From assembly GCA_028686425.1 (NCBI GenBank), contig JAQUBZ010000001.1, positions 50,536-114,535 on the forward strand: a DNA stretch of 64,000 bases. Reading direction: 5' to 3'. This DNA comes from Bacteroidales bacterium (GTDB lineage Bacteria > Bacteroidota > Bacteroidia > Bacteroidales > UBA932). This document shows positions 1 to 64,000 of this stretch, piece after piece. Position numbers and translations under genes: made by a program. The notes under the pieces were generated by a model. It had not been told where the DNA came from. It worked only from the letters and a program-made list of their open reading frames with translations, and did no database searches. Within the stretch, counting starts at the first letter, position 1. Each line of letters begins with the position of its first letter.

Positions 1-344
1 CCAAAACAGCCGAAGGGGCATCAGGTGAGATTACCGATGCCGACATTGTAAAAATTATTCAGAAACTTGTAAAACAGCGCAAAGAAAGCGCAGAAATCTA
101 TGCTCAGCAATCACGTCGGGAATTGGCGGACAATGAACTTGCCGAAGCAGCCATTCTGGAAAAATACCTCCCCAAACAGCTGAGCGAATCAGAAGTCGAG
201 GAGGCATTATCTAAAATCATCAGTCAACTTGGAGTCTCAGGCCCTGCCGCTATGGGAAAGGTCATGGGAACAGCCACAAAGGCCCTTGCGGGGCAGGCTG
301 ACAGTAAGCTTATTTCAACAATTGTGAAGAAATTGCTTTCATAG
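1..344 (+). CDS. GatB/YqeY domain-containing protein (5' end outside window)
   Basis: The frame is open from the window edge. The translation ...IVKIIQKLVKQRKESAEIYAQQSRRELADNELAEAAILEKYLPKQLSESEV...GKVMG... matches the YqeY/GatB_Yqey pattern. Confidence 0.8.
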   Translation, partial: KTAEGASGEITDADIVKIIQKLVKQRKESAEIYAQQSRRELADNELAEAAILEKYLPKQLSESEVEEALSKIISQLGVSGPAAMGKVMGTATKALAGQADSKLISTIVKKLLS

Positions 345-1206
345 CATCATAGACAGGTCCGTCGTGCAGGGCAGCAGGAGTTCCCCGGTCACCGCCTTCG
401 CGGATGCTTTGCACGATAGGAATTTGTCCCAATAGTTCAAGACCATACTTTTCGGCCATCTTCCTACAGCCGTCTTTACCGAAAATATAATATTTGTTGT
501 TCGGTAGTTCAGCGGGGGTGAACCATGACATATTCTCCACAAGGCCGTAAATATGTTTGTCGATATTTTCATTTCTGAACATATTGACCCCTTTCTCTAC
601 ATCTGCAAGTGCCACATCTTGTGGCGTACTCACAATAATAGCCCCTGAAAGAGGAATATCGTGGACAAGGGAGATATGAATATCCCCTGTTCCTGGAGGA
701 AGGTCTATCAAAAGGAAGTCAAGCTCTCCCCATCTCACCTGCAAAATCATCTGTTTCAGAGCATTGCAAGCCATAGGACCTCTCCATATAAGAGCCTGAT
801 CGGGACGGGCAAAATAGCCTATGGACATCCATTTTACGCCATATTTTTCGATAGGAAAGATTATTTCCTTACTGTCCGGAGGGATTTGATCCCCCTCATT
901 GAGAGGTTTGCCGTCAACATCATAGATTTCGACAGCAGGCATGGCTCCCTCCGTACCCGTCATTTTGGGAACGGACGGACCGTAAACATCTGCATCGGCA
1001 AGCCCGACCTTGTAGCCCATTCTTGCAAGGGCAATGGCCAGATTGACAGCAACAGTTGACTTTCCGACACCGCCTTTGCCCGAAGCAATGGCGATGATTT
1101 TGCCCACTTCACTCAATTCCTGCTGATCCAAATCCAAAGGCTTCTTCTTTGCAGGCTTGGGTTGATTGGGATTGTAGGGACCTTTTATATTTTCGTAAGG
1201 TTTCAT
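310..1206 (-). CDS. mrp: Mrp/NBP35 (ApbC-type) iron-sulfur cluster carrier ATPase
   Basis: 298 aa with the deviant Walker A GKGGVGKST, DLPPGTGD, and a typical Mrp C-terminal region. ATG start. The 3' end overlaps the convergent yqeY-like gene. Confidence 0.9.
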   Translation of the reverse strand: MKPYENIKGPYNPNQPKPAKKKPLDLDQQELSEVGKIIAIASGKGGVGKSTVAVNLAIALARMGYKVGLADADVYGPSVPKMTGTEGAMPAVEIYDVDGKPLNEGDQIPPDSKEIIFPIEKYGVKWMSIGYFARPDQALIWRGPMACNALKQMILQVRWGELDFLLIDLPPGTGDIHISLVHDIPLSGAIIVSTPQDVALADVEKGVNMFRNENIDKHIYGLVENMSWFTPAELPNNKYYIFGKDGCRKMAEKYGLELLGQIPIVQSIREGGDRGTPAALHDGPVYDAMKAISSQLLK

Positions 1207-1208
1207 TA

Positions 1209-2981
1209 TTATTTGGTTTTTTCGGGAGCAACGCTCTTGAGAAATAATTCGTTCATCTGCATTTCATCAATTCTTGACGGAGCATCAGCCATCATATCCC
1301 TTCCTGTATTATTTTTAGGGAATGCGATGTAATCTCTGATAGTATCCTGTCCTCCGAACAAAGAGCAGAAACGGTCAAATCCGAAAGCGATACCTCCATG
1401 AGGAGGAGCTCCGAACTTGAAGGCATTCATCAGAAAGCCGAATTTGTACTGAGCCTCTTCATCTGTCATCCCCAGCACTTCAAACATTCTCTTCTGAATA
1501 TTGGAGTTGTGGATACGGATTGAGCCGCCGCCGACCTCTGTTCCATTCAGTACAAAGTCGTAAGCGTTGGCTGAGACCAATTCGAGGTCTTCTTTGCGAT
1601 TACTGTAAAATTTGTCGAGGTCTTCGGGTTTGGGAGAGGTGAACGGATGGTGCATTGCATAGAAACGATTGGTCTCGTCATCCCATTCCAACAAAGGAAA
1701 ATCGCACACCCACAGAGGAGCAAACACTTTAGGATCGCGCAAGCCGAGTCTGTTACCCATCTCTATACGAAGTGTTCCGAGAGCAACCTGTGTCTTGGTT
1801 TTTATTCCCGACATAATGAAAATCATGTCACCAACTCCTGCCCCCATGCCGTCTGCAATCTTTTTGAGGTCATCATGCGTGAAGAACTTATCTACGGACG
1901 ATTTGATTCCCTCTTCTGAAATTCTTATATAAACCAGCCCTTTGGCACCGACCTGAGGCCTTTTTACCCATTCTGTCAATTCGTCAATCTGTTTGCGGGT
2001 ATAAGAAGCTATACCTTCAACAACGATACCTCCGATATAGGGAGCATCATCGAATACCGAAAAATTATGCCCCTTAGCCACCCCTGTAAGATCGTTTATC
2101 TTCATGCCGAATCTGATATCGGGTTTGTCGGAACCATAGAAGCCCATCGCATCTGCATAGCTCATGCGAGGGAACTGCTCTTTGAATTCCATACCCAACA
2201 CATTCTTAAACAGGTGTTTGGCAAGTCCTTCAAATGTATTTAGCACATCTTCTCTCTCTACAAACGACATCTCACAGTCTATCTGTGTAAATTCGGGTTG
2301 ACGGTCTGCCCTGAGGTCTTCATCCCTGAAACAGCGTACAATCTGAAAATATCTGTCATATCCTGCCACCATCAGCAGCTGTTTGTATTGCTGAGGGCTT
2401 TGAGGCAGTGCATAAAATTCACCCGGATTCATACGGCTCGGAACGACAAAGTCGCGGGCCCCTTCCGGAGTAGATTTGATGAGGTATGGAGTCTCTATTT
2501 CCATGAAATCTTTGCTATCCAAATAGTTACGTGTCTCATGGGCCATTTTGTGCCTCAAGCTTAATGCTTTTTTCAAAGGATTTCTGCGAAGGTCTATATA
2601 GCGATATTTGGCACGCAACTCTTCTCCACCGTCAGACTCGTCTTCAATTGTGAACGGAGGAGTCTGAGCTTCATTCAACATATTGATTTCAGTGAGTTTG
2701 ATTTCGATATCCCCTGTAGGGATTTTGGCATTTTTGCTGTGTCTCTCTTCAACAACTCCGATTGCCTGAATGACATATTCTCTTCCAAGTCCGGAAGCCA
2801 TATCGTTCAGTTCTTTTGAGGAAGACTCGTCAATCACCAATTGTGTGATACCGTAACGATCTCTCAAGTCGATAAAACTCATGCCGCCCATTTTGCGGGT
2901 TCTCTGAACCCAGCCGGCCAAAGTTACCGTCTGACCTACATGGTCAATACGTAATTCTCCACATGTATGTGTTCTGTACAT
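1209..2981 (-). CDS. aspS: aspartate--tRNA ligase
   Basis: Class II aaRS motifs ([24 protein letters not shown]). I place the start at the internal ATG ([11 protein letters not shown]), giving about 590 aa. That is one nt after the stop of the upstream gene. Confidence 0.95.
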
Positions 2982-2982
2982 A

Positions 2983-4320
2983 TTATTCGTATTTATTAAC
3001 GTCATCCATAATTATCATTCTGTTGCCTTGAGCAAGTTGAGTTGCCCACACGAAATATCCGTTTGCACTCAAATGCACTCCATCCGTCGTGTATTCTGCT
3101 TTAAGATCGCCTTTATCGTCTTTCATCTTTTCGGCAATATCAAGATAAATATAATTGTATTTGCCGGTATTGGCTGCAAGCAGTTTGTTCAATTCCTCAA
3201 CTTTAGGATTAAATCCTTCATAGTATTTCGATTTTGGATTAAGAGGTAAAGTACTCTGAATATAAAGATATGCCTTCGGCACATCGCTCCTGATCTTCTT
3301 TATCAACTTTTCGTATGATGCCCAAAGCTCTGAAACCTTGATATCCTTGTTATTGATGATGTCATTGGTTCCTATCATAAGATATATCTTGTTGGGCTTC
3401 TCCTCTGCAATATCGTCTATTCTGTTATAAACGCCCTCAATGACGTCTCCGCTGATACCACGATTGATAACAGACGTAAACGGCAGAAGCTCTACCCATA
3501 AAGCATTGTTATTCAAGCTATTACCTAACATGATGATAAAATTATATGTATTAGGCAGAGAGTTGAATATTGATACTCTGTGTTTGTAGTAATCGGTTAT
3601 TTCTTTATATTTTCTGTCATTGGCCTTATTTAGTGCAGGAGTACCGATGTATTCTTCAATAGCCTTTGCATAAACTTCATAGCCGGCGCCATTGAGGTTT
3701 ACACCATTCCATGTGTATTTGTCGGACAATGTCCCTTTGTCTCCCACTACAACTGCAGGAATATCTATGTATTTGAATTTGCCGTTTTGAGCAGCTTCAG
3801 AGAGCTTGGTGTTGATTTCACCGACTTTTGCAATCTGTCCGGCATCCATTTTTCCGGTAGGAATGGTACCGAGATAGTATAATGCGGTCTTAGGGGCCAG
3901 AGTTTTGGCTCTGTCCATGATTTCGAGAACTCTGCTAACTGTGCTGTCGGCGGCATCTCCGTGAAGAACATCCCTCATACCTGCACTTACAAATATAATT
4001 TTAGGGTGTTTGACTGCAATGGAGTCAACTCTGTATCTTACATGTTCCGTACCGTCAAGGGCAATACCTCTGTTTCTGATCTTTTTGTTGTTGAAAAACA
4101 GCTGCCATTCACCTCTGTCCATATAATCATCACCAAGCATGACGATACAGTTGGTATCGATAGGCATTTCGACATACATGCCGTTTTTCTCATTAAAATA
4201 GTCTTCATTGGTAAACCAGGTCGGTGCAGGGACAGGAGCCAATGCTGATACAACTTCTTTGTCTTTACATGAAGTAAGCAGCACTGCCGCAAACATTAAA
4301 ATCGAAAAAATTCTTTTCAT
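2983..4320 (-). CDS. tandem SGNH/GDSL-family hydrolase lipoprotein
   Basis: 445 aa with a lipoprotein-like signal (LLTSC). Two GDSL-like blocks ([12 protein letters not shown] and [11 protein letters not shown]), each followed by GxND and DGVHL-type motifs. Confidence 0.75.
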
Positions 4321-4348
4321 ATCCTTTAATTTTTAAATATTATCTGAG

Positions 4349-5452
4349 TTATACATTGAACAAAAAGTGCATTACATCTCCATCCTGCACCACATATTCC
4401 TTCCCTTCACTGTTAAGTCTGCCCGCTGCACGGCATGCCGCCTCACTGCCGAGGGTGATATAATCTTCATATCTTATAACCTCTGCGCGTATAAATCCTT
4501 TTTCAAAATCGGTATGAATCACACCGGCAGCCTGCGGAGCCTTATCTCCCTTGTTGATAGTCCAAGCTCTCACTTCCGGCTCTCCTGCGGTAAAATAGGT
4601 TTGAAGATTAAGCAGTGAATATGCGGCCTGAATCAGCCTTACCACACCCGAATCTTTAAGTCCTATCTCTTCAAGAAACATCTTTCTCTCATCATAATCC
4701 TCAAGTTCTGCAATTTCGGACTCAATCTTTGCTGCAATAATCAAAATCTGAGCATCTTCTCCCTTAACCGCCTCTCTGACACTGTCCGTGTATGCGTTGC
4801 CGCTTCCGGCAGATGCTTCGTCCACATTGCACACATACATCACAGGCTTATTGGTCAAAAGGCATAGTTCTTTGGCAATCTTCAGATCTTCGGGATTATC
4901 AAAAGCGACTTCACGGGCATTTCTGCCCTGTTCAAGAACTGCTTTATATTTCAGAAGTACATCTACTGCACGTTTGGCGTGCTTGTCTCCGCCGGTCTGA
5001 GCCTGCTTCCGGACTTTGGACAATCTGTTGTTGACGGTATCCAGATCCTTAATCTGAAGCTCAATATCTATTATTTCCTTATCTCTTACAGGGTTGACAC
5101 TTCCATCGACATGTACCACATTCGGGTCGTCGAAACAGCGTAACACATGCAAAATCGCATCAGTTTCACGTATATTTGCAAGAAACTGATTACCAAGCCC
5201 TTCTCCCTTGCTTGCCCCTTTTACCAGGCCGGCGATGTCAACTATTTCGACCGTGGCGGGAACCACACGTTTGGGATTGACCAACTTTTCCAAGACACTG
5301 AGCCGCTCGTCCGGAACGCTTGTAGAACCCACATTGGGTTCAATTGTGCAGAACGGAAAGTTGGCAGCTTGTGCCTTAGAAGAACTTATACAATTGAATA
5401 GTGTCGATTTGCCTACATTCGGGAGACCAACTATACCACACCTTAATGCCAT
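4349..5452 (-). CDS. ychF: redox-regulated ATPase YchF
   Basis: 367 aa. N-terminal GIVGLPNVGKSTLFN, a TGS-like C-terminal domain, and an ending ...GDVMHFLFNV typical of YchF. Confidence 0.95.
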   Translation of the reverse strand: MALRCGIVGLPNVGKSTLFNCISSSKAQAANFPFCTIEPNVGSTSVPDERLSVLEKLVNPKRVVPATVEIVDIAGLVKGASKGEGLGNQFLANIRETDAILHVLRCFDDPNVVHVDGSVNPVRDKEIIDIELQIKDLDTVNNRLSKVRKQAQTGGDKHAKRAVDVLLKYKAVLEQGRNAREVAFDNPEDLKIAKELCLLTNKPVMYVCNVDEASAGSGNAYTDSVREAVKGEDAQILIIAAKIESEIAELEDYDERKMFLEEIGLKDSGVVRLIQAAYSLLNLQTYFTAGEPEVRAWTINKGDKAPQAAGVIHTDFEKGFIRAEVIRYEDYITLGSEAACRAAGRLNSEGKEYVVQDGDVMHFLFNV

Positions 5453-5477
5453 TACTATTGCGTTTACTATTAGCCGA

Positions 5478-5485
5478 CAAAGATA
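5478..5485 (-). promoter_or_regulatory. Bacteroidetes-type -7 box (TATCTTTG) upstream of ychF
   Basis: Matches the TAnnTTTG consensus on the minus strand, about 26 nt upstream of the ATG. Confidence 0.4.
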
Positions 5486-5503
5486 GTAATTTTCTTACAA
5501 TAG

Positions 5504-6778
5504 TTATTCATTTATAGCATCAACAGGATTAAGGTTGGCTGCAACACGGGCTGGAACCACTCCGGATATGACACCTATGACGGTGGCAATCAACAATCCC
5601 ATAATGACATTTCCGATGGTAAGTCTTATTTCAAGCGACCCTGCCGGGATAAACAATGTTCCGATATAGACTAACAGGATTCCCACTATGCCACCGGCTA
5701 TGGCAAGTGTTGCCGACTCTATCAGAAATTGCATTGTGATAACATATTTCTTGGCTCCGAGCGCCTTTTGGATTCCGATTTGCTTCGTTCGTTCCTTGAC
5801 CGATACAAACATGATATTGGCTATGCCGAATCCGCCGATCAACAATGAAAATCCACCGATAATCCACCCTATCATATTGACAAGTCTGAAGATTTTACCC
5901 ACTTCCTTTATGGCAAAAGACATCTGATTGATTGAAAAATTGTCCTTTTGTACGGGCTTCAGTCTTCTGTCTTTTCTCATGAGAGACTTTAACTCTCCGA
6001 TAAAGTCGTCAGTATTTACTCCCTCTTTGGGATTGATTATGATTTCTGCAGAAATCTGATTGATATTGATCAATGTTCTTGCGACTACAAGAGGTATTAC
6101 AATGGCGGCATCCGTATCGACCATACTGACGGTCGTACCTCTTGCACTTTTAAACACACCTATTACAATCGCATCTGTCGCTCCGACTTTGATGGTCTTT
6201 CCTATCGGATTATTTCCTCCCGAAAACAGCTTTTCGGCAACTTCATTACCAATAATGGCCACATGCGTTCCCTTTTGAAGTTCGGAGGCTGTAAACGATC
6301 TCCCCTTTTCTATCTCATCCATAACCATCATTTCCCAATCGGTTGTGGCTCCAATCACCCTTCCCGACTCAAAAGAGTTACCCTCAAATTTGACGGTTCT
6401 TGTAAACTGACAGCTGAATGTTATTCTGTCGTAGGTTGAACAATTGTTCTTAAGATACAGATAGTCCGAATACGAAATACGCGGTCTTTTCCTGTATTCC
6501 CACCATTTGAACACCCCGCCATCACCCTCTTCAGGCCCCATGGGATATTGATCCACAAATACAAGCTCACTTCCAAACGAGTCAAACCCCTCTCTGATAC
6601 TATTTTGGAGCGAATCCACCACTGTAAACACAGCTACTATGGAAAATATGCCGATGCAGACTCCGAGCAACGATAAAAACGTTCTGAATTTATCAATTTT
6701 CAATTGAGAAAGAGCAAAGTCAATACTTTCACTCACAAGCTTTAAAATGCTTATAGCATTCTTTTTTAAATTATTCAT
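5504..6778 (-). CDS. ABC transporter permease (MacB/FtsX family)
   Basis: 424 aa. N-terminal TM helix, a large periplasmic MacB_PCD-like region, and C-terminal FtsX TM helices (KERTKQIGIQKALGAKK). Confidence 0.85.
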   Translation of the reverse strand: MNNLKKNAISILKLVSESIDFALSQLKIDKFRTFLSLLGVCIGIFSIVAVFTVVDSLQNSIREGFDSFGSELVFVDQYPMGPEEGDGGVFKWWEYRKRPRISYSDYLYLKNNCSTYDRITFSCQFTRTVKFEGNSFESGRVIGATTDWEMMVMDEIEKGRSFTASELQKGTHVAIIGNEVAEKLFSGGNNPIGKTIKVGATDAIVIGVFKSARGTTVSMVDTDAAIVIPLVVARTLININQISAEIIINPKEGVNTDDFIGELKSLMRKDRRLKPVQKDNFSINQMSFAIKEVGKIFRLVNMIGWIIGGFSLLIGGFGIANIMFVSVKERTKQIGIQKALGAKKYVITMQFLIESATLAIAGGIVGILLVYIGTLFIPAGSLEIRLTIGNVIMGLLIATVIGVISGVVPARVAANLNPVDAINE

Positions 6779-6790
6779 TTTAAGTCCTCC

Positions 6791-9445
6791 CTACAATCCT
6801 ATCTTTCTTTTCAGTTCCCTTATGGTGTCAAAAGCCTCCAAAGGGGACATTTTGTTAATATCAATTCGTTTGAGTTCATCTTTAATATCAAGCAGCAAAG
6901 GATCATCAAGCTGATACAAAGACAATTGTATTGGCTTGCTTTCAGCCTTTTTCGCTGATTTGGCTTCATTTCCCTTTGAACCCTCAAGGGATTTCAGTTT
7001 CTTTTCGGCTTGTCTGACCACCGTCTCAGGCATACCGGCAAGCTTGGCGACATGAATACCGAAACTGTGAGCAACTCCGCCTTCACACAATTTACGAAGA
7101 AATATGACCTTTCCATCAACCTCTTTGACCGAGATATGATAATTGTGAACTCTCTCATAAAGAGATTCGAGATCATTAAGTTCGTGATAATGAGTGGCAA
7201 ACAGAGTTTTAGGGCAAGGATTGAAGCGATTGTCCTCCCCTTCATGCAAATATTCAACAATAGACCACGCTATGGACATGCCGTCATAGGTACTTGTTCC
7301 TCTTCCTATTTCATCAAGCAGAATGAGAGAGCGTTGCGATACATTGTGAAGTATCGTGGCCGTTTCAAGCATTTCGACCATAAATGTCGATTCCCCCTTT
7401 GAAATGTTGTCGGAAGCACCCACTCTGGTAAAAAGCTTGTCGATAAAGCCTATTTGGGCCCTTTGCGCCGGCACGAAGCAACCAATCTGAGCAAGAAGCA
7501 CAATCAGTGCAGATTGTCTCAGAAAAGCAGATTTACCTGCCATATTAGGCCCTGTCAATATAATAATCTGCTGAGAGTTATTACTCAAATAGAGGTCGTT
7601 GGCAATATACTCCTCTCCCGGATTCATCATTGTCTCTATTACGGGATGCCTTCCACCTGTAATCCCGATCTCGAGAGAATCGTTCATTTCAGGACGGCAA
7701 TAGTGATTGGTTACAGCAAGCTGCGCAAATCCGACAAGGCAGTCAAGCGAGGCAATCGTTGTCGCATTTCGCTGAATGACCTGAATATTATTCCGTATTT
7801 CTGCAACCAACTCTGTATATAACTGTGTCTCAAGCTCTAAAATCCTCCCTTCAGCACCCAGGATTTGTTCCTCATACTCTTTTAATTCCGGAGTAATATA
7901 CCTCTCGGCATTTACCAGAGTCTGTTTCCGAATCCAGTCGGAAGGCACTTTGTCCGAATGGGTGTTGCGGACCTCAAGGTAATAGCCGAACACATTATTG
8001 TAACTTATTTTCAGAGAGGAAATTCCGGTCCTCTCTTTCTCCTGTTGCTGTATTTGAAGCAGAATATCCTTTCCGTGATTGAGGGTATTGCGCAACTTGT
8101 CGAGATCTTCATTCACACCGGTGGCAATCACGTCACCCTTACCTATCTGAGAGGCGCACTCCTGCAAAATGGAGCAGGTAATGGTCTCATTCAATGCCGT
8201 ACAACCATCCAACGAGGAGATAAATTCTGAAAATACATCGTCAGCACTCGATCCACCGCTACCACTCAGCAGCTGCTTTATTTCGGCAACATTTTTTAGG
8301 CCTCTTCCCAATTGAAGCACCTCTCGAGGAGCGATTTTCCCTGCTGCCGCCTTAGATACAATCCTTTCAAGATCTCCGATATTCCCTATCGCCGTCTGTA
8401 CCTTCTCCCTCAACTCTCCGTCGGCGACAAAGGCCGATACCACATCATAACGATGTTCAATTTTAGAAATATCCTTCAAAGGCATTGAGAGCCACTCCTT
8501 CAAAAGCCTTGCCCCCATCGGCGAAGAACACCTGTCTATGACCGAAAGAAGCGATCTGCCCTCATTCCCCCCGAAAGAATTGAATATTTCCAGATTACGA
8601 AAAGTAAATCTGTCCATCCATACAAAATCGCCCTCATCTATCCTTGAAATGGCCCGAATATGTCCCAGACTGCTATGTTGTGTCATTTCAAGATAAAAAA
8701 GAACAGCACCTGACGCACTGATGCCGAGTGGAAGCTGCTCTACCCCGAAACCTTTCAGCGATTCGAGACCGAAATGGGTACACAACTTCTTACGACACGA
8801 CTCATATACAAACGCCCATTCATCAAGAGTCGAAATATACGCGATATTGCCAAATCTCTTTCGAAATCCATCCTGATACCCTTTTTCAATCAAAATCTCT
8901 TTCGGGGACATATTTGAAAGAAGCACCTCAATATACTCCATCGACCCCTGTGCTATCTTAAAAGTACCCGTGGATATATCGAGAAAGGCTATTCCGGCCT
9001 TGTCCGATGTGTTACCTGTCCGGGTATCCTTATTAAAATAGACAGCTGCCAGAAAATTGTTCTCGTCTTGCCGAAGCAGATTGTCGTTGTATGCCACTCC
9101 GGGAGTAACAAGCTCCGTGACACCCCTCTTGACGATTTTTTTGGTCAATTTGGGGTCCTCAAGCTGGTCACACACCGCCACCTTATACCCTGCTTTGACA
9201 AGCTTGGGCAAATAAGTGTCGATGGCATGGTGCGGAACTCCTGCTAATTCAGTATAAGTGCCTGAACCTGTGGCTTTACGCGTAAGAACAATACCCAACA
9301 CTTTACTCGTAATAATTGCGTCTTCACCAAAGGTTTCATAAAAATCACCCACCCTGTACAACAGCAGAGAATCGGGATAATTTGATTTTATCTCGAAAAA
9401 CTGCTTCATAAGCGGAGTTTCTGCTACTTTCTTTTTATCATTCAT
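6791..9445 (-). CDS. mutS: DNA mismatch repair protein MutS
   Basis: TPLMKQFFEIK N-terminus, Walker A GPNMAGKS, and DEIGRGTSTYDG. I prefer the internal ATG (MNDKKK...) over the ORF-track start at 9493. Confidence 0.95.
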   Translation of the reverse strand: MNDKKKVAETPLMKQFFEIKSNYPDSLLLYRVGDFYETFGEDAIITSKVLGIVLTRKATGSGTYTELAGVPHHAIDTYLPKLVKAGYKVAVCDQLEDPKLTKKIVKRGVTELVTPGVAYNDNLLRQDENNFLAAVYFNKDTRTGNTSDKAGIAFLDISTGTFKIAQGSMEYIEVLLSNMSPKEILIEKGYQDGFRKRFGNIAYISTLDEWAFVYESCRKKLCTHFGLESLKGFGVEQLPLGISASGAVLFYLEMTQHSSLGHIRAISRIDEGDFVWMDRFTFRNLEIFNSFGGNEGRSLLSVIDRCSSPMGARLLKEWLSMPLKDISKIEHRYDVVSAFVADGELREKVQTAIGNIGDLERIVSKAAAGKIAPREVLQLGRGLKNVAEIKQLLSGSGGSSADDVFSEFISSLDGCTALNETITCSILQECASQIGKGDVIATGVNEDLDKLRNTLNHGKDILLQIQQQEKERTGISSLKISYNNVFGYYLEVRNTHSDKVPSDWIRKQTLVNAERYITPELKEYEEQILGAEGRILELETQLYTELVAEIRNNIQVIQRNATTIASLDCLVGFAQLAVTNHYCRPEMNDSLEIGITGGRHPVIETMMNPGEEYIANDLYLSNNSQQIIILTGPNMAGKSAFLRQSALIVLLAQIGCFVPAQRAQIGFIDKLFTRVGASDNISKGESTFMVEMLETATILHNVSQRSLILLDEIGRGTSTYDGMSIAWSIVEYLHEGEDNRFNPCPKTLFATHYHELNDLESLYERVHNYHISVKEVDGKVIFLRKLCEGGVAHSFGIHVAKLAGMPETVVRQAEKKLKSLEGSKGNEAKSAKKAESKPIQLSLYQLDDPLLLDIKDELKRIDINKMSPLEAFDTIRELKRKIGL

Positions 9446-9481
9446 AGTGACAAAAATACCAATAATTTTCTCTTTAAATGT

Positions 9482-9489
9482 TATCTTTG
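9482..9489 (+). promoter_or_regulatory. -7 box (TATCTTTG) upstream of the serine hydrolase gene
   Basis: TAnnTTTG match 37 nt upstream of the ATG at 9526. Confidence 0.4.
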
Positions 9490-9525
9490 TCAAACAATTT
9501 TTTAATCAATTAAAATACAACAATA

Positions 9526-10671
9526 ATGATAAGAAAATCTTCTCTTCTACTCTCCTTTTTCCTAATGCTTTCCGTTACGGCCTGCACAAGCGACCCGACT
9601 GCAAAGTTTGAAAAAGAAATGGATACCTTCCTGAAAGATATTCAAAATGTCGGCATGGGTGTTGCCGTTGTCAAAGACAATCAGGTTATATACAACCACT
9701 CCTTCGGAGTCAAAAACCTTGATACCCAAGAGGCTGTAACAAATGAAACACTATTCAGAATAGCCTCCATCTCCAAATCATTTTCAGCCACATCAATGAT
9801 GCAGCTTCGCGAACAGGGGCTTGTATCGCTCGATACGGACGTCAGCGAACTTATGGGATTTCCTATCAGAAACCCGAAATATCCCGAAACAGTCATCACT
9901 CTTGCCATGCTGATGTCCCACACTTCAAGCCTTAACGACAATGAAGGATATTTTACCCTTGATGTCATCAATCCTGCCACCAATCCCAACTGGGCCAACT
10001 GCTACAACGATTACGAACCCGGCAAAGGTTACGAATATTGCAATCTCAACTTCAACATGACGGGAACTTTCATCGAAAAGCTTTCAGGTGAAAGATTTGA
10101 CCAATACGTCAAACACCACGTACTCGACCCTCTCGGTCTATACGGCGGTTATTGTGTAGATTCGCTTGACACTTCACGTTTCGCCACACTTTACGAATAC
10201 AACAACAAGGCAGACTCTCTTGAAGCTTGTCCCGAAGCATACGCACCGAGATCCGAACAGATCAGGAACTACACCATGGGATACTCCACTCCTGTATTTT
10301 CTCCGACAGGAGGGATGAAGATTTCAGCTCTCGACCTCGCAAAATACATGATGATGCACATGAATTACGGAACTTCCCCTGATGGTGTCAGGATTATTTC
10401 AGAAGAGAGCTCAAAGATAATGCAGACCCCTCTTTCAGATCCGGAACACTACGGAATGGCTTTGTGGGTAACCGATGAATATACTCCGGGAATCAAACTT
10501 GTCGGACATACGGGAGGTGCTTACGGCCTAAGAAGCGCAATGTTTTTCAATCCTGCGGAAAAATACGGATTTGTTGTCATCAGCAACGGTTCAAAAGATG
10601 TTGCAAGTGACGGCAAGACCGATATTCTGACAGGTCCAATCCAATTAATGTATAAATACTTTGTCAAATAA
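9526..10671 (+). CDS. serine hydrolase (beta-lactamase/PBP4* family) lipoprotein
   Basis: 381 aa with a lipoprotein signal (SVTAC), the SxxK motif SISKSF, and a YxN-like motif. Fits the class C beta-lactamase-related fold. Confidence 0.8.
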   Translation: MIRKSSLLLSFFLMLSVTACTSDPTAKFEKEMDTFLKDIQNVGMGVAVVKDNQVIYNHSFGVKNLDTQEAVTNETLFRIASISKSFSATSMMQLREQGLVSLDTDVSELMGFPIRNPKYPETVITLAMLMSHTSSLNDNEGYFTLDVINPATNPNWANCYNDYEPGKGYEYCNLNFNMTGTFIEKLSGERFDQYVKHHVLDPLGLYGGYCVDSLDTSRFATLYEYNNKADSLEACPEAYAPRSEQIRNYTMGYSTPVFSPTGGMKISALDLAKYMMMHMNYGTSPDGVRIISEESSKIMQTPLSDPEHYGMALWVTDEYTPGIKLVGHTGGAYGLRSAMFFNPAEKYGFVVISNGSKDVASDGKTDILTGPIQLMYKYFVK

Positions 10672-11968
10672 CAGAAACATAAAGCAAGTGCGTCCCAAGA
10701 AACGCCACTACGATAACCAGCCTGATGAAGGTTTCCAACGTGATGGCTTCGATGATTACAATCGCGACGGCAACCGTGGCAGCAATTGCAACGGTGATAA
10801 TGACCATTTCTGTTTTGGCGGTGACCGCAATGAAAATCGTGATGATGATTACTCTGTAAACGGCTGCGGTCGAAGTGAAGGTTACATTGGTAATTTTTCA
10901 AAGGTGCGTCCCAAGAAGAACTTGGGACAGCACTTTTTGACAGATCAGGCGATTGCCGGCAAGATTGTCGATTCCTTACAGTCAGACGGCAACGTCCTTG
11001 AAATAGGCCCCGGCATGGGAGTACTCACACAGTACCTCCTCCAAAAAGACAACATTTTACTGAAGGTCATTGAAATAGATACCGAATCCGTCCAATACCT
11101 TCTGGAACATTTTCCGAAGCTCGCTCCAAACCTTTATGAAGCAGACTTCCTTAAAATGGATTTATCCAAACTATTTTCAGGACACCATGCAAAACAATCT
11201 GACAATAACGACAGCAATACCAACCGCCCCGCCACCACCGATGACGACAACAGTATCTCAACTTTTGCTTCCGCTAATCATACCGTAGCTACAAACAATG
11301 ACATCGTTTCGGCCATAGATGACGCCAACGCCGACAATGCCACGACTGCAGATTATGATGACAGTATAATGCAATCAGCAGGGCAGCCGGATACAACCAA
11401 ACCATTTTCAGACAATACCCTTGACTCACTCAACGCTGACAGTTACATCAACGCCGGCATTTCTGAAACAGCACTGTCCGGAAATACATCCAAACAATTT
11501 TCAGTAATAGGAAACTTTCCATACAACATCTCCTCCCAGATTTTCTTCAAGATTCTCGACTACATTGACAGCGTGCCGGAAATTGTCTGCATGCTGCAAA
11601 AAGAAGTTGCAGAACGCCTTGCAGCCCCTCCGGGAAGCAAAACTTACGGCATCCTTTCCGTGTTGCTCCAGACGTGGTATGACATCGAATATCTCTTTAC
11701 AGTCGGAGAAGGCTCTTTCCTTCCACCACCAAAAGTCAAATCAGCCGTGATAAGACTCAAACGCAACAACCGTACTCAACTTGGCTGTGACAGTGACCTG
11801 TTCAAACGCATCATCAAGACCACTTTTAATCAGCGCCGCAAGACCATACGCAATTCCATCAAACCCCTTCAGCTTGAACTACCTCCCGACACACCATTCC
11901 TCGACAAACGCCCCGAACAACTATCCGTAGAAGACTTCATCCTCCTGAGTCAGACACTCCAAGCATAA
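10661..11968 (+). CDS. rsmA: 16S rRNA (adenine1518/1519-N6)-dimethyltransferase RsmA/KsgA carrying two in-frame insertions
   Basis: KsgA motifs VRPKKNLGQHFL, EIGPGMGVLT, IGNFPYNISSQIFFK and PPKVKSAV. No ATG start is available. Candidate starts are TTG 10661, GTG 10688 and GTG 10904. At 435 aa it is about 170 aa longer than typical KsgA. Confidence 0.85.
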   Translation: MSNNRNIKQVRPKKRHYDNQPDEGFQRDGFDDYNRDGNRGSNCNGDNDHFCFGGDRNENRDDDYSVNGCGRSEGYIGNFSKVRPKKNLGQHFLTDQAIAGKIVDSLQSDGNVLEIGPGMGVLTQYLLQKDNILLKVIEIDTESVQYLLEHFPKLAPNLYEADFLKMDLSKLFSGHHAKQSDNNDSNTNRPATTDDDNSISTFASANHTVATNNDIVSAIDDANADNATTADYDDSIMQSAGQPDTTKPFSDNTLDSLNADSYINAGISETALSGNTSKQFSVIGNFPYNISSQIFFKILDYIDSVPEIVCMLQKEVAERLAAPPGSKTYGILSVLLQTWYDIEYLFTVGEGSFLPPPKVKSAVIRLKRNNRTQLGCDSDLFKRIIKTTFNQRRKTIRNSIKPLQLELPPDTPFLDKRPEQLSVEDFILLSQTLQA

Positions 11969-11970
11969 CA

Positions 11971-12006
11971 TATTACCAATCCCACGACTATTACCAATCC
12001 CACGAC
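11971..12006 (+). repeat. 18-bp tandem direct repeat x2 (TATTACCAATCCCACGAC)
   Basis: Two adjacent exact copies lie immediately after the rsmA stop. Confidence 0.9.
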
Positions 12007-12037
12007 ATCACAACATCACAAACGGCGTATCTTACGA

Positions 12038-12096
12038 CATACTGCGATGTATTTTACGGCATACTGCGATGTATCTTCACGCATACTGCGATGTAT
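12038..12096 (+). repeat. 22-bp-period tandem repeat x3 (core CATACTGCGATGTAT)
   Basis: The core starts at 12038, 12060 and 12082. Confidence 0.9.
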
Positions 12097-12226
12097 CTCC
12101 CGTCCAGAATATACATCCGAGCAGCAACACAAACCAATCCATCACGGAACATCACCGGAGCCGCCATCCCCGAAACCATTACAAGGACTTCCGTCACGGA
12201 ACATCACCGGAGCCTTTCACCCCGAC

Positions 12227-12264
12227 CACCCTGTGGCAATCAGACCCTTGAAAGCCACGGGGTG
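12227..12264 (-). repeat. REP-like hairpin repeat, inverted orientation relative to the other copies
   Basis: CACCCTGTGGC-N16-GCCACGGGGTG, an 11-bp stem with one G-T pair. It is followed by the reverse complement of the conserved spacer. Confidence 0.85.
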
Positions 12265-12331
12265 GAAAGTGGCAAAAATACAATCGCGGCCAGACATACG
12301 CCAGAGGCATCATCGCTGAAGCAAGCGATTT

Positions 12332-12369
12332 CACCCTGTGGTGATCATAGCCTCGAAAGCCACGGGATG
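12332..12369 (-). repeat. REP-like hairpin repeat, degenerate copy
   Basis: CACCCTGTGGT-N16-GCCACGGGATG, about 105 nt after the previous copy. Confidence 0.7.
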
Positions 12370-12649
12370 GCAATACGTCATCGCGGAGACGCTTCTCCCC
12401 GTAAAGCCAATCCCTCCCAGACACACATCAAAGCCATCAACAGACACTATTATTACAATCACTCTCGGACCATTTGGATACAGCCCCAACAGCAACCTAC
12501 AGCTGCAATCACTGAAATACATTGCAAATGGACCCGGATTTCTACGCCGAAGTTTTGTGCAATAAGTTTCTGATTCTTGTTGTCACATAGGGCTTTTGTG
12601 GGTTTGTGCACCTTGTGATTATTCGTTGCATACACTGACAACTGCTTAT

Positions 12650-14314
12650 TTACCAATATTTTACCTGAAGAATTATTGGCAAGTGGTCACTGACACCACC
12701 GTTATACCGAGGACCGATATGAGTACGAAAAGGCTTGAACCCGAGATATGTCTTATCTTTTTCAGTAATGTATTCATTTTTGTAAATATCCATGTTGCAA
12801 TACGGCCTCATATTTTCAGAGACTAAAAATTGATCGATCAGCTCCCAGATGCCTCTGTACCTGATGGAACCTTCTCCATTTTCAGCTATTTCGACCGCAA
12901 GATTATTAAGGGGGACATTTTGCAGGGCTTCTCCGTCCGGGGTATCATTAAAGTCCCCCATCACGATTATCCCTTGACGAGAAGCAGGTATTGTCTGATA
13001 ATCAGCCACTTTGCCAAAAATATGATTGTCAGAACAAATGATCCGATCTGCCTTAGCAATAGAATCGATTTTCATTTTCAGAGTATTTGATGCAGACATC
13101 CTTTTGCCTGATGAAGCTTCTGTCCCGCTTATTTTTGAAGGCCAATGATTTACGAAGATGTGCAGTGTGTCCCCCGATTGCATGAAGTGTGTAGCTCCTG
13201 TTTCAGGATGGCTTTGCGATTTGTGAGAATGACTTTGCGACTGGTGAGGATTATTTTCAGAGATGGATAATGTGTCCGAAGTGGAATATTTTTCAGAGGT
13301 GGAAGGCGAGCCCGTAGAAGTGAGTTGGTCAGAGGCTGAAGGCGAGCCCGTAGAAGTGAGTTTGCCGGAGACTGGAAGTGTGCCCGTAGAAGTGAGTTGG
13401 TCAGAGGCTGAAGGCGAGCCCGTAGAAGTGAGTTTGCCGGAGACTGGAAGTGTGCCCGTAGAAGTGAGTTTGCCGGAGACTGATAGTGTGCCGTCTGGAG
13501 ACAGAAGTATTCCTTTCACGTATAGAATATCACGAGTAGTTGTCTCCGGGATTGTCACAGGTATGGCCTCTACTGTCAGCACTCTGAATCGGTCTTTTCT
13601 ATATAGCATGGCCACATCTATGCCTCGTTTGTCCGGGCTGTCGCGGTGCACAATCGAATAATTGAGCCTGTACAAAGGCGTTTCCTTCAATAGTTGATTG
13701 AGAACAAATCTGTTTTCGACCTCGGCAAATCCGATAATTATCGGGAAATCACCATATTGCTGTGATATTGAAATAATTGTCTTGGCAATGCTGTTACGTT
13801 TACGAATAAACTTTTTCCAACTCCAATGATATTTGCCGCCATAAGAGAAGTCCTCATCATCAGTGAGTTCGTCATTGAAAGGATCAAAATAATTCTCAAG
13901 ATTCCAAAACATCATCGTAGCCTTTGTGCCGGATTTCTCCTCATGGCTTTCCTCTTTGCTGCTTTCCACCCCGTGGCTTTCAAGGGTCTGATTGCCACAG
14001 GGTGAAATCGATGAAGTCGTTAGCTTCAGCGATGATGCCTCCGGCGTGTGTCTGTGCGGGATTGGATTTTTGCAGGTGTCCACCCCGTGGCTTTCGAGGG
14101 TCTGATTGCCACAGGGTGAAGTCGCTGGCTTCAGCGATGATGTCTCCGGCGTGTGTCTGCGCGGGATTGGATTTTTGCTGCTGTCCACCCCGTGGCTTTC
14201 GAGGGTCTGATTGCCACAGGGTGAAGTCGCTGGAGACGATGGAGACATGTATATCTGAATATTTGTCGAAAGCAGCCATACAAATGCTACAAAGATTATA
14301 TATAGATTTTTCAT
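12650..14314 (-). CDS. endonuclease/exonuclease/phosphatase (EEP) family protein with repeat-derived insertions
   Basis: EEP motifs (MFWNLENYFDPF, FAEVEN, IFVNHWPSK, MGDFND, GGVSDHLPI). The signal-peptide-like start MKNLYIIFVAFVWLL is at 14314. An alternative start, MMFWNL, is at 13915. Confidence 0.75.
   Translation of the reverse strand: MKNLYIIFVAFVWLLSTNIQIYMSPSSPATSPCGNQTLESHGVDSSKNPIPRRHTPETSSLKPATSPCGNQTLESHGVDTCKNPIPHRHTPEASSLKLTTSSISPCGNQTLESHGVESSKEESHEEKSGTKATMMFWNLENYFDPFNDELTDDEDFSYGGKYHWSWKKFIRKRNSIAKTIISISQQYGDFPIIIGFAEVENRFVLNQLLKETPLYRLNYSIVHRDSPDKRGIDVAMLYRKDRFRVLTVEAIPVTIPETTTRDILYVKGILLSPDGTLSVSGKLTSTGTLPVSGKLTSTGSPSASDQLTSTGTLPVSGKLTSTGSPSASDQLTSTGSPSTSEKYSTSDTLSISENNPHQSQSHSHKSQSHPETGATHFMQSGDTLHIFVNHWPSKISGTEASSGKRMSASNTLKMKIDSIAKADRIICSDNHIFGKVADYQTIPASRQGIIVMGDFNDTPDGEALQNVPLNNLAVEIAENGEGSIRYRGIWELIDQFLVSENMRPYCNMDIYKNEYITEKDKTYLGFKPFRTHIGPRYNGGVSDHLPIILQVKYW
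13293..13490 (+). repeat. 36-bp tandem repeat array (two alternating unit types, about 5.5 units) inside the EEP gene
   Basis: Units start at 13311, 13347, 13383, 13419 and 13455. Each begins CCCGTAGAAGTGAGTT. They are in frame (12 aa each). Confidence 0.9.
13966..14224 (+). repeat. three tandem REP-like units (hairpins at 13966-14005, 14080-14119, 14185-14224)
   Basis: Each unit is CCACCCCGTGGCTTTC(A/G)AGGGTCTGATTGCCACAGGGTGA plus the conserved spacer ..CCTCCGGCGTGTGTCTG(T/C)GCGGGATTGGATTTTTGC... Unit lengths are 114 and 105 nt. Confidence 0.9.
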
Positions 14315-14324
14315 AGTCGTGGAT

Positions 14325-15272
14325 TTACATTGCAAGACAACGTTTGATTTGTCGATCTTTAATATGAAACATACTTTTCAGTTCTTTGGCAGCAGATTGC
14401 TTCTCTTCAAGAGTCAATTGCGTATAAGCTTTTTTGCGAAACCGAGGAACTATCTTATTATCAATGTATTCGCAAATAACCATATCGTCATGTTCTATTG
14501 GTTTGAAATGACCGCGTTCATTGGAAAGCAATTCCGAAATATTATAACGACGTTTATTTTCAATGGTTTCTAAAGTTATAGGAGGCAATATCTCATGAAA
14601 AGGAAGAGTATCTTTTTCCTGTTCTCGAGACCACTCTTCATCCGACACCCTATTTAAATGATATAGAAAACGCCTCGCAGTTGTGAAATAATTTTCAGCT
14701 ATTACTATTTCAACGAAAGACTCTGGAAGAATAATACCCTGCGGAGTCAATTTATAATGCGAAGGAATCTTTCCATTTTGAGGCAAATAGTTTCTTGGAA
14801 TACGCCTGCAAGTCTCTGGTAATAAGTCTTGTTGTTTAATGCCTAAGATATCTTTAACATGTAAATCTTTTGTAAAATAACAATTGATTGATGAAAAAGG
14901 ATATGCAAATGAAGTGGTACATACACCATGATGAATGGGATTTCTTAAAATATAACTTGCAACGGCTGTGGCATGGTGCACTCCAACAATAGTGTTACAA
15001 AAAATCTTTTTTTCACCAAGTCTTCCTTTCCTAAAATATCTACTATTGAAGTGTTTGGTAACACTAAGTCTGAAAACTTTCATAAAAGCAGATGGATTAT
15101 CGCTAAGTAACATCAGATGAATATGATCAGACATTAATGCGTAACAAATCAATTTAGAATTAGTGGCATAAAGTGATAATGCCAGACTATTCCGGGCAAA
15201 AAGATAATCATTTGAATCCCTGAAAAGGACTTCATTATGAGATGAATAGCAAATGTGAAATAATTCTGTCAT
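14325..15272 (-). CDS. IS200/IS605-like Y1 (HUH) transposase, RAYT-type, with a C-terminal extension
   Basis: 315 aa with an ATG start. HUH motif in SDHIHLML (H50-I-H52) and a catalytic-Tyr motif SYILRNPIHHG (Y107), at the spacing expected of Y1 transposases. Flanked by palindromic repeats. Confidence 0.7.
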   Translation of the reverse strand: MTELFHICYSSHNEVLFRDSNDYLFARNSLALSLYATNSKLICYALMSDHIHLMLLSDNPSAFMKVFRLSVTKHFNSRYFRKGRLGEKKIFCNTIVGVHHATAVASYILRNPIHHGVCTTSFAYPFSSINCYFTKDLHVKDILGIKQQDLLPETCRRIPRNYLPQNGKIPSHYKLTPQGIILPESFVEIVIAENYFTTARRFLYHLNRVSDEEWSREQEKDTLPFHEILPPITLETIENKRRYNISELLSNERGHFKPIEHDDMVICEYIDNKIVPRFRKKAYTQLTLEEKQSAAKELKSMFHIKDRQIKRCLAM

Positions 15273-15398
15273 GAATCTACCTCCTCAATCTTTCTAAAAA
15301 TTAAACAAAGAATTTGTATAGAAACAAAGTTATAAAAGAAGTTACATTAACTGCAAATAAAAGTGAAGATCTGGAAGAAATTTCTTTTTTAAGGTACT

Positions 15399-15540
15399 CA
15401 CATCGTGGCTTTCTACCCCTTGATTGCCACGAAGTGGATTGGTTGGCTTCGGAGAGGATGCCTCCGGCGTGTGTCTGTGCGGGATTGTATTTTTGCCCCC
15501 TCCACATCGTGGCTTTCTACCCCCTGATTGCCACGAAGTG
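15399..15540 (+). repeat. two REP-like units, sequence variant (hairpins at 15399-15438 and 15502-15540)
   Basis: CACATCGTGGC-TTTCTACCCC(T/C)TGATT-GCCACGAAGTG, with the same spacer (CCTCCGGCGTGTGTCTGTGCGGGATTGTATTTTTGC) between the two units. Confidence 0.85.
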
Positions 15541-15549
15541 AATTAAAAA

Positions 15550-15623
15550 GCTATCGTAACAGGAGCGACGAAGCCATCATCAGAATATCATTATCACGGC
15601 TATCGTAACAGGAGCGACGAAGC
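15550..15623 (+). repeat. perfect 25-bp direct repeat (GCTATCGTAACAGGAGCGACGAAGC) spaced 49 bp apart, spanning the SNF transporter stop codon
   Basis: Copies at 15550-15574 (just beyond the stop) and 15599-15623 (within the last codons of the gene). Confidence 0.95.
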
Positions 15624-16938
15624 GTATTATAAAGAAGACCGTTTCAAGCAGCCATTGCGGAATCTTGAGCGTTCCGTGGTTGGTCAATTCGTCAAAGGCA
15701 GCCGTTTTGCCAAGTCTCCATCCTACAAAAATCACTATCAGCAATCCCCCTATCGGCATCAGGACATTGGAGGAAACATAGTCAAACAAATCAAAAATAT
15801 TCATTCCGAATAGTTTGACACCGCTCATTGCCCCTTGAGACAACGAACAGAAACATCCGAGCAAAAGAATTATTCCAAAAGCAATGGCCACAGCCCCGCC
15901 TCTTTTCATCTTAAACTCTTCAATCAGGTAAGAGACAAACACTTCAAGCAGTGAAATGGATGATGTCAGAGCGGCAAGCAGCAATGTTACAAAAAACAGT
16001 ATTGCGATTACACCTCCAAGCGGTAGAGAGGCAAAGATTCTCGGTAAAGTTATAAATACAAGGCCAGGACCTTCTCCCGGACTGATTCCAAAAGCAAATA
16101 CCGCCGGCATAATTGCACATCCTGCAATGATTGCAAAAAGAGTGTCCGCAATAGACGTATAGGCCGAACACTTCATTATATTTTCATCCTTGCTCACATA
16201 CGAGCCATAAGTCATTATCGTGCCACATCCCAATGAAAGCGAAAAAAATGCCTGTCCGAGCGCAGCGAGAAAAGTTCCGGATGTAACTTTCGAAAAATCA
16301 GGCTTGAACATATACGATACCCCTGCTCCGGCGCCCTCAAGTGTCAGAGAGCGTATAGCAATTATAATCACCATTACAAACAACATCGGCATCATCATTT
16401 TGGTATATTTTTCTATACCTTTCTTGATTCCTGCCAGCACCACAAATGCAGTAAGAGCCATAAAAGCAAGGTGATACAACAAAGGTTTGACGGGTGACGA
16501 GACAAAATCGCTGAACATTGTCGCATGATTGGCTTCACTTCCCGCCCTCGTAAAATCGAACAAAACCGCTTTTACCAGATATTCTATCGACCATCCTCCC
16601 ACAACACTGTAAAACGACAATATGCAGATGGATGCCAGCACTCCGAAAATTCCGATTATCCCCCATTTTGAGCCGGGAGCGAGAACGCGAAATGCCCCGA
16701 ACACATTGGACTGGCTCCTCCTTCCGAGGATAAATTCTGAAAACATAATCGGAAGGCACAGCACGAAAACAAATACAAGGTAAATAATGATAAATGCCGC
16801 CCCTCCGTTTTCCCCCATCAAATATGGGAACCTCCATAAATTGCCAAGCCCTATCGCCGAACCGGCCATGGCCACAAGTACTCCGAACCTGCTGCCGAAA
16901 TTGTCGCGTGAAGAGACTTCTATGTTGTTAGTTTTCAT
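15580..16938 (-). CDS. sodium-dependent transporter (neurotransmitter:sodium symporter/SNF family)
   Basis: 452 aa, multi-TM, with the NSS signature GLGNLWRFPYL near the N-terminus. The ATG start overlaps the folA 3' end by 11 nt. Confidence 0.9.
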   Translation of the reverse strand: MKTNNIEVSSRDNFGSRFGVLVAMAGSAIGLGNLWRFPYLMGENGGAAFIIIYLVFVFVLCLPIMFSEFILGRRSQSNVFGAFRVLAPGSKWGIIGIFGVLASICILSFYSVVGGWSIEYLVKAVLFDFTRAGSEANHATMFSDFVSSPVKPLLYHLAFMALTAFVVLAGIKKGIEKYTKMMMPMLFVMVIIIAIRSLTLEGAGAGVSYMFKPDFSKVTSGTFLAALGQAFFSLSLGCGTIMTYGSYVSKDENIMKCSAYTSIADTLFAIIAGCAIMPAVFAFGISPGEGPGLVFITLPRIFASLPLGGVIAILFFVTLLLAALTSSISLLEVFVSYLIEEFKMKRGGAVAIAFGIILLLGCFCSLSQGAMSGVKLFGMNIFDLFDYVSSNVLMPIGGLLIVIFVGWRLGKTAAFDELTNHGTLKIPQWLLETVFFIIRFVAPVTIAVIMIF

Positions 16939-17761
16939 TGGTTAAGTATTGTATGAACTGAAAATCGAAATTGGTCTTTGTGTCGTGAAACACTTCACTT
17001 TCCCAGATTATCCTCCATTTTGAGGAGTCTATCTTTGGAAAATATGTATCTGCGTCATCTATTATAGTCTTGACGGAGGTTATGTAGAGACGATACGCTC
17101 CGGGCATGGTCTGCCGGTAAATTTCACCGCCGCCGATGACAAAGATTTCGTCACGGGAAGCCATTTTCAGGGCCTCTTCAATAGAAGGAGCAACCATTGT
17201 GACCGTAGCAGCTGCTCCGGCAGCAGCGCCGACAGCAGCCCCACCCCCAACACTTCCCCCGACACAAACAGCAACATCCCCGGCAGCAGCGCCGACAGCA
17301 TCCACGGACCCCCGGACAACACTCCCGGCAACAACCCCGACAGCAGCCCCACCCCCGACACTTCCACCGACACAAACAGCAACATCCCCGGCAGCAGCGC
17401 CAACAGCAGCCACGGACCCCCGGACAACACTCCCGGCAACATCCTCGACAGCAGCCCCGACAGCAGCCCCGCCCCCGACACTTCCCCCGACACTTCCACT
17501 GGCCACGACATCACTCCCAACTGCAGCAAAGGCAGCCTTCTCCACGGTCAGGCTGCGGCTGACAATAATATTTTCACGAAGTGGTAAAGGCTTGCAACCC
17601 AACGACTCCCATGTGTGCCGCCCCATAATGACAGTTCCATTTTTAGTAAGCTTCTTAAAATATTTCAGGTCCGCAGAAATATGCCAAGGCATCCGGTTCC
17701 CACGACCGATCGCCATATTTTCAGAAGTGGCAACTATCAATGAATATCTCTTGCTTGTCAT
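16928..17761 (-). CDS. folA: dihydrofolate reductase with a ~115-aa Gly/Ala/Val-rich repeat insertion
   Basis: DHFR motifs ([47 protein letters not shown]). The ATG at 17759-17761 overlaps the thyA stop (ATGA), suggesting translational coupling. Confidence 0.85.
17233..17500 (+). repeat. 108-bp GC-rich tandem repeat (about 2.5 units) inside folA
   Basis: CAGCAGCCCC(A/G)CCCCC... recurs at 17233, 17341 and 17449. The period is 108 bp (36 codons). It is C-rich on the + strand and has no stops in several frames. Confidence 0.9.
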
Positions 17762-18552
17762 ACGGCAATGGGGGCCTTTATTCCCGGCCACGGGTTATAA
17801 TTTGTTAGCGTAAAATCCTCATATTCAAATGAATATATGTCTTTTTTATCCAGATTGATCGTCATTTGCGGAAGAGACCTCACTTCTCTCGAAAGTTGTG
17901 TTTCCACCTGCTGAAAATGGTTCAGATAGATGTGTGCATCTCCCAGAGTATGAACGAAATCGCCCAACTCATATCCACACACCTGTGCAATCATTTGTGT
18001 AAGAAGAGCATACGAGGCAATATTGAACGGCACTCCTAAAAATACATCGGCACTTCTCTGATAGAGCTGGCAGGAGAGGCGTCCGTCCGCAACATAAAAC
18101 TGAAACAGGCAGTGGCACGGAGGAAGGGCCATGGAATCGATTTCTGCCACATTCCAAGCGGAAATGATGTGTCTGCGCGAATCGGGATTGCGTTTGAGTT
18201 GATCAATAAGATTGGTCAGCTGATCTATTGTACCTCCGTCCGGCGCAGGCCAGCTTCTCCATTGATGTCCATAGACCGGACCAAGCTCTCCTCCGGCATC
18301 AGCCCACTCGTCCCAGATGGTCACTCCGTGATCATTGAGATATTTAATATTGGTACTCCCGGAAATAAACCACAGCAATTCGTAAATAATTGACTTCAAA
18401 TGGACTTTCTTGGTGGTCAGAAGCGGAAACCCTTCGTTGAGATTAAAACGCATCTGATAGCCGAAAATGCTCTTTGTTCCGACTCCCGTGCGGTCACTCT
18501 TGACCACACCATTATCCATTATATGTTGAAGAAGATCTAAATATTGTTTCAT
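17758..18552 (-). CDS. thyA: thymidylate synthase
   Basis: 264 aa. [15 protein letters not shown], the active site ALPPCH, and a canonical ThyA length. Confidence 0.97.
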
Positions 18553-18569
18553 GATAAAAGTTTGGTAGG

Positions 18570-18577
18570 CAAATATA
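18570..18577 (-). promoter_or_regulatory. -7 box (TATATTTG) upstream of thyA-folA
   Basis: TAnnTTTG match on the minus strand, 18 nt upstream of the thyA ATG. Confidence 0.4.
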
Positions 18578-18679
18578 CACTTTTTTCATTAACGAGGCAC
18601 CCTGCAGGACAACTTTTGGATAAATACACCCGGTATGAAGATGCTTTATCATGATGCAGCGTGAGTTTCGGGGAGGATA

Positions 18680-18760
18680 CCTCCGGCGTGTGTCTGCGCG
18701 GGATTGTATTTTTGCTGCTGTCCACCCCGTGGCTTTCGGAGGCTTGATTGCCACGGGGTG
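18680..18760 (+). repeat. single REP-like unit (spacer plus a perfect 11-bp-stem hairpin)
   Basis: CCTCCGGCGTGTGTCTGCGCGGGATTGTATTTTTGCTGCTG followed by CACCCCGTGGC-N16-GCCACGGGGTG, between thyA and the ATPase gene. Confidence 0.85.
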
Positions 18761-18886
18761 TAATCGATGGCTTCTGCGATGATGGCCACGGCGTGGAATC
18801 GTGGGCTTCGGACCGCAAATTGTCATGAAATGCAATTGACGGCAATATTATTTTTGCCAAACTGTTGCAAGAGTTTATAATATTCG

Positions 18887-18894
18887 TATATTTG
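18887..18894 (+). promoter_or_regulatory. -7 box (TATATTTG) upstream of the AAA+/DUF4143 gene
   Basis: TAnnTTTG match 22 nt upstream of the ATG at 18916. Confidence 0.4.
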
Positions 18895-18915
18895 CAAGTA
18901 AGACTTTGGATTATC

Positions 18916-20076
18916 ATGATAAATAAAAGTATTATGGAGTACGAAAGAATTATGAAACTTGCTGACGCTCAGAGCGAAAGCCTATTTTTATGGGGTGCTC
19001 GTCAAGTCGGCAAGAGTACATTGGTCAAAAAACTCTTTCCTGAAGCAAAGATTTATGACCTTCTGATGAGTGATGAATATGGTCGGCTAATACGACGTCC
19101 ACAACTCTTACGTGAGGAACTTGAGCATCTTGATGAAAACACATTGGTCATTATTGATGAAATTCAAAAAATCCCTCAACTTTTGGATGAAGTTCATTGG
19201 CTGATGGTCAATCGGGGCATCCGATTTATTCTTTGTGGTTCAAGTGCAAGAAAATTAAAACGTATAGGAACAAATCTTTTAGGTGGGCGAGCTTTGCCAC
19301 AAACATTATTTCCTTTGGTAAGTGCTGAGATTCCGGATTTTGATTTGATACGGGGTATCAACAACGGAATGATCCCGCGGCATTACACTATCGATAACCC
19401 CAAGAAACGATTGCAGGCATACATCGGAGTCTATCTTAAAGAGGAGATTCAAGAAGAGGCGCACGTGCGGCAATTAGCCTCTTTTAATAGATTTATGGAT
19501 ATTGCAGCGCAATCTGATGGAGAGATTGTCAACTACTCCGATATCGCACAAGATTGCGGTGTAAGTGCAAGTACTGTAAAGGAGTATTTCAATATTCTGA
19601 ATGAGACTCTTATCGGCTATATGATACCTGCATTTACACTTTCGAAGAAACGGAGAGCAATTCTGGCTCCGAAATTTTACTATTTTGATGTCGGAATTGT
19701 GAATCACCTGCTTAACAGAACAAATCTGATGCCCGGATCTGCAGATTTCGGACATGCATTCGAGCATTTTATGATACAGGAGATTATAGCATATTTAGGA
19801 TATAGCGAGTCAGATGAGAAACTATCATATTGGCGCACTGCCGGAGGTTACGAGGTTGACGCCATTATTGGCAACGGACGCATAGCTATTGAATTCAAAA
19901 GTTCAGAGGAAATTCAATCCAAACATACAAAAGGTTTGAAAGCTTTTTGTGAAGATTTTCCGGATGCAAGAGCAATAATCGTTTCTCTCGACCGAAATCG
20001 CAGAACACTTAATGGTATCGACATATTTCCAGCTATGGAATTTCTGAAAATGTTGTGGGAAGGCACAATCATTTAG
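18916..20076 (+). CDS. AAA+ ATPase (AAA_14/DUF4143 type) with a C-terminal PD-(D/E)XK-like motif
   Basis: Walker A GARQVGKST, Walker B VIIDEIQ, and a C-terminal YEVDAII...IAIEFKS restriction-endonuclease-like motif. I use the first ATG (18916); the ORF-track start is TTG. Confidence 0.8.
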   Translation: MINKSIMEYERIMKLADAQSESLFLWGARQVGKSTLVKKLFPEAKIYDLLMSDEYGRLIRRPQLLREELEHLDENTLVIIDEIQKIPQLLDEVHWLMVNRGIRFILCGSSARKLKRIGTNLLGGRALPQTLFPLVSAEIPDFDLIRGINNGMIPRHYTIDNPKKRLQAYIGVYLKEEIQEEAHVRQLASFNRFMDIAAQSDGEIVNYSDIAQDCGVSASTVKEYFNILNETLIGYMIPAFTLSKKRRAILAPKFYYFDVGIVNHLLNRTNLMPGSADFGHAFEHFMIQEIIAYLGYSESDEKLSYWRTAGGYEVDAIIGNGRIAIEFKSSEEIQSKHTKGLKAFCEDFPDARAIIVSLDRNRRTLNGIDIFPAMEFLKMLWEGTII

Positions 20077-20173
20077 AATAATGATTGATAAATTCTTTGG
20101 GAAAGTTATTTGCCCCGATGCGAAAATTATGGATAATTGATTATCAACAGATTAAGCGTTCAGTGGTACAAAA

Positions 20174-20728
20174 TTATTCGGCATAGATGATGCTTGCCAT
20201 CTTTTGTGTTACCTCAGCTGGAATCAGGTTATTCTTGATGGCATCTGTATGAATGTGATAATTGATTTTTGATAGTTCACGTTTCGCAGTCCATCCAATC
20301 AGTTTCTGCTCTTCAGACTTAAGTCGTTGGAATTCTCTTATTAAATACACTTTGAATTCCGGACTAATCCACATAGCAAATTCAAATGCAATGTCTCGGT
20401 GCGCAAACGTACCGCCATATCTGCCCGTTTTTGCGATGATACCAATTGCGTTAGTCTTTTCCATCCATTCTTTGGCACTTAATCAATAACTATTCAATCC
20501 GGCTTGACTTTTAATTATGTCGAATTCGACACAATTAAACTCCGGGTTATTTAATTTTTCCCAAATGCCCAAAAATTCAATGGTGTTCCTATTTCTAAGC
20601 CAATTAGAAAAGAAAAAGTCTCCATCTTTTGCTTTCATCATATCAGTCAAACTGATGTAGTCAGAATCATTGATGTTCGTTATGGTGACAGGAGTGTCTT
20701 TAACTATGATTGTTTTATTCTTTACCAT
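20174..20728 (-). pseudogene. KilA-N domain protein gene, disrupted (in-frame TGA and 3' truncation)
   Basis: The two ORFs 20483-20728 and 20174-20464 share one frame and are separated only by the TGA at 20483-20485 (...AGLNSY*LSAKEWMEKTNAIG...). The product ends abruptly at ...IIYAE. Confidence 0.7.
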
Positions 20729-21001
20729 ATTGGTCAAATTATTTATTTTTGGATGAACTACACAAAGGTACAGATTATTGCTCCATTCCCGAAAGAAAAC
20801 TCCCGGCCTCATTTCTGCGGTCGGGTGGAAAAGGTAAATTCAAATCGGTAGAGGGATCACGCGCGTACGGTTTTATGCCCATCAACACCACAAAAGTCAG
20901 CAACCATTTGTATTGTATATTTGCGATGAGCGGAATTTTCGTATGGATCTATGATTGCGGAGAATAGGGTTATATTCACCGCACGATTTACGTGAAATAT
21001 A

Positions 21002-21032
21002 TTTGAAAATGCGGAGAATAATCGTATATTTG
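21002..21032 (+). promoter_or_regulatory. complete Bacteroidetes-type promoter for Fic (-33 TTTG, 19-nt spacer, -7 TATATTTG)
   Basis: TTTG at 21002-21005 and TATATTTG at 21025-21032, with the ATG at 21053. Confidence 0.55.
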
Positions 21033-21052
21033 CCGCAAATAATGCGGATATT

Positions 21053-22156
21053 ATGAGAAAAATCTATGTGTGGCAGCAGGATAATTGGCCTGTATTCAAT
21101 TGGAATAAGGATGCCGTAAGTGCATCTCTTGGAAAAGTACGGCAGAAGCAGGGACATCTTGTAGGCCGTATCAGCGCCTTAGGATTTGAGGTGCAAAGCA
21201 ATTCCGTGCTTGAAGCCATGACAGAAGAGGTTATCAACTCTTCTTCTATAGAAGGAGTGAACCTCAATCCGACATCCGTCAGATCTTCAATCGCCAGACA
21301 TCTCGGTCTTGAAATTGAAGGCATCAGGGAAAGCGACCACTATACTGATGGTATCGTCCAGATTGCCATTGATGCGGCACGCAATTACAATGGCAATCTC
21401 ACTGAAAGCAACCTGTTCAATTGGCACTCCGCACTGTTCCCAAGCGGAAGGAGCGGAGTGTCCCCGATAACTGTAGCAGCATACCGTATTGGAGAAGAAC
21501 CAATGCAGGTAATCTCCGGCACATTCGGCAAAGAGAAGATCCATTATGAGGCTCCGGCTTCTTCAGATGTGCCAGCCATGATGAACGAACTGCTGACGTG
21601 GGTCAATTCTAACACCGACATTGATGCTGTTCTCAAAGCGGCCATCACTCACCTATGGTTTGTCACCATTCATCCATTCGATGATGGCAACGGACGTATT
21701 ACCAGAACCATTACCGATATGCTTCTTGCCAGAGCCGATGGGATGCCGCACAGATATTATAGCATGTCTGCTTCTATCAACAATATGAAGACAGAGTACT
21801 ACGATGTTCTTGAGAAGACTCAAAAAGGCAATCTTGACATAACTGAATGGCTTCTGTGGTTCTTGAAATGCCTTGAAGCGGCTGTTGACTCTACAGAAAA
21901 GGTAATTGACAAGGTTATAGAGAAAGCTGCATTCTGGGAGAAGTGTCGCCGCATTCCAATGAACGAACGCCAGACAAAGATGGTCAATATGTTGTGGAAT
22001 GGCTTCGATGGCAAACTCAAATCATCTAAATGGGCTAAAATCTGCAAATGCTCCGAAGACACGGCTTTGCGAGATATTTCATTTTTGGTTGATGAAGGTG
22101 CCCTCCGTAAATCCGATGAGGGGGGACGAAGTACCAACTACGAACTGAACATTTAA
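21053..22156 (+). CDS. Fic family protein (probable AMPylator, autoinhibited class)
   Basis: 367 aa. Fic motif HPFDDGNGRITR, an upstream (S/T)xxxE(G/N) inhibitory motif (SSSIEG) in the same polypeptide, and a wHTH-like C-terminus. Confidence 0.9.
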   Translation: MRKIYVWQQDNWPVFNWNKDAVSASLGKVRQKQGHLVGRISALGFEVQSNSVLEAMTEEVINSSSIEGVNLNPTSVRSSIARHLGLEIEGIRESDHYTDGIVQIAIDAARNYNGNLTESNLFNWHSALFPSGRSGVSPITVAAYRIGEEPMQVISGTFGKEKIHYEAPASSDVPAMMNELLTWVNSNTDIDAVLKAAITHLWFVTIHPFDDGNGRITRTITDMLLARADGMPHRYYSMSASINNMKTEYYDVLEKTQKGNLDITEWLLWFLKCLEAAVDSTEKVIDKVIEKAAFWEKCRRIPMNERQTKMVNMLWNGFDGKLKSSKWAKICKCSEDTALRDISFLVDEGALRKSDEGGRSTNYELNI

Positions 22157-22212
22157 CTGTTTTCTGCATCATTACAAGGCTGATAAAGCCGTAATGAAAT
22201 ATACACTAAAAA

Positions 22213-22239
22213 AAAGCGGCTCCGTGATGGAGCCGCTTT
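22213..22239. terminator. bidirectional hairpin terminator between Fic (+) and the beta-barrel gene (-)
   Basis: AAAGCGGCTCC-GTGAT-GGAGCCGCTTT, an 11-bp GC-rich stem flanked by an A-run and a T-run. Confidence 0.75.
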
Positions 22240-22267
22240 AGTTATGAGTATTTGCAATAATCTCAGG

Positions 22268-23293
22268 TTAGAAGCGGATTCCCAATTTCAATTGTGGGAA
22301 TGTAAATGCTCTAAGGTTGTGATTCATTGCATAGTAAGCGTCTTGTCCCTGTACTTGTAAGTGCATTAGAGAGTATTGGTAGCAAACCGGTGCAACTTCA
22401 AATCCGAGGATTAAACCTTCAGAAATAGAGTAGCCGACACCTGCAGTAATACCTGCTCCAAATCCCAATACCTGACCTGCTCTGCCTGATGCTCTGTACA
22501 TAGCGATGTCGTCATATCCGACTCCGCTTGATGAAGAAGCATCTCCTGATCCCGCAGGTGGATTTTGTGTTGTTCCACCAAAATTGGTATCATCAGTTAC
22601 AGTTTGTCCTGTATAAGGATAATATGCTTCGATACGGGCCATCTTGAATTGTCCGAATATACCCAGATAAGGGCTTATTCTCGGGTTCTTAACATTGAAA
22701 TAGTAGTTAGAACCAATCTGAGTCATCAAACTGTGAGTAACAGCTCCAAGGATAGCTTTCTGTGCGTAGATATCACCTACACCTACAGTCGGCGTTACAT
22801 AAGAAGGGTCGAGGTGACGTTGGTTGAGATAACCAAGACCTGTGCTTACACCTTCAATGAAATCCTTGTGAGGTTGCATGTTGACATTGTAAGCAGCCAT
22901 TAAGTTGATATCGAATCTGTTGGAAACGAAGTATCTTCCCTGAAGGCCTGCAATGTTAACAAGGCTGTTAGCGTTCAATGACCCCGTATTCAAAACGTAT
23001 GTTGACAAATCGGCAGAGATATAGTCGTTACCCAATCCAAGAATCTCACTTTCACCTGAATATGCGGTAATTGCACTGGAAAGACCTATACCCGTACTTG
23101 TTCCGTCAGCATTTGGCAATAGATAGTACAGACCGGTGATATCGTTGAAGAATTGTCCCTGACCCAATACAAGGTCTATCTGCCATTGTCCCTTTTTCGG
23201 AGCAAACATACACTCACAACTCTCTTTCGGTTGTGCCATTGCAGGCACAACCATAAAGATAGTTAATAGTAATATGCTTAATTTTTTTAACAT
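22268..23293 (-). CDS. putative outer-membrane beta-barrel protein, function unknown
   Basis: Signal peptide MLKKLSILLLTIFMVVPAMAQP, alternating Gly/aromatic-rich strands, and a C-terminal ...LKLGIRF (terminal Phe). Lies 37 nt downstream of the 955-aa lipoprotein gene. Confidence 0.5.
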   Translation of the reverse strand: MLKKLSILLLTIFMVVPAMAQPKESCECMFAPKKGQWQIDLVLGQGQFFNDITGLYYLLPNADGTSTGIGLSSAITAYSGESEILGLGNDYISADLSTYVLNTGSLNANSLVNIAGLQGRYFVSNRFDINLMAAYNVNMQPHKDFIEGVSTGLGYLNQRHLDPSYVTPTVGVGDIYAQKAILGAVTHSLMTQIGSNYYFNVKNPRISPYLGIFGQFKMARIEAYYPYTGQTVTDDTNFGGTTQNPPAGSGDASSSSGVGYDDIAMYRASGRAGQVLGFGAGITAGVGYSISEGLILGFEVAPVCYQYSLMHLQVQGQDAYYAMNHNLRAFTFPQLKLGIRF

Positions 23294-23330
23294 TTTTGTT
23301 GTCAATTTTAAATTAATCACTTGTTAGAGA

Positions 23331-26198
23331 TTATTTTATAAGTTTAGCTACAGCAGCATCGTATTCAGCCTTTGCAAGAGCAAGTTCTTTTTCTGCAGTT
23401 GCAAGAGCAGCCTGAGCTTCAGTTAAATTATTTTCTGCAACTTCAATTGCTGTCTGGATTGGATCGTAACCGGCTTCATACTGAGCCAACAATCTCTTAG
23501 CATCCTGATAAGCTTTTTCAGCGTTGTTAATATTTGCTACGATACCTATTACATAAGCATTGAACGCAGTCTTGTAATCTTGATATACGGCTTCAAAATC
23601 AGCACCTGTATATCCTGAAACGTTAGCGGCAGCAGTGTAAGCATCATCAAGAGCAGTCTTAATACTTACCAAGTGACCAATTGTATGGTTAACCTTGTCA
23701 AGTCTGTCTTCCCAATCTTTCTTAGCAGCTGGGTAGTCTTTCAAATACTTATTAGCTATTTCAAGTTGTTTGCCTTTCAAAGTGTATGCACCGTCTTTGA
23801 TTGCAGCATTGAAAGCAATTTCAGTCTTAACGATAACACCGTCTTTCTTACCTGTCAAAGCAATCATTGCTTCATTGTAAGCAGCAGTCTTAACGTCTTC
23901 TTTATCCTGAGCAGCCTTTCTTGCAGTCTCAAGAGCGTCGAAATCGACAGCAAGCTGGTCAACGAATGCTCTCAAAGCTTCGAGAAGTTCTTTATTTGTT
24001 GACTGATTAGCTACATCTTCGTATGCTTGTTGAGCTTTGAAGTAGTCGAACAACATTGAACCAACAAAATAAGATTTAGCAGGGTCAACATTAGGAGTTC
24101 CGAAGTCATTAAAGTCGTTATTAAATCCTGTAACACCTTTCTGAAGGTTTTCAAGGATAATACCTAATTTTTCAGTGTAAATTACATTGGCTCCATCGAA
24201 GAATACAGCCATATCAGGTTGAGTGAATGTTTCAACAGAGAAGTTCAAAGGAAGACTCTTAACAGTATTGTAGTTTGCAGGAGAGAATGTTTTACCCCAG
24301 AAAGCACAAACTGCTTTTTGGTATTCAATCTCAGTTGCAGGAACGAAAGCTGGATCAGTGAACAATGTTGGTGCATCTTCATCATAAGTAAGGCCATTGA
24401 AATACAATTGTCCAACTGTAAGGTCCATTGAATAATCAGTCCAAGTTCCATCAGTCATACTTCTAAGAACTTTAACGAAAGCATCGTTATCAGGATCTGA
24501 AGGAAGAGTCCAATAATTACCCCCATTACCATCATTGGCAATTTGATAACCTAACCAAGGATCAACGTCACCATAAGCAGAACGAGCTCTGAAGTCAGCC
24601 CCACCGTCAGTACCTGAGAATTTGGCTTGAGTGAAACCACCGATAACAAGATCACCAACGAAAGTAGTCTTTACGGTAATTTCTTTGTAAGTAATAGAGT
24701 CATGAGCAGCAGCAGCTTTACCAATGTAAGCAAGTTTTGCTTTTGCAAAGCCTACAAGAGCATTGTAAAGAGATAGAGAGTCAGCTTTTGAAGCTGCACC
24801 ACCTACATAACCCAATTTATAGTCGTTAGCTGCAAAAATAAGTTGATCGATAGCATCAACAAGAGCTTTCTTGGCAGCAGCGGTATTAGCCTTAATGATA
24901 GAGTTGTCTTCCATCAAAGCACGAGTATCTTCGTAATCTTTCTTTGCCTTGTCAGCAGCTTTTTTCAAAGCTTCAATATTGGTAGCGGCATTTGCAGCAA
25001 CCCATTCTCTTTCAAGAGTGGCAACGATAGTTTCAAGACCATTAGCAACAACTACAGGAGCGGCTATAGTATCACCGGTAGAAACTTCTCTTACTTTTTT
25101 GCTTCCACCTGCAAGAACATAAGCCTTGTCGGCATACTGTGCATGAATCTTAAGAGTATCACTTTCTGTACCTACAACAGCATCAACAAAATGAAAATCA
25201 AGAGGAACTGTCTTGTTCCAAGCTGAACCTTCAACACTTGCATAAGTGGTATAAGGGTAAGCATAAGCAAGGAATCTTGCAAACAAAGGAACTGCAAACA
25301 ATTTCTTGTCAAAAGTGTAATTGTTCTTGATAGTTCCGATATCGATAGTTTTACCCTTTGCAGGAAGAGCAGCTTCAGCAGCTTCAACTTCAGCCTTGTA
25401 AGATTCAAAACCTTCGCAGAAAGTGTTAACCATATAGAACACACTGTCCTGAGTGATTTGATACTTGTTATAGTTCAACTTATCCATCGAATCCTGATAT
25501 TTTTTCAGCTCTTTGTTCCATTGTTCCATATCGGCATCTTTGGTAATGCTTGCCAAATAAGCCTGCCAGTATGCAAGTTCGTCAGCTGCATCATTCATGT
25601 CAGCAGTGTATTTAGCTTTCCAGTCGATTGAATCGTTAAGAGAATACTTAGCTGCCCATAAAGCTGCTTCAGCTGCGGTTACACCTTCAACTGCAGTATC
25701 ATAAGCTGCCAATTTAGCCTTATACTCACTGATAACTGTAGTAAGAAGAGCTGCTTCCTCCGGAGTAAGTCTCATCTTTGCAACTTCAATCTTAGCCAAA
25801 GCCACTCTTAAAGCTTCTTCAGCTTCAGCGCGTGCCTGTTTAGCTTGTGCAAGAGCAGCAGCCTGGCGTTCTTTCATGTTATTGATCTCAAGGGTGAGAG
25901 AGTCAATTTCGAGTTGATTTTGAGCTTTTGTAAGTTCATACTCAAGCTCCTTAATCTTTACTTCAACTGCTCTGAAATTGGCATTTTCCTGAATTAATGC
26001 AGCTTCAGCAAGTACACGTACAGCATTTGCTTTCTGCAAGTCTGCATCTGCGAGTCTTAGTTGAGAGAGAGCATCAAGATAATCGGCCTTAGCCAATCTC
26101 AGTTCTTGAATACCAACAGGCTCAACATAATCAATACAAGAAGTGAAAAGACTGCCGGCAGCAATCATAATCACTAATGAATAAATAATCTTTTTCAT
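23331..26198 (-). CDS. large coiled-coil surface lipoprotein, function unknown
   Basis: 955 aa with a lipobox (GSLFTSC). Long Ala/Glu/Lys-rich heptad-like stretches at both termini flank a globular middle. I recognised no family motif. Confidence 0.6.
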   Translation of the reverse strand: MKKIIYSLVIMIAAGSLFTSCIDYVEPVGIQELRLAKADYLDALSQLRLADADLQKANAVRVLAEAALIQENANFRAVEVKIKELEYELTKAQNQLEIDSLTLEINNMKERQAAALAQAKQARAEAEEALRVALAKIEVAKMRLTPEEAALLTTVISEYKAKLAAYDTAVEGVTAAEAALWAAKYSLNDSIDWKAKYTADMNDAADELAYWQAYLASITKDADMEQWNKELKKYQDSMDKLNYNKYQITQDSVFYMVNTFCEGFESYKAEVEAAEAALPAKGKTIDIGTIKNNYTFDKKLFAVPLFARFLAYAYPYTTYASVEGSAWNKTVPLDFHFVDAVVGTESDTLKIHAQYADKAYVLAGGSKKVREVSTGDTIAAPVVVANGLETIVATLEREWVAANAATNIEALKKAADKAKKDYEDTRALMEDNSIIKANTAAAKKALVDAIDQLIFAANDYKLGYVGGAASKADSLSLYNALVGFAKAKLAYIGKAAAAHDSITYKEITVKTTFVGDLVIGGFTQAKFSGTDGGADFRARSAYGDVDPWLGYQIANDGNGGNYWTLPSDPDNDAFVKVLRSMTDGTWTDYSMDLTVGQLYFNGLTYDEDAPTLFTDPAFVPATEIEYQKAVCAFWGKTFSPANYNTVKSLPLNFSVETFTQPDMAVFFDGANVIYTEKLGIILENLQKGVTGFNNDFNDFGTPNVDPAKSYFVGSMLFDYFKAQQAYEDVANQSTNKELLEALRAFVDQLAVDFDALETARKAAQDKEDVKTAAYNEAMIALTGKKDGVIVKTEIAFNAAIKDGAYTLKGKQLEIANKYLKDYPAAKKDWEDRLDKVNHTIGHLVSIKTALDDAYTAAANVSGYTGADFEAVYQDYKTAFNAYVIGIVANINNAEKAYQDAKRLLAQYEAGYDPIQTAIEVAENNLTEAQAALATAEKELALAKAEYDAAVAKLIK

Positions 26199-26268
26199 AA
26201 AAAAAAATTTGTTAAGTGTTTATTATTTATTGGTTAAACATAAATGAATTCAAAGTAATTCACGGCCT

Positions 26269-26299
26269 CAAATATAGATATAAAATCCAACTTTTCAAA
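26269..26299 (-). promoter_or_regulatory. complete Bacteroidetes-type promoter for the lipoprotein/beta-barrel operon
   Basis: On the minus strand, TTTG (26299-26296), a 19-nt spacer, then TATATTTG (26276-26269). The ATG is at 26198. Confidence 0.5.
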
Positions 26300-26340
26300 A
26301 TAATTTGTTAATAAATAGTTGTTTTTTGTTGAAAAATCAT

Positions 26341-28407
26341 TTAAAAAAATCTAACTCTGTTGTCTGTAATATCGGCTGCATCGGCCAAAACGGTCTGCAT
26401 AATATTCATCCTGTAAGAAGAAATCTGTGCATTACCGGTCTTTGCATCATTCTCGGTAAAGAATGTACCTGTCTCTTTATCAGACACTTGGAATACATAC
26501 ACCCCTATATCGCCTGCAATAGGCCCGCAGATTACACCCTGCTCGGCTCCGGCAACGGCTCCGATAAATTTAGGGTCCAGCGACTGATTCTGTAACGAAC
26601 CGAAAGATACACCGTTCTGATGGCTTACGGTAGTGCCGAGTACTTCGGCAATCTGCTCAATAGTAGTGCAATCCTTTATCTTTTCGGCAATTTCGGCTCT
26701 ATTCTTCTCAATCTTCTTCTCGCTTGCAAGGTTCATTCTTATCTCTTCCTGAACATCTTTCAAAGGGGTAATCCCTGCTTTGCGTGTCTCGGTGACAGCT
26801 GCCACATAGTAGTACTTGTTGTCAACTATAATCACTTCGGATACGTCTCCCTTCTTGGTCCCTTTGTCGAAAACCCAGCGTACAAGCTCGCGAGCATTCT
26901 CGCACACTCCCACGCGTTTGGTACTTTCAACCATGTTGTTCATAGGTATAACCGGAAGATTATCGGCCTTTACAGCCTCTGCAAACTTCTCGAACTTACC
27001 TGCACACTTGTCTGCAAGTTCGGTGGCTTTCATCAGATAATCTCTGTATGTCTCTTCGGACGGAAGTATATTTTTTACAAATGTGGCAAGCTGAACTTTA
27101 TCCACAGGCTTGGTCCTCTCTTCAACATACAACACGAACCACGCCTGAGAATTGGTCAATTTGACTTTTATCACTTTGCCTTCCTGCGGATCGAATACTA
27201 CGTTGAAAGCGTCAAGACCGTTGGCCAACAGACCTTCCTGATTAATCCATCCCATTTCTGTAAAGTCAGGTGTAACCTTTCCGGCCTTTTTGGCAGCAGC
27301 CACAAGAGAGTCGGCAGAAGATTCGTTCTGAAGAGGAAATGTAGCATAATGTATCTTGGCAGAATCGGCAAGCGACTTGGCGGAAACAACTCTTGCCGCA
27401 GAGAAACTCTCATCGGTAGTATGAATTGCACTTACCCCGCTTCTATCCTTACCGAAAGCATATTCCGCATATTCGGGAACGGATTCGAGCTGGCTCTTCT
27501 TATAATAATAGGTATCCCACTTGCCGTCGGAGTTGAGAGCGACAAAATTCTTTAAATTGTCGGCTGTCTTGAAATCTTCATAAAGAGAGTCGAAATTCTG
27601 CTTTGTATTGTCAATATCCTCCTGTGAAGGGACCACTTCAAACAATACATACTCTATATCCCTGTTGGCAGGCTGTTTCATATTGCTCTTGCGGGCATTA
27701 TAGAAATCCTTGATCTCCTGTGCTGAGACGGTAATTGTCGAATCCTGCTCAAATCCTGCAGGTATCATCACGAAATCGACATCTGAAATGACGTTATTCT
27801 CCAATATGGCACGTCTTAACTCAACGGCACTCTGAATGTTGCTCTTTTCGATAAGAGAGGCATATTTGGTATATAACTGCTGCTTGTAAACAGCATTTTC
27901 AAGATAATTCCAATAGAAATCGGCATTGCCTGAAGCATCGCTGCCGGCAGATTGAATAAACTGTGCAAGAAGCTCTCTGCTGAACACTCCGTCCTGTCCG
28001 ATAAACATCGGCTGCTGAGCAAGTACGGGAGAGACCTGATTGCCCTGACTGAGATCTACTATCTCATCATCACACACTGCAACACCTGCTTTGGTTGCTG
28101 CAGGAATAAATACCTCCTTGTCGAAGATAGACTGCCATGCAGCATCTCTGAGAGCTGCCTGTCCCTCTTCATCTGTTGAACCCTGACCTGTCAGCTCGGA
28201 AAGTTTTGTATAATAGTTAAGCTCTTCATAAAAATCTTTATACGAAATAGCCTTGCCGTTCATCTCACCAACTTTATTCTCCGATGAAAACATTTGAAAT
28301 GTTGAGCGCAGTGTGTCCGGATCGACAATAAAGGACAACAGAGCCACAGCAATAAGAATCGTTATTAGGATTCCGAATTTGACGCGAATTTTCTCTAGGA
28401 CCGCCAT
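26341..28407 (-). CDS. periplasmic chaperone/peptidyl-prolyl isomerase, PpiD-like
   Basis: 688 aa. N-terminus MAVLEKIRVKFGILITILIAVALLSF (membrane anchor) followed by SurA_N-like and parvulin-like regions. Lies in the position expected for Bacteroidales synteny. Confidence 0.8.
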   Translation of the reverse strand: MAVLEKIRVKFGILITILIAVALLSFIVDPDTLRSTFQMFSSENKVGEMNGKAISYKDFYEELNYYTKLSELTGQGSTDEEGQAALRDAAWQSIFDKEVFIPAATKAGVAVCDDEIVDLSQGNQVSPVLAQQPMFIGQDGVFSRELLAQFIQSAGSDASGNADFYWNYLENAVYKQQLYTKYASLIEKSNIQSAVELRRAILENNVISDVDFVMIPAGFEQDSTITVSAQEIKDFYNARKSNMKQPANRDIEYVLFEVVPSQEDIDNTKQNFDSLYEDFKTADNLKNFVALNSDGKWDTYYYKKSQLESVPEYAEYAFGKDRSGVSAIHTTDESFSAARVVSAKSLADSAKIHYATFPLQNESSADSLVAAAKKAGKVTPDFTEMGWINQEGLLANGLDAFNVVFDPQEGKVIKVKLTNSQAWFVLYVEERTKPVDKVQLATFVKNILPSEETYRDYLMKATELADKCAGKFEKFAEAVKADNLPVIPMNNMVESTKRVGVCENARELVRWVFDKGTKKGDVSEVIIVDNKYYYVAAVTETRKAGITPLKDVQEEIRMNLASEKKIEKNRAEIAEKIKDCTTIEQIAEVLGTTVSHQNGVSFGSLQNQSLDPKFIGAVAGAEQGVICGPIAGDIGVYVFQVSDKETGTFFTENDAKTGNAQISSYRMNIMQTVLADAADITDNRVRFF

Positions 28408-28468
28408 TTTTGTTTAGTTTTAGTTAATTATTCTTTACTTTTCAATACTCTTGTTTGGAAACGAAATG

Positions 28469-28476
28469 CAAAAGTA
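28469..28476 (-). promoter_or_regulatory. -7 box (TACTTTTG) upstream of the ppiD-like gene
   Basis: TAnnTTTG match on the minus strand, about 60 nt upstream of the ATG. Confidence 0.35.
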
Positions 28477-28507
28477 AACAAAAATCTATTATAAGATGCA
28501 GGTTAGG

Positions 28508-29158
28508 TTAAAAACGTTGCATCAAAGGACCAATAAAATTTACAGAATCCATATAAAAATGTGTAGAATCCTGCATAACCGAGTATGAATCGAATGGTCT
28601 TTTTATAATAGCATTCCTTGCCATCTCATCCGATTCCATCCCGTATCCCTGCATCATTCCCTGTTCGGATGATAGTTTTACATAACAGTTTGTATATATT
28701 TTCTTCTCTTCCTGATTCCAATAGATAGTGTCACTCTCCATCTGTTCCCCTTTTATATAGTTGATTATCACCACATCACCGAATACCGACCATGACTCCT
28801 GCCCCACTGTCGTGACGTGTTTGGCCTCCTTGGCGGTTATCTTGGTCTCAAGCTCTCCCGCCTCCGTATATGCAAATACATTAAATCCATCGGGATAATA
28901 TTCGTAACCTACCTGCACCGAATCCTTTACATAAGAATATCTCTTCATCGTGGGAGCTTTCATCCTCATCGTGGCACTCCCTTTCTCGGACTGGGTGATC
29001 GAGACATCCTTAACTATCTGTACGGGGACCTTCTCTGCATCTATCGGCTGATAGTCGTCCGACCCCTTACACGAATAAATCATAAAAACCATTATAGCCG
29101 TCAAAATAAATTTGACAGCTATAACGGGTATTATTGTATATCTTGAATGATTGTTCAA
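28508..29158 (-). CDS. lptC: putative LPS export protein LptC
   Basis: 216 aa. N-terminal TM anchor, an OstA/LptC-like beta-jellyroll pattern, and a position next to TPR/OMP/coaX as in other Bacteroidales. TTG start in the ORF track. Confidence 0.5.
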   Translation of the reverse strand: MNNHSRYTIIPVIAVKFILTAIMVFMIYSCKGSDDYQPIDAEKVPVQIVKDVSITQSEKGSATMRMKAPTMKRYSYVKDSVQVGYEYYPDGFNVFAYTEAGELETKITAKEAKHVTTVGQESWSVFGDVVIINYIKGEQMESDTIYWNQEEKKIYTNCYVKLSSEQGMMQGYGMESDEMARNAIIKRPFDSYSVMQDSTHFYMDSVNFIGPLMQRF

Positions 29159-30478
29159 TTATTTCTGGGTTCTTACGGTTGTGCTCTCTCTCATTCCTGC
29201 ACAAGATACTGTGTATGAAGAGCCGTCAATGAGGTCGTACATGAAGGCATCTGCCTGCATCGGGAAATAGCTGCGGTATTGGGCGGCAAGCTTGTTGGCC
29301 TCTTCTGCAAGAGACTCGTCGGCATTGCGTGCTTTCACCATATAATCAACTGCTACCCAGAACGGTGCTCTCGCTTCAACTTCATTACCCGTGCATTTCT
29401 GAGAACCCCATACCGTGCCGATCAGCAGATATGCCTTTCCTGCAAGTTCCGGTTTGATATCAATCACCTTCTTGGCGGTATTGACAGCACTTGCAGCCTT
29501 ACCCATCTTCTTGAAATAGAATGTTGCAAGCTCAAAATAGTAATCGGCTGCCTGAGACACATCCGTTCCCTCCACCATCTTGATGGCATCTTCAAGGGAA
29601 GCGGCCGCCATATCGTTCTTGTCGCGTGAAGAGTATAATTTGTAGAGATAGTACGCACTGCTTGCAGAAGGGTCAATCTTGTGAAGAGACTCGACTGCCT
29701 GAAGGAACAATTCTGTCTCGAGACAATCCGAAGAGCTCAACATCTTGACCATGCTCGATACAACATCTTTGTCTTCGGGATTGGCATTGTATCTCGGAGT
29801 ATATAGGGCAACAAGGTTGTCACATGAAGCCACACCGCTCTCCATGAGCAATGATTCAACATCGTGCTTGGCTGAAATATAATATTCGGGTTTGGGATTC
29901 TCTTCGATAATACAATCTATATCCTCGATTGTAGTGGTATAGTTGCTCATCACTTCTTCAGCGGTCAGAAGAGACTTTTTGTACAATTCCACTGCAAGCT
30001 GCATCCGTTTGACATAAACGACAGGGCTGCAGTTGGCGCAGATAGAACCGATAATCTCGGAAAGAGCATCATATTGCTTTTTGATATTATCACCGTAACA
30101 ATTGAAACTGATTATATCCATTGCCTTATTGTCGAGACTTTTAATCTTATATTTCGGATAATATTGTGCGCGTATATCATGCAGCATTATCAAGGAGTCG
30201 AGAATTTCCTGTCTGCGCACTGCATTTTTCTCTCCCTTTATCTCGTGACGCAAGATAGTCTGACCATTGATAAATAGATTCTGGCTTGCGGTCGGAGGGC
30301 AGAGAGATATGGCTTTTCTCCAGAAAGGAGCTGCTTCGGCATAATTCTTCTGCTTTACAAACTCTGCATAGTATGAGAGATATTTGACACATTCGGCACT
30401 GTCTTTTCCATATTTGCCTTGAGAAAAAGATGGAACTGCAAGTAGAACTGCGAAAAGGATAACTACAATTTTCTTCAT
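29159..30478 (-). CDS. tetratricopeptide-repeat protein (secreted)
   Basis: Signal peptide MKKIVVILFAVLLAVPSFSQ, then repeated TPR-like helical pairs (YAEAAPFWRKAI..., AADYYFELATFYFK...). I chose the internal ATG as the start. Confidence 0.7.
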   Translation of the reverse strand: MKKIVVILFAVLLAVPSFSQGKYGKDSAECVKYLSYYAEFVKQKNYAEAAPFWRKAISLCPPTASQNLFINGQTILRHEIKGEKNAVRRQEILDSLIMLHDIRAQYYPKYKIKSLDNKAMDIISFNCYGDNIKKQYDALSEIIGSICANCSPVVYVKRMQLAVELYKKSLLTAEEVMSNYTTTIEDIDCIIEENPKPEYYISAKHDVESLLMESGVASCDNLVALYTPRYNANPEDKDVVSSMVKMLSSSDCLETELFLQAVESLHKIDPSASSAYYLYKLYSSRDKNDMAAASLEDAIKMVEGTDVSQAADYYFELATFYFKKMGKAASAVNTAKKVIDIKPELAGKAYLLIGTVWGSQKCTGNEVEARAPFWVAVDYMVKARNADESLAEEANKLAAQYRSYFPMQADAFMYDLIDGSSYTVSCAGMRESTTVRTQK

Positions 30479-30525
30479 ATTTTCAGTTTTTTTTAAATCG
30501 AGCGACAAAGTTAATAATTTTTATT

Positions 30526-31857
30526 TTATTGATACAATGGTTTCATAAACCAAATATCATGCAAATTAAATGAAAGAGTGAAAAGGAAGTACCTTTCCCT
30601 TATCATATTATTGGTCATGCTCCCCTTCTGCCCCATGTCTATTCCGAAAGAGATGGCGTTGTAATAACGGAACACCGGAAACGAAATACCCAATGTAATG
30701 CCCTGCGAGGCAATCTTGTGGCCATTAAGGGTAAAATAGGAGTTATCGTAATAAGCTCCCACCTTGTATGTCAACTTCTTGGCATAGTATCTGACATCGT
30801 ATCTGTTGGGAGTATATTCCATGCCGACCTTGAACGATTGAGATACCGAGGGCTTGAAATCAATCCCCGGAGTGGCTTCAAACTCCGTGGAAGACCAATC
30901 CTGACGGACGTAGTCCAAACCCACCATCCATTTGTCTTTGTCCCTGAAAGTGATTCCCACTCCAATCTCCCGAGGCACCGATTGATTAATATCGGTACGT
31001 ATGAAATTGATTGTATCCGTGACACTTGTCGATACTCCGTAAGCATATCTCGTCTCTTCCCCTTTCAATGTGGATGGCAACTGATATGTAGCCCCTATTA
31101 TCATGGAAGTATTGGCGTTGAGAGGCTGCTCGTATTGAAGTCCGAACTTTCCCGAAACACCTCTTATCACATGAGTCCACCCCGACTTGATAGTCCTGTA
31201 AGTGGTATTGGTGGTAAAATAGGCACTGCTGTAACGGTTGATGGTGCCGAAATAACACACAGCCTCGGCTCCGACACTCAATCTGTCGAAAAATGTGGCC
31301 CCGTATCCCATAAAACCTCTGTAAATACCTCCCTGCCCCACTTTATTGTAAACTATATTGCCCATTTCGGCTACAATCTCCTTATCTGTCTCGGACGAAA
31401 TAAATTTGTATCCGACATTACTGTAAGGAGTGATACCTATCTGCATTGCCGAACTCTTATAAATTGGAAATGAGGCTATTATGTGGTGCATATTGAAGGT
31501 GTTGTTGACTGTGGTCAACTTGTCCGAAGATACGGATCCGACAGCCGTTGCCGCATTGGCGGAAAAATATGTATTCTTCTGTTCCACTCCGAAGTCGAGC
31601 ATAAAAGACTGTTTCTCTCTTGCGGTCACAGCTGCAGGATTGAGATAGTTGATATATCTGACATTTCTGTCTCCAATCCCGATGCCTCCCATTGAGCGGT
31701 TATAGGTGGTTCCCTGCTTTACCAAATCCCCTATACCGAATAGAGAATACGGAGTAAATCCCATTTCGGCCGTAGAGGTTTGCGCAAATGAATTTGTTGT
31801 CGTATATAATGTTGCAGAACAAATTACAAAGACAAATAATAATAATTTTTTATACAT
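30526..31857 (-). CDS. outer-membrane beta-barrel protein, function unknown
   Basis: Signal peptide MYKKLLLFVFVICS...AQ, followed by amphipathic beta-strand periodicity throughout. The start overlaps the coaX stop by 8 nt. Confidence 0.55.
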   Translation of the reverse strand: MYKKLLLFVFVICSATLYTTTNSFAQTSTAEMGFTPYSLFGIGDLVKQGTTYNRSMGGIGIGDRNVRYINYLNPAAVTAREKQSFMLDFGVEQKNTYFSANAATAVGSVSSDKLTTVNNTFNMHHIIASFPIYKSSAMQIGITPYSNVGYKFISSETDKEIVAEMGNIVYNKVGQGGIYRGFMGYGATFFDRLSVGAEAVCYFGTINRYSSAYFTTNTTYRTIKSGWTHVIRGVSGKFGLQYEQPLNANTSMIIGATYQLPSTLKGEETRYAYGVSTSVTDTINFIRTDINQSVPREIGVGITFRDKDKWMVGLDYVRQDWSSTEFEATPGIDFKPSVSQSFKVGMEYTPNRYDVRYYAKKLTYKVGAYYDNSYFTLNGHKIASQGITLGISFPVFRYYNAISFGIDMGQKGSMTNNMIRERYFLFTLSFNLHDIWFMKPLYQ

Positions 31858-32692
31858 TTTTGGTTTCAACATAATGCCGCGCTATTTGGGACAAACCCAT
31901 CAGTACTAAATTATAAACTACAAAGATGGTGTTTTTTCCCTCTCTTTTTAATAAATCCGCAAAATAAATTGCATCTCCTCCCGTAAAAATAACCGTCCTG
32001 TCGGGATGCGATGCCATATATCCCTGTATTTCAAACATTATGCCGAGAATATTTCCTGCGGCGAGAGAAGTATCCAAATCGGTCCCGATTGTACTTATTT
32101 CCAAAACGTTATGTTTCTCCAGAAAATCATTCGGATTGAGCAGGGGAATACGCTGCGTATAATAGCTCAACGCTTTGTATCTGGTATTCAGCCCCAGAGA
32201 AATAGTGCCTCCGAGATACTTCGCCTTTTGAGGGGTATCAAACAGACCTGCATCTCTGCGACCGTTGATATACTCCACCGTTGTCGCCGTACCGAAATCG
32301 AATACCATCAGATCCTTGTCGGGGAACAAATTGTTGGATGCGAGAATTGCTGCCATTCTGTCTGCCCCCATACCATCGGGCATATTTTCAAGTACCTCAA
32401 AATCAGATACATCTCCCTCTTCCGACAGAAGTGAACGGACCATATCGAGATCCAGCACCACAAGACGGCGGCAACATTTTGTCCTGAGCACTTCCTCAAG
32501 CTCTCTGTCATCCTTTCGTACATTACTCAATACCGCAACTTCGAGAATCTGACGATTACACTCCTTCTTTATGGTCCTTACTATAAATGATGATATATCG
32601 TCTCCTCCGTAACGGATTATCTTTCCTATGGTATTACCTGTTGAGAAAGCTATTTTACAGGCAGTATTTCCTATGTCTATCAGTAAATTCAT
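31850..32692 (-). CDS. coaX: type III pantothenate kinase
   Basis: 280 aa. MNLLIDIGNT (phosphate-1), DFGTATT, and FTGGDA motifs of the CoaX/ASKHA fold. Confidence 0.9.
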   Translation of the reverse strand: MNLLIDIGNTACKIAFSTGNTIGKIIRYGGDDISSFIVRTIKKECNRQILEVAVLSNVRKDDRELEEVLRTKCCRRLVVLDLDMVRSLLSEEGDVSDFEVLENMPDGMGADRMAAILASNNLFPDKDLMVFDFGTATTVEYINGRRDAGLFDTPQKAKYLGGTISLGLNTRYKALSYYTQRIPLLNPNDFLEKHNVLEISTIGTDLDTSLAAGNILGIMFEIQGYMASHPDRTVIFTGGDAIYFADLLKREGKNTIFVVYNLVLMGLSQIARHYVETKNV

Positions 32693-32699
32693 ATTTTCA

Positions 32700-35600
32700 T
32701 TAAGGGTGCAAAGGTAATATATCTTGCAATAAATGCACAGCCTTTTCTATTTTGTTGACTCCCGATACCTTAATGTACAATTTCTTGTTCTGCTCCGTAA
32801 GCGTATAACGTCTGCCGAATTTCTGAAGATTGTCAAGAACCTGGGTAAAGTCGGAGCTTTGATAGAAAGGAGACATCTGATTGCTCACAAAATAGGCCAA
32901 CATTACATTATTTTTAAGTACAATTCTCTCTATTCCAATCTTTTGCGCTTCTCTGCGCAATCTTACAATGTTGATGAGTTCCCTCAATTGTTCAGGTATG
33001 GGACCGAAGCGGTCAGTCATTTCGGATTCAAATCGGACTATACTGCTCTCATCCGACATTGCATCAAGCTCTTTATAAAGTCTGATTTTCTCGGCCGGAA
33101 TGGATACATATTCATCCGGAATCAATACTTCAAGGTCTGTTTCTATCTGACAATCAATATTTTCCATAAATAATTGAGGGAGAGAGATACTGCTGCGCTT
33201 CTTTTCGATAGTTGTGGAAGAGCCATCTGTCCCCTCCAATGCTCCCGATGCAGTCAATTCGCTCATCGCTTCATTCAGAATCCTCATATATGTTTCAAAT
33301 CCAATGTCGGCTATAAACCCGCTCTGTTCGGCTCCCAACAGGTTACCGGCCCCCCTTATATCCAGATCCTGCATTGCAATATTGAATCCGCTCCCCAAAT
33401 CGGAGAAAGCCTCTATAGCCTTGATTCTTCTTCGAGCATCATCGGTAAGGGTAATAATAGGAGGGATAATCAGATAACAATATGCCTTCACATTTGAACG
33501 CCCTACCCTTCCCCTCAGCTGGTGAAGATCGCTCAATCCGAAATTCTGAGCCTGATTGATAATTATGGTATTGGCATTCGGAATATCTATGCCGTTCTCT
33601 ATAATCGTGGTACTGAGCAATATCTGATAATCTCCATCTATAAAGTCGAGAATCTTCCGCTCAAGAGTCTGCGGATCCATCTGCCCGTGAGCAACACATA
33701 TATTGACATCTGGACAAATCCGCTGAATAATATCCTTTACGGCAAGGATGTCTTCAACTTTATTGTGAAGGAAGAATACCTGCCCTCCCCTCTCAACTTC
33801 CTGATTGATAATATCCGCTATGACATCTTCATCAAAATTGATTACTTCGGTATATACCGGCAGTCTGTTGGGCGGAGGAGTATTTATAATGGAAAGATCC
33901 CTTGCTCCGAGAAGGGAGAATTGAAGCGTCCTCGGAATAGGAGTAGCCGTAAGTGTCAGTGTATCAACCGATAACTTCAATTGTTTGATGGTTTCCTTGG
34001 CACTTACCCCGAATTTCTGTTCTTCGTCTATAATCAGCAGACCCAGGTCTCTGAATTTGATTTTTTTATTGAGAAGTCTGTGTGTTCCGATGATGATGTC
34101 AATCCTGCCGTTCTCTATATTCTGCTGTATCTCCTTGATTTCGTTGGTATTACGCAATCTGCTGATATAATCGACTTTACATGGGAAATTCTTTAATCTC
34201 TCTGAAAATGTGCGATAATGCTGCAGTGCCAGAATAGTTGTCGGAACAAGTACCGCCACCTGCTTGCTGTCACATACCGCCTTAAATGCCGCCCTGATGG
34301 CAACTTCCGTCTTTCCGAATCCCACATCTCCGCAGACAAGTCTGTCCATCGGATGACTGCTCTCCATATCTTCCTTTATGGCTTTTGTCGCTTTCTGCTG
34401 ATCTATGGTATCTTCATACATAAACGAGGACTCAAGTTCGTTCTGCAGATATGAGTCCTCCGAAAATGCAAAGCCTTCGCTCTTCTCTCTCTGAGAATAG
34501 AGCTTTATGAGGTCCTGTGCTATATCCTTTACTTTGTCTTTAGTCTTGGTCTTGAGAGTTTCCCACGCCTTTGTACCCAATTTGTAAATCTTCGGAGCCT
34601 CACCGTCCCTTGATTTGTATTTGGAAATCCTGTGAATACCGTGAATAGATACGAATATTACATCGTTGTCCTTGTAAATCAGCTTAATGGCTTCCTGAAC
34701 CTTTCCGTTGACATTGGTCTTGACCAATCCGCCGTATCTTCCCACACCGTGATTGATGTGAACCACATAATCTCCTATCTGAAAAGCACTTAATTCATTA
34801 ATGGTAAGTCTCTCGCTCCTTGCAACCTCCCTCTTTATCTTTATTTTGTGGTATCTTTCAAATATCTGATGATCAGTATAATAGCAATTTTTTGATACCT
34901 TGTCGATATATCCCTCATGGAGTAGCACCTGCATAAATTCCGGTCTTGCTCCATCCCCTATATCTCTCAATATCTGTTTAAGTCTCAGTGTCTGCGCATC
35001 ATTAGGGCTTAAAATATTAACCTTATAACCCAGCTCCTGCTTCTGTTTTATATCTTGTGAAAGTATTTCAAAATTCTTGTTGAACGTGGGCTGCGGAATC
35101 ACTTCGCAACTATTATTTATTTCATCCCTCAAATCCCACACAACAGCCCCCTCCGGCAAAATATTCCAAAAATCGACATAATCTTTTTTGTCGAAATTGT
35201 CATACAGGTTGGGGAAAATTTCAACACTTTCGACAGGATTGATCGAAAGTTGCGTATTTATGTCGAACTGTTTGATGGATTCTATCTCTTCTCCGAAAAA
35301 ATCTATTCTGTACGGGTGATTGTCCGAATATGAAAATATATCGATAATTCCACCTCTGAGAGCAAATTGTCCGGGTTCGCACACAAAATCGACTTTGACA
35401 AAGTTGAAATTGAACAGCAATTCTTTAATAAAATCGTGAGAAAGTTTGTCGCCCACCGCCATTTTCAGGATGCTTTCCTTTGTTTTGGCCGATTTTAAGA
35501 CTTTTTCCTCAAGAGATTCGGGATATGTAACAATAATAAGGGGAGATTGACAAGAGTTGTGATGTTTGTCAAGCAATTTCGCATCAATGACAAAATTGCC

Positions 35601-35957
35601 CTCTTTTTCGACAGTGTTCCAATCTCTGATTATTCCCTTTCCCTTAAATGAAGCTATTGCAGACAATACGGCAGTGCGTTGAACTTTGGCTGTAGCCTCT
35701 TTCAATTCGCTTCTGTCCTGCGTAGTGGGAAGATAATAAATACACTCTTCCGTAAAAAAATTATCAAAATCACTTGTCAGCAGATAGGCATTCTTCTTGG
35801 TGTCCGCCACAATTACATGCACAGACCTTGTATCGATAGAAGATACCACCGAAGCTATATAGACAGCCTTGGCCGAAATCGTAAAACAATTGATAAATGA
35901 TGCTTTTGTTATATTATTTGATATTTCCACCAAAATCGATTGTTTGGTATAAAGCAT
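32700..35957 (-). CDS. mfd: transcription-repair coupling factor
   Basis: 1085 aa. CarD-like domain (GDYVVHINHGVGRY), SF2 helicase motifs (GDVGFGKTEVA, DEEQKFG), and a TRG region. Confidence 0.95.
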   Translation of the reverse strand: MLYTKQSILVEISNNITKASFINCFTISAKAVYIASVVSSIDTRSVHVIVADTKKNAYLLTSDFDNFFTEECIYYLPTTQDRSELKEATAKVQRTAVLSAIASFKGKGIIRDWNTVEKEGNFVIDAKLLDKHHNSCQSPLIIVTYPESLEEKVLKSAKTKESILKMAVGDKLSHDFIKELLFNFNFVKVDFVCEPGQFALRGGIIDIFSYSDNHPYRIDFFGEEIESIKQFDINTQLSINPVESVEIFPNLYDNFDKKDYVDFWNILPEGAVVWDLRDEINNSCEVIPQPTFNKNFEILSQDIKQKQELGYKVNILSPNDAQTLRLKQILRDIGDGARPEFMQVLLHEGYIDKVSKNCYYTDHQIFERYHKIKIKREVARSERLTINELSAFQIGDYVVHINHGVGRYGGLVKTNVNGKVQEAIKLIYKDNDVIFVSIHGIHRISKYKSRDGEAPKIYKLGTKAWETLKTKTKDKVKDIAQDLIKLYSQREKSEGFAFSEDSYLQNELESSFMYEDTIDQQKATKAIKEDMESSHPMDRLVCGDVGFGKTEVAIRAAFKAVCDSKQVAVLVPTTILALQHYRTFSERLKNFPCKVDYISRLRNTNEIKEIQQNIENGRIDIIIGTHRLLNKKIKFRDLGLLIIDEEQKFGVSAKETIKQLKLSVDTLTLTATPIPRTLQFSLLGARDLSIINTPPPNRLPVYTEVINFDEDVIADIINQEVERGGQVFFLHNKVEDILAVKDIIQRICPDVNICVAHGQMDPQTLERKILDFIDGDYQILLSTTIIENGIDIPNANTIIINQAQNFGLSDLHQLRGRVGRSNVKAYCYLIIPPIITLTDDARRRIKAIEAFSDLGSGFNIAMQDLDIRGAGNLLGAEQSGFIADIGFETYMRILNEAMSELTASGALEGTDGSSTTIEKKRSSISLPQLFMENIDCQIETDLEVLIPDEYVSIPAEKIRLYKELDAMSDESSIVRFESEMTDRFGPIPEQLRELINIVRLRREAQKIGIERIVLKNNVMLAYFVSNQMSPFYQSSDFTQVLDNLQKFGRRYTLTEQNKKLYIKVSGVNKIEKAVHLLQDILPLHP

Positions 35958-37137
35958 TCAGTTCATCCATATTGATTGAACCCTGTTTATACCATTGTTC
36001 TATTTGTTTATCAAATTTGTCAAAAATAATATTTTCCACAGGAGCAAGTCTTTGAATATAACCTGTTCCTTTACAGTTATATAGGAGTGCAAAATTGAAA
36101 TAGTTCCTGCCGTTGCCCCTCTTTATCGGAAATACTTCGGCTCTTCTTTCAAGTGCCTTATCGCACAATACACAATTGTCTGGATTCATATTATCGGCAT
36201 TGCTTCCTCTCTTTACCACCTCTGCAGGAAGTTTGTCACCACTCTTAACAAACAATGGAACAGCCACACTTACAGGAGGATAACCCAATATAGTCCACAT
36301 CGTGGTTAATTCTGGAGCTTCTCCTTTTTTGATTCCCTTTACAACTATTGAAGCAGAAGTGCTTCTTCTCGGAATAAAATCCTGATCAACAAACCATCCG
36401 TTAGGTGTAATTTCCTTATTATCCATCAAATCGATATTTAATAATGAATTATGGAAACTTCTTGATAGAGAGTTGAATATCCATTGAGGGGTAATATCTC
36501 CATGTTCAACTACTCTTCTTAATATAATATTGCTTGCCGTGGTGTATCTTATGTATCCCATACCCTCATTAATGCGGCCCGTATATGAATGATTGGTATA
36601 TACGAGATAGCCTTCAGGAGCTATTTTAGAGTCATTTACATCCACTTTTCTCCATTCGGTATTATTCACTTCATAGTAGGCAGCTCCACCTTCGGCATCT
36701 ATAACTCCGAAATTGGCCTCGACACCCAACGGACGTTTCATCTTATCGAGCAATTTTTCAAAGTCTCTGAGTGTCTTGCAGCATGCCAATGCCTGAAACA
36801 TCACCTCTCCCTCCCTGTCGGCTGCTTTATCTTCATCTTCTTTAAGATTGTAAGATGCCGTATTCATTATCGAAAATCCCGTCTCATTGGTTCCCGTCCA
36901 TGCTTCTCCATATTGTACAGGACTGTTAACCAATGCAATAAAGGCATATTTTATATCTTTGGATCTGCCAAAATATTCTATTCTGTTGTTTAATTCACCT
37001 GTATCTCTGTGTTTCCATAACAAAGGTCTTCCGTCAGGGGTAACTTTACCTGTAAAAATTGCAGATGTACATGCTCTCGAATAATCGGCAGGAATAAACA
37101 ATAACAGAGCCACTACGGCCAATAATAATTTCTTCAT
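35914..37137 (-). CDS. secreted Ntn-hydrolase (C45/choloylglycine-hydrolase-like)
   Basis: 407 aa. A signal peptide is followed directly by Cys (..SRA-CTSAIFTGKVTPDGRPLLWKHRDT), the pattern of N-terminal-nucleophile Cys hydrolases. The family assignment is tentative. Confidence 0.5.
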   Translation of the reverse strand: MKKLLLAVVALLLFIPADYSRACTSAIFTGKVTPDGRPLLWKHRDTGELNNRIEYFGRSKDIKYAFIALVNSPVQYGEAWTGTNETGFSIMNTASYNLKEDEDKAADREGEVMFQALACCKTLRDFEKLLDKMKRPLGVEANFGVIDAEGGAAYYEVNNTEWRKVDVNDSKIAPEGYLVYTNHSYTGRINEGMGYIRYTTASNIILRRVVEHGDITPQWIFNSLSRSFHNSLLNIDLMDNKEITPNGWFVDQDFIPRRSTSASIVVKGIKKGEAPELTTMWTILGYPPVSVAVPLFVKSGDKLPAEVVKRGSNADNMNPDNCVLCDKALERRAEVFPIKRGNGRNYFNFALLYNCKGTGYIQRLAPVENIIFDKFDKQIEQWYKQGSINMDELNALYQTIDFGGNIK

Positions 37138-37156
37138 AATAATAAATTGTTATAAA

Positions 37157-38188
37157 TCAGGAAAATAAGTCATTATTTTTATATCTTTTCAAACCAAGAT
37201 GCTTATATGCAAGGTCTGTAACCTCTCTACCTCTCGGAGTTCGATGAATAAAACCCTCTTTTATAAGGAAAGGTTCATAAACCTCCTCCAAAGTACCTAC
37301 ATCTTCACTTATGGCAGTCGCAATGGTACTTGCCCCCACAGGACCTCCCTTAAATTTCTCAATAATAGTGGAAAGTATCTTATTATCAATCGAATCAAGA
37401 CCTCTTTTATCAATATTCAGAGCATTGAGGGCTATTTCGGCTATATCAATATCAATAATACCGGTACCTTTAACCTGGGCGAAATCCCTTACCCTTCTCA
37501 ATAACGAATTGGCTATACGAGGCGTTCCGCGACTTCTACATGCGATTTCAAGGGCAGCCTGATCTTTTATTTCAATATTCAATATATCCGCACTTCTTTT
37601 GATGATTTTAAGCAATACATCCGAATCATAATATTCGAGATGGGCCTGTATTCCGAAACGAGCCCTTAAAGGAGAGGTCAGGAGACCACTTCTTGTGGTG
37701 GCACCTATCAATGTAAAAGGATTGAGAGAAATCTGTACGGAACGAGCACCGGGGCCTTTATCTATCATTATATCAATGGTATAATCTTCCATTGCAGAAT
37801 ACAGATACTCCTCCACGACAGGAGAAAGTCTGTGAATCTCATCAATAAACAGTACATCACCCTCTTCAAGAGAAGTCAAAAGACCTGCGAGATCTCCCGG
37901 CTTGTCGAGCACCGGACCGGAAGTAATCTTCATATTGACACCAAGCTCATTAGCCACTATATAAGCCAGAGTGGTCTTACCCAATCCGGGAGGGCCGTGA
38001 AGCAAAATATGATCCAAAGCCTCACCACGGAGCAAAGCGGCCTTCACGAAAATCTTTAAATTTTCGATAACCTTGTCCTGACCCGAAAAATCGGAAAACT
38101 CCTTAGGACGAATCTGCTGATCAACATCCTTCTCCTTAAGCTGAGTCTCCACCCTCGGATCAAATTGAATATCTTTCTCTTTGGACAT
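37157..38188 (-). CDS. ruvB: Holliday junction branch migration DNA helicase RuvB
   Basis: 343 aa. Walker [10 protein letters not shown], Walker B LFIDEIHR, sensor motifs, and a RuvB C-terminal wHTH. Confidence 0.97.
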
Positions 38189-38316
38189 ATCTAAAAGGTA
38201 TTAACAACACAAATATAAATAATATTAAAATTTTAAATATTTATTTCTTTATTTTTAGAGGTGTTGATAATGTTAATAAGTTTAAAAAAATTATTTATCA
38301 ATATTTTATTAACATA

Positions 38317-38351
38317 AAATAAACACTCCCGAAGTATTGAAGTGTTTATTT
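38317..38351. terminator. AT-rich hairpin in the frdB-ruvB intergenic region (possible terminator)
   Basis: AAATAAACACT-N13-AGTGTTTATTT, an 11-bp stem about 210 nt past the frdB stop. Confidence 0.3.
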
Positions 38352-38562
38352 TAATGTTTAAATTCAGAGCTTTACAATAAATGAGTATTTTAGTTGTTGA
38401 TAACTGTCTATATTTTTTAAATAAACTTTCAACATCACCTATTGTTAATAAAGTTATGATAAAAAATGTAAAAGTCGATTTGTACTTTTCAATAATATTA
38501 TTAAGTGAAAAAAGTTATCAAAAACATTCAACAAAATATCAACACTAAATAAACAGATATTG

Positions 38563-39372
38563 TTAATCTTTCAACTTGGCAGACAAAAATTCCCTGTTAA
38601 GTCTTGCAATATGCGAAACTTTTATACCCTTAGGACATTCCATCTCGCAAGCTCTTGTATTAGTGCAAGATCCGAAACCAAGTTCGTCCATTTTGGCAAC
38701 CATGGCCTTTGCTCTTTTAGCACCCTCTATCTTACCTTGAGGTAATAAAGCGAGAGAACTTACGCGGGCGGCAACGAACAACATTGCAGAACCGTTCTTG
38801 CAAGTGGCCACACAGGCACCACAACCTACACAGGCAGCGGCATCCATACTTTCATCAGCATTTTCCTTTTTGATAGGAATGGCATTTGCATCGGGAACAC
38901 CACCTGTATTGACAGAAATGAACCCACCTGCCTGAAGTATCTTATCAAATGCACCTCTGTCAACAACAAGGTCCTTTATAACAGGAAAACCTTTACTTCT
39001 CCAAGGCTCGATGGTAATAGTATCTCCATCTTTAAACTTGCGCATGTGGAGCTGACAAGTGGTAATATCGTTGTCCGGTCCGTGTGCACGACCATCAATA
39101 TATAGAGAACACATACCGCAGATACCTTCCCTGCAATCGTGGTCAAATGCGACAGGTCCGCTATGAGTAGTGCCGTCGAGACCCACTACGCCTCCCCTGC
39201 AACCTTTATTAATAGCGACAGGCTCTTTACATTCGTTGATAAGTTGCTCATTCAGAATATCCATCATTTCAAGAAATGAGGAGTCCGGAGATATGTTGTT
39301 TACTTTGTAAGTTTCAAAATGACCTTTGCTTTTAGCATCTTTCTGACGCCATACTTTTAATGTTAAATCCAT
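38563..39372 (-). CDS. frdB: fumarate reductase/succinate dehydrogenase iron-sulfur subunit
   Basis: 269 aa. Cys clusters [20 protein letters not shown] and [12 protein letters not shown]. Contains an extra 22-codon segment just before the first cluster. Confidence 0.93.
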
Positions 39373-39383
39373 GATAATCCTCC

Positions 39384-41327
39384 TTAATCTTTATAGTTAC
39401 GGGTAGCAACTTTTGCAAATTCAAATTTCAAAGGCTCTTTATGCAATTCAGGTTCCTGAGAGTCACCTTTATACTCCCATGCGCTTACATACATATAGTT
39501 GTCGTCATCACGCTTGGTTTCGCCCTCTTCGGTCTGCATCTCTTCACGGAAGTGGCCGCCGCAAGATTCTTTGCGGTTGAGAGCATCTCTCGTCATGAGT
39601 TCACCTATTTCCATAAAATCTGCAACTCTGACCGCTTTTTCCAATTCCTGATTAAATTCGTTGTTCTCTCCCGGTACAAATACATCTTTCCAAAACTCTT
39701 CTTTAAGAGCTTTGATTTCTTCAATAGCCTTCTTCAAACCCTCTTCATTGCGGGCCATACCTACATATTCCCACATGATGTGTCCGAGCTGCTTGTGGAA
39801 AGTATCGACACTCTTTGTCCCTTTTATTGAGAATACCTTATTGATACGCTCCTGAATATTCTTTTCAGCCTCTTCAAAAGCAGGATTATTAATATCAGTC
39901 TTAGGCTCCTGAATCTTACCTGCAAGATAATCACCTATAGTATAAGGAAGTATGAAATATCCGTCTGCAAGACCCTGCATCAGTGCAGAAGCTCCCAAAC
40001 GGTTTCCGCCGTGGTCTGAGAAGTTGGCTTCACCTATGGCATACAACCCCGGAATTGTGGTCTGAAGATTATAATCAACCCATATACCTCCCATGGTGTA
40101 GTGAATGGCAGGATATATCATCATAGGCTCCTTATAAGGATCGACATCTGTGATTTTCTGATACATCTGGAACAAATTACCGTATTTTTCGGTAATCTTG
40201 TCTTTACCCAACCTTTCTATAGCACTCTGAAAATCAAGGAAAACAGCTTTTCCCGTATTATTTACTCCATAACCTGCATCACAACGCTCTTTAGCGGCAC
40301 GCGAAGCGACATCGCGAGGTACAAGATTACCGAAAGCCGGGTATCTTCTTTCGAGATAATAATCTCTGTCCTGTTCAGGAATCTGAGAGCCTTTAATCGT
40401 CCCTTTACGGAGCTTTTCTACATCTTCCTTCTTCTTCGGAACCCATATACGTCCGTCATTTCTCAAAGATTCGGACATAAGGGTCAGTTTGGACTGCTGA
40501 TCTCCGTGTACAGGAATACATGTAGGGTGAATCTGTGCAAAACAAGGATTTGCGAAGAAAGCACCTTTCTTGTAGCATTGCCAAACTGCCGAACCGTTGC
40601 TGTTCATCGCATTGGTCGAAAGAAAATATGTATTACCGTAACCGCCTGATGCCAGAACGACAGCGTGAGCTCCGTGTCTTTCAATCTTACCTGTTACCAG
40701 ATTACGGGCTATAATACCTTTGGCTTCACCATTAATCATCACCAAATCAAGCATTTCATGCCTTGGATATGATTTAACAGAGCCTTTTGCTATCTGACGG
40801 TTGAGGGCTGCATAAGCGCCGAGCAACAATTGCTGACCGGTCTGTCCGCGGGCATAGAAAGTTCTCGATACCTGTGCTCCTCCAAAAGAGCGGTTGTCGA
40901 GTAATCCGCCGTAATCTCTTGCAAAAGGAACCCCTTGCGCCACGCACTGATCGATAATATTATTGCTGACTTCGGCAAGACGATATACATTGGCTTCCCT
41001 GCTGCGATAGTCTCCACCTTTAATAGTATCGTAAAATAGACGATATACGGAATCGTTATCGTTTTGATAGTTTTTGGCAGCGTTAATACCACCTTGTGCC
41101 GCAATCGAGTGGGCACGGCGAGGTGAATCGCTGATGCAGAATACCTTTACATTATATCCAAGTTCGCCTAATGATGCAGCTGCAGAAGCTCCACCAAGTC
41201 CTGTCCCAATGACGATTATTTCTAATTTTCTCTTATTGGCAGGACTGACTACCTTGATATGGGACTTGTGTTCTGTCCATTTCTGCTGAAGTGGTCCATC
41301 CGGAACGTGTGAAATTAATTTAGTCAT
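39384..41327 (-). CDS. frdA: fumarate reductase/succinate dehydrogenase flavoprotein subunit
   Basis: 647 aa. FAD-binding [13 protein letters not shown], the covalent-FAD region [18 protein letters not shown], and a C-terminal helical domain. Confidence 0.95.
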
Positions 41328-41447
41328 ATATTCTTGTAATTAATTCTTTATGAATAATAGTGAATTGCAAATATCACACATTTTTCTCAAAAAACAGAGA
41401 TAATTATAATTATTTGTAACTTTACCCATTATTTAAAAAGGATTTTT

Positions 41448-43670
41448 ATGAAAAAACTCACCACTACAATTCTGATCGTATTATTTTGTGCAGTTACAAA
41501 TGCAGTAATGGGTAACAACGTCAAACCTGTCAATTTCATCCCTCTGCCGCAAGAGGTGACGTATAATGACGGTACATTTCTGATGGACAATCAGTTAGTA
41601 TTATGTACCGCAAATGCGGACAAATTCAATATAGGTTATCTCGCCAAACATCTCAACAGGGTGTTTGACTTTACAGTATCTCAATCGTCCAAAACGAGTG
41701 GAACCAATTATATTCGCTTTGTCAGAGAAAGCTCAATGGGAGATGAAGAATATAGGTTAGTGGTTGATAATAAGGGTATTACCATTACCTCCAAGACAAA
41801 AGCGGGTGAATTTTACGCCATTCAGACACTATTGCAGATGATGCCGGCAGAAATATATGCCCCTCTTGAAGGTCCTAATCGTATGTTGCTCAAACAATGG
41901 ACTTTACCTCAAATTAAAATATCCGATTTTCCAAGATTTGTGTATAGAGGCAACATGTTGGATGTATCGAGAACATTTTTTGACAAACAATATATTTTGA
42001 GACATATAGATTGGCTTGCATACCATAAAATAAATAAATTTCATATTCACCTTGCTGACGATAACGGTTGGAGAGTTGAGATTAAGAAATATCCTCTCCT
42101 GACAGAGAGAGGTGCATGGAGAGGATATGGAGAAGCGCTCGTACCTTCATTCAATTCCGGAAAAGCAAGATACGGCGGTTTTTATACTCAAGACGATATA
42201 AGAGAGATGGTTGCATACGCTGCGGAGCGCAACATCGAAATTATTCCCGAAATAGACCTGCCTGGTCACTCCAAATCGGTGACATCCACCTACCCGGAAG
42301 TTTTATGCAAGACTTCTGCCGAATTTTTAAGCGTGCAGGGTGAGGGGAAAAATGTATTTTGCGTTGGAAATGAAGCCAATTACAAGATGCTCGACAACAT
42401 TATGAAAGAGATTTCCAAACTGTTTCCGAGTGAATACATCCATATAGGAGGAGATGAAGTTCAAATGAAAGCATGGAAAGAGTGTCCTGATTGTCAGGCG
42501 CTTATGCAAAAAGAGGGGATGACTGACGAGAAACAGCTGCTCGGCTATTTTGTGGGGAGAATGGAAAAAATACTCCAAAAATACGGTAAGAAACTTGCAG
42601 GATGGGATGAGATAGTAGAAGACAACGAACTTCAGCCAGACAGCAGAGTATATGCGTGGAGAAGAATGAACGTTGCTTTAGCTGCAATTCAGAAAGGGAG
42701 ACCTACCGTTACACAAATAGGAGAATACTGCTACATAGATATGAAATATTCCCCTATCGAAAGAGGGCACAATTGGGCTGGAATAGTTTCCCTTGAAAAG
42801 ATGTATTCATTCGACCCGATAGGATCATTCAACCTCTCAAAAGAGCAGGAAAAACTTATCATCGGACCACAGGCGGGACTATGGGCCGAAATGTTGATAT
42901 TTCCACCTCATTTCTCCGAATATCAACTATATCCGAGACTATGTATCCTCTCTGAAATAGGATGGACATTGCAGGATAAGAGGGATTTCAAAGATTTTGA
43001 GAATAGATTGACACTCTCTCATTATGAAAGATTATACGACATGGGGATTGCTTTCAGACTGCCGTATCCTACGGTGACATACCAAAACAACACAATAGAT
43101 GTTGAAGCCCCTGCTCCATCACTTGTAGTGAGATATACCATGGATAAGAGCGAACCTACAATCAACTCACCTGTTTTCAGCGGAAAGATTATTACCGATA
43201 CACCTCAGAATTTCAGGTTTGCCACATTTTTTGCAACAAACAAGAGTATAACGGTACCTGTTCCCGATGTAGAGGTATATATGACCCCCGAAGTAAAGGT
43301 CACCACATCATTGAAAGCCAATAAATACACCAATACCACAACATTGGAGGATTGGGATTTCGGCACATATTTCAGGACAGCCGATGCTCCCGTAAAAGGC
43401 GACTGGCTGATGTTTACGTTTACCGAACCGGTTAAGTGTCAGACTATCAAAGTAAATACCAATATTCCCGTAACTCAGTTCTGGGGAGTCACGGACGGCC
43501 ACGTAGAATATAGTTATGACGGCATTAACTTTATTGATGCAGGACAATTCGACATACATAACAGTGTTACAATAGAACATATATCCGCCGAAGTCAAAGC
43601 AGTAAGGATATTGATAGACGGAAGCGGAGAAGAAAAAGCAATTGCTATTCAAGATTTGAGGATACAATAA
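41448..43670 (+). CDS. beta-N-acetylhexosaminidase (GH20) with a C-terminal discoidin-like domain
   Basis: 740 aa with a signal peptide. GH20 catalytic region (HIHLADDNGWR, IPEIDLPGH, HIGGDEV). Confidence 0.9.
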   Translation: MKKLTTTILIVLFCAVTNAVMGNNVKPVNFIPLPQEVTYNDGTFLMDNQLVLCTANADKFNIGYLAKHLNRVFDFTVSQSSKTSGTNYIRFVRESSMGDEEYRLVVDNKGITITSKTKAGEFYAIQTLLQMMPAEIYAPLEGPNRMLLKQWTLPQIKISDFPRFVYRGNMLDVSRTFFDKQYILRHIDWLAYHKINKFHIHLADDNGWRVEIKKYPLLTERGAWRGYGEALVPSFNSGKARYGGFYTQDDIREMVAYAAERNIEIIPEIDLPGHSKSVTSTYPEVLCKTSAEFLSVQGEGKNVFCVGNEANYKMLDNIMKEISKLFPSEYIHIGGDEVQMKAWKECPDCQALMQKEGMTDEKQLLGYFVGRMEKILQKYGKKLAGWDEIVEDNELQPDSRVYAWRRMNVALAAIQKGRPTVTQIGEYCYIDMKYSPIERGHNWAGIVSLEKMYSFDPIGSFNLSKEQEKLIIGPQAGLWAEMLIFPPHFSEYQLYPRLCILSEIGWTLQDKRDFKDFENRLTLSHYERLYDMGIAFRLPYPTVTYQNNTIDVEAPAPSLVVRYTMDKSEPTINSPVFSGKIITDTPQNFRFATFFATNKSITVPVPDVEVYMTPEVKVTTSLKANKYTNTTTLEDWDFGTYFRTADAPVKGDWLMFTFTEPVKCQTIKVNTNIPVTQFWGVTDGHVEYSYDGINFIDAGQFDIHNSVTIEHISAEVKAVRILIDGSGEEKAIAIQDLRIQ

Positions 43671-44464
43671 TGAATTTGGAATTTTTTGCAACAGCCGGTG
43701 GCATACCGGTTCACATACTTGATTATAAGAAAGGAGATAAAACACTCATCTTACTGCACGGTTATTTGGAAACCATGTATATATGGAGTGATTTTGCAGA
43801 TTTAATGGCCGAACATTACCGTGTTATCACCATAGACTTGCCCGGTCACGGCCTATCCGGTTCGGCAGAGGTCAATTCTATGGATTTTGATGCCGGAGCA
43901 GTCAAAGGTGTGTTGGATAAATGTGGTGTTTCCAAAGCATATATAGGAGGACATTCACTCGGTGGATATGTCACGCTGGCCTGTTGCAGACTATTTCCGG
44001 AAGTTTTTGAGAAAGCAATCCTCTTCAACTCCAATCCGTATTCGGATCCTCCCGAAAAGTCCTGCGACCGGGAGAGGGAAATAAAGATTATCGAGGCCGG
44101 AAAGTTGGCTGCACTTGTCTCAAGCTCTCTGCCTAAAATGTATAAAGAGAGCAATCTGCGCCGACTTGACGAGAAAATAAGGGAGACCATCGAAATAAGC
44201 GAAACCCACGATCCTCAAGGGATTGTGGCTTCCCTCAGGGGTATGCAGCAAAGACCTGACAGTCAACAATTTCTGTCGGAAACCTCTATACCTTTTATGT
44301 TTATAGGCGGTGATTCCGATACAATACTTCCTTTGGACAAAGTAAAAGAGATGCAAACCGAATTTCCCAAGGTAAAATACACCATCATACCGGAGACGGG
44401 ACACAACTCTTTTGTCGAGGACCCTGCCTCTACTGCTCAAGCGGTCATAGACTTTTTGGGATAA
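43670..44464 (+). CDS. alpha/beta hydrolase
   Basis: 264 aa. HGYLE oxyanion region, nucleophile elbow GHSLGG, and a C-terminal GHNSF. The start overlaps the upstream stop (TAATG). Confidence 0.8.
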   Translation: MNLEFFATAGGIPVHILDYKKGDKTLILLHGYLETMYIWSDFADLMAEHYRVITIDLPGHGLSGSAEVNSMDFDAGAVKGVLDKCGVSKAYIGGHSLGGYVTLACCRLFPEVFEKAILFNSNPYSDPPEKSCDREREIKIIEAGKLAALVSSSLPKMYKESNLRRLDEKIRETIEISETHDPQGIVASLRGMQQRPDSQQFLSETSIPFMFIGGDSDTILPLDKVKEMQTEFPKVKYTIIPETGHNSFVEDPASTAQAVIDFLG

Positions 44465-44470
44465 ATACCT

Positions 44471-45655
44471 CTACCACAGAAAGTTATTGAAAGGATACCT
44501 GCCCGCGTGAATCTCTGCAACCATCTTGTACAAGTCGTTGCGGAGTTTGTCGAGGCGTATCTTTTCCTTGGCCGAAATGAATATGCAGGGGGTATTTTCC
44601 TTTGAAATCCAGGAATTTTGAAGATCCTCCAAAGTATAATTTTTGGTTGACTTTTCATCAATCGAAAATTCGTCATACTCTTCGTACCTATAGGCATCTA
44701 TCTTATTGAATACCATATATAAAGGCTTATTCTTGGCGCCGATGTCGGCAAGTGTGTTGTTTACAATTTTAATCTGCTCTTCAAAATTGGGATGAGAAAT
44801 ATCGACCACATGAACCAGAATATCGGCCTCCCTTACCTCGTCAAGGGTACTCTTGAAAGATTCGACAAGCTGTGTCGGCAATTTGCGGATAAATCCTACG
44901 GTATCGCTCAAAAGAAAAGGAACATTTTCGATAACCACCTTTCTGACAGTAGTATCGAGAGTTGCAAACAATTTATTTTCAGCAAATACATCACTTTTGG
45001 CCAACAGATTCATGATGGTGCTCTTGCCTACATTCGTGTATCCCACCAAAGAGATTCTCACCATTGACCCTCTGTTGCCCCTCTGAGAAGCCATCTGTCT
45101 GTCAATCTTCTTCAGTTGCTCCTTGAGTTTGGATATCTTGTCTAAAATAATACGCCTGTCACTTTCGAGCTGACTTTCACCCGGACCCCTCATATTGAGA
45201 CCACCTTTGCCGCCCCTCTGTCTTTCAAGGTGTGTCCACATACCTGTCAGTCTCGGCAGAAGATACTGATATTGAGCAAGTTCCACCTGTGTCTTGGCGT
45301 AAGCCGTCTTTGCCCTCTGTGCAAAAATATTCAATATCAGGCCGGTTCTGTCCACAATTTTCACACCTGTCTCCTTTTCTACATTTCTCATTTGGGACGG
45401 ACTTAATTCGTCATCAAATATGATGTAGTCGGTCTCGTTCTCTTTTACAAACGAAGCTATTTCCTCGAGCTTCCCACTTCCGATATATGTCCTGGAATTA
45501 GGCTTCTCAAGACGTTGTGTAAATCGCTTATTTCCAATCACTCCTGCTGTTTCTGCAAGAAATTGCAATTCATCAAGATAATCATTGACCACTCTCTCAT
45601 CGTCCTGCTGCCCTATAACGGCAACAAATACCGCCGTCTCCTGTCGATTCTCCAT
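44471..45655 (-). CDS. hflX: GTPase HflX
   Basis: HflX N-domain, then the G-domain GYTNVGKST, DTVGF and NKID. I prefer the internal ATG (MENRQETAV...). Confidence 0.93.
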   Translation of the reverse strand: MENRQETAVFVAVIGQQDDERVVNDYLDELQFLAETAGVIGNKRFTQRLEKPNSRTYIGSGKLEEIASFVKENETDYIIFDDELSPSQMRNVEKETGVKIVDRTGLILNIFAQRAKTAYAKTQVELAQYQYLLPRLTGMWTHLERQRGGKGGLNMRGPGESQLESDRRIILDKISKLKEQLKKIDRQMASQRGNRGSMVRISLVGYTNVGKSTIMNLLAKSDVFAENKLFATLDTTVRKVVIENVPFLLSDTVGFIRKLPTQLVESFKSTLDEVREADILVHVVDISHPNFEEQIKIVNNTLADIGAKNKPLYMVFNKIDAYRYEEYDEFSIDEKSTKNYTLEDLQNSWISKENTPCIFISAKEKIRLDKLRNDLYKMVAEIHAGRYPFNNFLW

Positions 45656-45747
45656 TTCTGTTAGAAGTTGTTTTAATTTTCTACAAAAATATAAACTATA
45701 TTTGTATGAGAAATTATTTTTTAACAAACATAAACCATTTATTATTT

Positions 45748-46872
45748 ATGAGACGTCTTTTATTATTGGCAATGATAGTAATTATTTTGCCTTTTACAGC
45801 TTTTTCTCAAGGACGACTGAGAGACTACGGGATTGCTCCCGGTATTTTCAAAACAGGTACTTATAATGCCATAACCGATGTTCCCGGTGTCAAAGTGGGG
45901 CAGGTTACCATCATCAAAGGTGACGATATTCGCACAGGCGTTACCGCCATTGTTCCTCACGAGGGCAATATTTTCAGAAAAAAATGTCCTGCTGCCATAT
46001 ATATCGGCAACGGATTCGGCAAACTTGCAGGATATTCACAAGTAAAAGAGCTTGGTACCATTGAAACCCCGATAATTCTGACCAACACACTCTCTGTTGC
46101 TCAAGGTATAGAGGGGCTGATTACCTACACTCTCAAACAATACGGTAACGAAAATGTCCGTTCCGTCAATGCCGTTGTGGGAGAAACCAACGATAGCGGC
46201 CTGAATGACATTCAAAAGAGGGTAGTCACTTCCAAACATATACTTGAAGCTATCTCAAAAGCATCTTCCGGTCCTGTAGAAGAGGGGAGTGTGGGTGCAG
46301 GAACAGGTACCATCTGCTTCGGATTTAAGGGAGGAATCGGTACTTCTTCTCGTGTGATTCCTGCCTCTCTGGGGGGATATACGGTAGGTGTGCTGGTACA
46401 GTCCAATTATGGAGGAGTAATGGAAATTGACGGAGTTCCCGTCGGCAAATTGCTCAATCATTACAGTTTTCAGAAGGCGGTAGAGACCGATTTAAGCCCT
46501 GACGGGTCTTGTATGATGGTTGTAATAACAGATGCTCCGGTAGATGCCCGCAACCTTGAAAGAATGGCAAAGAGAGCGATGCTCGGTCTTGCCAAAACAG
46601 GAGGTATTGCCTCAAACGGAAGCGGGGATTATGTTATTGCACTCTCTGTCAACAAAGACAACCTGATTGACGAGAATACCAAATACTACCTGCCTACCCT
46701 GCTTCACAACGAAGATATGTCGGCTTTGTTTGAAGCCACTATAGAAGCCACAGCCGAAGCTCTGTGGAACTCTCTGTTCAAGGCAACACCGGTTACAGGA
46801 TATAAAGGATATACATCAAATCCGATACCTGTAGATAAGGTAGTTGAGTATATAAAGGCTGCAAAGAAGTAA
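45748..46872 (+). CDS. P1 (DmpA/S58) family aminopeptidase
   Basis: Signal peptide MRRLLLLAMIVIILPFTAFSQG. DmpA-like motifs GVTAIVP and GAGTGTICFGFKGGIGTSS (autoprocessing region). Confidence 0.8.
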   Translation: MRRLLLLAMIVIILPFTAFSQGRLRDYGIAPGIFKTGTYNAITDVPGVKVGQVTIIKGDDIRTGVTAIVPHEGNIFRKKCPAAIYIGNGFGKLAGYSQVKELGTIETPIILTNTLSVAQGIEGLITYTLKQYGNENVRSVNAVVGETNDSGLNDIQKRVVTSKHILEAISKASSGPVEEGSVGAGTGTICFGFKGGIGTSSRVIPASLGGYTVGVLVQSNYGGVMEIDGVPVGKLLNHYSFQKAVETDLSPDGSCMMVVITDAPVDARNLERMAKRAMLGLAKTGGIASNGSGDYVIALSVNKDNLIDENTKYYLPTLLHNEDMSALFEATIEATAEALWNSLFKATPVTGYKGYTSNPIPVDKVVEYIKAAKK

Positions 46873-46894
46873 ATCAGATGTTGCCGGATAAAAT

Positions 46895-46931
46895 AACCGC
46901 CCCGAAAGATTTTATTCTTTTCGGGGCGGTT
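46895..46931. terminator. bidirectional hairpin terminator between the dmpA-like gene (+) and tonB (-)
   Basis: AACCGCCCCGAAA-N11-TTTCGGGGCGGTT, a 13-bp stem. Confidence 0.8.
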
Positions 46932-46954
46932 TGCGCTATGAAAAATGAAATTTA

Positions 46955-47647
46955 CTATCTTAATTGGAATATAACAGGGAATGTGTAAGTTACTTTTACA
47001 GGACGTTCTCTTTGTTTACCGGGTTTCCATTTTGGAGAACTCGATACGATACGAACTGCTTCTTTGTCAAGAGATGAGTCAACACCTCTAAGTACGACAA
47101 CGTTACTTACAGAACCATCAACATTAACTGTAAATTGGAGAGTTACACGACCTTGAACGCCATTCTCCTTTGCAATCTCAGGATATACGAGCTTGCCGTT
47201 AACCCATTTGGAGAAAGTGTTGGCATCACCACCCATGAAGGTAGGTTTCTCTTCAACCAATGCAAACGGAATAGCTTCTTCTTCAACGACTTCTTCTCCA
47301 ACGTCAGCTTTATAGTCCATAATCTCAACACCCAAAGACTTATCATCCTCAGTATTGAAGATAATATCGTCTTTTACTTCAATATTATCGTCAACGATAT
47401 CGATGACATCTGAAAGAACAGGAATTTTAGGCATTTCCGGTGGAAGTTCAGGCTGTTCATTCGTTACAGGGATCATTTCTTCTTCAACTTCTACTTTGGT
47501 TTCTTGTCCAAGTGAAGAAACCGCCTTTTCTTTAGTTGACCATTCGAATGCAAGGAGAACTACTCCGAGAACGAGAACTAAACCAATCTCTCTGAACAAT
47601 AGCTTTTTGTTAGTGAGATCTGCTTTTGGTGTTTTTTTGATTTCCAT
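46955..47647 (-). CDS. tonB: energy transducer TonB
   Basis: 230 aa. N-terminal TM anchor, a Glu/Pro-rich linker, and a C-terminal TonB_C domain (YPEIAKENGVQGRVTLQFTV...G). Confidence 0.85.
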   Translation of the reverse strand: MEIKKTPKADLTNKKLLFREIGLVLVLGVVLLAFEWSTKEKAVSSLGQETKVEVEEEMIPVTNEQPELPPEMPKIPVLSDVIDIVDDNIEVKDDIIFNTEDDKSLGVEIMDYKADVGEEVVEEEAIPFALVEEKPTFMGGDANTFSKWVNGKLVYPEIAKENGVQGRVTLQFTVNVDGSVSNVVVLRGVDSSLDKEAVRIVSSSPKWKPGKQRERPVKVTYTFPVIFQLR

Positions 47648-47762
47648 ATTATTAATTAATCTAATGTTATAATCGTTATATTGTGTAAAATTAAAAATAA
47701 AAAATTATTTCCCACAATTTTTGTTGATAAATATTTTCATTAAAATCATAATAAGCTTAAAA

Positions 47763-48710
47763 TCAAGCCTTTAAAATTTTCATATCATAAAGGACATTGT
47801 TAGTATTTTTTACTGCGGCTGCGCTTTTTGCAAACAGCTGCTGTTCTTCCTCATTCAAATCAAGTTCGATGATCTTCTCACAACCGGTGTTGCCAAGTAC
47901 GGCAGGAACTCCGATGCAAAGGTCTTTTTGACCATATTCTCCATCAAGATATACGCAGCAAGGGAATACTTTCTTTTCATCCATGATAATAGATTTGACC
48001 ATTACGGCAGCTGCAGCTCCCGGAGCATACCATGCAGAAGTTCCGAGCAGTTTGGTAAGGGTGGCTCCACCGACCATTGTATCGGCGACAACCTTGTCGG
48101 CCGCCTCTTTTGATAACAAACTTGTTACATTTGTGCATTTATAAGTTGCCTTATTGATAAGAGGTATCATTGTGGTATCACCGTGTCCGCCTATAACGAT
48201 TCCTTCTACGTCTGCCGCTGCAACATTCAGAGCCTGAGACAGATAATAGTTAAATCTGCTGCTGTCGAGCAATCCTCCCATACCGATTACTCTATTTTTA
48301 GGGAGACCTGTCGATTTAAGGGTAAGGTAGGTCATTGGGTCCATAGGGTTGGCAATAATTAGGAATATTGCGTTTGGAGAGTGTTGTAGAGCGTTTGAAA
48401 CAACATTGTTAACGATACCGGCATTAACACCGATAAGTTCTTCTCTTGTCATGCCTGGTTTACGGGGCATACCTGATGTGATGATAACTACATCAGAGTC
48501 GGCAGTTGCCTTATAGTCATTGGTTACACCTTTTATTCTGCAATCAAATTGATATAATTTGGCAGTTTGCATCATATCCATTGCTTTTCCTTCAGATACG
48601 CCTTCTTTGATGTCCAACAATACTATTTCTGAGGCATATTTCATGTGCAGTATAGCATTTGCACAAGTTGCGCCAACATTTCCGGCGCCTATTACAGTTA
48701 CTTTTGCCAT
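47763..48710 (-). CDS. mdh: malate dehydrogenase (LDH-like)
   Basis: 315 aa. VIGAGNVGAT Rossmann motif, GMPRKPGMTR substrate loop, and GGHGDT. Confidence 0.95.
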   Translation of the reverse strand: MAKVTVIGAGNVGATCANAILHMKYASEIVLLDIKEGVSEGKAMDMMQTAKLYQFDCRIKGVTNDYKATADSDVVIITSGMPRKPGMTREELIGVNAGIVNNVVSNALQHSPNAIFLIIANPMDPMTYLTLKSTGLPKNRVIGMGGLLDSSRFNYYLSQALNVAAADVEGIVIGGHGDTTMIPLINKATYKCTNVTSLLSKEAADKVVADTMVGGATLTKLLGTSAWYAPGAAAAVMVKSIIMDEKKVFPCCVYLDGEYGQKDLCIGVPAVLGNTGCEKIIELDLNEEEQQLFAKSAAAVKNTNNVLYDMKILKA

Positions 48711-48748
48711 TGTTTTACAATAATTTATATTTTATATTTTTTATTATT

Positions 48749-48756
48749 TAATTTTG
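48749..48756 (+). promoter_or_regulatory. -7 box (TAATTTTG) upstream of ybeY-mnmG
   Basis: TAnnTTTG match. It is followed by the same 14 nt (CCGCAAATAATGCG) that follow the Fic -7 box. Confidence 0.4.
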
Positions 48757-48834
48757 CCGCAAATAATGCGCCAAGTTTTGCACGCGCAAAACGGCGCAAA
48801 GGTAATTATATTTATCGATTAATGTATTTCTTTT

Positions 48835-49299
48835 ATGGTTAGTTTTTTCTCGGAGGATATTAAATTCGTATTAAAGCAAAAGAGGCTTATCTCTAAATGG
48901 TTAAAGGAGTTAGCTCAATCTCACGATTATAAAATCGGAGCACTTAATTATATCTTTTGTTCGGATAAGTATCTTTTAGACATCAACATACGGTTTCTCG
49001 GACACAACTATTTTACAGATATTATTACGTTTGACTACTCTGCCGATTATAATGAGACATTCCCGACAGGATATATCAGCGGTGATATATATATAAGTAT
49101 AGATACGGTCAGGGCTAATGGGGAAACATATAAGGAAGGATTTGAAAGAGAGCTGCTTAGGGTGATAGCACATGGGTTGCTTCATTTGATTGGCTTTGAT
49201 GATACTTCCGAATCGCTTCAGAAGAGTATGACGGAGCAGGAAAACAAAGCTTTGCTTTTATTTGATGAACTTTCCCATAAAGTTGCCGATAATGGATAA
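48835..49299 (+). CDS. ybeY: rRNA maturation RNase YbeY
   Basis: 154 aa with the metal-binding motif HGLLHLIGFDD. Confidence 0.93.
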   Translation: MVSFFSEDIKFVLKQKRLISKWLKELAQSHDYKIGALNYIFCSDKYLLDINIRFLGHNYFTDIITFDYSADYNETFPTGYISGDIYISIDTVRANGETYKEGFERELLRVIAHGLLHLIGFDDTSESLQKSMTEQENKALLLFDELSHKVADNG

Positions 49300-51295
49300 C
49301 ATATACGATATTATAGTAATAGGGGCAGGGCATGCCGGCTGTGAAGCTGCTGTTGCCTCGGCAAGACTTGGTTCAAAAGTGCTGCTTGTTACAATGGACA
49401 TGAACAAGATTGCCCAGATGTCTTGCAACCCTGCTATCGGAGGAATTGCGAAAGGTCAAATCGTCAGAGAGATTGATGCACTCGGCGGGTTCACCGGAAT
49501 TGTCACGGATGCTTCCACAATTCAATTTAGGATGTTGAACCGGTCAAAAGGTCCGGCAATGTGGAGTCCTCGTGCACAATGCGATAAATTATACTATTCT
49601 CTGAATTGGAGGTATATCCTCGAAAACACCTGTAACTTAGATATTTGGCAGGATTCTGCGACTTCAATATCTTTCTTAGAATCGAATATTTTCGGAGTTC
49701 ACGTATCAATGGGTGCAATATTTAAATGTAAAGCGGTTATTTTGACTGCCGGAACATTTCTCAATGGCAAACTTTTTATAGGAAATGAAATGGCGGAGGG
49801 GGGTAGGATAGGGGAGTTGTCTTCATACGGACTGACCGAGTTACTTAAATCTAAAGGATGTACCACTGCGAGAATGAAAACGGGAACACCTCCGAGAATA
49901 GATGTCCGTTCTTTGGATCTCAATTCTTTGGTGTTGCAGGAAGGAGATGATGTTCCTTCGAGATTTTCATATCTGCCGATTCCTTCTCCGATTCAATCAG
50001 GAGTTGCTCAGAAAAATTGCTACATCGTGCACACCAACAAGGAGGTTCACGATATTCTTAGAACAGGCTTTGATCGCTCCCCTCTCTTTACCGGAAAGAT
50101 ACACGGCATCGGTCCACGCTATTGCCCCTCTATCGAAGACAAGTTAAGAACTTTTGCCGGTAAGGATGCACATCAATTATTTTTAGAACCGGAAGGGTGG
50201 GACACTTATGAGTATTACCTCCAAGGGTTCTCTTCTTCTCTTCCATTGACCGTACAACTCGAAGCTCTCAGAGCAATCAAAGGTTTTGAAAATGTAAAAA
50301 TATTCAGACCTGCGTATGCAGTCGAATACGATTACTTTGACCCTACGCTGTTATATCCGTCTCTTGAGTCAAGAGTGATTCCCAATTTCTTTTTTGCCGG
50401 ACAGGTTAATGGAACTACCGGATATGAAGAGGCGGCAGCTCAAGGTCTGATGGCAGGAATAAATGCACATCTCAAAATTAACGAAAAGGAGCCATTTGTG
50501 CTCAGTCGTGATAAGGCATATATAGGAGTGCTGATTGATGACCTGATTAACAAAGGGGTTGATGAACCATATCGAATGTTTACCTCAAGAGCAGAATACC
50601 GAATTTTGTTGAGACAGGATAATGCCGATTTCCGCCTTACCGAACCGGGGCATTCACTTGGTCTTGTCGATGAATACAGATACCAATATACGATGAGAAA
50701 ATACGATTTGACAAATGATATAATTTCATTTTCAAATAGTACATCCGTCAAACCGGAAGAGATAAATACATATTTGTCATCCATTAATTCTGCACCTATT
50801 TCTTCTAAAAAGAAACTTTCCGATATATTGACACGTCCGGATGTCTCTATCTCCGAATTGTTAAAAAATGTTCCACGTGAAACATCTTTTATTTTTCAGG
50901 ATGATTTTGATGATAAAATCAATAATGTATTAGAGAATGGCATGGTTTCTACCAATACGTCTGCAGTGCTGATTGCTCTTCCGTGGTCTGCCATGAAATT
51001 TAACGGTATCGTAGGAGCCAATGATTATTTAAAAAACGAGATTATTGAATCGGCAGAAATACAAATTAAATATCAAGGATATATTGAAAGGGAAAAAAGA
51101 ATAGCAGATAAGATTTTGCGACTTGAATCCTTAACTATTCCGGATAATTTTGATTTTTCAAAGGTGACCTCACTATCTATTGAATGCAGAATCAAACTCA
51201 ATCGATATAAACCCCAGACCATAGCACAAGCTTCACGTATTTCAGGTGTCTCTCCGGCCGATATTTCTGTTCTGTTGATTTACTTTGGCAGGTAA
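49292..51295 (+). CDS. mnmG: tRNA uridine-5-carboxymethylaminomethyl(34) synthesis enzyme MnmG
   Basis: YDIIVIGAGHAGCEAA FAD motif, GPRYCPSIEDK, and the C-terminal QASRISGVSPADISVLLIY. The ATG at 49292 overlaps the ybeY stop by 8 nt. Confidence 0.95.
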   Translation: MDNIYDIIVIGAGHAGCEAAVASARLGSKVLLVTMDMNKIAQMSCNPAIGGIAKGQIVREIDALGGFTGIVTDASTIQFRMLNRSKGPAMWSPRAQCDKLYYSLNWRYILENTCNLDIWQDSATSISFLESNIFGVHVSMGAIFKCKAVILTAGTFLNGKLFIGNEMAEGGRIGELSSYGLTELLKSKGCTTARMKTGTPPRIDVRSLDLNSLVLQEGDDVPSRFSYLPIPSPIQSGVAQKNCYIVHTNKEVHDILRTGFDRSPLFTGKIHGIGPRYCPSIEDKLRTFAGKDAHQLFLEPEGWDTYEYYLQGFSSSLPLTVQLEALRAIKGFENVKIFRPAYAVEYDYFDPTLLYPSLESRVIPNFFFAGQVNGTTGYEEAAAQGLMAGINAHLKINEKEPFVLSRDKAYIGVLIDDLINKGVDEPYRMFTSRAEYRILLRQDNADFRLTEPGHSLGLVDEYRYQYTMRKYDLTNDIISFSNSTSVKPEEINTYLSSINSAPISSKKKLSDILTRPDVSISELLKNVPRETSFIFQDDFDDKINNVLENGMVSTNTSAVLIALPWSAMKFNGIVGANDYLKNEIIESAEIQIKYQGYIEREKRIADKILRLESLTIPDNFDFSKVTSLSIECRIKLNRYKPQTIAQASRISGVSPADISVLLIYFGR

Positions 51296-51305
51296 TTTCA
51301 TAATT

Positions 51306-51323
51306 TTGTTCCACGTGGAACAA
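51306..51323. terminator. perfect 18-bp palindrome between the convergent mnmG and GNAT genes
   Basis: TTGTTCCACGTGGAACAA is its own reverse complement. It could be a terminator hairpin or a protein-binding site. Confidence 0.45.
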
Positions 51324-51327
51324 ATAA

Positions 51328-52005
51328 TTATTCCATAGGATAACTAAATATTGCACTATTGGAGTCCAATTTGAAATCTTTGGATAAAGGCTTCAATAGG
51401 GTATATGGAATGTTGGTGGGATTGGTCTGATAGGGCAGAGGGGGATTGATTTTGGCTTCCCTGATGATGTAGTCAAGCATAATGTGACTCCATTGAAAGT
51501 AATTTGATTTCAATCGTGAATCCCTCAATTTGAATAATTCAACTGCCGATAGTTTTGAGATGTGAGCGCCGTTTTCAAATAGCGGGAGGTCGTTGGATCT
51601 GTAAATGGGGGTTGTAAATCCGACGTTTTGGTAGAAGTCTATCAAACGCGGTTCGGCAGGTCTAAGCAGTAAAAAGTCCCAGCCAATCTTAGACGCACCT
51701 GCGCTGATATAGTTGATTAATGACGAAGAATAGCCTTTGTTTCTATACGATTTAAGTGTACCTACACCATAAATATACAAACCGTGATAATAGGTTCTCA
51801 GACCGTTTGTCCTTTTGGAAGATACATAAGAAATGCCTATGGTATGAAGGGCGGATACAATCTTTCCATCCATTTCATAGACAAAGGAGGCTTTAGATGG
51901 ACAGTGGTTAAAAAAAAGATCCAAGTATTTGGCATCTGTCGTGAAACATTCTTTACAGATAGCGCGAATACTCGGATAATCTTGTTTGGTAGCCGGCCTT
52001 ATCAT
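51328..52005 (-). CDS. GNAT family N-acetyltransferase
   Basis: 225 aa with the acetyl-CoA loop GVGTLKSYRNKGYSSSL. The start overlaps the upstream stop (ATGA). Confidence 0.7.
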   Translation of the reverse strand: MIRPATKQDYPSIRAICKECFTTDAKYLDLFFNHCPSKASFVYEMDGKIVSALHTIGISYVSSKRTNGLRTYYHGLYIYGVGTLKSYRNKGYSSSLINYISAGASKIGWDFLLLRPAEPRLIDFYQNVGFTTPIYRSNDLPLFENGAHISKLSAVELFKLRDSRLKSNYFQWSHIMLDYIIREAKINPPLPYQTNPTNIPYTLLKPLSKDFKLDSNSAIFSYPME

Positions 52006-53792
52006 TGAGAAACCTGTGTGTCTATTTTATAAATAGTGTTGATTAAAGCAGCGTATTTCTTATGAATAGGACTTCTCTTGAGCTTCAATGTCTGAGAAAG
52101 CATATTGTTGGCAACACTCCATTCGTCGTTGACCAATTTTTCAAATTTGATGGCCTCATGTGCCGCAAGTTTGGAATTGACAGCTTCGACTTCTTTGTGC
52201 ATTCTTTTGATGATAGGCTCTTTTGTAATCAAATCATCATCATCCTTATATGCTATTTTTTGTCTGGCGGCAATCTCTTTAAGTGCAGCAATGTGCGGAA
52301 CGATAATGGCGGAAGCAAATTTCTGGTTTTCGCCGATGACAATGCAGTTGTCGATTAAAGGTGAATTTTTCAAAAGATTTTCGATAGCCTGAGGAGCTAT
52401 GTATTTGCCGGCAGACAGTTTGAAAATTTCCTTTTTACGGTCCGTAATCTTCAAATATTTGCCATCAACGAGAGTTCCTATATCTCCTGTGTGGAGGAAA
52501 CCCTCTTCGTCAATGACTTGTTTAGTATATTCCGGATCTTTATAATAGCCGAGCATGACATGAGGACCGCGTGTCAGAATTTCACCGTCTTCGGCAAATT
52601 TCAATTCAGTGCCACCCATCGGTTTGCCGACAGTACCTATAATATTGTATCCGTCAGCAGGGCTGTTTACTGCAATTACAGGAGAGGTTTCAGTCATACC
52701 ATACCCTTCAAAAATATGAAGTTTGGCAGCATTGAATGTCCTTACAATCTTGGCCTGAATAGATGAACCTCCGGAAACTACAAGCATTTCGTGCCCTCCG
52801 AACTTCTCCCTCCACTTGCTGTAAACAAGTTTGTCCGCAAGTCTCTGTTTGGCTAAATACAGCTTGTGAGTATTGTAATTGTCAAAGTTATTGGCAAAAT
52901 TCCATGCCCAATTGTAAACTATACGTTTGAATCCTTTCTGTGCTTTCCCGGCAGATTCAAGCTTGCTATACATCATCTCAAGGACACGAGGCACTCCACA
53001 GAAGCCATCTGCGTGACAATCAGCGAGATCCGTTGCTATTGTAGCCAAACTTTCGGCGTAATAAATACTAATGCACAGTTCCTGATATTCATAATTCATG
53101 GTCCTTTCGTAGATATGGCAGAGAGGTAAGAAACTGACCATCCTGTGGCTGCTGTTTTTGGTCTGTCTTATGGCATGACCGTGAGAGTTGGACATCATGT
53201 TGTAGTGTGAAAGCATCACACCTTTAGGGGTACCGGTGGTTCCGGATGTATAAATGATGGTGGCCAGGTCATCAGGTCCGATTTCCTGCTTGTTCTTTTC
53301 CACAACGGGAGCAAATTTGTCCTTATTGTCGCGTCCCAACTGATAGAGTTGAGACATGCAATAAAGCTCTGTCGAATCATCCATCAATATGACCTTGACA
53401 GGACGAGTTATCTCTTCAATCACCGGACGAACCTTAGTGTAAAGGTTGATATTGCCGATTATTATGATTTCGGCATCGGAATGGTTAAAAATATGGGTAT
53501 AGTCATCATGGCTTAATGTACTGTAAACAGGTATGTGAACCATTTTTGCCAAATTGGAGCCCATGTCGATAAAATTCCATTCAGGACGATTGTTACATAG
53601 AGTGATAATCTTTGTCCCCTCCCTGTATCCGAGAGCCAACAAACCGTAAGCTACATTATATGAATATTCGATATAGTCGTCAATACTGTATTTTATCCAT
53701 TTTCCGTGAATTTTCCGCGCCAAAATATCATCTTTCGGAGGAAAAGATGCTTTAAGATTGGTCAGCAGGTCAAAAGTTCTAATAATTTCCAT
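52002..53792 (-). CDS. long-chain fatty acid--CoA ligase (AMP-forming)
   Basis: 596 aa. AMP-binding motif IIYTSGTTGTPKGV, GYGMTE, and TGDIG...DRKKE. Confidence 0.85.
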   Translation of the reverse strand: MEIIRTFDLLTNLKASFPPKDDILARKIHGKWIKYSIDDYIEYSYNVAYGLLALGYREGTKIITLCNNRPEWNFIDMGSNLAKMVHIPVYSTLSHDDYTHIFNHSDAEIIIIGNINLYTKVRPVIEEITRPVKVILMDDSTELYCMSQLYQLGRDNKDKFAPVVEKNKQEIGPDDLATIIYTSGTTGTPKGVMLSHYNMMSNSHGHAIRQTKNSSHRMVSFLPLCHIYERTMNYEYQELCISIYYAESLATIATDLADCHADGFCGVPRVLEMMYSKLESAGKAQKGFKRIVYNWAWNFANNFDNYNTHKLYLAKQRLADKLVYSKWREKFGGHEMLVVSGGSSIQAKIVRTFNAAKLHIFEGYGMTETSPVIAVNSPADGYNIIGTVGKPMGGTELKFAEDGEILTRGPHVMLGYYKDPEYTKQVIDEEGFLHTGDIGTLVDGKYLKITDRKKEIFKLSAGKYIAPQAIENLLKNSPLIDNCIVIGENQKFASAIIVPHIAALKEIAARQKIAYKDDDDLITKEPIIKRMHKEVEAVNSKLAAHEAIKFEKLVNDEWSVANNMLSQTLKLKRSPIHKKYAALINTIYKIDTQVSQ

Positions 53793-53828
53793 ATTATAAA
53801 TTAAGAAGTTGTTTCAATTTAAGTGTTG

Positions 53829-53836
53829 CAAAAATA
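53829..53836 (-). promoter_or_regulatory. -7 box (TATTTTTG) upstream of the acyl-CoA ligase gene
   Basis: TAnnTTTG match on the minus strand, 37 nt upstream of the ATG. Confidence 0.4.
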
Positions 53837-53862
53837 CAAAAAAACAATAATCTATAAAAAAC

Positions 53863-53891
53863 AAGGGGATTAAATCGCTTTTAATCCCCTT
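53863..53891 (-). terminator. rho-independent terminator downstream of gcvH
   Basis: AAGGGGATTAAA-TCGCT-TTTAATCCCCTT, a 12-bp stem. On the minus strand it is followed by a T-run (GTTTTTTAT). Confidence 0.7.
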
Positions 53892-53914
53892 AACACATCA
53901 CATTGATTTACAAA

Positions 53915-54286
53915 TCAGATTATTTCCTCGTACTGCGCTGCAGATAGAAGAGTATCAAATTCCGAAGCGTCGGACAACTTGATCTTTATCATCCATCCTG
54001 CTCCGTATGGATCTTCGTTGATAAGTTGTGGAGAATTTTCCAATTCGGCATTGAATTCGACAATCTCCCCTGAAACAGGCATAAATGCATCAGCAACAGT
54101 CTTTACAGCCTCAATAGCTCCGAACACCTCTTCTTTGGCAAGAGTTTCGCCCTGTGTCTGAACATCGACAAATACGATATCGCCCAATTCACTCTGAGCA
54201 AAATCTGTAATACCAACGGTGGCAATATCGCCATCAACTTTAATCCATTCGTGGTCTTTTGTGTATTTTAAATTAGCAGGAATCAT
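53915..54286 (-). CDS. gcvH: glycine cleavage system protein H
   Basis: 123 aa. KYTKDHEWI and the lipoyl-lysine motif IEAVKTV. Confidence 0.95.
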
Positions 54287-54336
54287 AAATATTTAAATTT
54301 GTTTTATAATTAGTAAAATTACTTAAATAACAAGCA

Positions 54337-54344
54337 CAAATATA
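54337..54344 (-). promoter_or_regulatory. -7 box (TATATTTG) upstream of gcvH
   Basis: TAnnTTTG match on the minus strand, about 50 nt upstream of the ATG. Confidence 0.4.
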
Positions 54345-54359
54345 GTAATTTTATTGCAA

Positions 54360-54950
54360 TCACAGCAATTTTAATGCCTTTTTTATCAATTCTTCTAAAG
54401 AATACCCAGAATTTTCTTTAAAAAGTGTGTTTAAAACCTTTTCTACATTTTGTTTTGTAAATCCGAGTAGAACCAGAGCGCTCATGGCTTCATCTCTTGT
54501 TGAAGAGGACTCTCCCGTGTCGAAAATAAAGTCTTTTGAAGATCCTTTGATGATTTTATCCTTTAATTCAAGGATGACACGTTGAGCTGTTTTGAGGCCT
54601 ATACCCTTGACACTCTTGATTTTATTGACATCCTGAGAGATGATGGCATTTCTTATCTCATCAGAATTCAGGGATGAGAGCATCATACGTGCAGAATTGG
54701 GACCGATACCCGAAACAGAAATCAGCTGAATAAATATTTCGCGCTCCTCCTTGTCATAGAAGCCGTAAAACAGTTCATCATCTTCACGTATATGGTGATA
54801 GAGATAGACTGTAACGAGATTGTTGCCCGATTTTTGCAGTTTGGAATAAGTGCCCAGCGAAATCAGAATCTTATATCCGATGCCGTAACATTCGACTGTG
54901 ATTTCGGTAGGGGTCAATTCCGCCAGATTACCTTTGATATAATCGTACAT
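54360..54950 (-). CDS. ruvA: Holliday junction branch migration protein RuvA
   Basis: 196 aa from the internal ATG (MYDYIKG...). HhH motifs (VSGIGPNSA, VKGIGLKTAQR). The longer ORF-track version would run into the sufS promoter and start. Confidence 0.93.
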   Translation of the reverse strand: MYDYIKGNLAELTPTEITVECYGIGYKILISLGTYSKLQKSGNNLVTVYLYHHIREDDELFYGFYDKEEREIFIQLISVSGIGPNSARMMLSSLNSDEIRNAIISQDVNKIKSVKGIGLKTAQRVILELKDKIIKGSSKDFIFDTGESSSTRDEAMSALVLLGFTKQNVEKVLNTLFKENSGYSLEELIKKALKLL

Positions 54951-55018
54951 TTTTGAATAATTGATATTAATTGAGGTAAAAATATAGCTTTCTGCTAAAA
55001 TAACCAAGTTTGTTTTGC

Positions 55019-55026
55019 TATTTTTG
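55019..55026 (+). promoter_or_regulatory. -7 box (TATTTTTG) upstream of sufS
   Basis: TAnnTTTG match 29 nt upstream of the ATG at 55055. Confidence 0.4.
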
Positions 55027-55054
55027 CAAATTATTATGAGTAAGAAATATTGAA

Positions 55055-56284
55055 ATGGAGACAATAAATCAAATAAGAGCACAATTTTCGGCTTTGCAGC
55101 AGCAAGTGTATGGAAAGCCGCTGGTGTATTTCGATAACGCTGCCACTTCACAAAAACCGCTGACAGTTCTCGAGTTACAGCAGAGGATGAGTTCAGGCAT
55201 AAATGCAAATATTCACAGAGCCGTTCACAAGTTGAGTGCAGATGCCACCGAATTGTATGAAACAGGGAGGGATGAGGTCAGAAAATATCTCGGCGCCGAC
55301 TCTCGCGAACAGATAATATTCACTTCGGGAGCAACAGCAAGCCTCAATCTTGTCGCCTCTTCTTTCGGACACCAATTTCTGAAAAACGGAGACAAGGTCA
55401 TACTGTCCGAAGCCGAACATCACTCAAACATAGTCCCGTGGCAGATTATATGTGAAAGAGTCGGAGCGCAAATAATGGTGCTGCCTGTCAACATTCGGGG
55501 TGAAATATCAGTGGATCAGTTCTCCGAAATGCTTGACGAAAAGGTGAAAATAGTCGCCATTACTCATGCTTCCAATGTGCTCGGAGTTGTAAATCCTATT
55601 AAAGAGATTGTTCAAATTGCTCATTCAAAAGGAGTTCCTGTATTAGTTGACGGAGCACAGGGGATTATTCACTGCGATTTTTCGGTGAAGGATCTGGATT
55701 GTGATTTCTATGTATTTTCAGGACATAAAATATATGCCCCCACCGGAATAGGGATTCTTTACGGTAAAAAAGAGCTGTTGGAGAAGATGCCTCCATACAT
55801 GGGGGGCGGAGATATGGTAGATACTGTTACTTTTGAGAAGACCACATACGCTCCACTTCCCCTCAAATTTGAAGCCGGAACCCCCAATTTCATAGGAGCC
55901 GCATGTCTTGCACCGGCCCTTCAATTTGCATCTTCTGTGAGACAAAGTGCTGAAATAAAGCTGTATGAAAGAGAGATGACGGCATATATGATAAAGGAGT
56001 TGGAGAATATCGAAGGATTGACGATTTGGGGAAATCCTTCAAACAGAGAGTTGAAAATCCCTGTATTTTCATTCACGGTAGAGGGAACTCATCCTTCGGA
56101 TTTGGCTCAACTACTTGATAAAATGGGAGTTGCCGTGAGGTCGGGACTTATGTGCGCAGAGCCGTTAATCCGCAAATTTTCAGCAGTGGGGATGGTGAGA
56201 GCTTCGCTGGCCCCATATAACACAAAAGAAGAAATAGAAATATTTATTGCCGGACTGAAAAGGGCGATAAAGATGTTAAGATAA
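55055..56284 (+). CDS. sufS: cysteine desulfurase SufS (class V aminotransferase, group II)
   Basis: 409 aa. PLP-Lys region FSGHKIYAPTGIG, HHSNIVPWQ, and the catalytic-Cys loop RSGLMCAEP. Confidence 0.9.
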   Translation: METINQIRAQFSALQQQVYGKPLVYFDNAATSQKPLTVLELQQRMSSGINANIHRAVHKLSADATELYETGRDEVRKYLGADSREQIIFTSGATASLNLVASSFGHQFLKNGDKVILSEAEHHSNIVPWQIICERVGAQIMVLPVNIRGEISVDQFSEMLDEKVKIVAITHASNVLGVVNPIKEIVQIAHSKGVPVLVDGAQGIIHCDFSVKDLDCDFYVFSGHKIYAPTGIGILYGKKELLEKMPPYMGGGDMVDTVTFEKTTYAPLPLKFEAGTPNFIGAACLAPALQFASSVRQSAEIKLYEREMTAYMIKELENIEGLTIWGNPSNRELKIPVFSFTVEGTHPSDLAQLLDKMGVAVRSGLMCAEPLIRKFSAVGMVRASLAPYNTKEEIEIFIAGLKRAIKMLR

Positions 56285-56294
56285 TCATAACAAT

Positions 56295-56762
56295 ATGGAA
56301 AATAGCACTATAAAGAGTTCCAAAGAGTTAGAGGAAGAGATTGTTTCAGAGTTTTCTCTCTTTGATGAGTGGTTAGACAAGTACGAATACATCATAGAGC
56401 TCGGCAAAAGTCTGCCAATCATTCCGGAAAAAGATAAAACCGACTCCAATTTGATTAATGGGTGTCAGTCAAGAGTATGGCTATCAAGCGAATACAGAGA
56501 TGGGAGGGTGTATTTCAAGGCCGACAGCGATGCGATTATCACCAAAGGTATTATCTCTCTGCTGATAAGAGTATATAACGGACAGACACCGGAAGAGATA
56601 TTGAATTCCGATTTCTCTTTCATTGAAAAAATAGGCTTGAAGGAGAATCTTTCTCCTACCCGTGCAAACGGTCTGCTATCAATGATAAAGCAGATTAAAA
56701 TGTATGCATTGGCATACGAGGCCGAAAATAATAACAAAGAACAAGCAGATTATGGAAAATAA
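56295..56762 (+). CDS. sufE: SufE-like sulfur acceptor protein
   Basis: 155 aa. The conserved Cys is in INGCQSRVW, and the gene lies immediately after sufS. Confidence 0.85.
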   Translation: MENSTIKSSKELEEEIVSEFSLFDEWLDKYEYIIELGKSLPIIPEKDKTDSNLINGCQSRVWLSSEYRDGRVYFKADSDAIITKGIISLLIRVYNGQTPEEILNSDFSFIEKIGLKENLSPTRANGLLSMIKQIKMYALAYEAENNNKEQADYGK

Positions 56763-57072
56763 GGAGACAAATAGTCTGGAACAGGATATAATCACGGCTC
56801 TGCATCAGGTGTATGATCCGGAAGTGCCTGTCGATATTTATGAGTTGGGGCTGATTTACGGAATAGATACAGACAAGGACAACAATGTAACTATCACAAT
56901 GACACTTACCGCTCCCAATTGCCCTATAGCCGATCAGGTTATAGAAGATGTGAAAGAAGCCGTACTTGATGTTCCGGGAACCAAAGATGTGAAAGTAAAT
57001 CTCGTCTTCGAGCCGGAATGGAATATAGATATGATGAGCGAAGCAGCCAAGTTGGAATTAAATATGTTGTAA
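56752..57072 (+). CDS. DUF59 (SufT/PaaD-like) iron-sulfur assembly protein
   Basis: 106 aa from the internal ATG. VYDPEVPVDIYELGLIY and TLTAPNCP motifs. Overlaps the sufE end by 11 nt. Confidence 0.8.
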   Translation: MENKETNSLEQDIITALHQVYDPEVPVDIYELGLIYGIDTDKDNNVTITMTLTAPNCPIADQVIEDVKEAVLDVPGTKDVKVNLVFEPEWNIDMMSEAAKLELNML

Positions 57073-57081
57073 ACTGAAGAT

Positions 57082-57528
57082 ATGATTGTTCTGACATTGG
57101 GGACCAACCTCGGAAATAGAAGCAACAACTTGATAATTGCCCGTGAAAAGTTGTCTCGGAGGATTGGAGCAGAAGTTGAGATTGAGTATTCTGAAATATT
57201 GGAAACCAAAGCAATAGGATTTAATGGGAATGATTTTTTAAACCAGATTGCTGCATTTGAATCCAATATTGAACCCGAAAAGATGCTTGATATTTGTCAA
57301 TCAATTGAAATAGAGATGGGTAGAAAGAAACATGTGGCTCAATATGATAAATACGGGAACCGAATATTTGAAAATAGAATAATTGATATTGACATTCTCC
57401 TTTATAACGACTGCACCATTAAGAGTGACAGACTTACGGTGCCTCATCCGCAAGTATATCAGAGACCGTTTATAATCGAATTATTCAACACCTTGCCACA
57501 AGAAACAAGAAATAGAATAAACATTTAA
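57082..57528 (+). CDS. folK: 2-amino-4-hydroxy-6-hydroxymethyldihydropteridine diphosphokinase
   Basis: 148 aa. LGTNLG, RIIDIDIL and LTVPHP motifs of HPPK. Confidence 0.9.
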   Translation: MIVLTLGTNLGNRSNNLIIAREKLSRRIGAEVEIEYSEILETKAIGFNGNDFLNQIAAFESNIEPEKMLDICQSIEIEMGRKKHVAQYDKYGNRIFENRIIDIDILLYNDCTIKSDRLTVPHPQVYQRPFIIELFNTLPQETRNRINI

Positions 57529-57532
57529 CAAT

Positions 57533-59071
57533 ATGACACAAGAAGAAGTATTTAAAAATTTGATTGCTCATGCAAAAGAGTACGGATTTATTTTCCCGTC
57601 AAGTGAAATCTATGACGGATTGAGCGCTGTCTATGATTATGGACAGATGGGTGTTGAAATGAAAAACAACATCAAAAAATATTGGTGGGAATCGATGGTC
57701 CGTCTTAATGAAAACATTGTGGGAATTGATTCGGCAATCTTCATGCACCCGCGTATATGGGAAGCTTCAGGCCACGTAGGGGCATTTAACGACCCTCTTA
57801 TCGACAACAAGGACTCCAAGAAGAGATACCGCGCGGACGTATTGATAGAGGACTATTTGGCCAAGCTCGAAGAGAAGATGAACAAAGAGGTGGAAAAGGG
57901 TCGCAAGAAATTCGGGGACTCTTTCAATGAAGAACAGTTCAGGGCTACCAATCCCAATGTGCTCAGAAGCAAGACCAAATGGGACGAAGTGCATCAGCGC
58001 ATGACAGAAGCTCTCAATCAGAACGACCTTGTTGCACTGAGACAGCTGATTATCGACTGCGAGATTGCATGCCCAATTTCGGGAACTAAAAATTGGACAG
58101 AAGTACGTCAGTTCAACCTCATGTTCAGCACTCAGCTGGGAAATATTTCGGACGAGTCGGGCATTATATATTTGAGACCGGAGACGGCACAGGGAATCTT
58201 CGTGAATTTCCTGAATGTGCAGAAAACCGGCAGAATGAAGATTCCTTTCGGCATCGCCCAGATAGGTAAGGCGTTCAGAAACGAGATTGTCGCAAGACAA
58301 TTTATTTTCAGGATGAGAGAATTTGAACAGATGGAAATGCAGTTTTTTGTCCGTCCGGGAGATGAGATGCAATGGTTCAAAAAATGGAAAGCAACGCGTT
58401 TAGCATGGCATAAAGCTCTTGGTCTCGGAGATGAAAAATACAGATTCCACGACCATGAGAAGCTTGCACACTACGCCAATGCTGCGACAGATATCGAATT
58501 TGAATTTCCGTTCGGCTTCAAAGAGCTTGAGGGAATACACTCGCGCACCGATTTCGATTTGAGCCAGCATCAGAAATTCAGCGGAAGAAAGATGCAGTAC
58601 TTCGACCCTGAAACCAACGAGAGCTACGTTCCTTACGTAATCGAGACATCAATAGGATTGGACAGAACATTTTTAGCCATACTGTCATCGGCCTATACGG
58701 AAGAGAAACTTGAAAACGGAGAAGAGAGAGTTGTCTTGAGAATACCTCCTGCAATCGCTCCCGTCAAAATGGCTGTACTTCCACTTATAAAAAAAGACGG
58801 TCTTCCTGAAAAAGCACACGAAATAATGAACACACTGAAGATCGATTTCAATTGCCAATACGATGAAAAAGACAGCATCGGTAAACGTTATCGCCGTCAG
58901 GATGCAATCGGGACACCATTCTGCATCACTGTCGATCATGACACACTTAACGATAATTGTGTGACGATAAGATATCGCGACACAATGACACAGGAAAGAG
59001 TTCCGATTGATGCTTTGAGAACAATCATGGACGAAAAGGTCAATCTGAGGTCTCTTCTCGGAAAACTTTGA
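57533..59071 (+). CDS. glyQS: glycine--tRNA ligase (dimeric class II)
   Basis: 512 aa. YLRPETAQG, FRNE, and the class II motif-3 region, plus a C-terminal anticodon-binding domain. Confidence 0.95.
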   Translation: MTQEEVFKNLIAHAKEYGFIFPSSEIYDGLSAVYDYGQMGVEMKNNIKKYWWESMVRLNENIVGIDSAIFMHPRIWEASGHVGAFNDPLIDNKDSKKRYRADVLIEDYLAKLEEKMNKEVEKGRKKFGDSFNEEQFRATNPNVLRSKTKWDEVHQRMTEALNQNDLVALRQLIIDCEIACPISGTKNWTEVRQFNLMFSTQLGNISDESGIIYLRPETAQGIFVNFLNVQKTGRMKIPFGIAQIGKAFRNEIVARQFIFRMREFEQMEMQFFVRPGDEMQWFKKWKATRLAWHKALGLGDEKYRFHDHEKLAHYANAATDIEFEFPFGFKELEGIHSRTDFDLSQHQKFSGRKMQYFDPETNESYVPYVIETSIGLDRTFLAILSSAYTEEKLENGEERVVLRIPPAIAPVKMAVLPLIKKDGLPEKAHEIMNTLKIDFNCQYDEKDSIGKRYRRQDAIGTPFCITVDHDTLNDNCVTIRYRDTMTQERVPIDALRTIMDEKVNLRSLLGKL

Positions 59072-59091
59072 AATAAATAGAACTTTAACCG

Positions 59092-59129
59092 CGAGTACGG
59101 ATAGAAATGGGAATAATTATCCGTACTCG
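59092..59129 (+). terminator. rho-independent terminator downstream of glyQS
   Basis: CGAGTACGGAT-N16-ATCCGTACTCG, followed by TTTAAAATT. Confidence 0.65.
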
Positions 59130-59145
59130 TTTAAAATTGGAAAAT

Positions 59146-61059
59146 ATGAGAAGAATAGCAGCACAATTATTACTTTTTACAGCTTTAATCACGGTGGCAT
59201 CATGTAGTTTGTTTGAGAAAAAATATTTGGATGTGGCGCCCTCTGTGGCCAATCTTACCAATAAAGAATCAAACGAACAGATAATTACCATAAAGACCAA
59301 ATCGGAATGGAAAATAACCTGCTCCGAAGCTTGGGTTAAAATATCCCCCAAAACGGGGATTGGAGAGATGGATGTAAAGATCTCTTCATCATACAATAAC
59401 ACCGGCACGGAGAGGAAATCGACCATAACAGTTACCACTGCCGATAAGCATCCATTGACTTCATCCGTAGCGGTAAGTCAGCCGATGTCCTACCTCACAC
59501 TGTCGGACAAAGAACTGTTTTTCGATAAAAACGGTGAGACCAAAACCGTCAGTATTCAATCAAATGTCAATTGGAAAATGACCTCCGATGGAGATTCATT
59601 AATCTCATTTTCAGCCAATACAGGGACAGACGACGGGACACTTTCCATAAAATGCCTTGCCAATCCGCAGAGGAGGATAAAAAATTACGTTGCAACATTT
59701 TCATACGCCGGCGGATTTGCAGAGACACTTAATATAACTCTGGATCAGCAGTACAATGAAAAACCGGAGAAACCGGAATTGATACTTCCTGAAAATGGGG
59801 CTGTAGAAGTCTCCAGAATAGCGACCTTCAAATGGAAAAGCAGTGATGAAGAAGGTGACGAACTGTACAGCACACTTTATTACTCCACAGACAACAAGAC
59901 ATGGGATTCACTTGCTCCGGTATCCGATTTTATTCTGGAGAAGGCGATAGCTCTCAAGTCGGAAACAAAATACTATTGGTATATATCTGTAGATGACGAC
60001 CATGGCGGAATAGTCAAGTCTGATGTATGGTCATTCACCACCACTAAAGGGGGACTTCACGACCATGGTTCGTATGCAGTATATCAGGAGAGCGATAAAG
60101 CTGTTCCGAGTACACTTGTATTTGTGGGTGACGGATTTACGGCCGTTTCTCTTGCCGAAAAAGACGGAGTTTACGATAAATATATGGATCAGGCAATCGA
60201 GGCATTTTTCAGCATAGAACCATATAAAACGTACAGAAATTATTTTAAGGTGTATAAAATGTATGCCGAATCCGAAGAAGAGGGAGCTACCATGACCAAA
60301 GAAGGCATTTCAAAGAAGACTGCATTCGCAGCAACCTTTACCGGAGACGGAACGGGGATGAAATGCGATAATGAAACGCTATTTGACTTTGTGTCGGGGA
60401 TTGAAGAGATTGATGTGGACAGCGTATTGACCATCTTGGTGGTAAATCAGCAGAAATATGCCGGCACTTGTTGGATGTGGACTTCCGGAAGGGCTATTGC
60501 AATATGCCCTATTAGCGATTTGAGTGCAGAAAAGGGAAGTCAGACACATTTTAACAGTCTTGTCCTTCATGAAGCTGCGGGACACGGATATTCGCATCTT
60601 GCCGATGAATATATCTCTTCTGCCAATAAGGGAAAGACAATAGATGATGATTCAAAAGCCAAACTTGAAAATTATCAGAGCTATGGATGGTATTTTAATG
60701 TCTCGACCAAAAGTGATCCGAGTGCTGTCCCATGGGCACCATTTATAGGCAGGGCGGGATATGAGGGTGTAAATGTCATAGAGGGCGGATATTTGTTCTC
60801 CTATGGAGTGTGGAGGTCGGAGTCTATAAGCTGTATGATCAACAATATAAATTATTATAACGTTGCGAGCAGATATAATATTGTACAAAAAATCTTCAGG
60901 GTGGCAGGTGAAGAGTTGACTTTTGAGAAGTTTCTTGAAAATGACAAGAGAGGAGAAGTTGCCGTTGAAGCTGCTGCCGCATCAAATATGCTGGTTAAAT
61001 CGGCCGGAAAGAAATTTATCCCTTTAGCTCCGCCTGTGGTTATTGACAATGGACGATAA
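59146..61059 (+). CDS. M64-family metallopeptidase lipoprotein with N-terminal BACON-like domains
   Basis: Lipobox (ITVASC), two BACON-like repeats (..KSEWKITCSEAWVKISP.., ..NVNWKMTSDG..), and the zinc motif HEAAGHGYSHLADEY. Confidence 0.8.
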   Translation: MRRIAAQLLLFTALITVASCSLFEKKYLDVAPSVANLTNKESNEQIITIKTKSEWKITCSEAWVKISPKTGIGEMDVKISSSYNNTGTERKSTITVTTADKHPLTSSVAVSQPMSYLTLSDKELFFDKNGETKTVSIQSNVNWKMTSDGDSLISFSANTGTDDGTLSIKCLANPQRRIKNYVATFSYAGGFAETLNITLDQQYNEKPEKPELILPENGAVEVSRIATFKWKSSDEEGDELYSTLYYSTDNKTWDSLAPVSDFILEKAIALKSETKYYWYISVDDDHGGIVKSDVWSFTTTKGGLHDHGSYAVYQESDKAVPSTLVFVGDGFTAVSLAEKDGVYDKYMDQAIEAFFSIEPYKTYRNYFKVYKMYAESEEEGATMTKEGISKKTAFAATFTGDGTGMKCDNETLFDFVSGIEEIDVDSVLTILVVNQQKYAGTCWMWTSGRAIAICPISDLSAEKGSQTHFNSLVLHEAAGHGYSHLADEYISSANKGKTIDDDSKAKLENYQSYGWYFNVSTKSDPSAVPWAPFIGRAGYEGVNVIEGGYLFSYGVWRSESISCMINNINYYNVASRYNIVQKIFRVAGEELTFEKFLENDKRGEVAVEAAAASNMLVKSAGKKFIPLAPPVVIDNGR

Positions 61060-61116
61060 GGATACGGAAAGACAGCTTGTCAATATATAGAAAAATCAGG
61101 CTGTAAATTGCAAGAT

Positions 61117-61146
61117 TCCCCTTTCAGATCAGGTTCTGAAAGGGGA
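61117..61146 (+). terminator. rho-independent terminator downstream of the M64 peptidase gene
   Basis: TCCCCTTTCAGA-TCAGGT-TCTGAAAGGGGA, a 12-bp stem, followed by TTCTTGTT. Confidence 0.75.
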
Positions 61147-61190
61147 TTCTTGTTAATAAATCGACAAATAAAAGCAATACAACGAACATA

Positions 61191-61313
61191 AATGCTAATT
61201 ACAAAGAGCAATTTAAAACTAAAAATGCTAATTAGAAAGAGCAATTCAAACAAAAAATGCTAATTACAAAGAGCAATTTAAAGTAAAAATGCTAATTGTA
61301 AAAAACATTTAGT
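61191..61313 (+). repeat. 32/33-bp tandem repeat, about 3.7 units (AATGCTAATTACAAAGAGCAATTTAAA..)
   Basis: Units start at 61191, 61224, 61256 and 61288 (the last is partial). The array lies immediately upstream of the promoter and start of the 61344 ATPase gene. Confidence 0.9.
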
Positions 61314-61320
61314 ATCTTTG
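61313..61320 (+). promoter_or_regulatory. -7 box (TATCTTTG) upstream of the second AAA+ ATPase gene
   Basis: TAnnTTTG match 24 nt upstream of the ATG at 61344, directly after the 32/33-bp tandem repeat. Confidence 0.4.
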
Positions 61321-61343
61321 CAACCGAAGTAAAAATCAAAATT

Positions 61344-62531
61344 ATGGAAGATCTGATTAAGATTTATATTAGGCTGCTGCGAGAAACAGAAGAAAAGGCG
61401 TTAAGATATTTATATCCGAATGTCGATTGGAATGAGCGCTGTATCGCAATTATTGGAGCAAAAGGTGTGGGAAAGACAACGATGTTGCTGCAACATATCA
61501 AAGCAACCTTTGAAAATCACAACGAAGCACTTTATGCGAGCCTGGACAATACATGGTTTGCAAATCATACCATTTCGGACTTGGCAGACGAGTTCTATAT
61601 CAATGGCGGAACTCATTTGTTTTTAGACGAAATTCACCATTATCCAAATTGGGCAAAGGAAATAAAGAATATTTACGATAGTTTTCCAAAACTGAACATC
61701 GTATTTACGGGTTCTTCACTATTGCAAATTTATAAATCGACTACGGATCTTTCAAGGAGAGTTGTCTATGAACAGTTGGAAGGGTTGTCTTTCAGAGAAT
61801 TTTTGAAATTTGAAAATATAGCCGATTTTCCTCTCTATTCGCTGCGGGATATTGTGGAAAACCATCAGGAAATCGCTTTCAATATAACGGAGCATATAAA
61901 AATAATACCACTGTTTAAAAAGTATCTCAAATCGGGATATTATTTGTTTTACAAACAGGGACTGAAAAAATACGATTACAAATTGCAGGAAGCAATTAAT
62001 AATGTGATAGATGTAGATATTCCTGCAATAGAAAATATTGAGTTTGCTTCCCGGTACAAACTAAAAAAATTGTTGGCAGTGCTCTCGGAAATGGTGCCAT
62101 ACACTCCTAACATTGTCGAATTAAGCCGGGCTATTGACACAAGTCGAAATGATACAGTCAAATATTTGTCCTTGTTGGAAAGCGCAAAACTGCTAAATCT
62201 GATATCGTACAAAGACAAAACAATAGGCAATCTGACAAAACCGGACAAAGTATTGCTCAACAATACTAATATTTCTTATTTGTTTGGGAACACGGCAAAT
62301 ATCGGCAGTACGAGAGAGACGGTTTTCGTCAATCAGGTGAGCGCCGTTGCCGATGTTTATCTTGCAAGGCAGGGGGACTTCATTGTGGAAGAATACACTT
62401 TTGAAGTCGGGGGCAAATCAAAATCATTTGATCAGATAAAAGATATTCCAAATAGTTTTGTCGTTGCAGACGACATAGAGGTCGGATATAAAAACAGGAT
62501 TCCTCTCTGGTTGTTTGGAATGCTGTATTAA
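61344..62531 (+). CDS. AAA+ ATPase (AAA_14/DUF4143-like), second copy of this family
   Basis: 395 aa. Walker A GAKGVGKTT, Walker B LFLDEIHH, and a C-terminal DF..EVGGKSK nuclease-like motif. Same architecture as 18916-20076. Confidence 0.75.
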   Translation: MEDLIKIYIRLLRETEEKALRYLYPNVDWNERCIAIIGAKGVGKTTMLLQHIKATFENHNEALYASLDNTWFANHTISDLADEFYINGGTHLFLDEIHHYPNWAKEIKNIYDSFPKLNIVFTGSSLLQIYKSTTDLSRRVVYEQLEGLSFREFLKFENIADFPLYSLRDIVENHQEIAFNITEHIKIIPLFKKYLKSGYYLFYKQGLKKYDYKLQEAINNVIDVDIPAIENIEFASRYKLKKLLAVLSEMVPYTPNIVELSRAIDTSRNDTVKYLSLLESAKLLNLISYKDKTIGNLTKPDKVLLNNTNISYLFGNTANIGSTRETVFVNQVSAVADVYLARQGDFIVEEYTFEVGGKSKSFDQIKDIPNSFVVADDIEVGYKNRIPLWLFGMLY

Positions 62532-62803
62532 CAGTCAGGGACCATCAAGGCGGTTGAAATGTTGCGGATATTTTAATTTAATTAATATGTGTTGTGTTGA
62601 GATGCAACATTTCACGCTTTGACAGAGAAAAAGATTTATATTTAAGCCATTGTATTTTATTTGTTATTAGTGACAGACACCGTTATTTCAGGATTCTGAG
62701 TAGCCGGCACAAAATCGAATAAGGCTGCGTGTCATTTACGACTGCAAAATTACTTGGTCCCGGTGGTAACATTTATAACCTTTTCATAATCTTTTTATAA
62801 TCC

Positions 62804-62887
62804 GAAAATAATCTTTTGCGACCCTGAAACGGCTTGAAAATAATCATTGCATAATCTGAAAATAATCCGAAAATAATCCGAAAAATC
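62804..62887 (+). repeat. reiterated GAAAATAATC motif (4 exact copies and 1 degenerate copy)
   Basis: Exact copies at 62804, 62836, 62858 and 62869, and a degenerate copy at 62880. The last three are spaced 11 bp apart, upstream of the histidine kinase gene. Confidence 0.85.
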
Positions 62888-62955
62888 TTGAAGATTGTTT
62901 AAAATTTGCTACATTGCGCTGCACTTCCGGAGTATTATGGGATTGTGTTATTAGT

Positions 62956-64000
62956 ATGAAAAAGAATTTTGTTTACATCCTGCTTGTTGTCATTATTGCA
63001 TTTGCCGCTTTGCTTATTTCACAAGGATTGTGGATGCGGTATGCTGTCGATAAGAACATTAAGGATATGAATGAGTCATTTCAGGAGTGCTTTAAGAAAA
63101 CGATATCGGAGACTCTGGCCTATTCCATGTCAAAATACAACATTGAATATGTTACTGATGAGGAGTATGATGAAGTAAAGAAAAAAGAAAATCCGGTTGA
63201 AGTAAATATCAAAAAAGATAGTGAAAAAACTCTTGCCTCAATCAAGATAGAAAATGCCCTGATTGCCTTATCCATACGGGAAGATTCTTTTAAATTCTCA
63301 AAATTGGACACGTTACTGACCAACCAACTCAATAGAGATGGACGTGTGGTATCTTCCTGTATCACACTTGAAGATATAAGTGCAAATAAGATATTGAAAG
63401 AGATCAGGCACGACAACAATGCCAAAAGTACTTCATTATATGTTAACACATATATTGCCGAACGAAAGATTGACGTCTCTTCACAGTCGTATCTGATTAA
63501 AGCAGAATATAAAATCGGGCAATCCGGCTACCTGCAGAAATTGGGCATAGTCGCTATTGTTTCAATTATTGCATCAATTGTGATAGTCTTGGTGCTGTTC
63601 TTCCTGCTTCTTATGATTAATCGGCGTTGTGATGAGATTTCCAATATGGAACGTTCGTTCCATGGGGCCATTCATGATTTGAAATCTCCTCTGGCGTATG
63701 CCTATTTTCAGTTGTTGTCATTAGAGGAAAGGGAAACGGATATGGCCAAAAAAGCATCCCTTTCTATTGCAGCGGACCGCGTGCTCTTTTTGACCAATAA
63801 GATCATGAGGCTGTTGAAATCTGCCCATAATTTTCGCAAAATAGAAAAAACAGATAAAAAAGAGGTTCCTTTGTATGAAATGATGGAGCAGGTCGTGGTT
63901 GAAATGCGCATAATGTTTCCAAATAAAGAGATCAATTTTATAAACAATATTGCAGCGGACTTTACAATACGGGCATTGCCCGACCTTATGGAAGCCTGTC
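62956..64000 (+). CDS. sensor histidine kinase (3' end outside window; absent from the ORF track)
   Basis: I translated it by hand from the ATG at 62956, and it stays open to the window end. Two TM helices and the H-box FHGAIHDLKSPLA (HisKA). Confidence 0.8.
   Translation, partial: MKKNFVYILLVVIIAFAALLISQGLWMRYAVDKNIKDMNESFQECFKKTISETLAYSMSKYNIEYVTDEEYDEVKKKENPVEVNIKKDSEKTLASIKIENALIALSIREDSFKFSKLDTLLTNQLNRDGRVVSSCITLEDISANKILKEIRHDNNAKSTSLYVNTYIAERKIDVSSQSYLIKAEYKIGQSGYLQKLGIVAIVSIIASIVIVLVLFFLLLMINRRCDEISNMERSFHGAIHDLKSPLAYAYFQLLSLEERETDMAKKASLSIAADRVLFLTNKIMRLLKSAHNFRKIEKTDKKEVPLYEMMEQVVVEMRIMFPNKEINFINNIAADFTIRALPDLMEAC

Follow-up and report, generated by a model that had tools for sequence, protein, structure and literature searches.

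In the REPtron, reportedly described by Nunvar et al. in 2010 and by Bertels and Rainey in 2011, a RAYT gene is said to be flanked by REPs. The locus that we analysed belongs to a 64-kb stretch of DNA from a Bacteroidales bacterium (this whole stretch is referred to as the window) and is similar in that REP hairpins flank a single HUH/Y1 gene, whose product retains the HxH motif and the tyrosine. It differs from a REPtron in the protein, which is ~310 aa long with a C-terminal extension of ~180 aa, scores below curated cutoffs and has no match in PDB, and in the REPs, only a handful of which were seen in the window and in a metagenome scan.

Palindromic repeats situated in frame within protein-coding genes are known as intragenic REPs and as Rickettsia palindromic elements (RPE) (PMC3733652, Di Nocera et al. 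2013), the latter being credited there to Ogata et al. 2000. Clusters of intragenic REPs encode 43-82 aa and are located more often at the N-terminus of an ORF than at its end, and the palindrome of a REP is tagged on one side by the tetranucleotide GTAG or CGTC (PMC3733652). The array in the EEP (endonuclease/exonuclease/phosphatase) gene of our locus is comparable: its hairpin repeat is tied to a transposase-like gene of the tyrosine HUH type, and it is in frame and would contribute tens of residues near the N-terminus, although its translation is putative and the start of the closest orthologue corresponds to a position downstream of the array. What sets it apart is the unit, which is ~105 bp long and forms direct arrays instead of inverted dimers, as well as the Bacteroidales host, the lack of a GTAG/CGTC tag at the stem ends and a copy number that varies between strains.

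Template switching of the FoSTeS/MMBIR type leaves junctional duplications and filler insertions. In our locus, too, short duplications and filler of orphan sequence occur in or close to the rearrangement junctions, with flanking repeats of varying length; however, a search of the window and of databases gave no template for the filler, and repeats of 14-25 bp are longer than typical microhomologies. Other inserts resemble coding VNTRs or minisatellites that change by slippage (e.g. the repeat-containing DfrA1, NCBIfam NF000008) in that they consist of head-to-tail units, are multiples of three and are polymorphic between strains. Unlike in coding VNTRs, folA and EEP encode housekeeping enzymes and are not surface or contingency genes, and several arrays are found within 5 kb.

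Organization of the locus

The 10.6-18.8 kb part of the window is best read as a recently rearranged, REP-punctuated locus of an uncultured Bacteroidales species. Synteny comparison gives EEP-thyA-folA-SNF-rsmA-mutS as the ancestral order, present in L089, L009, L013 and L018; L089 is the nearest relative and carries thyA-folA-SNF-rsmA-mutS. The window instead has thyA-folA-SNF-RAYT-EEP-(rsmA inverted)-bla-mutS. REP clusters are found at every junction of the rearranged blocks, and no REPs were detected at the corresponding loci in any of the relatives' loci examined. For example, the REP copies upstream of thyA (18681-18795) occupy the site at which, judging by synteny, relatives have the EEP gene. 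Altogether there are five REP clusters, and all of them are located in 12.2-18.8 kb of the window.

The gene between EEP and SNF (14325-15272, minus strand) encodes a RAYT-like HUH/Y1 protein of 315 aa. Its matches to both Pfam Y1_Tnp (PF01797; E 8.6e-4, 19.9 bits versus a cutoff of 23) and NCBIfam REP_Tyr_transpos (NF047646; 33 bits versus a cutoff of 80) are below the curated cutoffs, and comparison with PDB sequences gave noise matches only. The protein has the motifs SDHIHLM and ASYILRNP; residues H50, H52 and Y107 do not vary among 15 homologues, and the C-terminal extension is conserved. On both sides of the gene, at 13955-14233 and 15399-15544, there are hairpin-forming REPs. The hairpin, CCCTGTGGC/GCCACGGGG, has a 9-bp stem (dG -19.7, z -3.1) and together with a linker makes up the ~105-bp unit. 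Neither GTAG nor CGTC was found at the stem ends of the main REP, and the variant REP has GTAG inside the loop only. Two such variant units with a period of 104 bp form the cluster at 15399-15544, between the RAYT-like gene and SNF; L091 has one of them (a difference of 104 bp) and L001 has a 1-bp indel. A metagenome scan with the REP core returned just two contigs, and L092 was the only further locus found. The intergenic repeat field at 11971-12426 consists of 18-bp (two copies), 22-bp (3.3 copies) and 25/52-bp repeats followed by a REP array of ~2.5 units of 105 bp (12229-12426), and has indels relative to L001 at 11993-12046.

Inserts in coding regions

The first-pass annotation reported extra in-frame DNA in rsmA, the EEP gene and folA, and comparison with orthologues bears this out. 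The rsmA gene (16S rRNA dimethyltransferase; 10688-11968, plus strand) encodes 426 aa from GTG 10688, with TTG 10661 and GTG 10904 as alternative starts, compared with 250-260 aa in orthologues; Pfam RrnaAD and TIGR00755 ksgA each match the protein in two stretches. Relative to the L089 orthologue (251 aa), there are 70 extra aa at the N-terminus and 104 internal ones. Insert 1 (10688-10917, plus strand) comprises 202 bp of orphan sequence (10702-10903) between perfect 14-bp direct repeats, GTGCGTCCCAAGAA, at 10688-10701 and 10904-10917 (spacing 216 bp). It is free of stops in frame, compared with 15 and 1 in the two alternative frames, and its product is an N-terminal extension rich in D, N, G and R, provided that GTG 10688 or TTG 10661 and not GTG 10904 serves as the start codon. 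Insert 2 (11164-11504, plus strand) comprises 307 bp of orphan sequence (11181-11487) between 17-bp direct repeats with one mismatch, ATCCAAAC[T/A]ATTTTCAG, at 11164-11180 and 11488-11504 (spacing 324 bp). It accounts for the 104 internal residues, which are placed in the loop preceding the GNFPY motif, and its in-frame codon usage is gene-like. The 14-bp repeat had been described correctly, as had the single mismatch in the second pair of repeats, whose length is 17 bp and not 16 bp as given earlier. In the alignment, the 17-bp repeat's second copy is offset by four residues from the ancestral loop, which rules out a simple target-site duplication. In the predicted RsmA structure the core has pLDDT >90, while both inserts (insert 2 being residues 167-266) are below 50 and have no secondary structure. 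Other small low-complexity inserts were seen in L013 RsmA and in P0111 and P0114.

An origin of the two rsmA inserts as diverged tandem duplications was rejected, with in-register identities of 0.29 and 0.28 compared with 0.27 for the codon-shuffled null (p 0.18 and 0.28, respectively). A search for a template on either strand of the window gave only chance matches of 9-16 nt. Comparison of the insert peptides with 5.8 billion proteins produced 19 word-sharing candidates and no significant match, but the same-species protein was unscored as well, the low-complexity filter probably being the limiting factor. Since no diverged copy, window template or database source was found, it is the flanking repeats by themselves that point to template switching in rsmA.

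The EEP gene (PF19580; 12650-14314, minus strand) encodes 554 aa from ATG 14314, and its Pfam match is split into two stretches. Compared with the L089 orthologue (287 aa), it has extras of ~110 aa (a REP array) and ~100 aa; its alleles in three assemblies are 554, 551 and 492 aa long. The REP array (13916-14245, minus strand; REP homology at 13955-14233) has units of 105, 105 and 114 bp, and these approximately three units correspond to aa 24-133, between a signal-peptide-like N-terminus and the catalytic domain. The ORF (12650-14335) is open through the three units, the used frame having no stops there compared with 3 and 2 in the remaining sense frames, and codon usage within the array is not gene-like. 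Orthologues do not have the array: in L009, L013, L024 and L030 the signal peptide is directly followed by FWNxENFF, and the L089 and L018 proteins start at this motif, L089 at the position equivalent to Met134. The start of EEP is ambiguous, the array being coding only with ATG 14314 and not with Met134. L091 has two units (a 114-bp difference), and L001 differs by 9 bp. The other insert of EEP (13175-13486, minus strand) is S/T/G-rich, covers ~100 aa (aa ~277-378) and is based on a 36/72-bp tandem array (13293-13492), which is 72 bp shorter in L091; L009, L013 and L089 have no such insert. The weak 9-bp repeat proposed to flank it shrinks to ~6-7 bp (CACACT) and is not significant.

The folA gene (DHFR; 16928-17761, minus strand), whose start overlaps the thyA stop, encodes 277 aa versus 165 aa in the L089 orthologue, with Pfam DHFR_1 matching in two stretches. 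Its G/A/V-rich insert of ~110 aa (17195-17551, minus strand) is made of 12-bp units nested in 108-bp units (array at 17217-17497). According to the alignment with a solved DHFR (PDB 1zdr), which covers residues 7-70 and 190-272, residues 71-189 stand in place of a 9-residue surface loop. L001 and L003 have an allele shorter by 228 bp, and the long form is supported by L004. Unrelated inserts in the same or a neighbouring loop are present in DHFRs of other Bacteroidales (L010, L016, L020, L021 and L023), and no RAYT-like gene was detected in the retrieved flanks of these loci.

At the end of the SNF gene, the perfect 25-bp repeat GCTATCGTAACAGGAGCGACGAAGC noted earlier is indeed present (15550-15623, minus strand). 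Its copies, at 15550-15574 and 15599-15623, are spaced by 49 bp across the stop codon, so that one encodes the last SNF residues and the other comes after the stop, 5 bp from a REP. Two more extras had been pointed out elsewhere in the window. The 66-bp diverged tandem duplication in frdB (39094-39225, minus strand; +22 aa) was recovered, its copies being 48% identical in register, above the codon-shuffled null, at a distance of 21 kb from any REP. For MnmG, an extra segment of ~40 aa, far from any REP, is suggested by Pfam coordinates only.

The inserts thus represent different classes: a REP array in EEP, tandem expansions in folA and EEP, two orphan inserts in rsmA and a 49-bp duplication in SNF. 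As stated in the initial description, they have no sequence similarity to each other, and a single mobile element for all of them is therefore rejected. The suggestion of one shared mechanism, by contrast, could not be upheld, in view of the REP array, the tandem expansions and the plain duplication in frdB; only the rsmA inserts and the SNF tail fit filler flanked by direct repeats.

Clustering, strain variation and reading frame

Some 8 of the 11 distinct tandem arrays in the window are located in 11.97-17.5 kb (binomial p 4e-7, post hoc and for one window), and all but one of the indels relative to L001 fall in 11.99-17.46 kb. Among the 43 proteins, low-complexity segments are present in RsmA, EEP, DHFR and one unknown protein only (Fisher p 0.006, post hoc); in the other ~37 genes of the window Pfam matches are contiguous. 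Perfect repeats of 14-25 bp exactly at insert boundaries defined by orthologues are far beyond chance (~4^-14 per position pair). The folA and rsmA inserts are not adjacent to REPs, being 0.75-1.9 kb away from the nearest one.

The inserts are lineage-specific and polymorphic. Neither the nearest relatives nor 117 of the 120 best RsmA homologues have them (those 117 are 250-269 aa long, and ~2% of RsmA homologues exceed 270 aa), and ancient domains conserved in the family were rejected. Nor are the inserts missing from independent assemblies, as they recur in three or four of the same species, including L001, L003 and L091 at 99.3-99.8% nucleotide identity (the coverage of L091 is 3x). Population comparison, which had been recommended, revealed differences between strains in folA, the EEP tandem array, the EEP REP array and the intergenic REP arrays. 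The idea that selection retains only frame-preserving events is borne out by the data: coding events are all multiples of three (12, 36, 66, 72, 105/114, 108, 216 and 324 bp), and so are coding strain indels (3, 9, 72, 114 and 228 bp), whereas non-coding events in the same region (periods of 22, 25, 49 and 104 bp; indels of 1-5 bp) are not.

Other RAYT-like loci

In L092, a 46-bp tandem duplication extends over the stop codon of a gene, 12 bp from a REP, an architecture identical to that of the SNF tail. In L095, a RAYT-like gene (34% identical) is found between 106-bp repeat arrays, and the next gene, coding for DAHP synthase, contains six in-frame units of 21 bp that are copies of the AGPCSVE motif of the same gene. 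On the other hand, an entropy scan of ~65 genes around seven other RAYT-like genes revealed no RsmA- or DHFR-like low-complexity inserts, which weakens a general link to REPs. Tandem arrays are ~5-fold denser within 2.5 kb of RAYT-like genes at seven loci (p 0.012), but this figure partly counts the REP arrays themselves. A literature search on join points of REP-mediated duplications yielded nothing directly applicable. Of the link to the RAYT/REP locus hinted at in the first-pass annotation, clustering around the locus is confirmed. Causation by REP/RAYT is at this stage suggestive only: it is favoured by the flank duplications at two other REP loci (L092 and L095) and disfavoured by those ~65 genes, with no such inserts at five or six other RAYT-like loci.

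Possible origin of the inserts

The explanation that we prefer, and to which we assign an even chance, is a hotspot of slippage, duplication and rearrangement that is centred on the REP locus and filtered by selection, with no new kind of mobile element. REP units, associated with the RAYT-like HUH/Y1 gene, would have colonized five sites, one of which is in the 5' part of the EEP frame. Short units (12 bp in folA and 36 bp in EEP) may have been amplified hierarchically via replication slippage or unequal recombination, and their copy number is still changing between strains. The orphan rsmA segments and the SNF-tail duplication might be products of template switching or microhomology-mediated repair, for which direct repeats of 14-25 bp would be typical. 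The 5' insert of rsmA and the SNF tail are both located at the former SNF|rsmA junction, which was disrupted by the inversion of rsmA and the relocation of the RAYT-EEP block. Coding changes that break the frame or hit the folded core would be cleared by purifying selection, and the survivors would be multiples of three in surface loops or termini, predicted to be disordered. REP hairpins or RAYT nicking may raise the local rate of such events. One can go further and regard the REPtron-like locus as a local mutator, in which REP hairpins or RAYT-like nicking stall replication and provoke slippage or template switching within ~2 kb, repeatedly seeding frame-preserving disordered inserts in neighbouring essential genes (rsmA, folA and EEP; DAHP synthase in L095). 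We consider this stronger version doubtful.

It is also possible, if somewhat unlikely, that ordinary slippage and duplication occurred independently at permissive loops or termini, and that REP/RAYT proximity is a coincidence or reflects a recombination-prone patch with no mechanistic part. Such independent events would be in line with the unrelated inserts in DHFRs of other Bacteroidales, the small low-complexity inserts in L013 RsmA, P0111 and P0114, the frdB and mnmG extras far from REPs, and the seven other RAYT-like genes that have no low-complexity inserts nearby. Yet with five large inserts, carried by three genes out of six neighbouring ones, the locus is far above the background, given that ~2% of RsmA homologues exceed 270 aa and none of the ~37 other window genes is affected. 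Independent events also do not account for the concentration of non-coding tandem arrays and strain indels in the same 5.5 kb, or for the recurrence of REP-flank duplications in L092 and L095. The altered gene order could alternatively be the outcome of one complex rearrangement by serial template switching (MMBIR/FoSTeS type) that moved RAYT-EEP and inverted rsmA, leaving direct-repeat insertions in rsmA and the SNF tail as junction by-products, with the tandem arrays resulting from unrelated later slippage. The position of the 25-bp and 14-bp repeats to either side of the disrupted SNF|rsmA junction, the variable repeat lengths (14, 17 and 25 bp) and the orphan filler between them all suit this scenario, but we find it rather improbable: rsmA insert 2 is inside the gene, away from the junction, the filler has no template in the window or databases, and continuing copy-number change and the parallels in L092 and L095 are left unexplained.

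Direct repeats located exactly at insert boundaries might also suggest an unrecognised mobile element that generates long target-site duplications, with the rsmA inserts and the SNF-tail segment as its copies. However, the repeats are of unequal length (14, 17 and 25 bp), as are the inserts (24, 202 and 307 bp), which are unrelated in sequence and lack terminal inverted repeats; further copies were not found either. All this makes such an element very improbable. Assembly or binning artefacts (repeat mis-joins or chimeras) seem even less credible. Although several short contigs end within the folA repeat (L002, L004-L008) and L091 is covered only 3x, the same inserts and junctions are present at 99.3-99.8% identity in ENA, NCBI and Logan assemblies derived from different samples with different assemblers, and the reading frame is kept in all alleles.

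Implications

Core bacterial enzymes rarely carry long disordered inserts, and it is unusual to observe such inserts as they arise. Several of the inserts described here are young, being absent at ~80% protein identity and varying in copy number among strains that are ~99.3-99.8% identical in DNA. Moreover, there are duplication scars at the junctions of a REP/RAYT-like locus, and the inserts are grouped around this locus. If the link to REPs fails, what is left is ordinary, well-documented slippage combined with purifying selection. If it holds, the locus would offer a system for studying loop insertions of ~110 aa and how they are tolerated by enzymes such as DHFR. Should the spatial link extend to the whole genome, REP loci would be a source of local structural variation and of new segments of proteins, and would thus be more than passive selfish DNA. 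The local-mutator reading, if true, would provide a concrete route from selfish repeats to new segments of bacterial proteins.

Extra DNA and direct repeats

The extra in-frame DNA that the first-pass annotation described in rsmA (10688-11968, + strand), the EEP endonuclease/exonuclease/phosphatase gene (PF19580; 12650-14314, - strand) and folA (16928-17761, - strand) is evident from comparison with L089 (GCA_002314725.1) and with orthologues, from a split Pfam match and from a solved DHFR. L089, the nearest relative for which a long contig is available, served as the reference. Relative to it, RsmA is extended by 70 aa at the N-terminus and by 104 aa internally, and DHFR by about 110 aa; in ParA, AspRS, YchF, MacB, MutS, SNF and ThyA the difference does not exceed 11 aa at any single site. 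DHFR residues 7-70 and 190-272 align with residues 3-65 and 75-158 of the solved DHFR and, therefore, the insert takes the place of a 9-residue loop. In EEP, the Pfam match is interrupted, and the two extra segments compared with orthologues correspond to aa 24-133 and aa ~277-378.

The direct repeats could likewise be located in the window: a perfect 14-mer (10688, 10904) with a period of 216 bp and a 17-mer (11164, 11488) whose two copies differ at one position, with a period of 324 bp, both in rsmA, and a perfect 25-mer (15550, 15599) with a period of 49 bp that spans the stop codon of the SNF-family transporter gene (15580-16938, - strand). The 66-bp diverged tandem duplication in frdB was also found. 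MnmG (49262-51295) apparently exceeds its domain models by about 40 aa, and its non-repetitive extra segment (~aa 549-590) is placed between GIDA_C_1st and SAM_GIDA_C by domain models only.

Clustering and the reading frame

Tandem arrays are clustered. Tandem Repeats Finder returned 16 rows for the whole window, representing about 11 distinct arrays, and about 8 of these lie within 11.97-17.5 kb (binomial p ~4e-7). All indels but one between the window and the same-species contig L001 fall inside 11.99-17.46 kb, where SNPs, too, are denser than in the neighbouring mutS and beta-lactamase-family genes. Low-complexity segments are confined to 4 of 43 proteins, RsmA, EEP and DHFR among them. Elsewhere in the window, a 955-aa protein without a Pfam match (23331-26198) has two low-complexity segments and a 3-bp strain indel at 25087, and it is here that SNPs against L001 are densest, with 30 in 24-26 kb. 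Intergenic tandem repeats at 61190-61297 (32 bp x3.3) and 62851-62884 (11 bp x3.1) flank the second AAA_14 gene (61344-62531); an AAA_14/DUF4143 paralogue at 18865-20076 adjoins REPs.

The lengths of all coding events are multiples of three (3, 9, 12, 36, 66, 72, 105/114, 108, 216, 228 and 324 bp), whereas the nearby non-coding events include 22, 25, 49 and 104 bp as well as 1-5-bp indels. This pattern is the mark of a frame filter through selection, as had been proposed.

A rearranged locus

In relatives, the common gene order is EEP-thyA-folA-SNF-rsmA-mutS, all on one strand. In the window it is thyA-folA-SNF-[REP]-RAYT-[REP]EEP-[REP field]-(rsmA inverted)-bla-mutS. Thus, the ancestral junction between SNF and rsmA has been broken, and it has the 25-bp repeat towards SNF and the 14-bp repeat towards rsmA. 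Between rsmA and the EEP gene there is a repeat-filled spacer (11969-12649). The EEP gene is followed by the RAYT-like HUH/Y1 gene (14325-15272, - strand) and two REP units (15399-15544), while two further REP copies (18681-18795) upstream of thyA (17758-18552, - strand) mark the former EEP site. No REPs were found at any relative's locus retrieved. In L089, rsmA directly adjoins mutS; in the window, a beta-lactamase-family gene (9526-10671, + strand) separates rsmA from mutS (6791-9493, - strand), and this gene belongs to the same rearranged block.

Classes of inserts

The inserts indeed differ from each other, but the idea of one shared mechanism is not confirmed. They sort into distinct classes: a REP array, tandem arrays, orphan rsmA inserts and the SNF-tail repeat.

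The N-terminal segment of EEP consists of three REP-family units of about 105 bp each. A unit begins as a hairpin (dG -19.7 kcal/mol, z -3.1) whose stem, CCCTGTGGC...GCCACGGGG, is 9 bp long, and a linker follows. Other sites of the family are at 12229-12426, 15399-15544 (a variant) and 18681-18795. The array is in frame between the signal-peptide-like MKNLYIIFVAFVWLLSTNIQ and the catalytic domain, and its codon usage is not gene-like. Orthologues bearing a signal peptide have the FWNxENFF motif directly after it. Since the closest orthologue starts at this very motif, the array may instead be a 5' UTR, with translation from Met134. In-frame REPs and RPEs within genes have been described before, some of them as clusters that code for 43-82 aa; they are commoner at the N-terminus of ORFs than at the end, although many of the N-terminal ones are, as that study warns, perhaps untranslated (PMC3733652). 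Compared with these, the REP units described here are less usual in being long and arranged in direct arrays.

The folA insert and the second EEP insert are hierarchical tandem arrays, with 12-bp units inside 108-bp units and with 36/72-bp units, respectively. That coding tandem repeats vary in copy number through slippage is well established. The folA array is 228 bp shorter in L001 and L003, whereas in L091 the second EEP insert is shorter by 72 bp and one REP unit is missing; EEP occurs in alleles of 554, 551 and 492 aa. In five other Bacteroidales loci with folA adjoining thyA (L010, L016, L020, L021 and L023), this DHFR loop or the one past the next helix holds unrelated inserts of some 15-60 aa, and this part of DHFR seems to be generally permissive to insertions. 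L091 (3x coverage) also has a 42-bp in-frame deletion in SNF, equivalent to window positions 16450-16491, that takes out part of a predicted membrane helix and may be an assembly error.

The rsmA inserts neither resemble neighbouring sequence as diverged copies nor have a template anywhere in the 64-kb window, and no homologue was detected among 5.8 billion database proteins, a search probably limited by the low-complexity filter. Both are open in the rsmA frame only, and insert 2 has gene-like codon usage. In the AlphaFold model, based on 24 homologues, the methyltransferase core is predicted with pLDDT >90; the inserts (residues 9-69 and 167-266) have pLDDT <50 and are devoid of secondary structure. 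In the SNF tail, a 25-bp piece of the 3' end of the gene is repeated 24 bp downstream, 5 bp from a REP.

Origin of the inserts

The inserts are neither ancient nor artefacts. If they were ancient domains, they should be conserved across the family, yet 117 of the 120 best RsmA homologues are 250-269 aa long, and only the same-species protein (426 aa) and two proteins that have different, small inserts depart from this. The relatives L009, L013 and L089 lack the inserts of DHFR and EEP. An assembly artefact is likewise ruled out. The window belongs to an uncultured species of Bacteroidales, and the same locus, with 99.3-99.8% nucleotide identity to the window, is present in four further assemblies: L001 (a 273-kb SPAdes contig in ENA), L002 (NCBI MAG GCA_028708885.1), L003 (a Logan assembly) and L091 (a contig from a fermentation metagenome). 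Every same-species assembly carries the inserts with the reading frame intact.

The first-pass annotation took the proximity of the REP/RAYT locus as a hint of a causal link; support for such a link is limited. The RAYT-like family is small and uncharacterised (33 database matches of 285-322 aa, 34-44% identity). Its members never differ in HxH and S-Y-x-L-R and hardly ever in the next N, and they share a conserved extension of about 180 aa at the C-terminus (W214, Q218, D221, E238, D263, C267, R311, C312). The family scores under Pfam and NCBIfam cutoffs, and a sequence search gave no PDB match. An Exo_endo_phos_3 gene directly adjoins the RAYT-like gene both in the window (12650-15272) and in L098 (771-2944), where the RAYT-like protein is 34% identical; in L096 such a gene (2229-3275) is 7 kb away. 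This pairing may represent a conserved neighbourhood.

Two loci offer parallels. In L092, another REP locus, found in the metagenome that also yielded L091, a REP and, 12 bp from it, a 46-bp tandem duplication (93% identical) over the stop codon of an M28-like peptidase gene lie at 88-231, reproducing the SNF-tail layout. In L095, a RAYT-like homologue has 106-bp-period arrays on both sides, and the adjacent DAHP synthase/chorismate mutase gene contains six 21-bp units, all in frame, that stem from the AGPCSVE motif of the same gene (arrays and 21-bp unit region: 9445-9843, 10937-11173 and 11286-11411). In seven RAYT-like loci taken together, the density of tandem arrays is about 5-fold higher within 2.5 kb of the gene (p 0.012, REP arrays counted in). 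However, none of the approximately 65 neighbouring genes at those loci has low-complexity inserts like those of RsmA or DHFR, DHFR loops of other Bacteroidales hold unrelated inserts, and frdB and mnmG are far from any REP. The REP link is therefore suggestive only, and a causal role of REP/RAYT is possible but unproven; on balance, we consider it rather unlikely.

Taken together, the original observation is confirmed and its interpretation is partly supported. What appears less usual is that housekeeping enzymes around a single REP locus hold several inserts that are both young and large, and that the RAYT-like family is a distant one that falls under the curated thresholds.

Follow-up and report, generated by a model that had tools for sequence, protein, structure and literature searches.

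Analysis of a 64,000-nt stretch of a Bacteroidales contig (hereafter the window) led to one rsmA/ksgA ORF, which lies, like its parts described here, on the forward (+) strand. It is located at 10688..11968 and encodes a 426 aa protein from the GTG at 10688; starting at a TTG at 10661, in the same open frame, would give 435 aa, and a third possible start is the GTG at 10904. It is the sole copy found in the assembly, which is 92% complete. The host is an uncultured Bacteroidales species represented in metagenomes of herbivore gut and fermenter, and its nearest named relative is Candidatus Cacconaster equi. The gene is located downstream of a beta-lactamase-like gene, an arrangement seen in several congeners as well. 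Its product passes the family cutoff of TIGR00755 (240 bits, cutoff 171) and matches PF00398 (165.5 bits, cutoff 24, E-value = 1.6e-48), each match being split into two stretches by an insert. The SAM-binding motif I (VLEIGPGMGVLT, residues 103-114) at 10994..11029 is intact; the pattern taken for RsmA/KsgA membership was E-x-G-x-G-x-G, and V103, L104, E105, G107, P108, G109, G111, V112, L113 and T114 occupy invariant columns of a 54-sequence alignment. The acidic motif II (E129-I-D131; pattern E/D after beta2) and motif III (D153-F-L; pattern D-F/A-L) are likewise invariant in that alignment, as is G275-Y279 of the intact motif IV (GNFPY, residues 275-279, 11510..11524; pattern N-[LF]-P-Y). 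The latter holds the catalytic N-x-P-Y and closes beta4 on its C-terminal side; AF2 places this strand at residues 272-276. The segment NQRRKTIRN is also kept (R383, R384, K385) and lines up with RRK in KsgA chains of known structure; its E. coli counterparts R221/R222/K223 are rRNA contacts (PMC8216452). The AF2 core has a pLDDT >90 with strands and helices in the expected order, and Foldseek comparison with KsgA structures gave TM values of 0.86 to 3tqs, 0.82 to 1qyr and 0.81 to 7o5h. As aligned and modelled, RsmA keeps every family-defining motif and the two-domain KsgA fold, with a Rossmann-like N-terminal domain and a helical C-terminal domain bearing the basic patch. Compared with known RsmA/KsgA enzymes (TIGR00755; PDB 1QYR, 3TQS, 7O5H), the window gene is a full-length equivalog match with motifs I-IV and the basic RRK patch kept, but its product has 426 aa instead of the usual about 255 and carries a disordered loop and a tail, both missing from the solved structures and from 108/108 orthologues.

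The loop is formed by a 104-codon insert (HHAKQSDNND...SGNTSK) at about 11183..11494, with boundaries placed to within ~1 codon by a MAFFT alignment against 108 relatives. It is established between the helix after beta3 and strand beta4 of the Rossmann domain, where 108/108 Bacteroidota orthologues share the spacing KLF-x-G-x-F-[AS]-[VI]-IGNFPY. The true gain over the orthologues is 312 nt and not the ~108 aa given by an initial annotation of this DNA, whose description of an in-frame, low-complexity, domain-sized insertion in rsmA is otherwise borne out by composition and by the orthologue alignment. Specifically, D (16), A (14), S (14), N (14) and T (13) make up 68% of the 104 residues, 17 D/E stand against 3 K/R, and AF2 assigns a pLDDT <50 to residues 167-266. 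The segment between the outer repeats (see below) contains zero in-frame stops while the other five frames carry 3-11, and its open frame is matched by 0.9% of nucleotide shuffles (P = 0.009). The same annotation had remarked on the missing stops as surprising for an AT-rich genome; the stops are indeed missing, but the genome has a G+C content of 41.6% and the insert one of 47.8%. The codon log-likelihood of the insert is above zero in the rsmA frame alone, its codon usage fits the genome, and its 4-fold third-position usage is similar to that of the rsmA core. We infer that the insert is translated within the enzyme. Concerning its relatives, the insert peptide had 0 matches among 1.84e9 representative proteins, and its sole match in a metagenome contig collection was a same-species contig.

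Three copies of a 16-nt motif are associated with the insert. Copy 1 (TCCAAACTATTTTCAG, 11165..11180) reads SKLFSG; its codons belong to the ancestral loop, where the short helix following beta3 ends, and relatives have DL[SA]KLF[SP]G there (e.g., TCC AAA CTC TTC GCG GGA in contig L017). Copy 2 (ACCAAACCATTTTCAG, 11396..11411) reads TKPFSD and lies within the insert, while copy 3 (TCCAAACAATTTTCAG, 11489..11504) reads SKQFSV, its 3' half TTTTCAG being the ancestral start of beta4 (FSVIGN). Recomputation returned the earlier figures for copies 1 and 3, which are 15/16 identical, 324 nt (108 codons) apart and in the same frame as the ORF (10661/10688..11968); copies 2 and 3 are identical at 19/21 positions (11391-11411 against 11484-11504). 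A 15/16 direct repeat anywhere in the gene arose in 1% of codon-shuffled rsmA versions, so the repeat is not a chance feature; the motif exists in three copies and not in the two first described. The pairwise scores of the three copies are 32, 29 and 26, with a maximum of 29 in 200 shuffles; all three were recorded as equalling or exceeding that maximum, although the listed 26 lies below 29. Because copies 1 and 3 overlap loop codons that are ancestral on both sides (...LFSG on the left, FSVIGN on the right) and the gain is 312 nt, the repeat does not delimit a clean 324-bp unit. Removing one repeat with the intervening DNA, formerly expected to restore the usual spacing, leaves a loop four residues shorter than in 108/108 relatives. 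The motif CCAAACNATTTTCAG has four exact occurrences in the genome, three of them within rsmA, and a role as a recombination site across the genome was rejected for it. A 324-nt unit duplicated in tandem was rejected as well, as the insert is unlike its 5' and 3' flanks and the N-terminal extension (p 0.05-0.8), and the sequences before and after the three motif copies are unrelated too (p 0.25-0.99). TRF with a minimum score of 30 found no tandem repeats within rsmA. A comparison of 32 internal low-complexity segments of the genome with 300 controls did not show direct repeats at the flanks to be a common feature of such segments, and the other large RsmA inserts of relatives are without flanking direct repeats.

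Additionally, the gene has an N-terminal extension of 72 codons (10688..10917) with a perfect 14-nt repeat, GTGCGTCCCAAGAA, at 10688-10701 and 10904-10917, both copies of which translate as VRPKK. A 14/14 repeat was found in 0.7% of codon shuffles, the open frame of the extension has P = 0.012, and AF2 gives a pLDDT <50 for residues 1-69. The extension is missing in relatives, whose RsmA begins M..VRPKKxLGQHFL, and it is strain-variable, with 24 codons in contig L032 versus 72 in the window; the search for a donor sequence found none (p = 0.35). Apart from the rsmA N-terminus, in-frame inserts elsewhere in the genome were seen in folA and in the EEP gene, neighbouring and unrelated enzymes whose inserts are of similar size. 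The exact sequences of the folA and EEP proteins are without a cluster record, probably on account of differing called start codons. A RAYT-like transposase and REP arrays are located 1-4 kb from rsmA, and the EEP gene contains REP units within its reading frame. The genome is small (2.2 Mb) and many of its housekeeping genes are altered.

Comparison of the locus across relatives and strains, with the nearest congener at 80% identity, showed that the 104-residue insert is missing in 23/23 congeners with rsmA and in about 85 other Bacteroidota (80 further GTDB loci in the loop-length comparison), and no homologue was found; the segment is thus no ancient, conserved domain. Every sequence sampled, namely the window and all seven other contigs recovered (seven samples), has it at constant length, and with its frame intact in each it is not a pseudogene lesion either. 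The samples behind the seven contigs are SRR13001969, SRR1561989, SRR10947789, SRR22315502, ERZ4240422, ERZ724023 and JGI 3300014203. These contigs were assembled independently by different pipelines (ENA, NCBI, Logan, JGI) and show point differences only, and the eight insert sequences fall into three haplotypes with zero indels. The insert is a real, lineage-specific, acidic, low-complexity loop that is predicted to be disordered and is most likely tolerated. Its segregating sites comprise 4 synonymous and 3 non-synonymous changes (pN/pS about 0.22, one-sided binomial p = 0.049 from 7 SNPs). Five rumen MAGs have 11-13 extra aa in the same RsmA loop, and at least 8/24 congeners carry in-frame inserts of at least 9 aa in another loop of the protein. 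Loop inserts are therefore not rare in this group, contrary to the initial view that a domain-sized insert beside the substrate-binding motif of RsmA is unusual, and, judging from these alignments, the beta3-beta4 loop is permissive to added residues.

Comparison with KsgA structures together with AF2 places the insert in a disordered loop before beta4, with the core fold kept and the point of entry at the N-terminal end of that strand. It had been located in the catalytic core, next to the substrate-binding motif, which holds for the linear sequence but not for the structure, since by standard class-I methyltransferase topology the site would be at the sheet edge opposite the SAM/adenine pocket. 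In the alignment the insertion point corresponds approximately to residues 103-106 of E. coli KsgA, outside the rRNA contacts listed for that enzyme (N117, F124, Q141, R147, K155, R159, R221-N227 and R248; PMC8216452), and the loop would be distant from the residues for which contacts with h24, h27 and h45 are reported. In one cryo-EM study h24 runs along the 'backside' of KsgA, and a clash or contact of the loop with the 30S is possible. Because the loop is predicted to lie opposite the SAM pocket and off the reported rRNA contacts, RsmA with the insert probably still dimethylates A1518/A1519 of 16S rRNA.

Regarding the origin of the DNA, a 32-nt candidate templated patch at 11395..11426 matches a gene for an AccI-family restriction endonuclease on the same contig, 76.7 kb downstream and outside the window (G000 C34:138366-138396). 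The match is 29/32 identical with 1 gap (blastn E-value = 3e-4), and its score of 45 was reached by 0/150 shuffles (mean 33.7, sd 2.3, max 43), while rsmA core controls scored 35-36 only. The donor gene is a clear family member (PF09545, E-value = 1.5e-203), its segment MQIRTKQFSEIAL is conserved in AccI homologues and hence native there, and its 16-mer is 14-15/16 identical to the rsmA motif. The match spans a 1-nt frameshift, and the similarity is therefore at the DNA level. This candidate donor covers 32/312 nt, about 10% of the insert, and extending the alignment with lenient gaps gave a score no better than that of random genome chunks. The AccI match suggests microhomology-guided templated copying. 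Under this mechanism, illegitimate copying guided by microhomology would have produced the insert DNA on the spot, with low-complexity drift thereafter: three copies of the native loop codons TCCAAAC-N-ATTTTCAG now exist, and the stretch around the middle copy was apparently copied from the similar 16-mer context in the AccI gene 77 kb off. Since the native codons are triplicated and the stretch at the middle copy is AccI-like, the repeats may be read as junction scars and donor copies rather than as mobile-element termini. The strain-variable N-terminal tail would go back to a further event that left the same kind of signature, the perfect 14-nt repeat. The case would resemble microhomology template switching or templated (filler) insertion in its 14-16-nt junction microhomology, in an ectopic match on the same replicon that is native at its own locus, and in a similarity that persists across a frameshift, as in DNA copying. 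It differs in that a candidate donor is seen for only about 10% of the insert, the event being old enough for the rest to be untraceable. On balance we favour, with reasonable though not strong confidence, a loop carried along as a tolerated, nearly neutral passenger on which purifying selection is weak at most, with a local, microhomology-guided origin and an enzyme that is still active.

A functional role for the added segments seems rather unlikely by comparison. The acidic loop and the N-terminal tail could be polyanionic, RNA-mimicking tethers, kept by selection, that modulate how the enzyme binds to or leaves the 30S platform, or that keep the subunits from joining too early. The net charge of about -14, the fixation of the insert at constant length in 8/8 sequences and the low pN/pS ratio noted above are consistent with such a role, as is the attachment of the tail directly to loop1 (VRPKKxLGQ), which in KsgA-30S structures contacts h24 and gates SAM entry. 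However, the function would have to be brand-new, because no congener carries the insert and no homologue was found. The composition of the loop is typical of drifting low-complexity sequence, SNPs are about three times as dense in the insert as in the core, and the tail is very different between strains. Furthermore, the unrelated neighbours folA and EEP have inserts of similar size, indicating a mutational rather than an adaptive cause.

A broader possibility, to which we assign a low probability, is an unusually active process of this lineage that writes in-frame coding DNA into housekeeping genes by microhomology-primed template switching to ectopic loci, in this case the AccI gene, leaving 14-25-nt repeat scars and providing a route to de novo disordered segments. 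Its events within 7 kb around the RAYT/REP locus would then include rsmA twice, the tail of an SNF transporter, EEP and folA, a clustering we regard as doubtfully of common cause. Equally tentative is the extension of this process to MnmG, further along, as part of a local or genome-wide peculiarity of repair or replication. Low-complexity inserts in housekeeping proteins are known from Plasmodium falciparum (Asn/Asp-rich, PMC5762703), and low-complexity regions of prokaryotes are gained and lost by short-repeat dynamics (bioRxiv 10.1101/2022.09.23.509281). With this class of insertions the rsmA insert shares the D/N/S/T bias, the surface-loop position in a conserved enzyme, the lineage-specific occurrence, an evolution faster than that of the host domain and the presence of several affected housekeeping genes in one genome. 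Compositional bias and predicted disorder, both expected of slippage-driven low complexity, are present; in contrast, the internal insert has no tandem structure by TRF and no strain length polymorphism in the eight sequences, and it has 16-23-nt copies of native loop codons at its bounds and a stretch matching another gene.

It is very improbable that the 104-residue loop together with the 72-residue tail has inactivated RsmA, making the ORF a young pseudogene in which stops are yet to come. KsgA is dispensable in E. coli, which is compatible with such a loss and does not agree with the initial designation of this rRNA methyltransferase as essential, and decay would suit a genome of 2.2 Mb with so many altered housekeeping genes. 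Nevertheless, all invariant family residues are kept, core substitutions are few with the AF2 core above 90, eight sequences from three haplotypes all have an open frame, and that of the insert is itself improbable by chance.

Only a slight chance is left for a mobile or selfish origin, in which a small MITE- or REP/RPE-like element, an intron or an intein made a 16-bp target-site duplication and is read through by chance. The direct repeat at the bounds and the nearby RAYT-like transposase and REP arrays, with REP units in frame in EEP, would fit such an origin. Against it, the insert is single-copy in the genome at the DNA and peptide level (self-match alone by blastn; other blastn-short and tblastn matches at chance level), is unlike the local REP unit, and has no terminal inverted repeats or stable hairpin signal (RNA fold z = 0.09). 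Rfam gave no match with an E-value of up to 1, hence no Rfam intron, and there is no intein or Pfam domain in a region predicted to be disordered. On either side the supposed duplication takes in codons of the ancestral loop, and it occurs three times; repeat lengths of 14 versus 16-23 nt across the two rsmA events differ from the fixed length that a single transposase gives. Rickettsia palindromic elements and intragenic REPs are alike in adding in-frame DNA that is read through into a flexible surface loop while the housekeeping enzyme stays intact, but the rsmA insert is non-palindromic and unrepeated in the genome. Finally, an assembly or binning artefact, i.e. a chimeric or mis-joined contig as might be suspected of a MAG, is practically dismissed by the same insert in the window and in seven independently assembled contigs from seven samples and different pipelines.

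Taken alone, the rsmA insert represents an unusual allele of an enzyme already known and no new system. It indicates that a ribosome-maturation enzyme conserved universally can host a domain-sized disordered segment in the beta3-beta4 loop of its Rossmann domain; this loop may be of use in engineering, e.g. for placing a tag or another insertion in enzymes of the KsgA/Dim1/Erm type. The insert also provides a dated, strain-resolved case of a bacterial housekeeping protein gaining disordered sequence, and the AccI match, if confirmed, would be a rare traceable ectopic templated patch in a bacterial coding gene. Together with the rsmA N-terminus, folA and EEP, it makes this lineage suitable for the study of in-frame insertion dynamics.

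The rsmA ORF (16S rRNA dimethyltransferase, also ksgA) runs on the forward strand from 10661 (TTG) or 10688 (GTG) to 11968 and is the single copy of the genome (2.2 Mb, 92% complete). Its matches to Pfam RrnaAD and to the NCBIfam equivalog TIGR00755 (240 bits vs. a cutoff of 171) both fall into two stretches parted by an insert. Alignment with 53 homologues showed invariant columns at motif I (VLEIGPGMGVLT), E129/D131, D153-F-L, G-N-F-P-Y (275-279) and the NQRRKTIRN basic patch. The AlphaFold2 model has a pLDDT above 90 in the core and below 50 at residues 1-69 and 167-266, and resembles KsgA structures with TM-scores of 0.86 (3tqs), 0.82 (1qyr) and 0.81 (7o5h).

The initial annotation had proposed a 324-bp in-frame insertion of ~108 aa flanked by a 16-bp direct repeat; the observation was confirmed and the interpretation was borne out in part. 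The 16-mers at 11165-11180 and 11489-11504 agree at 15/16 positions, are spaced by 324 nt and lie in the open frame as described, while any 15/16 repeat was present in 1% of codon-shuffled rsmA versions. The repeat search also revealed a third copy between them (copy 2, ACCAAACCATTTTCAG; 11396-11411, +). Compared pairwise with their flanks, the copies match at 19/21, 16/17 and 19/23 positions, each at least equal to the maximum of 200 shuffles. Loop length is identical in 108/108 Bacteroidota orthologues (ADFLK-x-DL-x-KLF-[PS]-G-x-F-[AS]-[VI]-IGNFPY), a set comprising the 23 of 24 sampled congeners with the gene, whole genomes of six other Bacteroidales families and the 80 best loci of a GTDB-wide scan. 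As the flanks in the window are both ancestral (left up to ...DLSKLFSG, right from (Q)FSVIGN), the large in-frame gain stands at 104 codons (HHAKQ...NTSK, about 11183-11494, +) and not at ~108. Deletion from repeat to repeat would leave the loop 4 residues shorter than in any relative, and thus does not recover the ancestral state. The insert is missing from all 108 orthologues, contrary to an ancient conserved domain. The closest insert-free protein is 80% identical (P0002, congener G010), and Candidatus Cacconaster equi is the closest among named organisms.

The RsmA loops of this group appear permissive, since five rumen MAGs carry 11-13 additional residues in the same loop and insertions elsewhere in RsmA loops, 9-55 aa long, occur in at least 8 of the 24 congeners; the insert of the window is the largest among the compared sequences. 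In-frame inserts of 45-59 aa were also seen in other Bacteroidales RsmA genes (L014, 1219-1371; L023, 1207-1371; L019, 1237-1371; L039, 2229-2405), located after helix A (three MAGs, two of which are congeners) or before beta3 (RUG200). Those of L014 and L023 share the peptide units LRSD(K/E)K(V/I)LA(S/T), resembling a translated repeat element. Flanking direct repeats are absent at all four.

Concerning strains, the RsmA 90%-identity cluster holds five distinct sequences, and adding the window to seven contigs, drawn from seven different samples and four assembly sources, gives three haplotypes. The insert is open and of the same length in the window and all seven contigs, with no pseudogene lesion, and no insert-free allele with >90% core identity was found among 5.8 billion clustered proteins. 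Its segregating sites are 4 synonymous and 3 non-synonymous (pN/pS ~0.22; one-sided binomial p = 0.049), at a SNP density ~3x that of the core. Between the strain contig L032 and the window, 6 sites differ in the 312-nt insert, 1 in the 750-nt core and 1 in 1544 nt upstream; 3' of 10904, 6/7 differences fall within the insert, which points to apparent local hypermutability or recombination. Only 0.9% of shuffles are as open as the insert frame, the codon log-likelihood is positive in the rsmA frame only, and 4-fold third positions are similar to those of the core.

In the fold, the insert precedes beta4 (AF2 strand 272-276; N-F-P-Y directly after) and joins it at its N-terminal end. In class-I methyltransferases this end is the sheet edge facing away from the cofactor/substrate pocket, and the insert would accordingly be placed opposite that pocket. 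In E. coli KsgA numbering the insert falls at about 103-106, and none of the residues listed as touching rRNA in the 30S complex (N117, F124, Q141, R147, K155, R159, R221-N227, R248; PMC8216452) lies there. However, an effect on 30S binding may exist, because h24 is reported to pass along the "backside" of KsgA and loop1 to touch h24 (bioRxiv 10.1101/2021.09.15.460497); loop1 (KK-LGQ motif) adjoins the end of the N-terminal tail of RsmA. Most probably, the insert is a tolerated, near-neutral disordered loop on a putatively active enzyme. Its composition is acidic (17 D/E vs. 3 K/R), with D, A, S, N and T making up 68%, and the main rival, a newly functional acidic tether, is considered unlikely. 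Within the insert we found no Pfam domain, Rfam family, terminal inverted repeats or tandem repeats, and no RNA structure by folding (z = 0.09). It has no second copy elsewhere in the genome. A search of 1.84 billion representative proteins yielded no homologue, and metagenome contigs gave matches within its own species only.

Another event with a matching signature seems to have occurred at the 5' end, where the perfect 14-mer GTGCGTCCCAAGAA at 10688 and 10904 (216 nt apart; 0.7% of shuffles) brackets a 72-codon extension (10688-10917, +). Both copies encode VRPKK, so that the start motif is duplicated, and translation may begin at 10661, 10688 or 10904. The tail is D/N/G/R-rich with 87% NNY codons, and no donor was detected for it. 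L032 (1501-1620) has 19 nt in place of 163 nt of the tail, leaving 24 codons in frame, and its bracketing repeat is 17 nt (CAAGTGCGTCCCAAGAA). A 126-aa ORF (10521-10901, -) lies antisense across the tail; it is most probably no gene but a side effect of the NNY/RNY-like codon choice in the tail.

Within 7 kb of the insert, the Pfam domains of two more genes are parted by in-frame repeat inserts of >100 aa. DHFR is usually ~160 aa long; folA here (16931-17791, -) encodes 287 aa, with a ~115-aa G/A/V/S-rich insert made of a 108-nt tandem repeat (17204-17505). The EEP nuclease/phosphatase gene (Exo_endo_phos_3; 12653-14335, -) has three REP-like units translated within its N-terminal part (SPCGNQTLESHGV x3), and its domain is also interrupted by a 36-nt-period repeat (13260-13475); product length varies among strains (window, 561 aa; L034, 551 aa; L035, 492 aa). 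REP-like units and a RAYT-like gene (14325-15272; weak Y1_Tnp match, E 9e-4) are located between folA and EEP. Directly 3' of the rsmA stop are perfect tandem repeats of 18 nt (x2) and 22 nt (x3), with arrays of a ~105-nt hairpin unit (CACCCTGTGGC...GCCACGGGGTG) after them; this unit also brackets the RAYT-like gene (repeats and arrays together: 11971-12400, 13967-14227, 15399-15544). A perfect 25-nt direct repeat spans the stop of an SNF-family transporter gene (15550-15623, -). As its coding copy and the next 24 nt encode ...RFVAPVTIAVIMIF*, like the C-terminus of relatives (...RFIAPTAILIIMIAQYLS), the distal copy, past the stop and beside the REP hairpin, looks like the duplicate. Genome-wide, 45 of ~1720 long ORFs carry low-complexity segments poor in hydrophobic residues, at which flanking repeats are not general.

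Regarding the origin of the insert, tandem duplication followed by divergence was rejected, as the stretches between motif copies resemble neither one another nor the gene flanks. Unbiased blastn against the remaining genome gave one outlier, matching 11395-11426 (repeat copy 2 plus 16 nt downstream) to C34:138366-138396 on the contig carrying rsmA (29/32, one gap, E 3e-4). Its score of 45 was reached by 0/150 shuffles (mean 33.7, sd 2.3, maximum 43), and rsmA core controls scored 35-36. The target gene (C34:137902-138999) is intact and codes for a type II restriction endonuclease of the AccI family (PF09545, E 1.5e-203), 87% identical to its nearest homologue; the gene lies 76.7 kb downstream of rsmA and outside the window. 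It holds the sole other exact genome copy of CCAAACNATTTTCAG. AccI homologues share the segment that matches (MQIRTKQFSEIAL), which is conserved and therefore native there; since the similarity spans a 1-nt frameshift, it is at the DNA level. An ATGCAA(A)TCAG block further upstream is also common to both, beyond a 16-nt gap, while a longer alignment under lenient extension was unsupported. The AccI 16-mer ACCAAACAATTTTCAG matches the native rsmA loop codons at 14/16 and the native beta4 start (TTTTCAG-AATAG) at 12/13. At least part of the insert may thus have been copied from AccI via microhomology-guided template switching or ectopic repair; the "direct repeats" would then be a mixture of native codons and the motif in the form it has in the donor. 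Such copying accounts for only ~10% of the insert. RsmA, a known enzyme, thus bears in this organism a predicted-disordered loop that is unusually large and confined to the species, and the origin of the loop appears, from sequence comparison, to be partly traceable.

Follow-up and report, generated by a model that had tools for sequence, protein, structure and literature searches.

Genes and repeat arrays at the locus

The window, that is, the whole 64-kb stretch of DNA that was analysed, contains one copy of a gene for a RAYT-like Y1 HUH transposase, whose neighbours are genes for an SNF-family transporter and an Exo_endo_phos_3 nuclease (Table 1). No tnpB partner adjoins it, as had been concluded from the sequence earlier. 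A hairpin-bearing repeat is found in four gaps of the window (arrays A to D). Array A occupies the gap in which the rsmA and nuclease genes converge and is 87-88% complementary to array B, and array D sits between the thyA and AAA_14 ATPase genes. Arrays A and D fall outside the coordinates covered by the sequence-only reading. That reading had described three copies of the repeat downstream of the transposase gene and two copies upstream. These counts hold for the hairpins but not for full units: the downstream array consists of two full units (114 and 105 nt) followed by a partial third, and the upstream array contains one full unit. Within each array of the window, the units are arranged head-to-tail throughout, and no inverted pairs of the REPIN/BIME type occur.

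Table 1. Positions in the window of the genes, protein regions and repeat arrays discussed in the text.
Feature	Position	Strand	Details
RAYT-like Y1 HUH transposase gene	14325..15272	-	315 aa
Transposase catalytic core	14838-15272	-	~residues 1-145
Transposase HUH codons	15117-15125		
Transposase Tyr107 codon	14952-14954		
Transposase family-specific C-terminal domain	14328-14795	-	~residues 160-315
Exo_endo_phos_3 nuclease gene	12650..14314	-	called ORF 554 aa
REP-like array A	12135..12459	-	hairpins 12227-12264, 12332-12369; degenerate unit remnants
REP-like array B, downstream of transposase gene	13967..14258	+	hairpins 13967-14004, 14081-14118, 14186-14223
REP-like array C, upstream of transposase gene	15399..15545	+	hairpins 15399-15436, 15503-15540; 66-nt spacer between
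REP-like array D	18640..18815	+	partial spacer, hairpin 18723-18760, partial spacer

Structure of the hairpin repeat

The repeat unit of ~105 nt comprises a 38-nt hairpin and a conserved spacer of ~66-67 nt; the tandem period given by TRF is 105 nt. The hairpin has an 11-bp stem and a 16-nt loop, the ends of which are conserved (TTTC...TGATT). The inner part of the stem, CGTGGC/GCCACG, is invariant and its outer part covaries. Folding of the spacer gives a second small hairpin, TCGCTG-GCTT-CAGCGA. The hairpin core, CGTGGCTTTC-N6-YTGATTGCCAC, occurs eight times in the window, against 0 occurrences expected from shuffles. The 11-bp stem proposed earlier needs one correction: most copies have 10 Watson-Crick pairs and one C.A (G.T on the other strand); the stem of array D is a perfect 11 bp. 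Among 19 distinct copies, pairing is kept in 87.6% of the cells of the stem, and double, compensatory changes are observed at three stem pairs. Changes on both sides are seen in 11 cells; 4 of 500 shuffles attained this number.

For the gene-sense strand, folding gives a z-score of -3.6, versus -2.5 for the other strand, a weak lean to the former. As to the asymmetry between G.T and C.A in the stem, 8 cells favour the gene-sense strand and 5 the other. No GT[AG]G guide tetranucleotide is present at the foot of the hairpin, GTGG being found inside the stem only. On the 5' side, the hairpin is flanked by (T/G)CC before CAC... on one strand and by (A/T)TT on the other. The 3' ends of the terminal copies vary (model positions 39-91) and the ends of the arrays are ragged, so that neither crisp unit boundaries nor cleavage sites can be defined from them.

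Against Rfam 15, the window gave no match at the gathering threshold, and positions 11900-19000 gave none even at E<=1; terminator-like sites showed no excess. The readings of the repeat as an RNA element or as a terminator were set aside on these grounds.

The transposase is a Y1 HUH protein with an additional domain

The 315-aa ORF was found with both motifs that had been recognised in it, HUH (SDHIHLML, with H50 and H52) and, 55 residues later, Tyr (SYILRNPIHHG, with Y107). In an alignment of 21 family members, H50, H52, Y107, R110, H114 and H115 are invariant, and N111, nearly invariant (at least 90%), is followed by Pro or Ala. Also invariant are H6, C8, C267 and C312, candidates for a zinc site that would join core and tail. 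Searches with RAYT and Y1_Tnp profiles gave significant matches, but with scores under the curated cut-offs: E=4.7e-8 and 33 bits for NCBIfam REP_Tyr_transpos (NF047646; cut-off 80), and E=8.6e-4 and 19.9 bits for Pfam Y1_Tnp (PF01797; cut-off 23). At E<0.01, the former is matched by 14 of the 21 family members (best E=2e-12) and the latter by 11. Sequence searches of the PDB, whether with the family profile or with the N-terminal domain, returned nothing meaningful (spurious RadA matches only), and searches of PHROGs and PADLOC gave no matches. The AF2 model of the protein (pLDDT 88.2, pTM 0.88) has as its best Foldseek match in the PDB 4er8_A (TMt 0.66), a structure of E. coli TnpAREP in complex with a REP hairpin; next come the TnpA proteins of IS200, IS608 and ISDra2. 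The protein is a Y1 HUH enzyme, and TnpAREP is the solved structure closest to it.

Class-2 proteins, which include the RAYT-like ones, carry a Y---NP signature, as against Y---Q in class 1 (PMC6006769). The window protein reads YILRNP and has the class-2 signature. Published subclasses all have a conserved W(Q/E) between the HUH and Tyr motifs (PMC6006769). From its sequence, the window protein appears to lack this motif, as its stretch from residue 52 to 107 contains no Trp; in the family, the HUH-Tyr interval is occupied instead by the invariant G83 and G86 (RLGE).

A C-terminal domain of ~170 aa is conserved across the family. No Pfam family was found for it. Modelled alone in AF2 (pLDDT 74, pTM 0.42), it is predicted less well than within the full protein, and the isolated model gave no Foldseek match at E<=0.001. 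Thus, the earlier guess that the protein ends in an HTH finds no support, from either Pfam or fold matches. That the domain is confidently modelled only together with the core suggests that it packs against it. The domain probably has a part in recognising the unusually large loop, or in regulation.

Related proteins are flanked by repeats of their own

Full-length relatives (300-320 aa) form ~237 clusters (E<=1e-30; clusters at 50% identity). The few that bear an organism name are from uncultured Bacteroidales. Most members are annotated as "hypothetical protein"; the name RayT is given to one JGI/IMG entry. At seven of the eight family loci examined, the gene has its own, differing long-loop hairpin repeats on both flanks (stem 10-14 bp, loop ~12-21 nt), and flank-to-flank similarity exceeds that of within-locus controls in 7/8 loci. 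The direct orientation of both flanks, pointed out by the sequence-only reading, is true of the window locus and of one homologue locus (L009), but is not a rule of the family, since the flanks are inverted at another (L133). Beyond the immediate flanks, no further copies of the homologues' repeats were found in the 5-13 kb available; dispersal is established for the repeat of the window only.

These data bear on the possibility that repeat and protein have nothing to do with each other. The repeat would then be a MITE, an element with a structural or regulatory role, or the outcome of slippage and unequal recombination that happens to accumulate in this region, and the gene a decaying or exapted relic. 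All eight hairpin copies of the window lie within ~3.5 kb of the transposase gene and the remaining 57 kb has none, so that slippage or local recombination could account for a large part of the array structure. Moreover, TRF detects five distinct tandem arrays in the window, and four of them are within ~3 kb of the gene; those near it include unrelated 22-, 36- and 108-nt arrays. Ragged array ends, and copy-number differences that amount to whole units, also fit this view. However, coincidence would not lead one to expect that seven of eight distant homologues are flanked by differing hairpin repeats of their own. Catalytic residues are also invariant across the family (237 clusters, E<=1e-30), the stem is maintained by compensatory changes, and the Rfam and terminator results offer nothing in favour of a structural or regulatory element. 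An independent repeat is accordingly considered improbable.

Dispersal of the repeat and probable fixity of the gene

Real copies of the repeat were found on at least eight further contigs. Seven of these belong to one metagenome assembly, which also holds a contig with the transposase gene, and one belongs to another. These eight contigs resemble the window through the repeat alone, and its tetranucleotide signature recurs (r=0.88-0.96) in the six that exceed 3 kb. Their origin from the same genome was deduced from composition and, for the seven from one assembly, from coverage as well. The repeat is therefore dispersed and is not a local duplication, the outcome that would have undone the sequence-only reading. 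Its copy number appears modest. A scan of genome contigs with the hairpin pattern gave 40 single matches in unrelated phyla, about the number expected by chance, and revealed no relative.

The gene, for its part, seems to stay in place. In each of the six contigs shown, which come from different samples, the protein is identical and has the same nuclease gene beside it; the copy number of the repeat varies among them, by whole units. It could be argued that the locus is an autonomous insertion sequence of the IS200/IS605 type, in which the gene and the flanking hairpins, as left and right ends, move as a unit. The Y1 HUH fold, the presence of IS200, IS608 and ISDra2 transposases among the structural matches, the hairpins on both sides of the gene and the fact that many contigs break beside it are all compatible with such an element. 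Nevertheless, the constant nuclease neighbour in the six contigs, the class-2 rather than class-1 form of the Y motif (PMC6006769), flanks made of variable-copy arrays of one unit and not of distinct left and right ends, the occurrence of the repeat without the gene at at least 10 other sites and the lack of tnpB make an autonomous insertion sequence very improbable.

Array B lies in frame within the nuclease ORF

The ORF called for the nuclease by gene callers includes array B in frame, and this array is thus not simply intergenic. It comes after a hydrophobic N-terminal leader (MKNLYIIFVAFVWLLS) and before the start of the catalytic part (MMFWNLENYFD), whereas in the orthologues (310-350 aa) the leader directly precedes MFWNVENYFD. 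According to the predicted translation, array B would add ~105-115 in-frame residues to the nuclease, and every strain variant of the ORF keeps it in frame. It should be noted that three of the six frames are open across the array, which makes its in-frame status weak evidence.

Insertions of this kind have precedents. Palindromic elements are found in frame in coding genes (Rickettsia RPEs, intragenic REPs), with REP clusters encoding 43-82 residues (PMC3733652). Array B differs from these in being a tandem array of a 35-codon module, with a predicted translation, that adjoins the gene of its cognate transposase.

The in-frame position of array B in the strain variants, together with the local excess of tandem arrays, raises the question of a host function. 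A hairpin-binding HUH enzyme may have been recruited to the control of neighbouring genes, to the handling of replication or repair intermediates or to in-frame length variation, with the new function residing in the C-terminal domain, and would then not primarily spread the repeat. That this domain is large and invariant and has no known fold is in agreement with this idea, as is the published observation that subclasses with large C-terminal domains are not associated with REPs and have been suspected of serving other functions (PMC6006769). On the other hand, mobilisation is the simplest account of the dispersal of the repeat and of the hairpins that flank the gene throughout the family, and the openness of half of the frames weakens the argument from array B. 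Recruitment to such a role is thus held to be unlikely.

A probable REPtron-like locus

Among domesticated transposases that coexist with a population of non-autonomous elements of their own, those of RAYT/REP systems have been studied best. To our knowledge, nearly all mechanistic and evolutionary work on them concerns Proteobacteria. The locus described here can best be interpreted as REPtron-like: one gene, chromosomally fixed and present in a single copy, would encode a domesticated enzyme of the RAYT/TnpAREP (Y1 HUH) kind and lie amid arrays of its cognate non-autonomous element. We give this interpretation a probability of about three in four. The points that speak against it are the profile scores under the curated cut-offs, the lack of any meaningful PDB match in sequence searches, the missing Trp motif and GT[AG]G foot, and the modest copy number, with all window copies near the gene.

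By analogy with TnpAREP and the IS200/IS605 TnpA proteins, it can be imagined that, where one DNA strand is exposed as a single strand, for instance at a replication fork, its folded hairpin is bound by the enzyme. Cleavage beside the hairpin would then involve a metal bound by the HUH motif and Tyr107, giving a 5'-phosphotyrosine link, and the cleaved strand would be rejoined elsewhere. Re-insertion beside an existing copy would produce head-to-tail arrays of constant period with a hairpin at both ends, and rarer distant events would produce the dispersed copies. In such a scheme, catalysis on the hairpins, the active strand, the sites of cleavage and the role of the C-terminal domain are inferred; the fold and catalytic motifs, the structured and covarying repeat, its dispersal and the association of gene and repeats across the family are observed.

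E. coli TnpAREP (RAYT, YafM; 4ER8; subclass 2.2), the best structural match, offers a close parallel. It has the Y1 HUH fold, the single Tyr and the Y---NP signature, and its REPtron is built on one fixed gene, as the present one appears to be, with cognate hairpin repeats on both sides and further copies in intergenic DNA elsewhere. Nevertheless, TnpAREP has 165 aa, against 315 aa here with the conserved extra domain, and possesses the W-Q/E motif and the GTAG foot, neither of which is seen in the window system. E. coli REPs have a long bulged stem and a small loop and form inverted pairs (REPIN/BIME), in contrast with the near-perfect stem, 16-nt loop and head-to-tail 105-nt units of the present repeat. 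IS200/IS605 TnpA proteins (IS608, ISDra2) share the catalytic fold and presumably the same hairpin-guided, single-strand "peel and paste" chemistry, but are marked by features not seen here, namely Y---Q, a length of ~150 aa, a multi-copy unit, distinct left and right ends and, often, tnpB.

The sequence-only reading had suggested a distinct, little-studied RAYT/REP family in Bacteroidales. This view is supported, with the reservation that RAYT-like proteins of Bacteroidetes had already been catalogued, as subclasses 2.4 and 2.6 (PMC6006769). Subclass 2.6 resembles the present family in its Bacteroidetes host, in having copies elsewhere in the genome and in its flanking structures without GT[AG]G, found by inspection and described as "atypical secondary structures" (PMC6006769); the tetranucleotide is also reported absent for class 3 (PMC6006769). 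However, subclass 2.6 proteins have a median of 179 aa and carry the motifs WQ and YIH[QN]NP (PMC6006769), whereas those of the present family have 300-320 aa and YILRNP and lack a conserved Trp in the interval from HUH to Tyr. Subclasses 2.1 (TIRYT-like) and 2.3 share with the family a class-2 core and a large conserved C-terminal extension, and subclass 2.3 is of similar length (325 aa). Both lack REP-like sequences, unlike the gene studied here with its flanking arrays, and the tails of subclass 2.1 resemble HTH domains (Bac_DnaA_C, HTH_23/28), whereas the present tail has neither a Pfam nor a fold match. Judged by length and motifs, the family fits none of the published TnpAY1 subclasses.

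A bolder and tentative proposal, possible but rather doubtful as a whole, is that it represents an undescribed RAYT subclass of at least 237 clusters. Its members would combine a Trp-less Y1 HUH core with a ~170-aa domain without recognisable fold, recognise long-loop hairpins, spread ~105-nt two-hairpin modules head-to-tail and enter coding genes in frame; the locus may also be a hot spot of local tandem duplication with strain-level variation in protein length.

In the published classification, a large C-terminal domain and a REPtron occur only in separate subclasses (PMC6006769), and the locus would be a case in which the two coexist. More generally, a sizeable and mostly unannotated Bacteroidales family would widen the comparative basis for hairpin recognition by Y1 enzymes, through its new accessory domain, its lack of a GTAG guide and its large-loop hairpins. 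There are practical effects as well: the repeats break metagenome assemblies and inflate ORF calls, as illustrated by the nuclease, called at 554 aa against 310-350 aa in its orthologues.

A RAYT-like protein differing from the published subclasses in length and motifs

The 315-aa ORF described in the sequence-only reading is present (table below), and both its HUH motif, SDHIHLML with H50 and H52, and its Tyr motif, SYILRNPIHHG with Y107, can be read in the protein. Pfam Y1_Tnp (E=8.6e-4, 19.9 bits; gathering score 23) and NCBIfam REP_Tyr_transpos (residues 12-127, E=4.7e-8, 33 bits; cut-off 80) both match it, with scores under the curated cut-offs. REP_Tyr_transpos is matched by 14 of 21 relatives (best E=2e-12) and Y1_Tnp by 11 of 21. 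Searching the PDB by sequence alone gave no match. An AlphaFold2 model of this protein, built from the family alignment, is confident (pLDDT 88.2, pTM 0.88), and its top PDB match is 4ER8 (TM 0.66 on the target, 141 columns), E. coli TnpAREP in complex with a REP hairpin. It is followed by about 30 chains of IS200, IS608 and ISDra2 transposases.

In the TnpAY1 classification, class 2 (TnpAREP-like) has the signature 'Y---NP' and IS200 transposases have 'Y---Q' (Quentin et al., 2018; PMC6006769). The YILRNP of the window protein corresponds to the former, unlike the IS200 signature. All published subclasses share a conserved Trp, in a WQ or WE motif, in the stretch from HUH to Tyr (PMC6006769); none is conserved there in the family alignment, where an invariant R-x-G-x-x-G occupies this stretch.

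A word-indexed search returned 32 full-length relatives (34-42% identity, all 285-322 aa), and an exhaustive profile search yielded representatives of 237 clusters at E<=1e-30, mostly 300-325 aa long and matching end to end. Thus, conservation of the protein extends over its C-terminal ~170 residues. Among the invariant positions are W214, Q218, E238, D263, C267, D271, R311 and C312; the invariant N-terminal H6 and C8 could, with C267 and C312, constitute a candidate zinc site. The C-terminal domain has no match in Pfam or, using Foldseek, in the PDB, and the HTH once guessed at its end is left unsupported. Modelled by itself, the domain is predicted with lower confidence (pLDDT 74, pTM 0.42), which suggests that residues ~190-260 pack against the catalytic core.

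In length and C-terminal domain, the protein matches no published TnpAY1 subclass (Quentin et al., 2018). The long-tailed subclasses 2.1 and 2.3 are without REPs (PMC6006769), whereas the window family combines a long tail with flanking hairpin repeats. Subclass 2.6 (Bacteroidetes, atypical structures) has 179 aa, WQ and YIH[QN]NP (PMC6006769), as against 315 aa, no such Trp and YILRNP here. Named family members, from uncultured Bacteroidales, are labelled 'hypothetical protein' or 'transposase', and one JGI/IMG entry carries the name RayT. PHROGs and PADLOC searches gave no matches, and no papers linking TnpAREP to Bacteroidales were found in the literature searched. On contig L132, two paralogous family members of 318 and 322 aa stand in tandem, 12 nt apart.

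Features of the window and of contigs carrying relatives
Feature	Position	Strand or orientation	Description
Transposase ORF	14325-15272	minus	315 aa; ORF listing
Exo_endo_phos_3 nuclease ORF	12650-14314	minus	554 aa, as called; downstream of transposase gene
Array A	12135-12459	opposite	between convergent rsmA and nuclease genes
Array B	13967-14258		downstream of gene; three hairpins, two full units of 114 and 105 nt
Array C	15399-15545		upstream of gene; two hairpins, one unit
Array D	18640-18815		between thyA and AAA_14 ATPase gene
GCTATCGTAACAGGAGCGACGAAGC, two copies	15550-15623		25 nt, exact, 49 nt apart
SNF transporter gene	15580-16938	minus	
folA (DHFR) ORF	16928-17791	minus	287 aa
Repeat in folA	17204-17505		108-nt tandem
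22-nt tandem array	12027-12098		
36/72/108-nt tandem array	13293-13492		in nuclease ORF
rsmA/ksgA-type (RrnaAD) ORF	10661-11968	plus	435 aa from TTG start
L009 hairpin			CCGGA-GGTGGTGA...TCACCACC-TTCCGG; 106-nt tandem unit; four upstream, two downstream copies
		all direct	
L137 hairpin			CACGACCACCA...TGGTGGTCGTG; spacing 72 nt
L013 hairpin			GTCCCGGAAA...TTTCCGGGAC
L133 hairpin		flanks inverted	ACGAGTCGCAAC...GTTGCGACTCGT
L007 hairpin			TGTCCCTACCTTCC...GGATGGTAGGGACA
Hairpin shared by L133 and L137	L133 4942-4972; L137 4950-4982		TTATCCGCATAC-TTTTTCG-GTATGCGGATAA
L009 called 'gene'	5303-5989		228 aa
L135 nuclease gene	771-1826		Exo_endo_phos_3; upstream of P0032
L132 paralogues	4032-4988; 5001-5969		318 aa; 322 aa

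A maintained and dispersed hairpin repeat

The ~105-nt hairpin repeat reported on both flanks of the gene is real: its core, CGTGGCTTTC-N6-YTGATTGCCAC, is found eight times in the window versus zero in 100 shuffles, and TRF gives a period of 105 nt. The three and two hairpins counted on the two flanks stand; arrays A and D had been overlooked. According to the unit profile (nhmmer), all window copies lie within 12135-18815, with zero in the other 57 kb. The two copies of GCTATCGTAACAGGAGCGACGAAGC, directly beside array C, overlap the SNF transporter gene at its 3' end.

The first part of the unit is a 38-nt hairpin with a near-invariant inner stem (CGTGGC/GCCACG) and a 16-nt loop of conserved ends (TTTC...TGATT) and variable centre; the second is a conserved ~67-nt spacer holding a small hairpin, TCGCTG-GCTT-CAGCGA. 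Across 19 distinct copies, 87.6% of the stem cells are paired, against 26-49% when the partner is slid by 1-3 columns. Moreover, both sides change at three outer stem pairs (e.g. C-G to T-A), and the count of 11 stem cells changed on both sides is reached in only 4 of 500 shuffles. The copies therefore preserve the hairpin, which is what recognition of the element as a folded single strand would lead one to expect. Fold z-scores (-3.6 for the gene-sense strand, -2.5 for the other) and the wobble asymmetry of the stem give only weak hints that the gene-sense strand is the active one. An Rfam search of the repeat region gave no match even at E<=1, terminator-like sites show no excess, and GT[AG]G was not found at the hairpin foot of the window repeat.

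In metagenome contigs, the hairpin pattern occurs at 76 loci, 9 of which hold real copies by the unit profile. One of these, L127, carries the window gene. The other eight (L059, L067, L072, L079, L080, L081, L125, L128) resemble the window through the repeat alone; seven belong to the 'fermentation metagenome' assembly shared with L127, at similar 2-6x coverage, and L079 comes from a different metagenome. For six of the eight contigs (>3 kb), tetranucleotide correlation with the window is 0.88-0.96, the highest among all scan hits and the range that 5-kb pieces from within the window also show; L081, with 2.3 kb, gives 0.73, and L079 and L080 (<2 kb) fall outside the comparison. Judged by a stop-to-stop ORF listing, the copies on the eight contigs appear intergenic, between ordinary genes. 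The repeat is thus dispersed, though markedly concentrated near the gene, and is more than the local duplication, confined to this locus, that the sequence-only reading had considered. When 185,579 species genomes were scanned for the hairpin pattern, the only hits were single ones, at chance level and in unrelated phyla.

Association of gene and repeat

The ORF stands between genes for an SNF-family transporter and an Exo_endo_phos_3 nuclease; it has no tnpB partner, as first described. In all six contigs shown, which come from different samples, an identical protein is encoded beside this nuclease gene, so that the transposase gene itself is apparently not mobile. Among these contigs the number of units varies, with three or two hairpins downstream and two or one upstream. 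In L004 (62-2098) and L005 (721-2590), contigs of the same species, IS66-family genes replace the transporter upstream of the transposase gene, and a single truncated unit lies in between; TnpB_IS66 occurs in both, DDE_Tnp_IS66 in L004 and an rve-type gene in L005. An autonomous IS, to which a fold close to those of IS200, IS608 and ISDra2 transposases might point, is very unlikely beside this constant setting, and less likely than a REPtron-like system.

Contigs with distant relatives were fetched, and their 450-nt upstream and downstream flanks were compared, with within-locus controls. Flank-to-flank similarity exceeds every control in seven of eight loci (L009, 176 bits versus <=26; L137, 88 bits versus <=20), L132 being the sole locus without clear similarity. 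The gene-repeat association is a family property. Each locus has its own hairpin (stems of 10-14 bp, loops of ~12-21 nt), of a long-loop type unlike canonical REPs. TnpAREP and REP co-evolve, with different hairpins going with different proteins (PMC6006769; PMC8266576), and the family loci likewise pair different hairpins with different proteins. Many family contigs stop next to the gene, which is what assembly breakage at repeats would produce. That the repeat is unrelated to the protein is, set beside the recurrent flanking, improbable compared with a REPtron-like system.

An identical hairpin, TTATCCGCATAC-TTTTTCG-GTATGCGGATAA, precedes the family gene by ~20-60 nt at both L133 and L137. 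The window gene lacks this hairpin upstream, and a regulatory role in one sub-branch may explain it. The 228-aa 'gene' called on L009, without Pfam hit, spans the 106-nt array upstream of the homologue; the call is probably an artefact caused by the G+C-rich repeats. On L135, a nuclease gene of the same type adjoins the family member P0032 (34% identity), upstream there and downstream in the window, which may reflect residual synteny or coincidence.

A probable REPtron-like mechanism

A REPtron-like system is the most likely reading of the locus (probability about 0.75). Fold, catalytic motifs, class-2 Y-motif, flanking repeats and dispersal agree with known REPtrons; by contrast, the profile scores stay below the curated cut-offs, and the Trp motif and GTAG foot are missing. 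That the enzyme binds hairpins but has been exapted for a different main role is again less likely than a REPtron-like system, if the least improbable of the alternatives.

By analogy with IS200/IS605 TnpA and E. coli TnpAREP (PMC8266576), the window system probably works like a REPtron. While the DNA is transiently single-stranded, the enzyme would bind the hairpin folded on one strand; this strand would be cut beside the hairpin by Tyr107 with an HUH-bound metal, then rejoined. Re-insertion next to an existing copy would build up arrays whose units run head-to-tail at a constant period, with a hairpin at either end; dispersed copies would stem from rarer distant events. The conserved loop nucleotides of the window repeat are reminiscent of group 3 TnpAREP, for which recognition depends on the loop (PMC8266576). 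The extra domain is a candidate reader of the large loop, or a regulator like the C-terminal tail of TnpAEc (PMC8266576).

Array B within the called nuclease ORF and local tandem repeats

The nuclease ORF is called from 10 nt past the transposase gene stop. Its predicted product starts with MKNLYIIFVAFVWLLS and continues with the three repeat units, each of 35 codons; the catalytic start, MMFWNLENYFD, follows at residue 134. Orthologues of 310-350 aa have a ~20-residue hydrophobic leader directly before MFWNVENYFD. The frame is kept in all strain variants (551, 530 and 492 aa), the first unit having an indel of 9 nt. The simplest reading is that array B invaded the leader/mature junction in frame; three of the six frames are open across it. 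Intragenic REPs and Rickettsia RPEs (PMC3733652) offer a parallel to array B inside a predicted ORF.

A second in-frame insert relative to orthologues, a 12-aa (36-nt) Ser/Thr/Gly-rich repeat, lies mid-nuclease. The folA product has 201 aa in strain L001; the length gap is due to the in-frame, G+C-rich 108-nt repeat, Gly/Ala/Val-rich and mid-enzyme. According to TRF, four of the five distinct tandem arrays of the 64-kb window (22-nt, 36/72/108-nt, REP and folA arrays) lie within ~3 kb of the transposase gene (12027-17458), a region that may be a hot spot for tandem duplication. The RrnaAD ORF, of 426 aa in the gene calls of other strains, is extended at the N-terminus by low-complexity sequence rich in Asp/Asn/Gly and contains an internal insert rich in Asp/Asn/Thr/Ser.

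Follow-up and report, generated by a model that had tools for sequence, protein, structure and literature searches.

A RAYT-associated REP array lies in frame, and is probably translated, within an EEP nuclease/phosphatase ORF of a Bacteroidales bacterium

Results

An EEP ORF that reads through three REP units

The window, i.e., the 64,000-nucleotide stretch of Bacteroidales bacterium DNA analysed here (GCA_028686425.1 JAQUBZ010000001.1:50536-114535), contains an EEP nuclease/phosphatase ORF next to a gene for a RAYT-like transposase, with REP copies within and around the pair (Table 1). When translated from ATG14314, the EEP ORF stays open through three REP units before its catalytic domain is reached, as a first-pass annotation of this DNA had proposed. 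The same annotation placed the ORF 10 nt after the RAYT-like stop, and this distance is exact, since that stop codon occupies 14325-14327. A protein identical to the product of ATG14314, with the same start, is found in NCBI sources (P0159).

Table 1. Coordinates of the features discussed, counted from the first nucleotide of the window
Feature	Position	Strand	Basis
EEP (Exo_endo_phos_3) nuclease/phosphatase ORF, 554 aa	12650..14314	(-)	start ATG14314; PF19580 match
Native N-terminus, aa 1-27, MKNLYIIFVAFVWLLSTNIQIYMSPSSP; putative signal peptide or signal anchor	14234..14314	(-)	hydropathy, AF2, start context
In-frame REP array, 279 nt = 93 codons, aa 28-120	13955..14233	(-)	limits of homology to other loci
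REP hairpin 1, 11-bp stem, 16-nt loop	14186..14223	(-)	
REP hairpin 2, DTCKN variant, 9-nt junction insert	14081..14118	(-)	
REP hairpin 3, terminal unit without the 'ETLP*KQSLPD' tail	13967..14004	(-)	
Native acidic 13-aa linker EESHEEKSGTKAT, directly before the catalytic domain	13918..13954	(-)	aligns with homologues' short linkers
ATG13915 and ATG13912, two internal Met codons, rival start	13910..13917	(-)	
Second in-frame insertion, unrelated to REP, 36-nt tandem repeats inside the EEP domain	13172..13495	(-)	
RAYT-like HUH/Y1 transposase, 315 aa	14325..15272	(-)	PF01797, NF047646, fold
Bacteroidetes-type promoter-like site 5' of the RAYT-like gene, TTTG at 15357, TAACTTTG at 15332	15325..15360	(-)	
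Two non-coding REP units 5' of the RAYT-like gene, period 104 nt (15399/15503)	15399..15544	(-)	
Non-coding REP array 3' of the EEP stop, in inverse orientation to the one inside the ORF	12227..12440	(+)	
Intergenic REP copies	18667-18795		

The catalytic part of the protein is well preserved. PF19580, a family of predicted extracellular nucleases, matches the ORF at 1.4e-63 (Pfam profile match, 215 bits against a cut-off of 27), the domain beginning at aa 134 with MMFWNLENYFDPF, and an alignment of homologues shows that all 57 of 57 invariant family columns are kept, including N138, E140, D228, H390, D454, N456, D543, and H544. In the AF2 model, built with 36 sequences, the EEP core has a pLDDT above 90 and aa 2-22 form a helix (pLDDT ~85), while no secondary structure is seen for aa 23-127 (pLDDT <50) or for aa 280-375. 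The latter segment is the second insertion, the length of which differs between strains and which is likewise predicted to be disordered. The REP-encoded stretch, rich in Ser, Pro, Thr, and His, is predicted from the same model to be disordered.

The array stands out from its surroundings in base composition, with a GC content of 57.1% at 13957-14245 against 27.5% at 14246-14314 and 41% in the remainder of the gene. Per BLAST against the whole assembly, REP homology within the EEP gene is confined to 13955-14233, and the linker at 13918..13954 showed no homology to REP copies of the same assembly. The array consists of two full units and a terminal hairpin unit, with start-to-start hairpin spacings of 105 and 114 nt; it encodes the repeat peptide SPCGNQTLESHGV(D/E)..KNPIP.RHTPE.SSLK, and HTPETSSLKPATSPCGNQTLESHGVDSSK is an example of a tryptic peptide predicted from it. 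On the mRNA strand, the single mismatch in the stem of hairpin 1 becomes a G-U wobble, and the predicted RNA fold of the whole region (-156 kcal/mol, z = -8.7) forms all three hairpins.

The REP family and the RAYT-like gene

Using one 105-nt unit as an nhmmer query, we found 31 REP units at about 20 loci in the 2.22-Mb, 51-contig assembly, a number that is a lower bound because many units sit at contig ends. Genome-wide, 22 hairpins retain at least 9 of 11 stem pairs. A unit comprises an 11-bp stem, a 16-nt loop, and a spacer of ~67 nt; the sole other array having two detected hairpins also has a spacing of 105 nt, a recurrent and natural period of the family. The repeats are dispersed, short, imperfect palindromes, and at every other locus they are extragenic, with short open frames only; the EEP gene, at 13955-14233, is the one locus of about 20 where a long ORF holds REP units. 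The claim that the same repeat is non-coding elsewhere was borne out, as the copies at 15399-15544 and 18667-18795 are intergenic. Inspection of the 105-nt unit sequence revealed no GTAG/CTAC or CGTC/GACG tag. In the array 3' of the EEP stop, 144 nt have 88% complementarity to 14080-14223. A search of 40 relatives, 24 from the same genus, gave no match to the REP DNA, which marks the array as lineage-specific.

The repeats flank their cognate RAYT-like gene on both sides, at 15399-15544 and at 13955-14233. Its product is matched by sequence only below the curated cut-offs: PF01797 matches at 8.6e-4 with 19.9 bits, under the cut-off of 23, NF047646 (REP_Tyr_transpos, NCBIfam 'REP-associated tyrosine transposase') matches at 4.7e-8 with 33 bits against a cut-off of 80, and a sequence search of the PDB returned only noise. 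When the AF2 model (pLDDT 90) was searched with Foldseek, 4ER8_A ranked first (E = 1.9e-5, probability 1.00, TM-score 0.66 on the target); this structure shows the E. coli RAYT in complex with a REP hairpin. The TnpA proteins of IS200/IS608/ISDra2 came next. The HUH residues H50-I-H52 and Y107 (YILRNP) are invariant in 27 RAYT-like homologues; those from the same genus have at most 38% identity and are flanked at several loci by hairpins of their own. The names 'REP' and 'RAYT-like' are therefore justified functionally by the HUH/Tyr motifs, the fold match to 4ER8, and the hairpin-flanked homologues, although the tag is absent from the repeat and the protein is a distant, longer relative.

The repeat is intrinsically open in one frame

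The first-pass annotation had pointed out that the unit lengths (105 and 114 nt) are multiples of three and that the array contains no stop. Both facts stand, but the second is unremarkable by itself. We translated 28 REP units from other loci in six frames and counted 6 stops per 2154 nt in the frame that the EEP gene uses, against 11-25 in each of the other five. Nearly all full-length internal units elsewhere have no stop in that frame; the stops that do occur fall mostly in a terminal-unit variant, ETLP*KQSLPD, which the EEP array lacks. Read in that frame, the non-coding copies also yield the repeat peptide, CGNQ(A/T)LESHGV.SSKNTI..RHTPEASSLK. A stop-free passage through the REP units is thus not beyond chance, the frame being intrinsically open. 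Chance does not account, however, for a good start context and a signal-like peptide occurring together in a frame that continues into the domain.

Because the period is 105 nt, gain or loss of a unit preserves the frame automatically, and because the family is also open in one frame, the array adds 93 residues while leaving the gene unbroken.

Start codon, N-terminus, and promoter

To score start contexts, a matrix was built from the genome's own unambiguous starts (895 in all), each defined as the first ATG at most 36 nt from an upstream stop in an ORF of at least 250 aa. ATG14314 scores +4.66. Ranked among true starts, this is the 45th percentile, and among internal in-frame ATGs the 99.7th; the value is reached by just 0.1% of internal ATGs matched for GC and by not one of the 17 within the RAYT-like gene. 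A start at TTG14335, which would yield a 561 aa protein, was also considered and set aside, as it scores only -0.6, poorer than ATG14314, and overlaps the RAYT-like stop.

The encoded N-terminus has a Lys in its n-region and a 12-residue core with a mean hydropathy of 2.83, a combination reached by only ~1% of random open ATG-led 30-mers from this genome. Together with the AF2 helix and the N-termini of homologues described below, this upholds the plausible signal peptide that had been noted at 14314, and a chance origin of the sequence seems unlikely. Because no clear AXA-type site (small residues at -3 and -1) follows the hydrophobic core on inspection of the sequence (LLSTNIQIYMSPSS), a cleaved signal peptide and an uncleaved anchor appear equally possible. 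A lipoprotein reading was rejected because no Cys occurs before residue 33, where the -1 position is Pro. We also considered whether the signal sequence could have been brought in by an inversion between inverted REP arrays (arms 12227-12370 and 14080-14223). Such an event would not have moved the signal-coding piece, which lies beyond the segment inverted; moreover, no signal peptide is encoded near ksgA, and this origin was rejected.

The other candidate start is internal. The first-pass annotation had raised the possibility that the real start is 'M141' and that the enzyme lost its signal peptide to the insertion; the Met exists, although that number counts from TTG14335 and the residue is M134 from ATG14314. 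Under this explanation, translation would begin at M134 or M135 (ATG13915 or ATG13912), the REP array would be 5' UTR, the enzyme cytoplasmic, and the upstream frame a relic. Many homologues do have a Met directly preceding FWN that aligns with the Met of ATG13912, the annotated N-termini of a few family members are very short, the REP frame would be open regardless, and Di Nocera et al. (2013, PMC3733652) caution that many N-terminal 'intragenic' REPs are artefacts of annotation. Against these points, ATG13915 and ATG13912 score -8.5 and -7.1, respectively, neither of which exceeds the 1.5th percentile of true starts, i.e., their contexts resemble those of internal ATGs.

The promoter position bears on the same question. 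The site 5' of the RAYT-like gene is the sole full match on the minus strand in 13800-15700, and our strand scan detected no Bacteroidetes-type (TAnnTTTG) promoter from the start of the RAYT-like gene to the EEP domain, hence none between the array and the internal ATGs. An mRNA that contains ATG13915 and ATG13912 therefore very probably also contains ATG14314, whose context is good and which is followed by no in-frame stop. Start context, the signal-like N-terminus, the habit of the family, and promoter position together favour ATG14314 as the translation start, and an internal start with loss of the signal is correspondingly disfavoured and, in our judgement, improbable.

Homologues of the EEP protein

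We compared the part preceding the domain in 113 EEP homologues with the FWN(V/L)EN motif. The N-terminal stretch is strongly hydrophobic in 88% of these and at least moderately so in 96%, which again argues against an internal start; the N-terminus read from ATG14314 is as signal-like as theirs. The pre-domain part has a median length of 33 aa and a maximum of 75, compared with 135 aa here; subtracting the 93 REP residues leaves 42 aa. Because 42 aa is a length within the range of the family, the insertion occupies a junction whose length already varies. An N-terminal signal or anchor near the domain, as looked for in a PF19580 protein, is present, with a spacing that is normal only once the 93 REP residues are removed.

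Orthologues from the same genus have ORFs of 290-386 aa with 50-62% identity (N-terminal half). They are repeat-free, and in them a short hydrophobic N-terminus abuts (V/M)MFWNVENYFDPF. The nearest REP-free orthologue has about 60-62% aa identity; because all REP-free orthologues are this distant (~62% at best), they do not allow the DNA sequence of the empty site to be reconstructed.

These comparisons also bear on whether the repeat peptide is itself a selected module, either a Cys/His metal- or surface-binding repeat or a tether of tunable length. Each unit has a regular Cys...His...His pattern, strains differ in unit number, and the indels seen within the ORF are multiples of three (+9, +/-105), whereas the non-coding arrays also show a 104-nt period. 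However, a search of 1.84 billion representative proteins found the peptide in no long protein other than this EEP cluster; its one further genuine match, of 120 aa, is a spurious ORF formed by a related REP array. None of the orthologues examined has the peptide, so that a conserved Cys/His repeat domain, whose presence in orthologues would have counted against the first-pass annotation, is excluded. The non-coding copies share the peptide and its frame, and AF2 shows no structure for it. We regard selection for the peptide as very unlikely.

Strain polymorphism

The EEP gene was found in five assemblies of the same species, with the frame open in all five and either two or three REP units. 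Two assemblies carry a 2-unit form of 492 aa, one has three units without the 9-nt junction insert (551 aa), and two have the form seen in the window, at 554 and 530 aa, the latter differing only in the internal tandem repeat. Unit 2 in the window is a DTCKN variant, as found at C37:854-954, which suggests its conversion by another REP copy. This polymorphism shows the array to be dynamic and real. The EEP gene has no more than 4 point differences between strains, too few for a dN/dS or frame-constraint test, and a 105-nt unit is frame-neutral anyway, so that conservation of the frame among strains has little power to show selection.

Gene order at the EEP locus

In about 20 kb examined around the gene in four genus relatives, the genes run EEP > thyA > folA > SNF along one strand, and ksgA lies just 5' of this block in one of the four. 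The window instead reads ksgA > followed by < EEP < RAYT < SNF < folA < thyA, which matches what two adjacent inversions would produce. REP copies lie at all three rearrangement junctions (12227-12440; 13955-14233 with 15399-15544; and 18667-18795), which suggests REP-associated rearrangement at the locus.

Another possibility is that the EEP gene has been silenced or is decaying, in which case the hairpins would end or destabilise the RAYT-like transcript, leaving the EEP ORF hardly expressed, and the open frame would reflect only the youth of the insertion. EEP is no longer at the head of the thyA-folA-SNF operon, its place in the genus relatives examined; the REP hairpins are very stable; a second large disordered insertion lies within the EEP domain; and the genome has an EEP paralogue (C23). 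A decaying gene is harder to reconcile with the intact state of all catalytic and invariant residues, with an ORF that is intact in five assemblies although the repeats turn over actively, and with a sequence that has no U-runs after the hairpins. We consider this explanation quite unlikely.

Discussion

A probably tolerated insertion

The evidence is best explained by a young, tolerated in-frame REP insertion that is translated as a disordered tether, a reading to which we would give a probability of roughly three in four. A RAYT-associated REP array of 279 nt would have entered the 5' coding region of an exported-type EEP gene, at the naturally variable junction between the signal or anchor helix and the catalytic domain. 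The EEP transcript probably begins at the promoter-like site 5' of the RAYT-like gene, so that the two genes would be cotranscribed, and ribosomes would initiate at ATG14314 and then pass three hairpins. Their product would carry the native signal helix, which may export or anchor it, then a passive tether encoded by the repeats, and then the EEP domain. That the REP stretch is transcribed and translated, that the protein is exported, and that the tether is neutral we infer from the sequence features described above. The earlier suggestion that a REP cluster became a linker of a secreted enzyme holds to the extent that an in-frame linker of ~100 aa is favoured, but 'co-opted' overstates the case: the insertion looks tolerated, which its position would explain, the junction of signal and domain being already length-variable across the family.

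At the DNA level, the hairpins would remain substrates for recombination and possibly for the RAYT-like protein. Because they are intact there, the array keeps recombining, as seen in the two- and three-unit forms, the apparent conversion, and the 9-nt insert. In the RNA, three hairpins of the predicted stability could attenuate transcription or translation after the RAYT-like gene.

A role beyond tolerance is also conceivable, namely a REP-based contingency locus, or mRNA hairpins that aid membrane targeting, but we see it as a long shot. In the first case, turnover of 35-aa units driven by RAYT or by recombination would give an exported nuclease a heritably variable tether. In the second, hairpins placed 30-120 codons past the start would make ribosomes pause once the signal helix has emerged. 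Were either true, the transposase and an enzyme carrying the transposase's own substrates would be coupled in their expression through the 10-nt junction of RAYT and EEP.

Comparison with known systems

Events of this kind are rare but already described, as in-frame palindromic repeats within genes are known. Short palindromes of the RAYT-associated type, of the GTAG/CGTC type, have been reported to lie wholly within the ORFs that encode known proteins; they frequently form dimers or groups, add 20-30 residues, often sit close to the termini, and are thought to be tolerated, not functional (Di Nocera, De Gregorio and Rocco 2013, PMC3733652). The EEP array differs in that it consists of tandem 105-nt units adding 93 residues, has no GTAG/CGTC tag, occurs in Bacteroidales directly 3' of a RAYT-like gene, and lies at a signal-peptide/domain junction with a unit number that is polymorphic among strains.

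Rickettsia palindromic elements (RPEs) are selfish repeats of ~100-150 bp found in frame in genes for functional proteins; one of their frames is intrinsically open, and the peptide that each element encodes in it is conserved (Ogata et al. 2000, summarised in PMC10969869 and PMC3733652). The EEP array resembles them, by description, in being palindromic and in frame with an intrinsically open peptide frame. In contrast, RPEs have inserted singly into many different genes of their host, an intracellular alphaproteobacterium, and have no known dedicated transposase, whereas here a tandem array is genic at one of about 20 loci and is associated with a RAYT-like gene; no sequence relationship between the two would be expected.

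The locus also resembles a REP-RAYT module ('REPtron'; E. coli TnpA-REP, PDB 4ER8) in having a single-copy HUH/Y1 gene flanked by hairpins on both sides. It departs from such a module in that the protein is 315 aa long with a ~180-aa C-terminal extension and falls below the Pfam and NCBIfam cut-offs, in that the flanking REPs are direct and not inverted, and in that the gene next to it contains the 3' flanking cluster.

Implications

The EEP locus leaves the current understanding of REPs unchanged. Its value lies in being a clean, checkable case of a RAYT-associated REP array that sits inside a gene and probably becomes protein sequence, in an order, Bacteroidales, where REP/RAYT systems have been little described. 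For annotation, it suggests a rule: N-terminal 'intragenic' REPs should be judged by start context, the N-termini of the family, and promoter position. For the biology of these repeats, it indicates that selfish hairpin elements with one open frame and a period of 3n can lengthen proteins without cost, and that the same repeats create length polymorphism at the level of strains.

Gene order and REP copies at the junctions of a possible rearrangement

In the genus relatives examined, the EEP nuclease/phosphatase gene lies in the order EEP>thyA>folA>SNF, and in one of them ksgA is found immediately upstream of EEP. Unlike these relatives, the window reads ksgA> <EEP <RAYT <SNF <folA <thyA between 10661 and 18865, where RAYT is the RAYT-like transposase gene, an order that two adjacent inversions would produce from that of the relatives. 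All three junctions of this gene order carry copies of the REP hairpin repeat. The neighbourhood of RAYT is also rearranged between strains: the position upstream of the gene is held by the SNF transporter in the window versus an IS66-family element (TnpB_IS66 and DDE_Tnp_IS66) in one same-species contig (L014, 62-2098). Between the stop codon of ksgA and the REP array downstream of it, short tandem repeats are stacked.

Repeat features in the window and at same-genus RAYT homologue loci
Feature	Sequence	Position	Repeats
REP copies, junction 1	window	12227-12440	
REP copies, junction 2	window	13955-14233 with 15399-15544	
REP copies, junction 3	window	18667-18795	
Stacked short tandem repeats	window	11971-12226	18-mer x2, 22-mer x3.3, 25-mer x3
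Hairpins flanking RAYT-like homologue	L018	1276 and 2589	
Hairpins flanking RAYT-like homologue	L019	1263 and 3173	

In-frame insertions in neighbouring genes

The interior of the EEP domain holds a second in-frame insertion of ~96 aa (13172-13495), made up of 36-nt tandem repeats and a His/Ser/Gln repeat, predicted to be disordered (AF2), and 24 aa shorter in the EEP proteins of other strains (P0002 and P0158). In the DHFR gene (16928-17791), a GC-rich 108-nt tandem repeat (17217-17458) brings the product to 287 aa; in L015, a contig of the same species, this gene encodes 201 aa, and the insert is therefore polymorphic in length. The window's KsgA/RsmA (10661-11968) bears in-frame low-complexity inserts. 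Its length is 435 aa, against 426 aa for the L013 and L015 versions and ~255 aa for those of the same-genus genomes L010 and L011.

REP arrays at contig ends and repeats of RAYT homologues

Many of the REP arrays are found close to a contig end, no more than ~200-400 nt away (C8, C17, C19, C37, C39, C46, C50, C12, C6, and C33 of the window's own assembly). The repeat probably breaks the assembly, and the REP copy number in the assembly is therefore an underestimate.

Some of the RAYT-like homologues at the same-genus loci L017-L023, which belong to other species, are flanked by an unrelated hairpin repeat of their own. This suggests a set of RAYT/REP pairs with private repeats across the whole genus.
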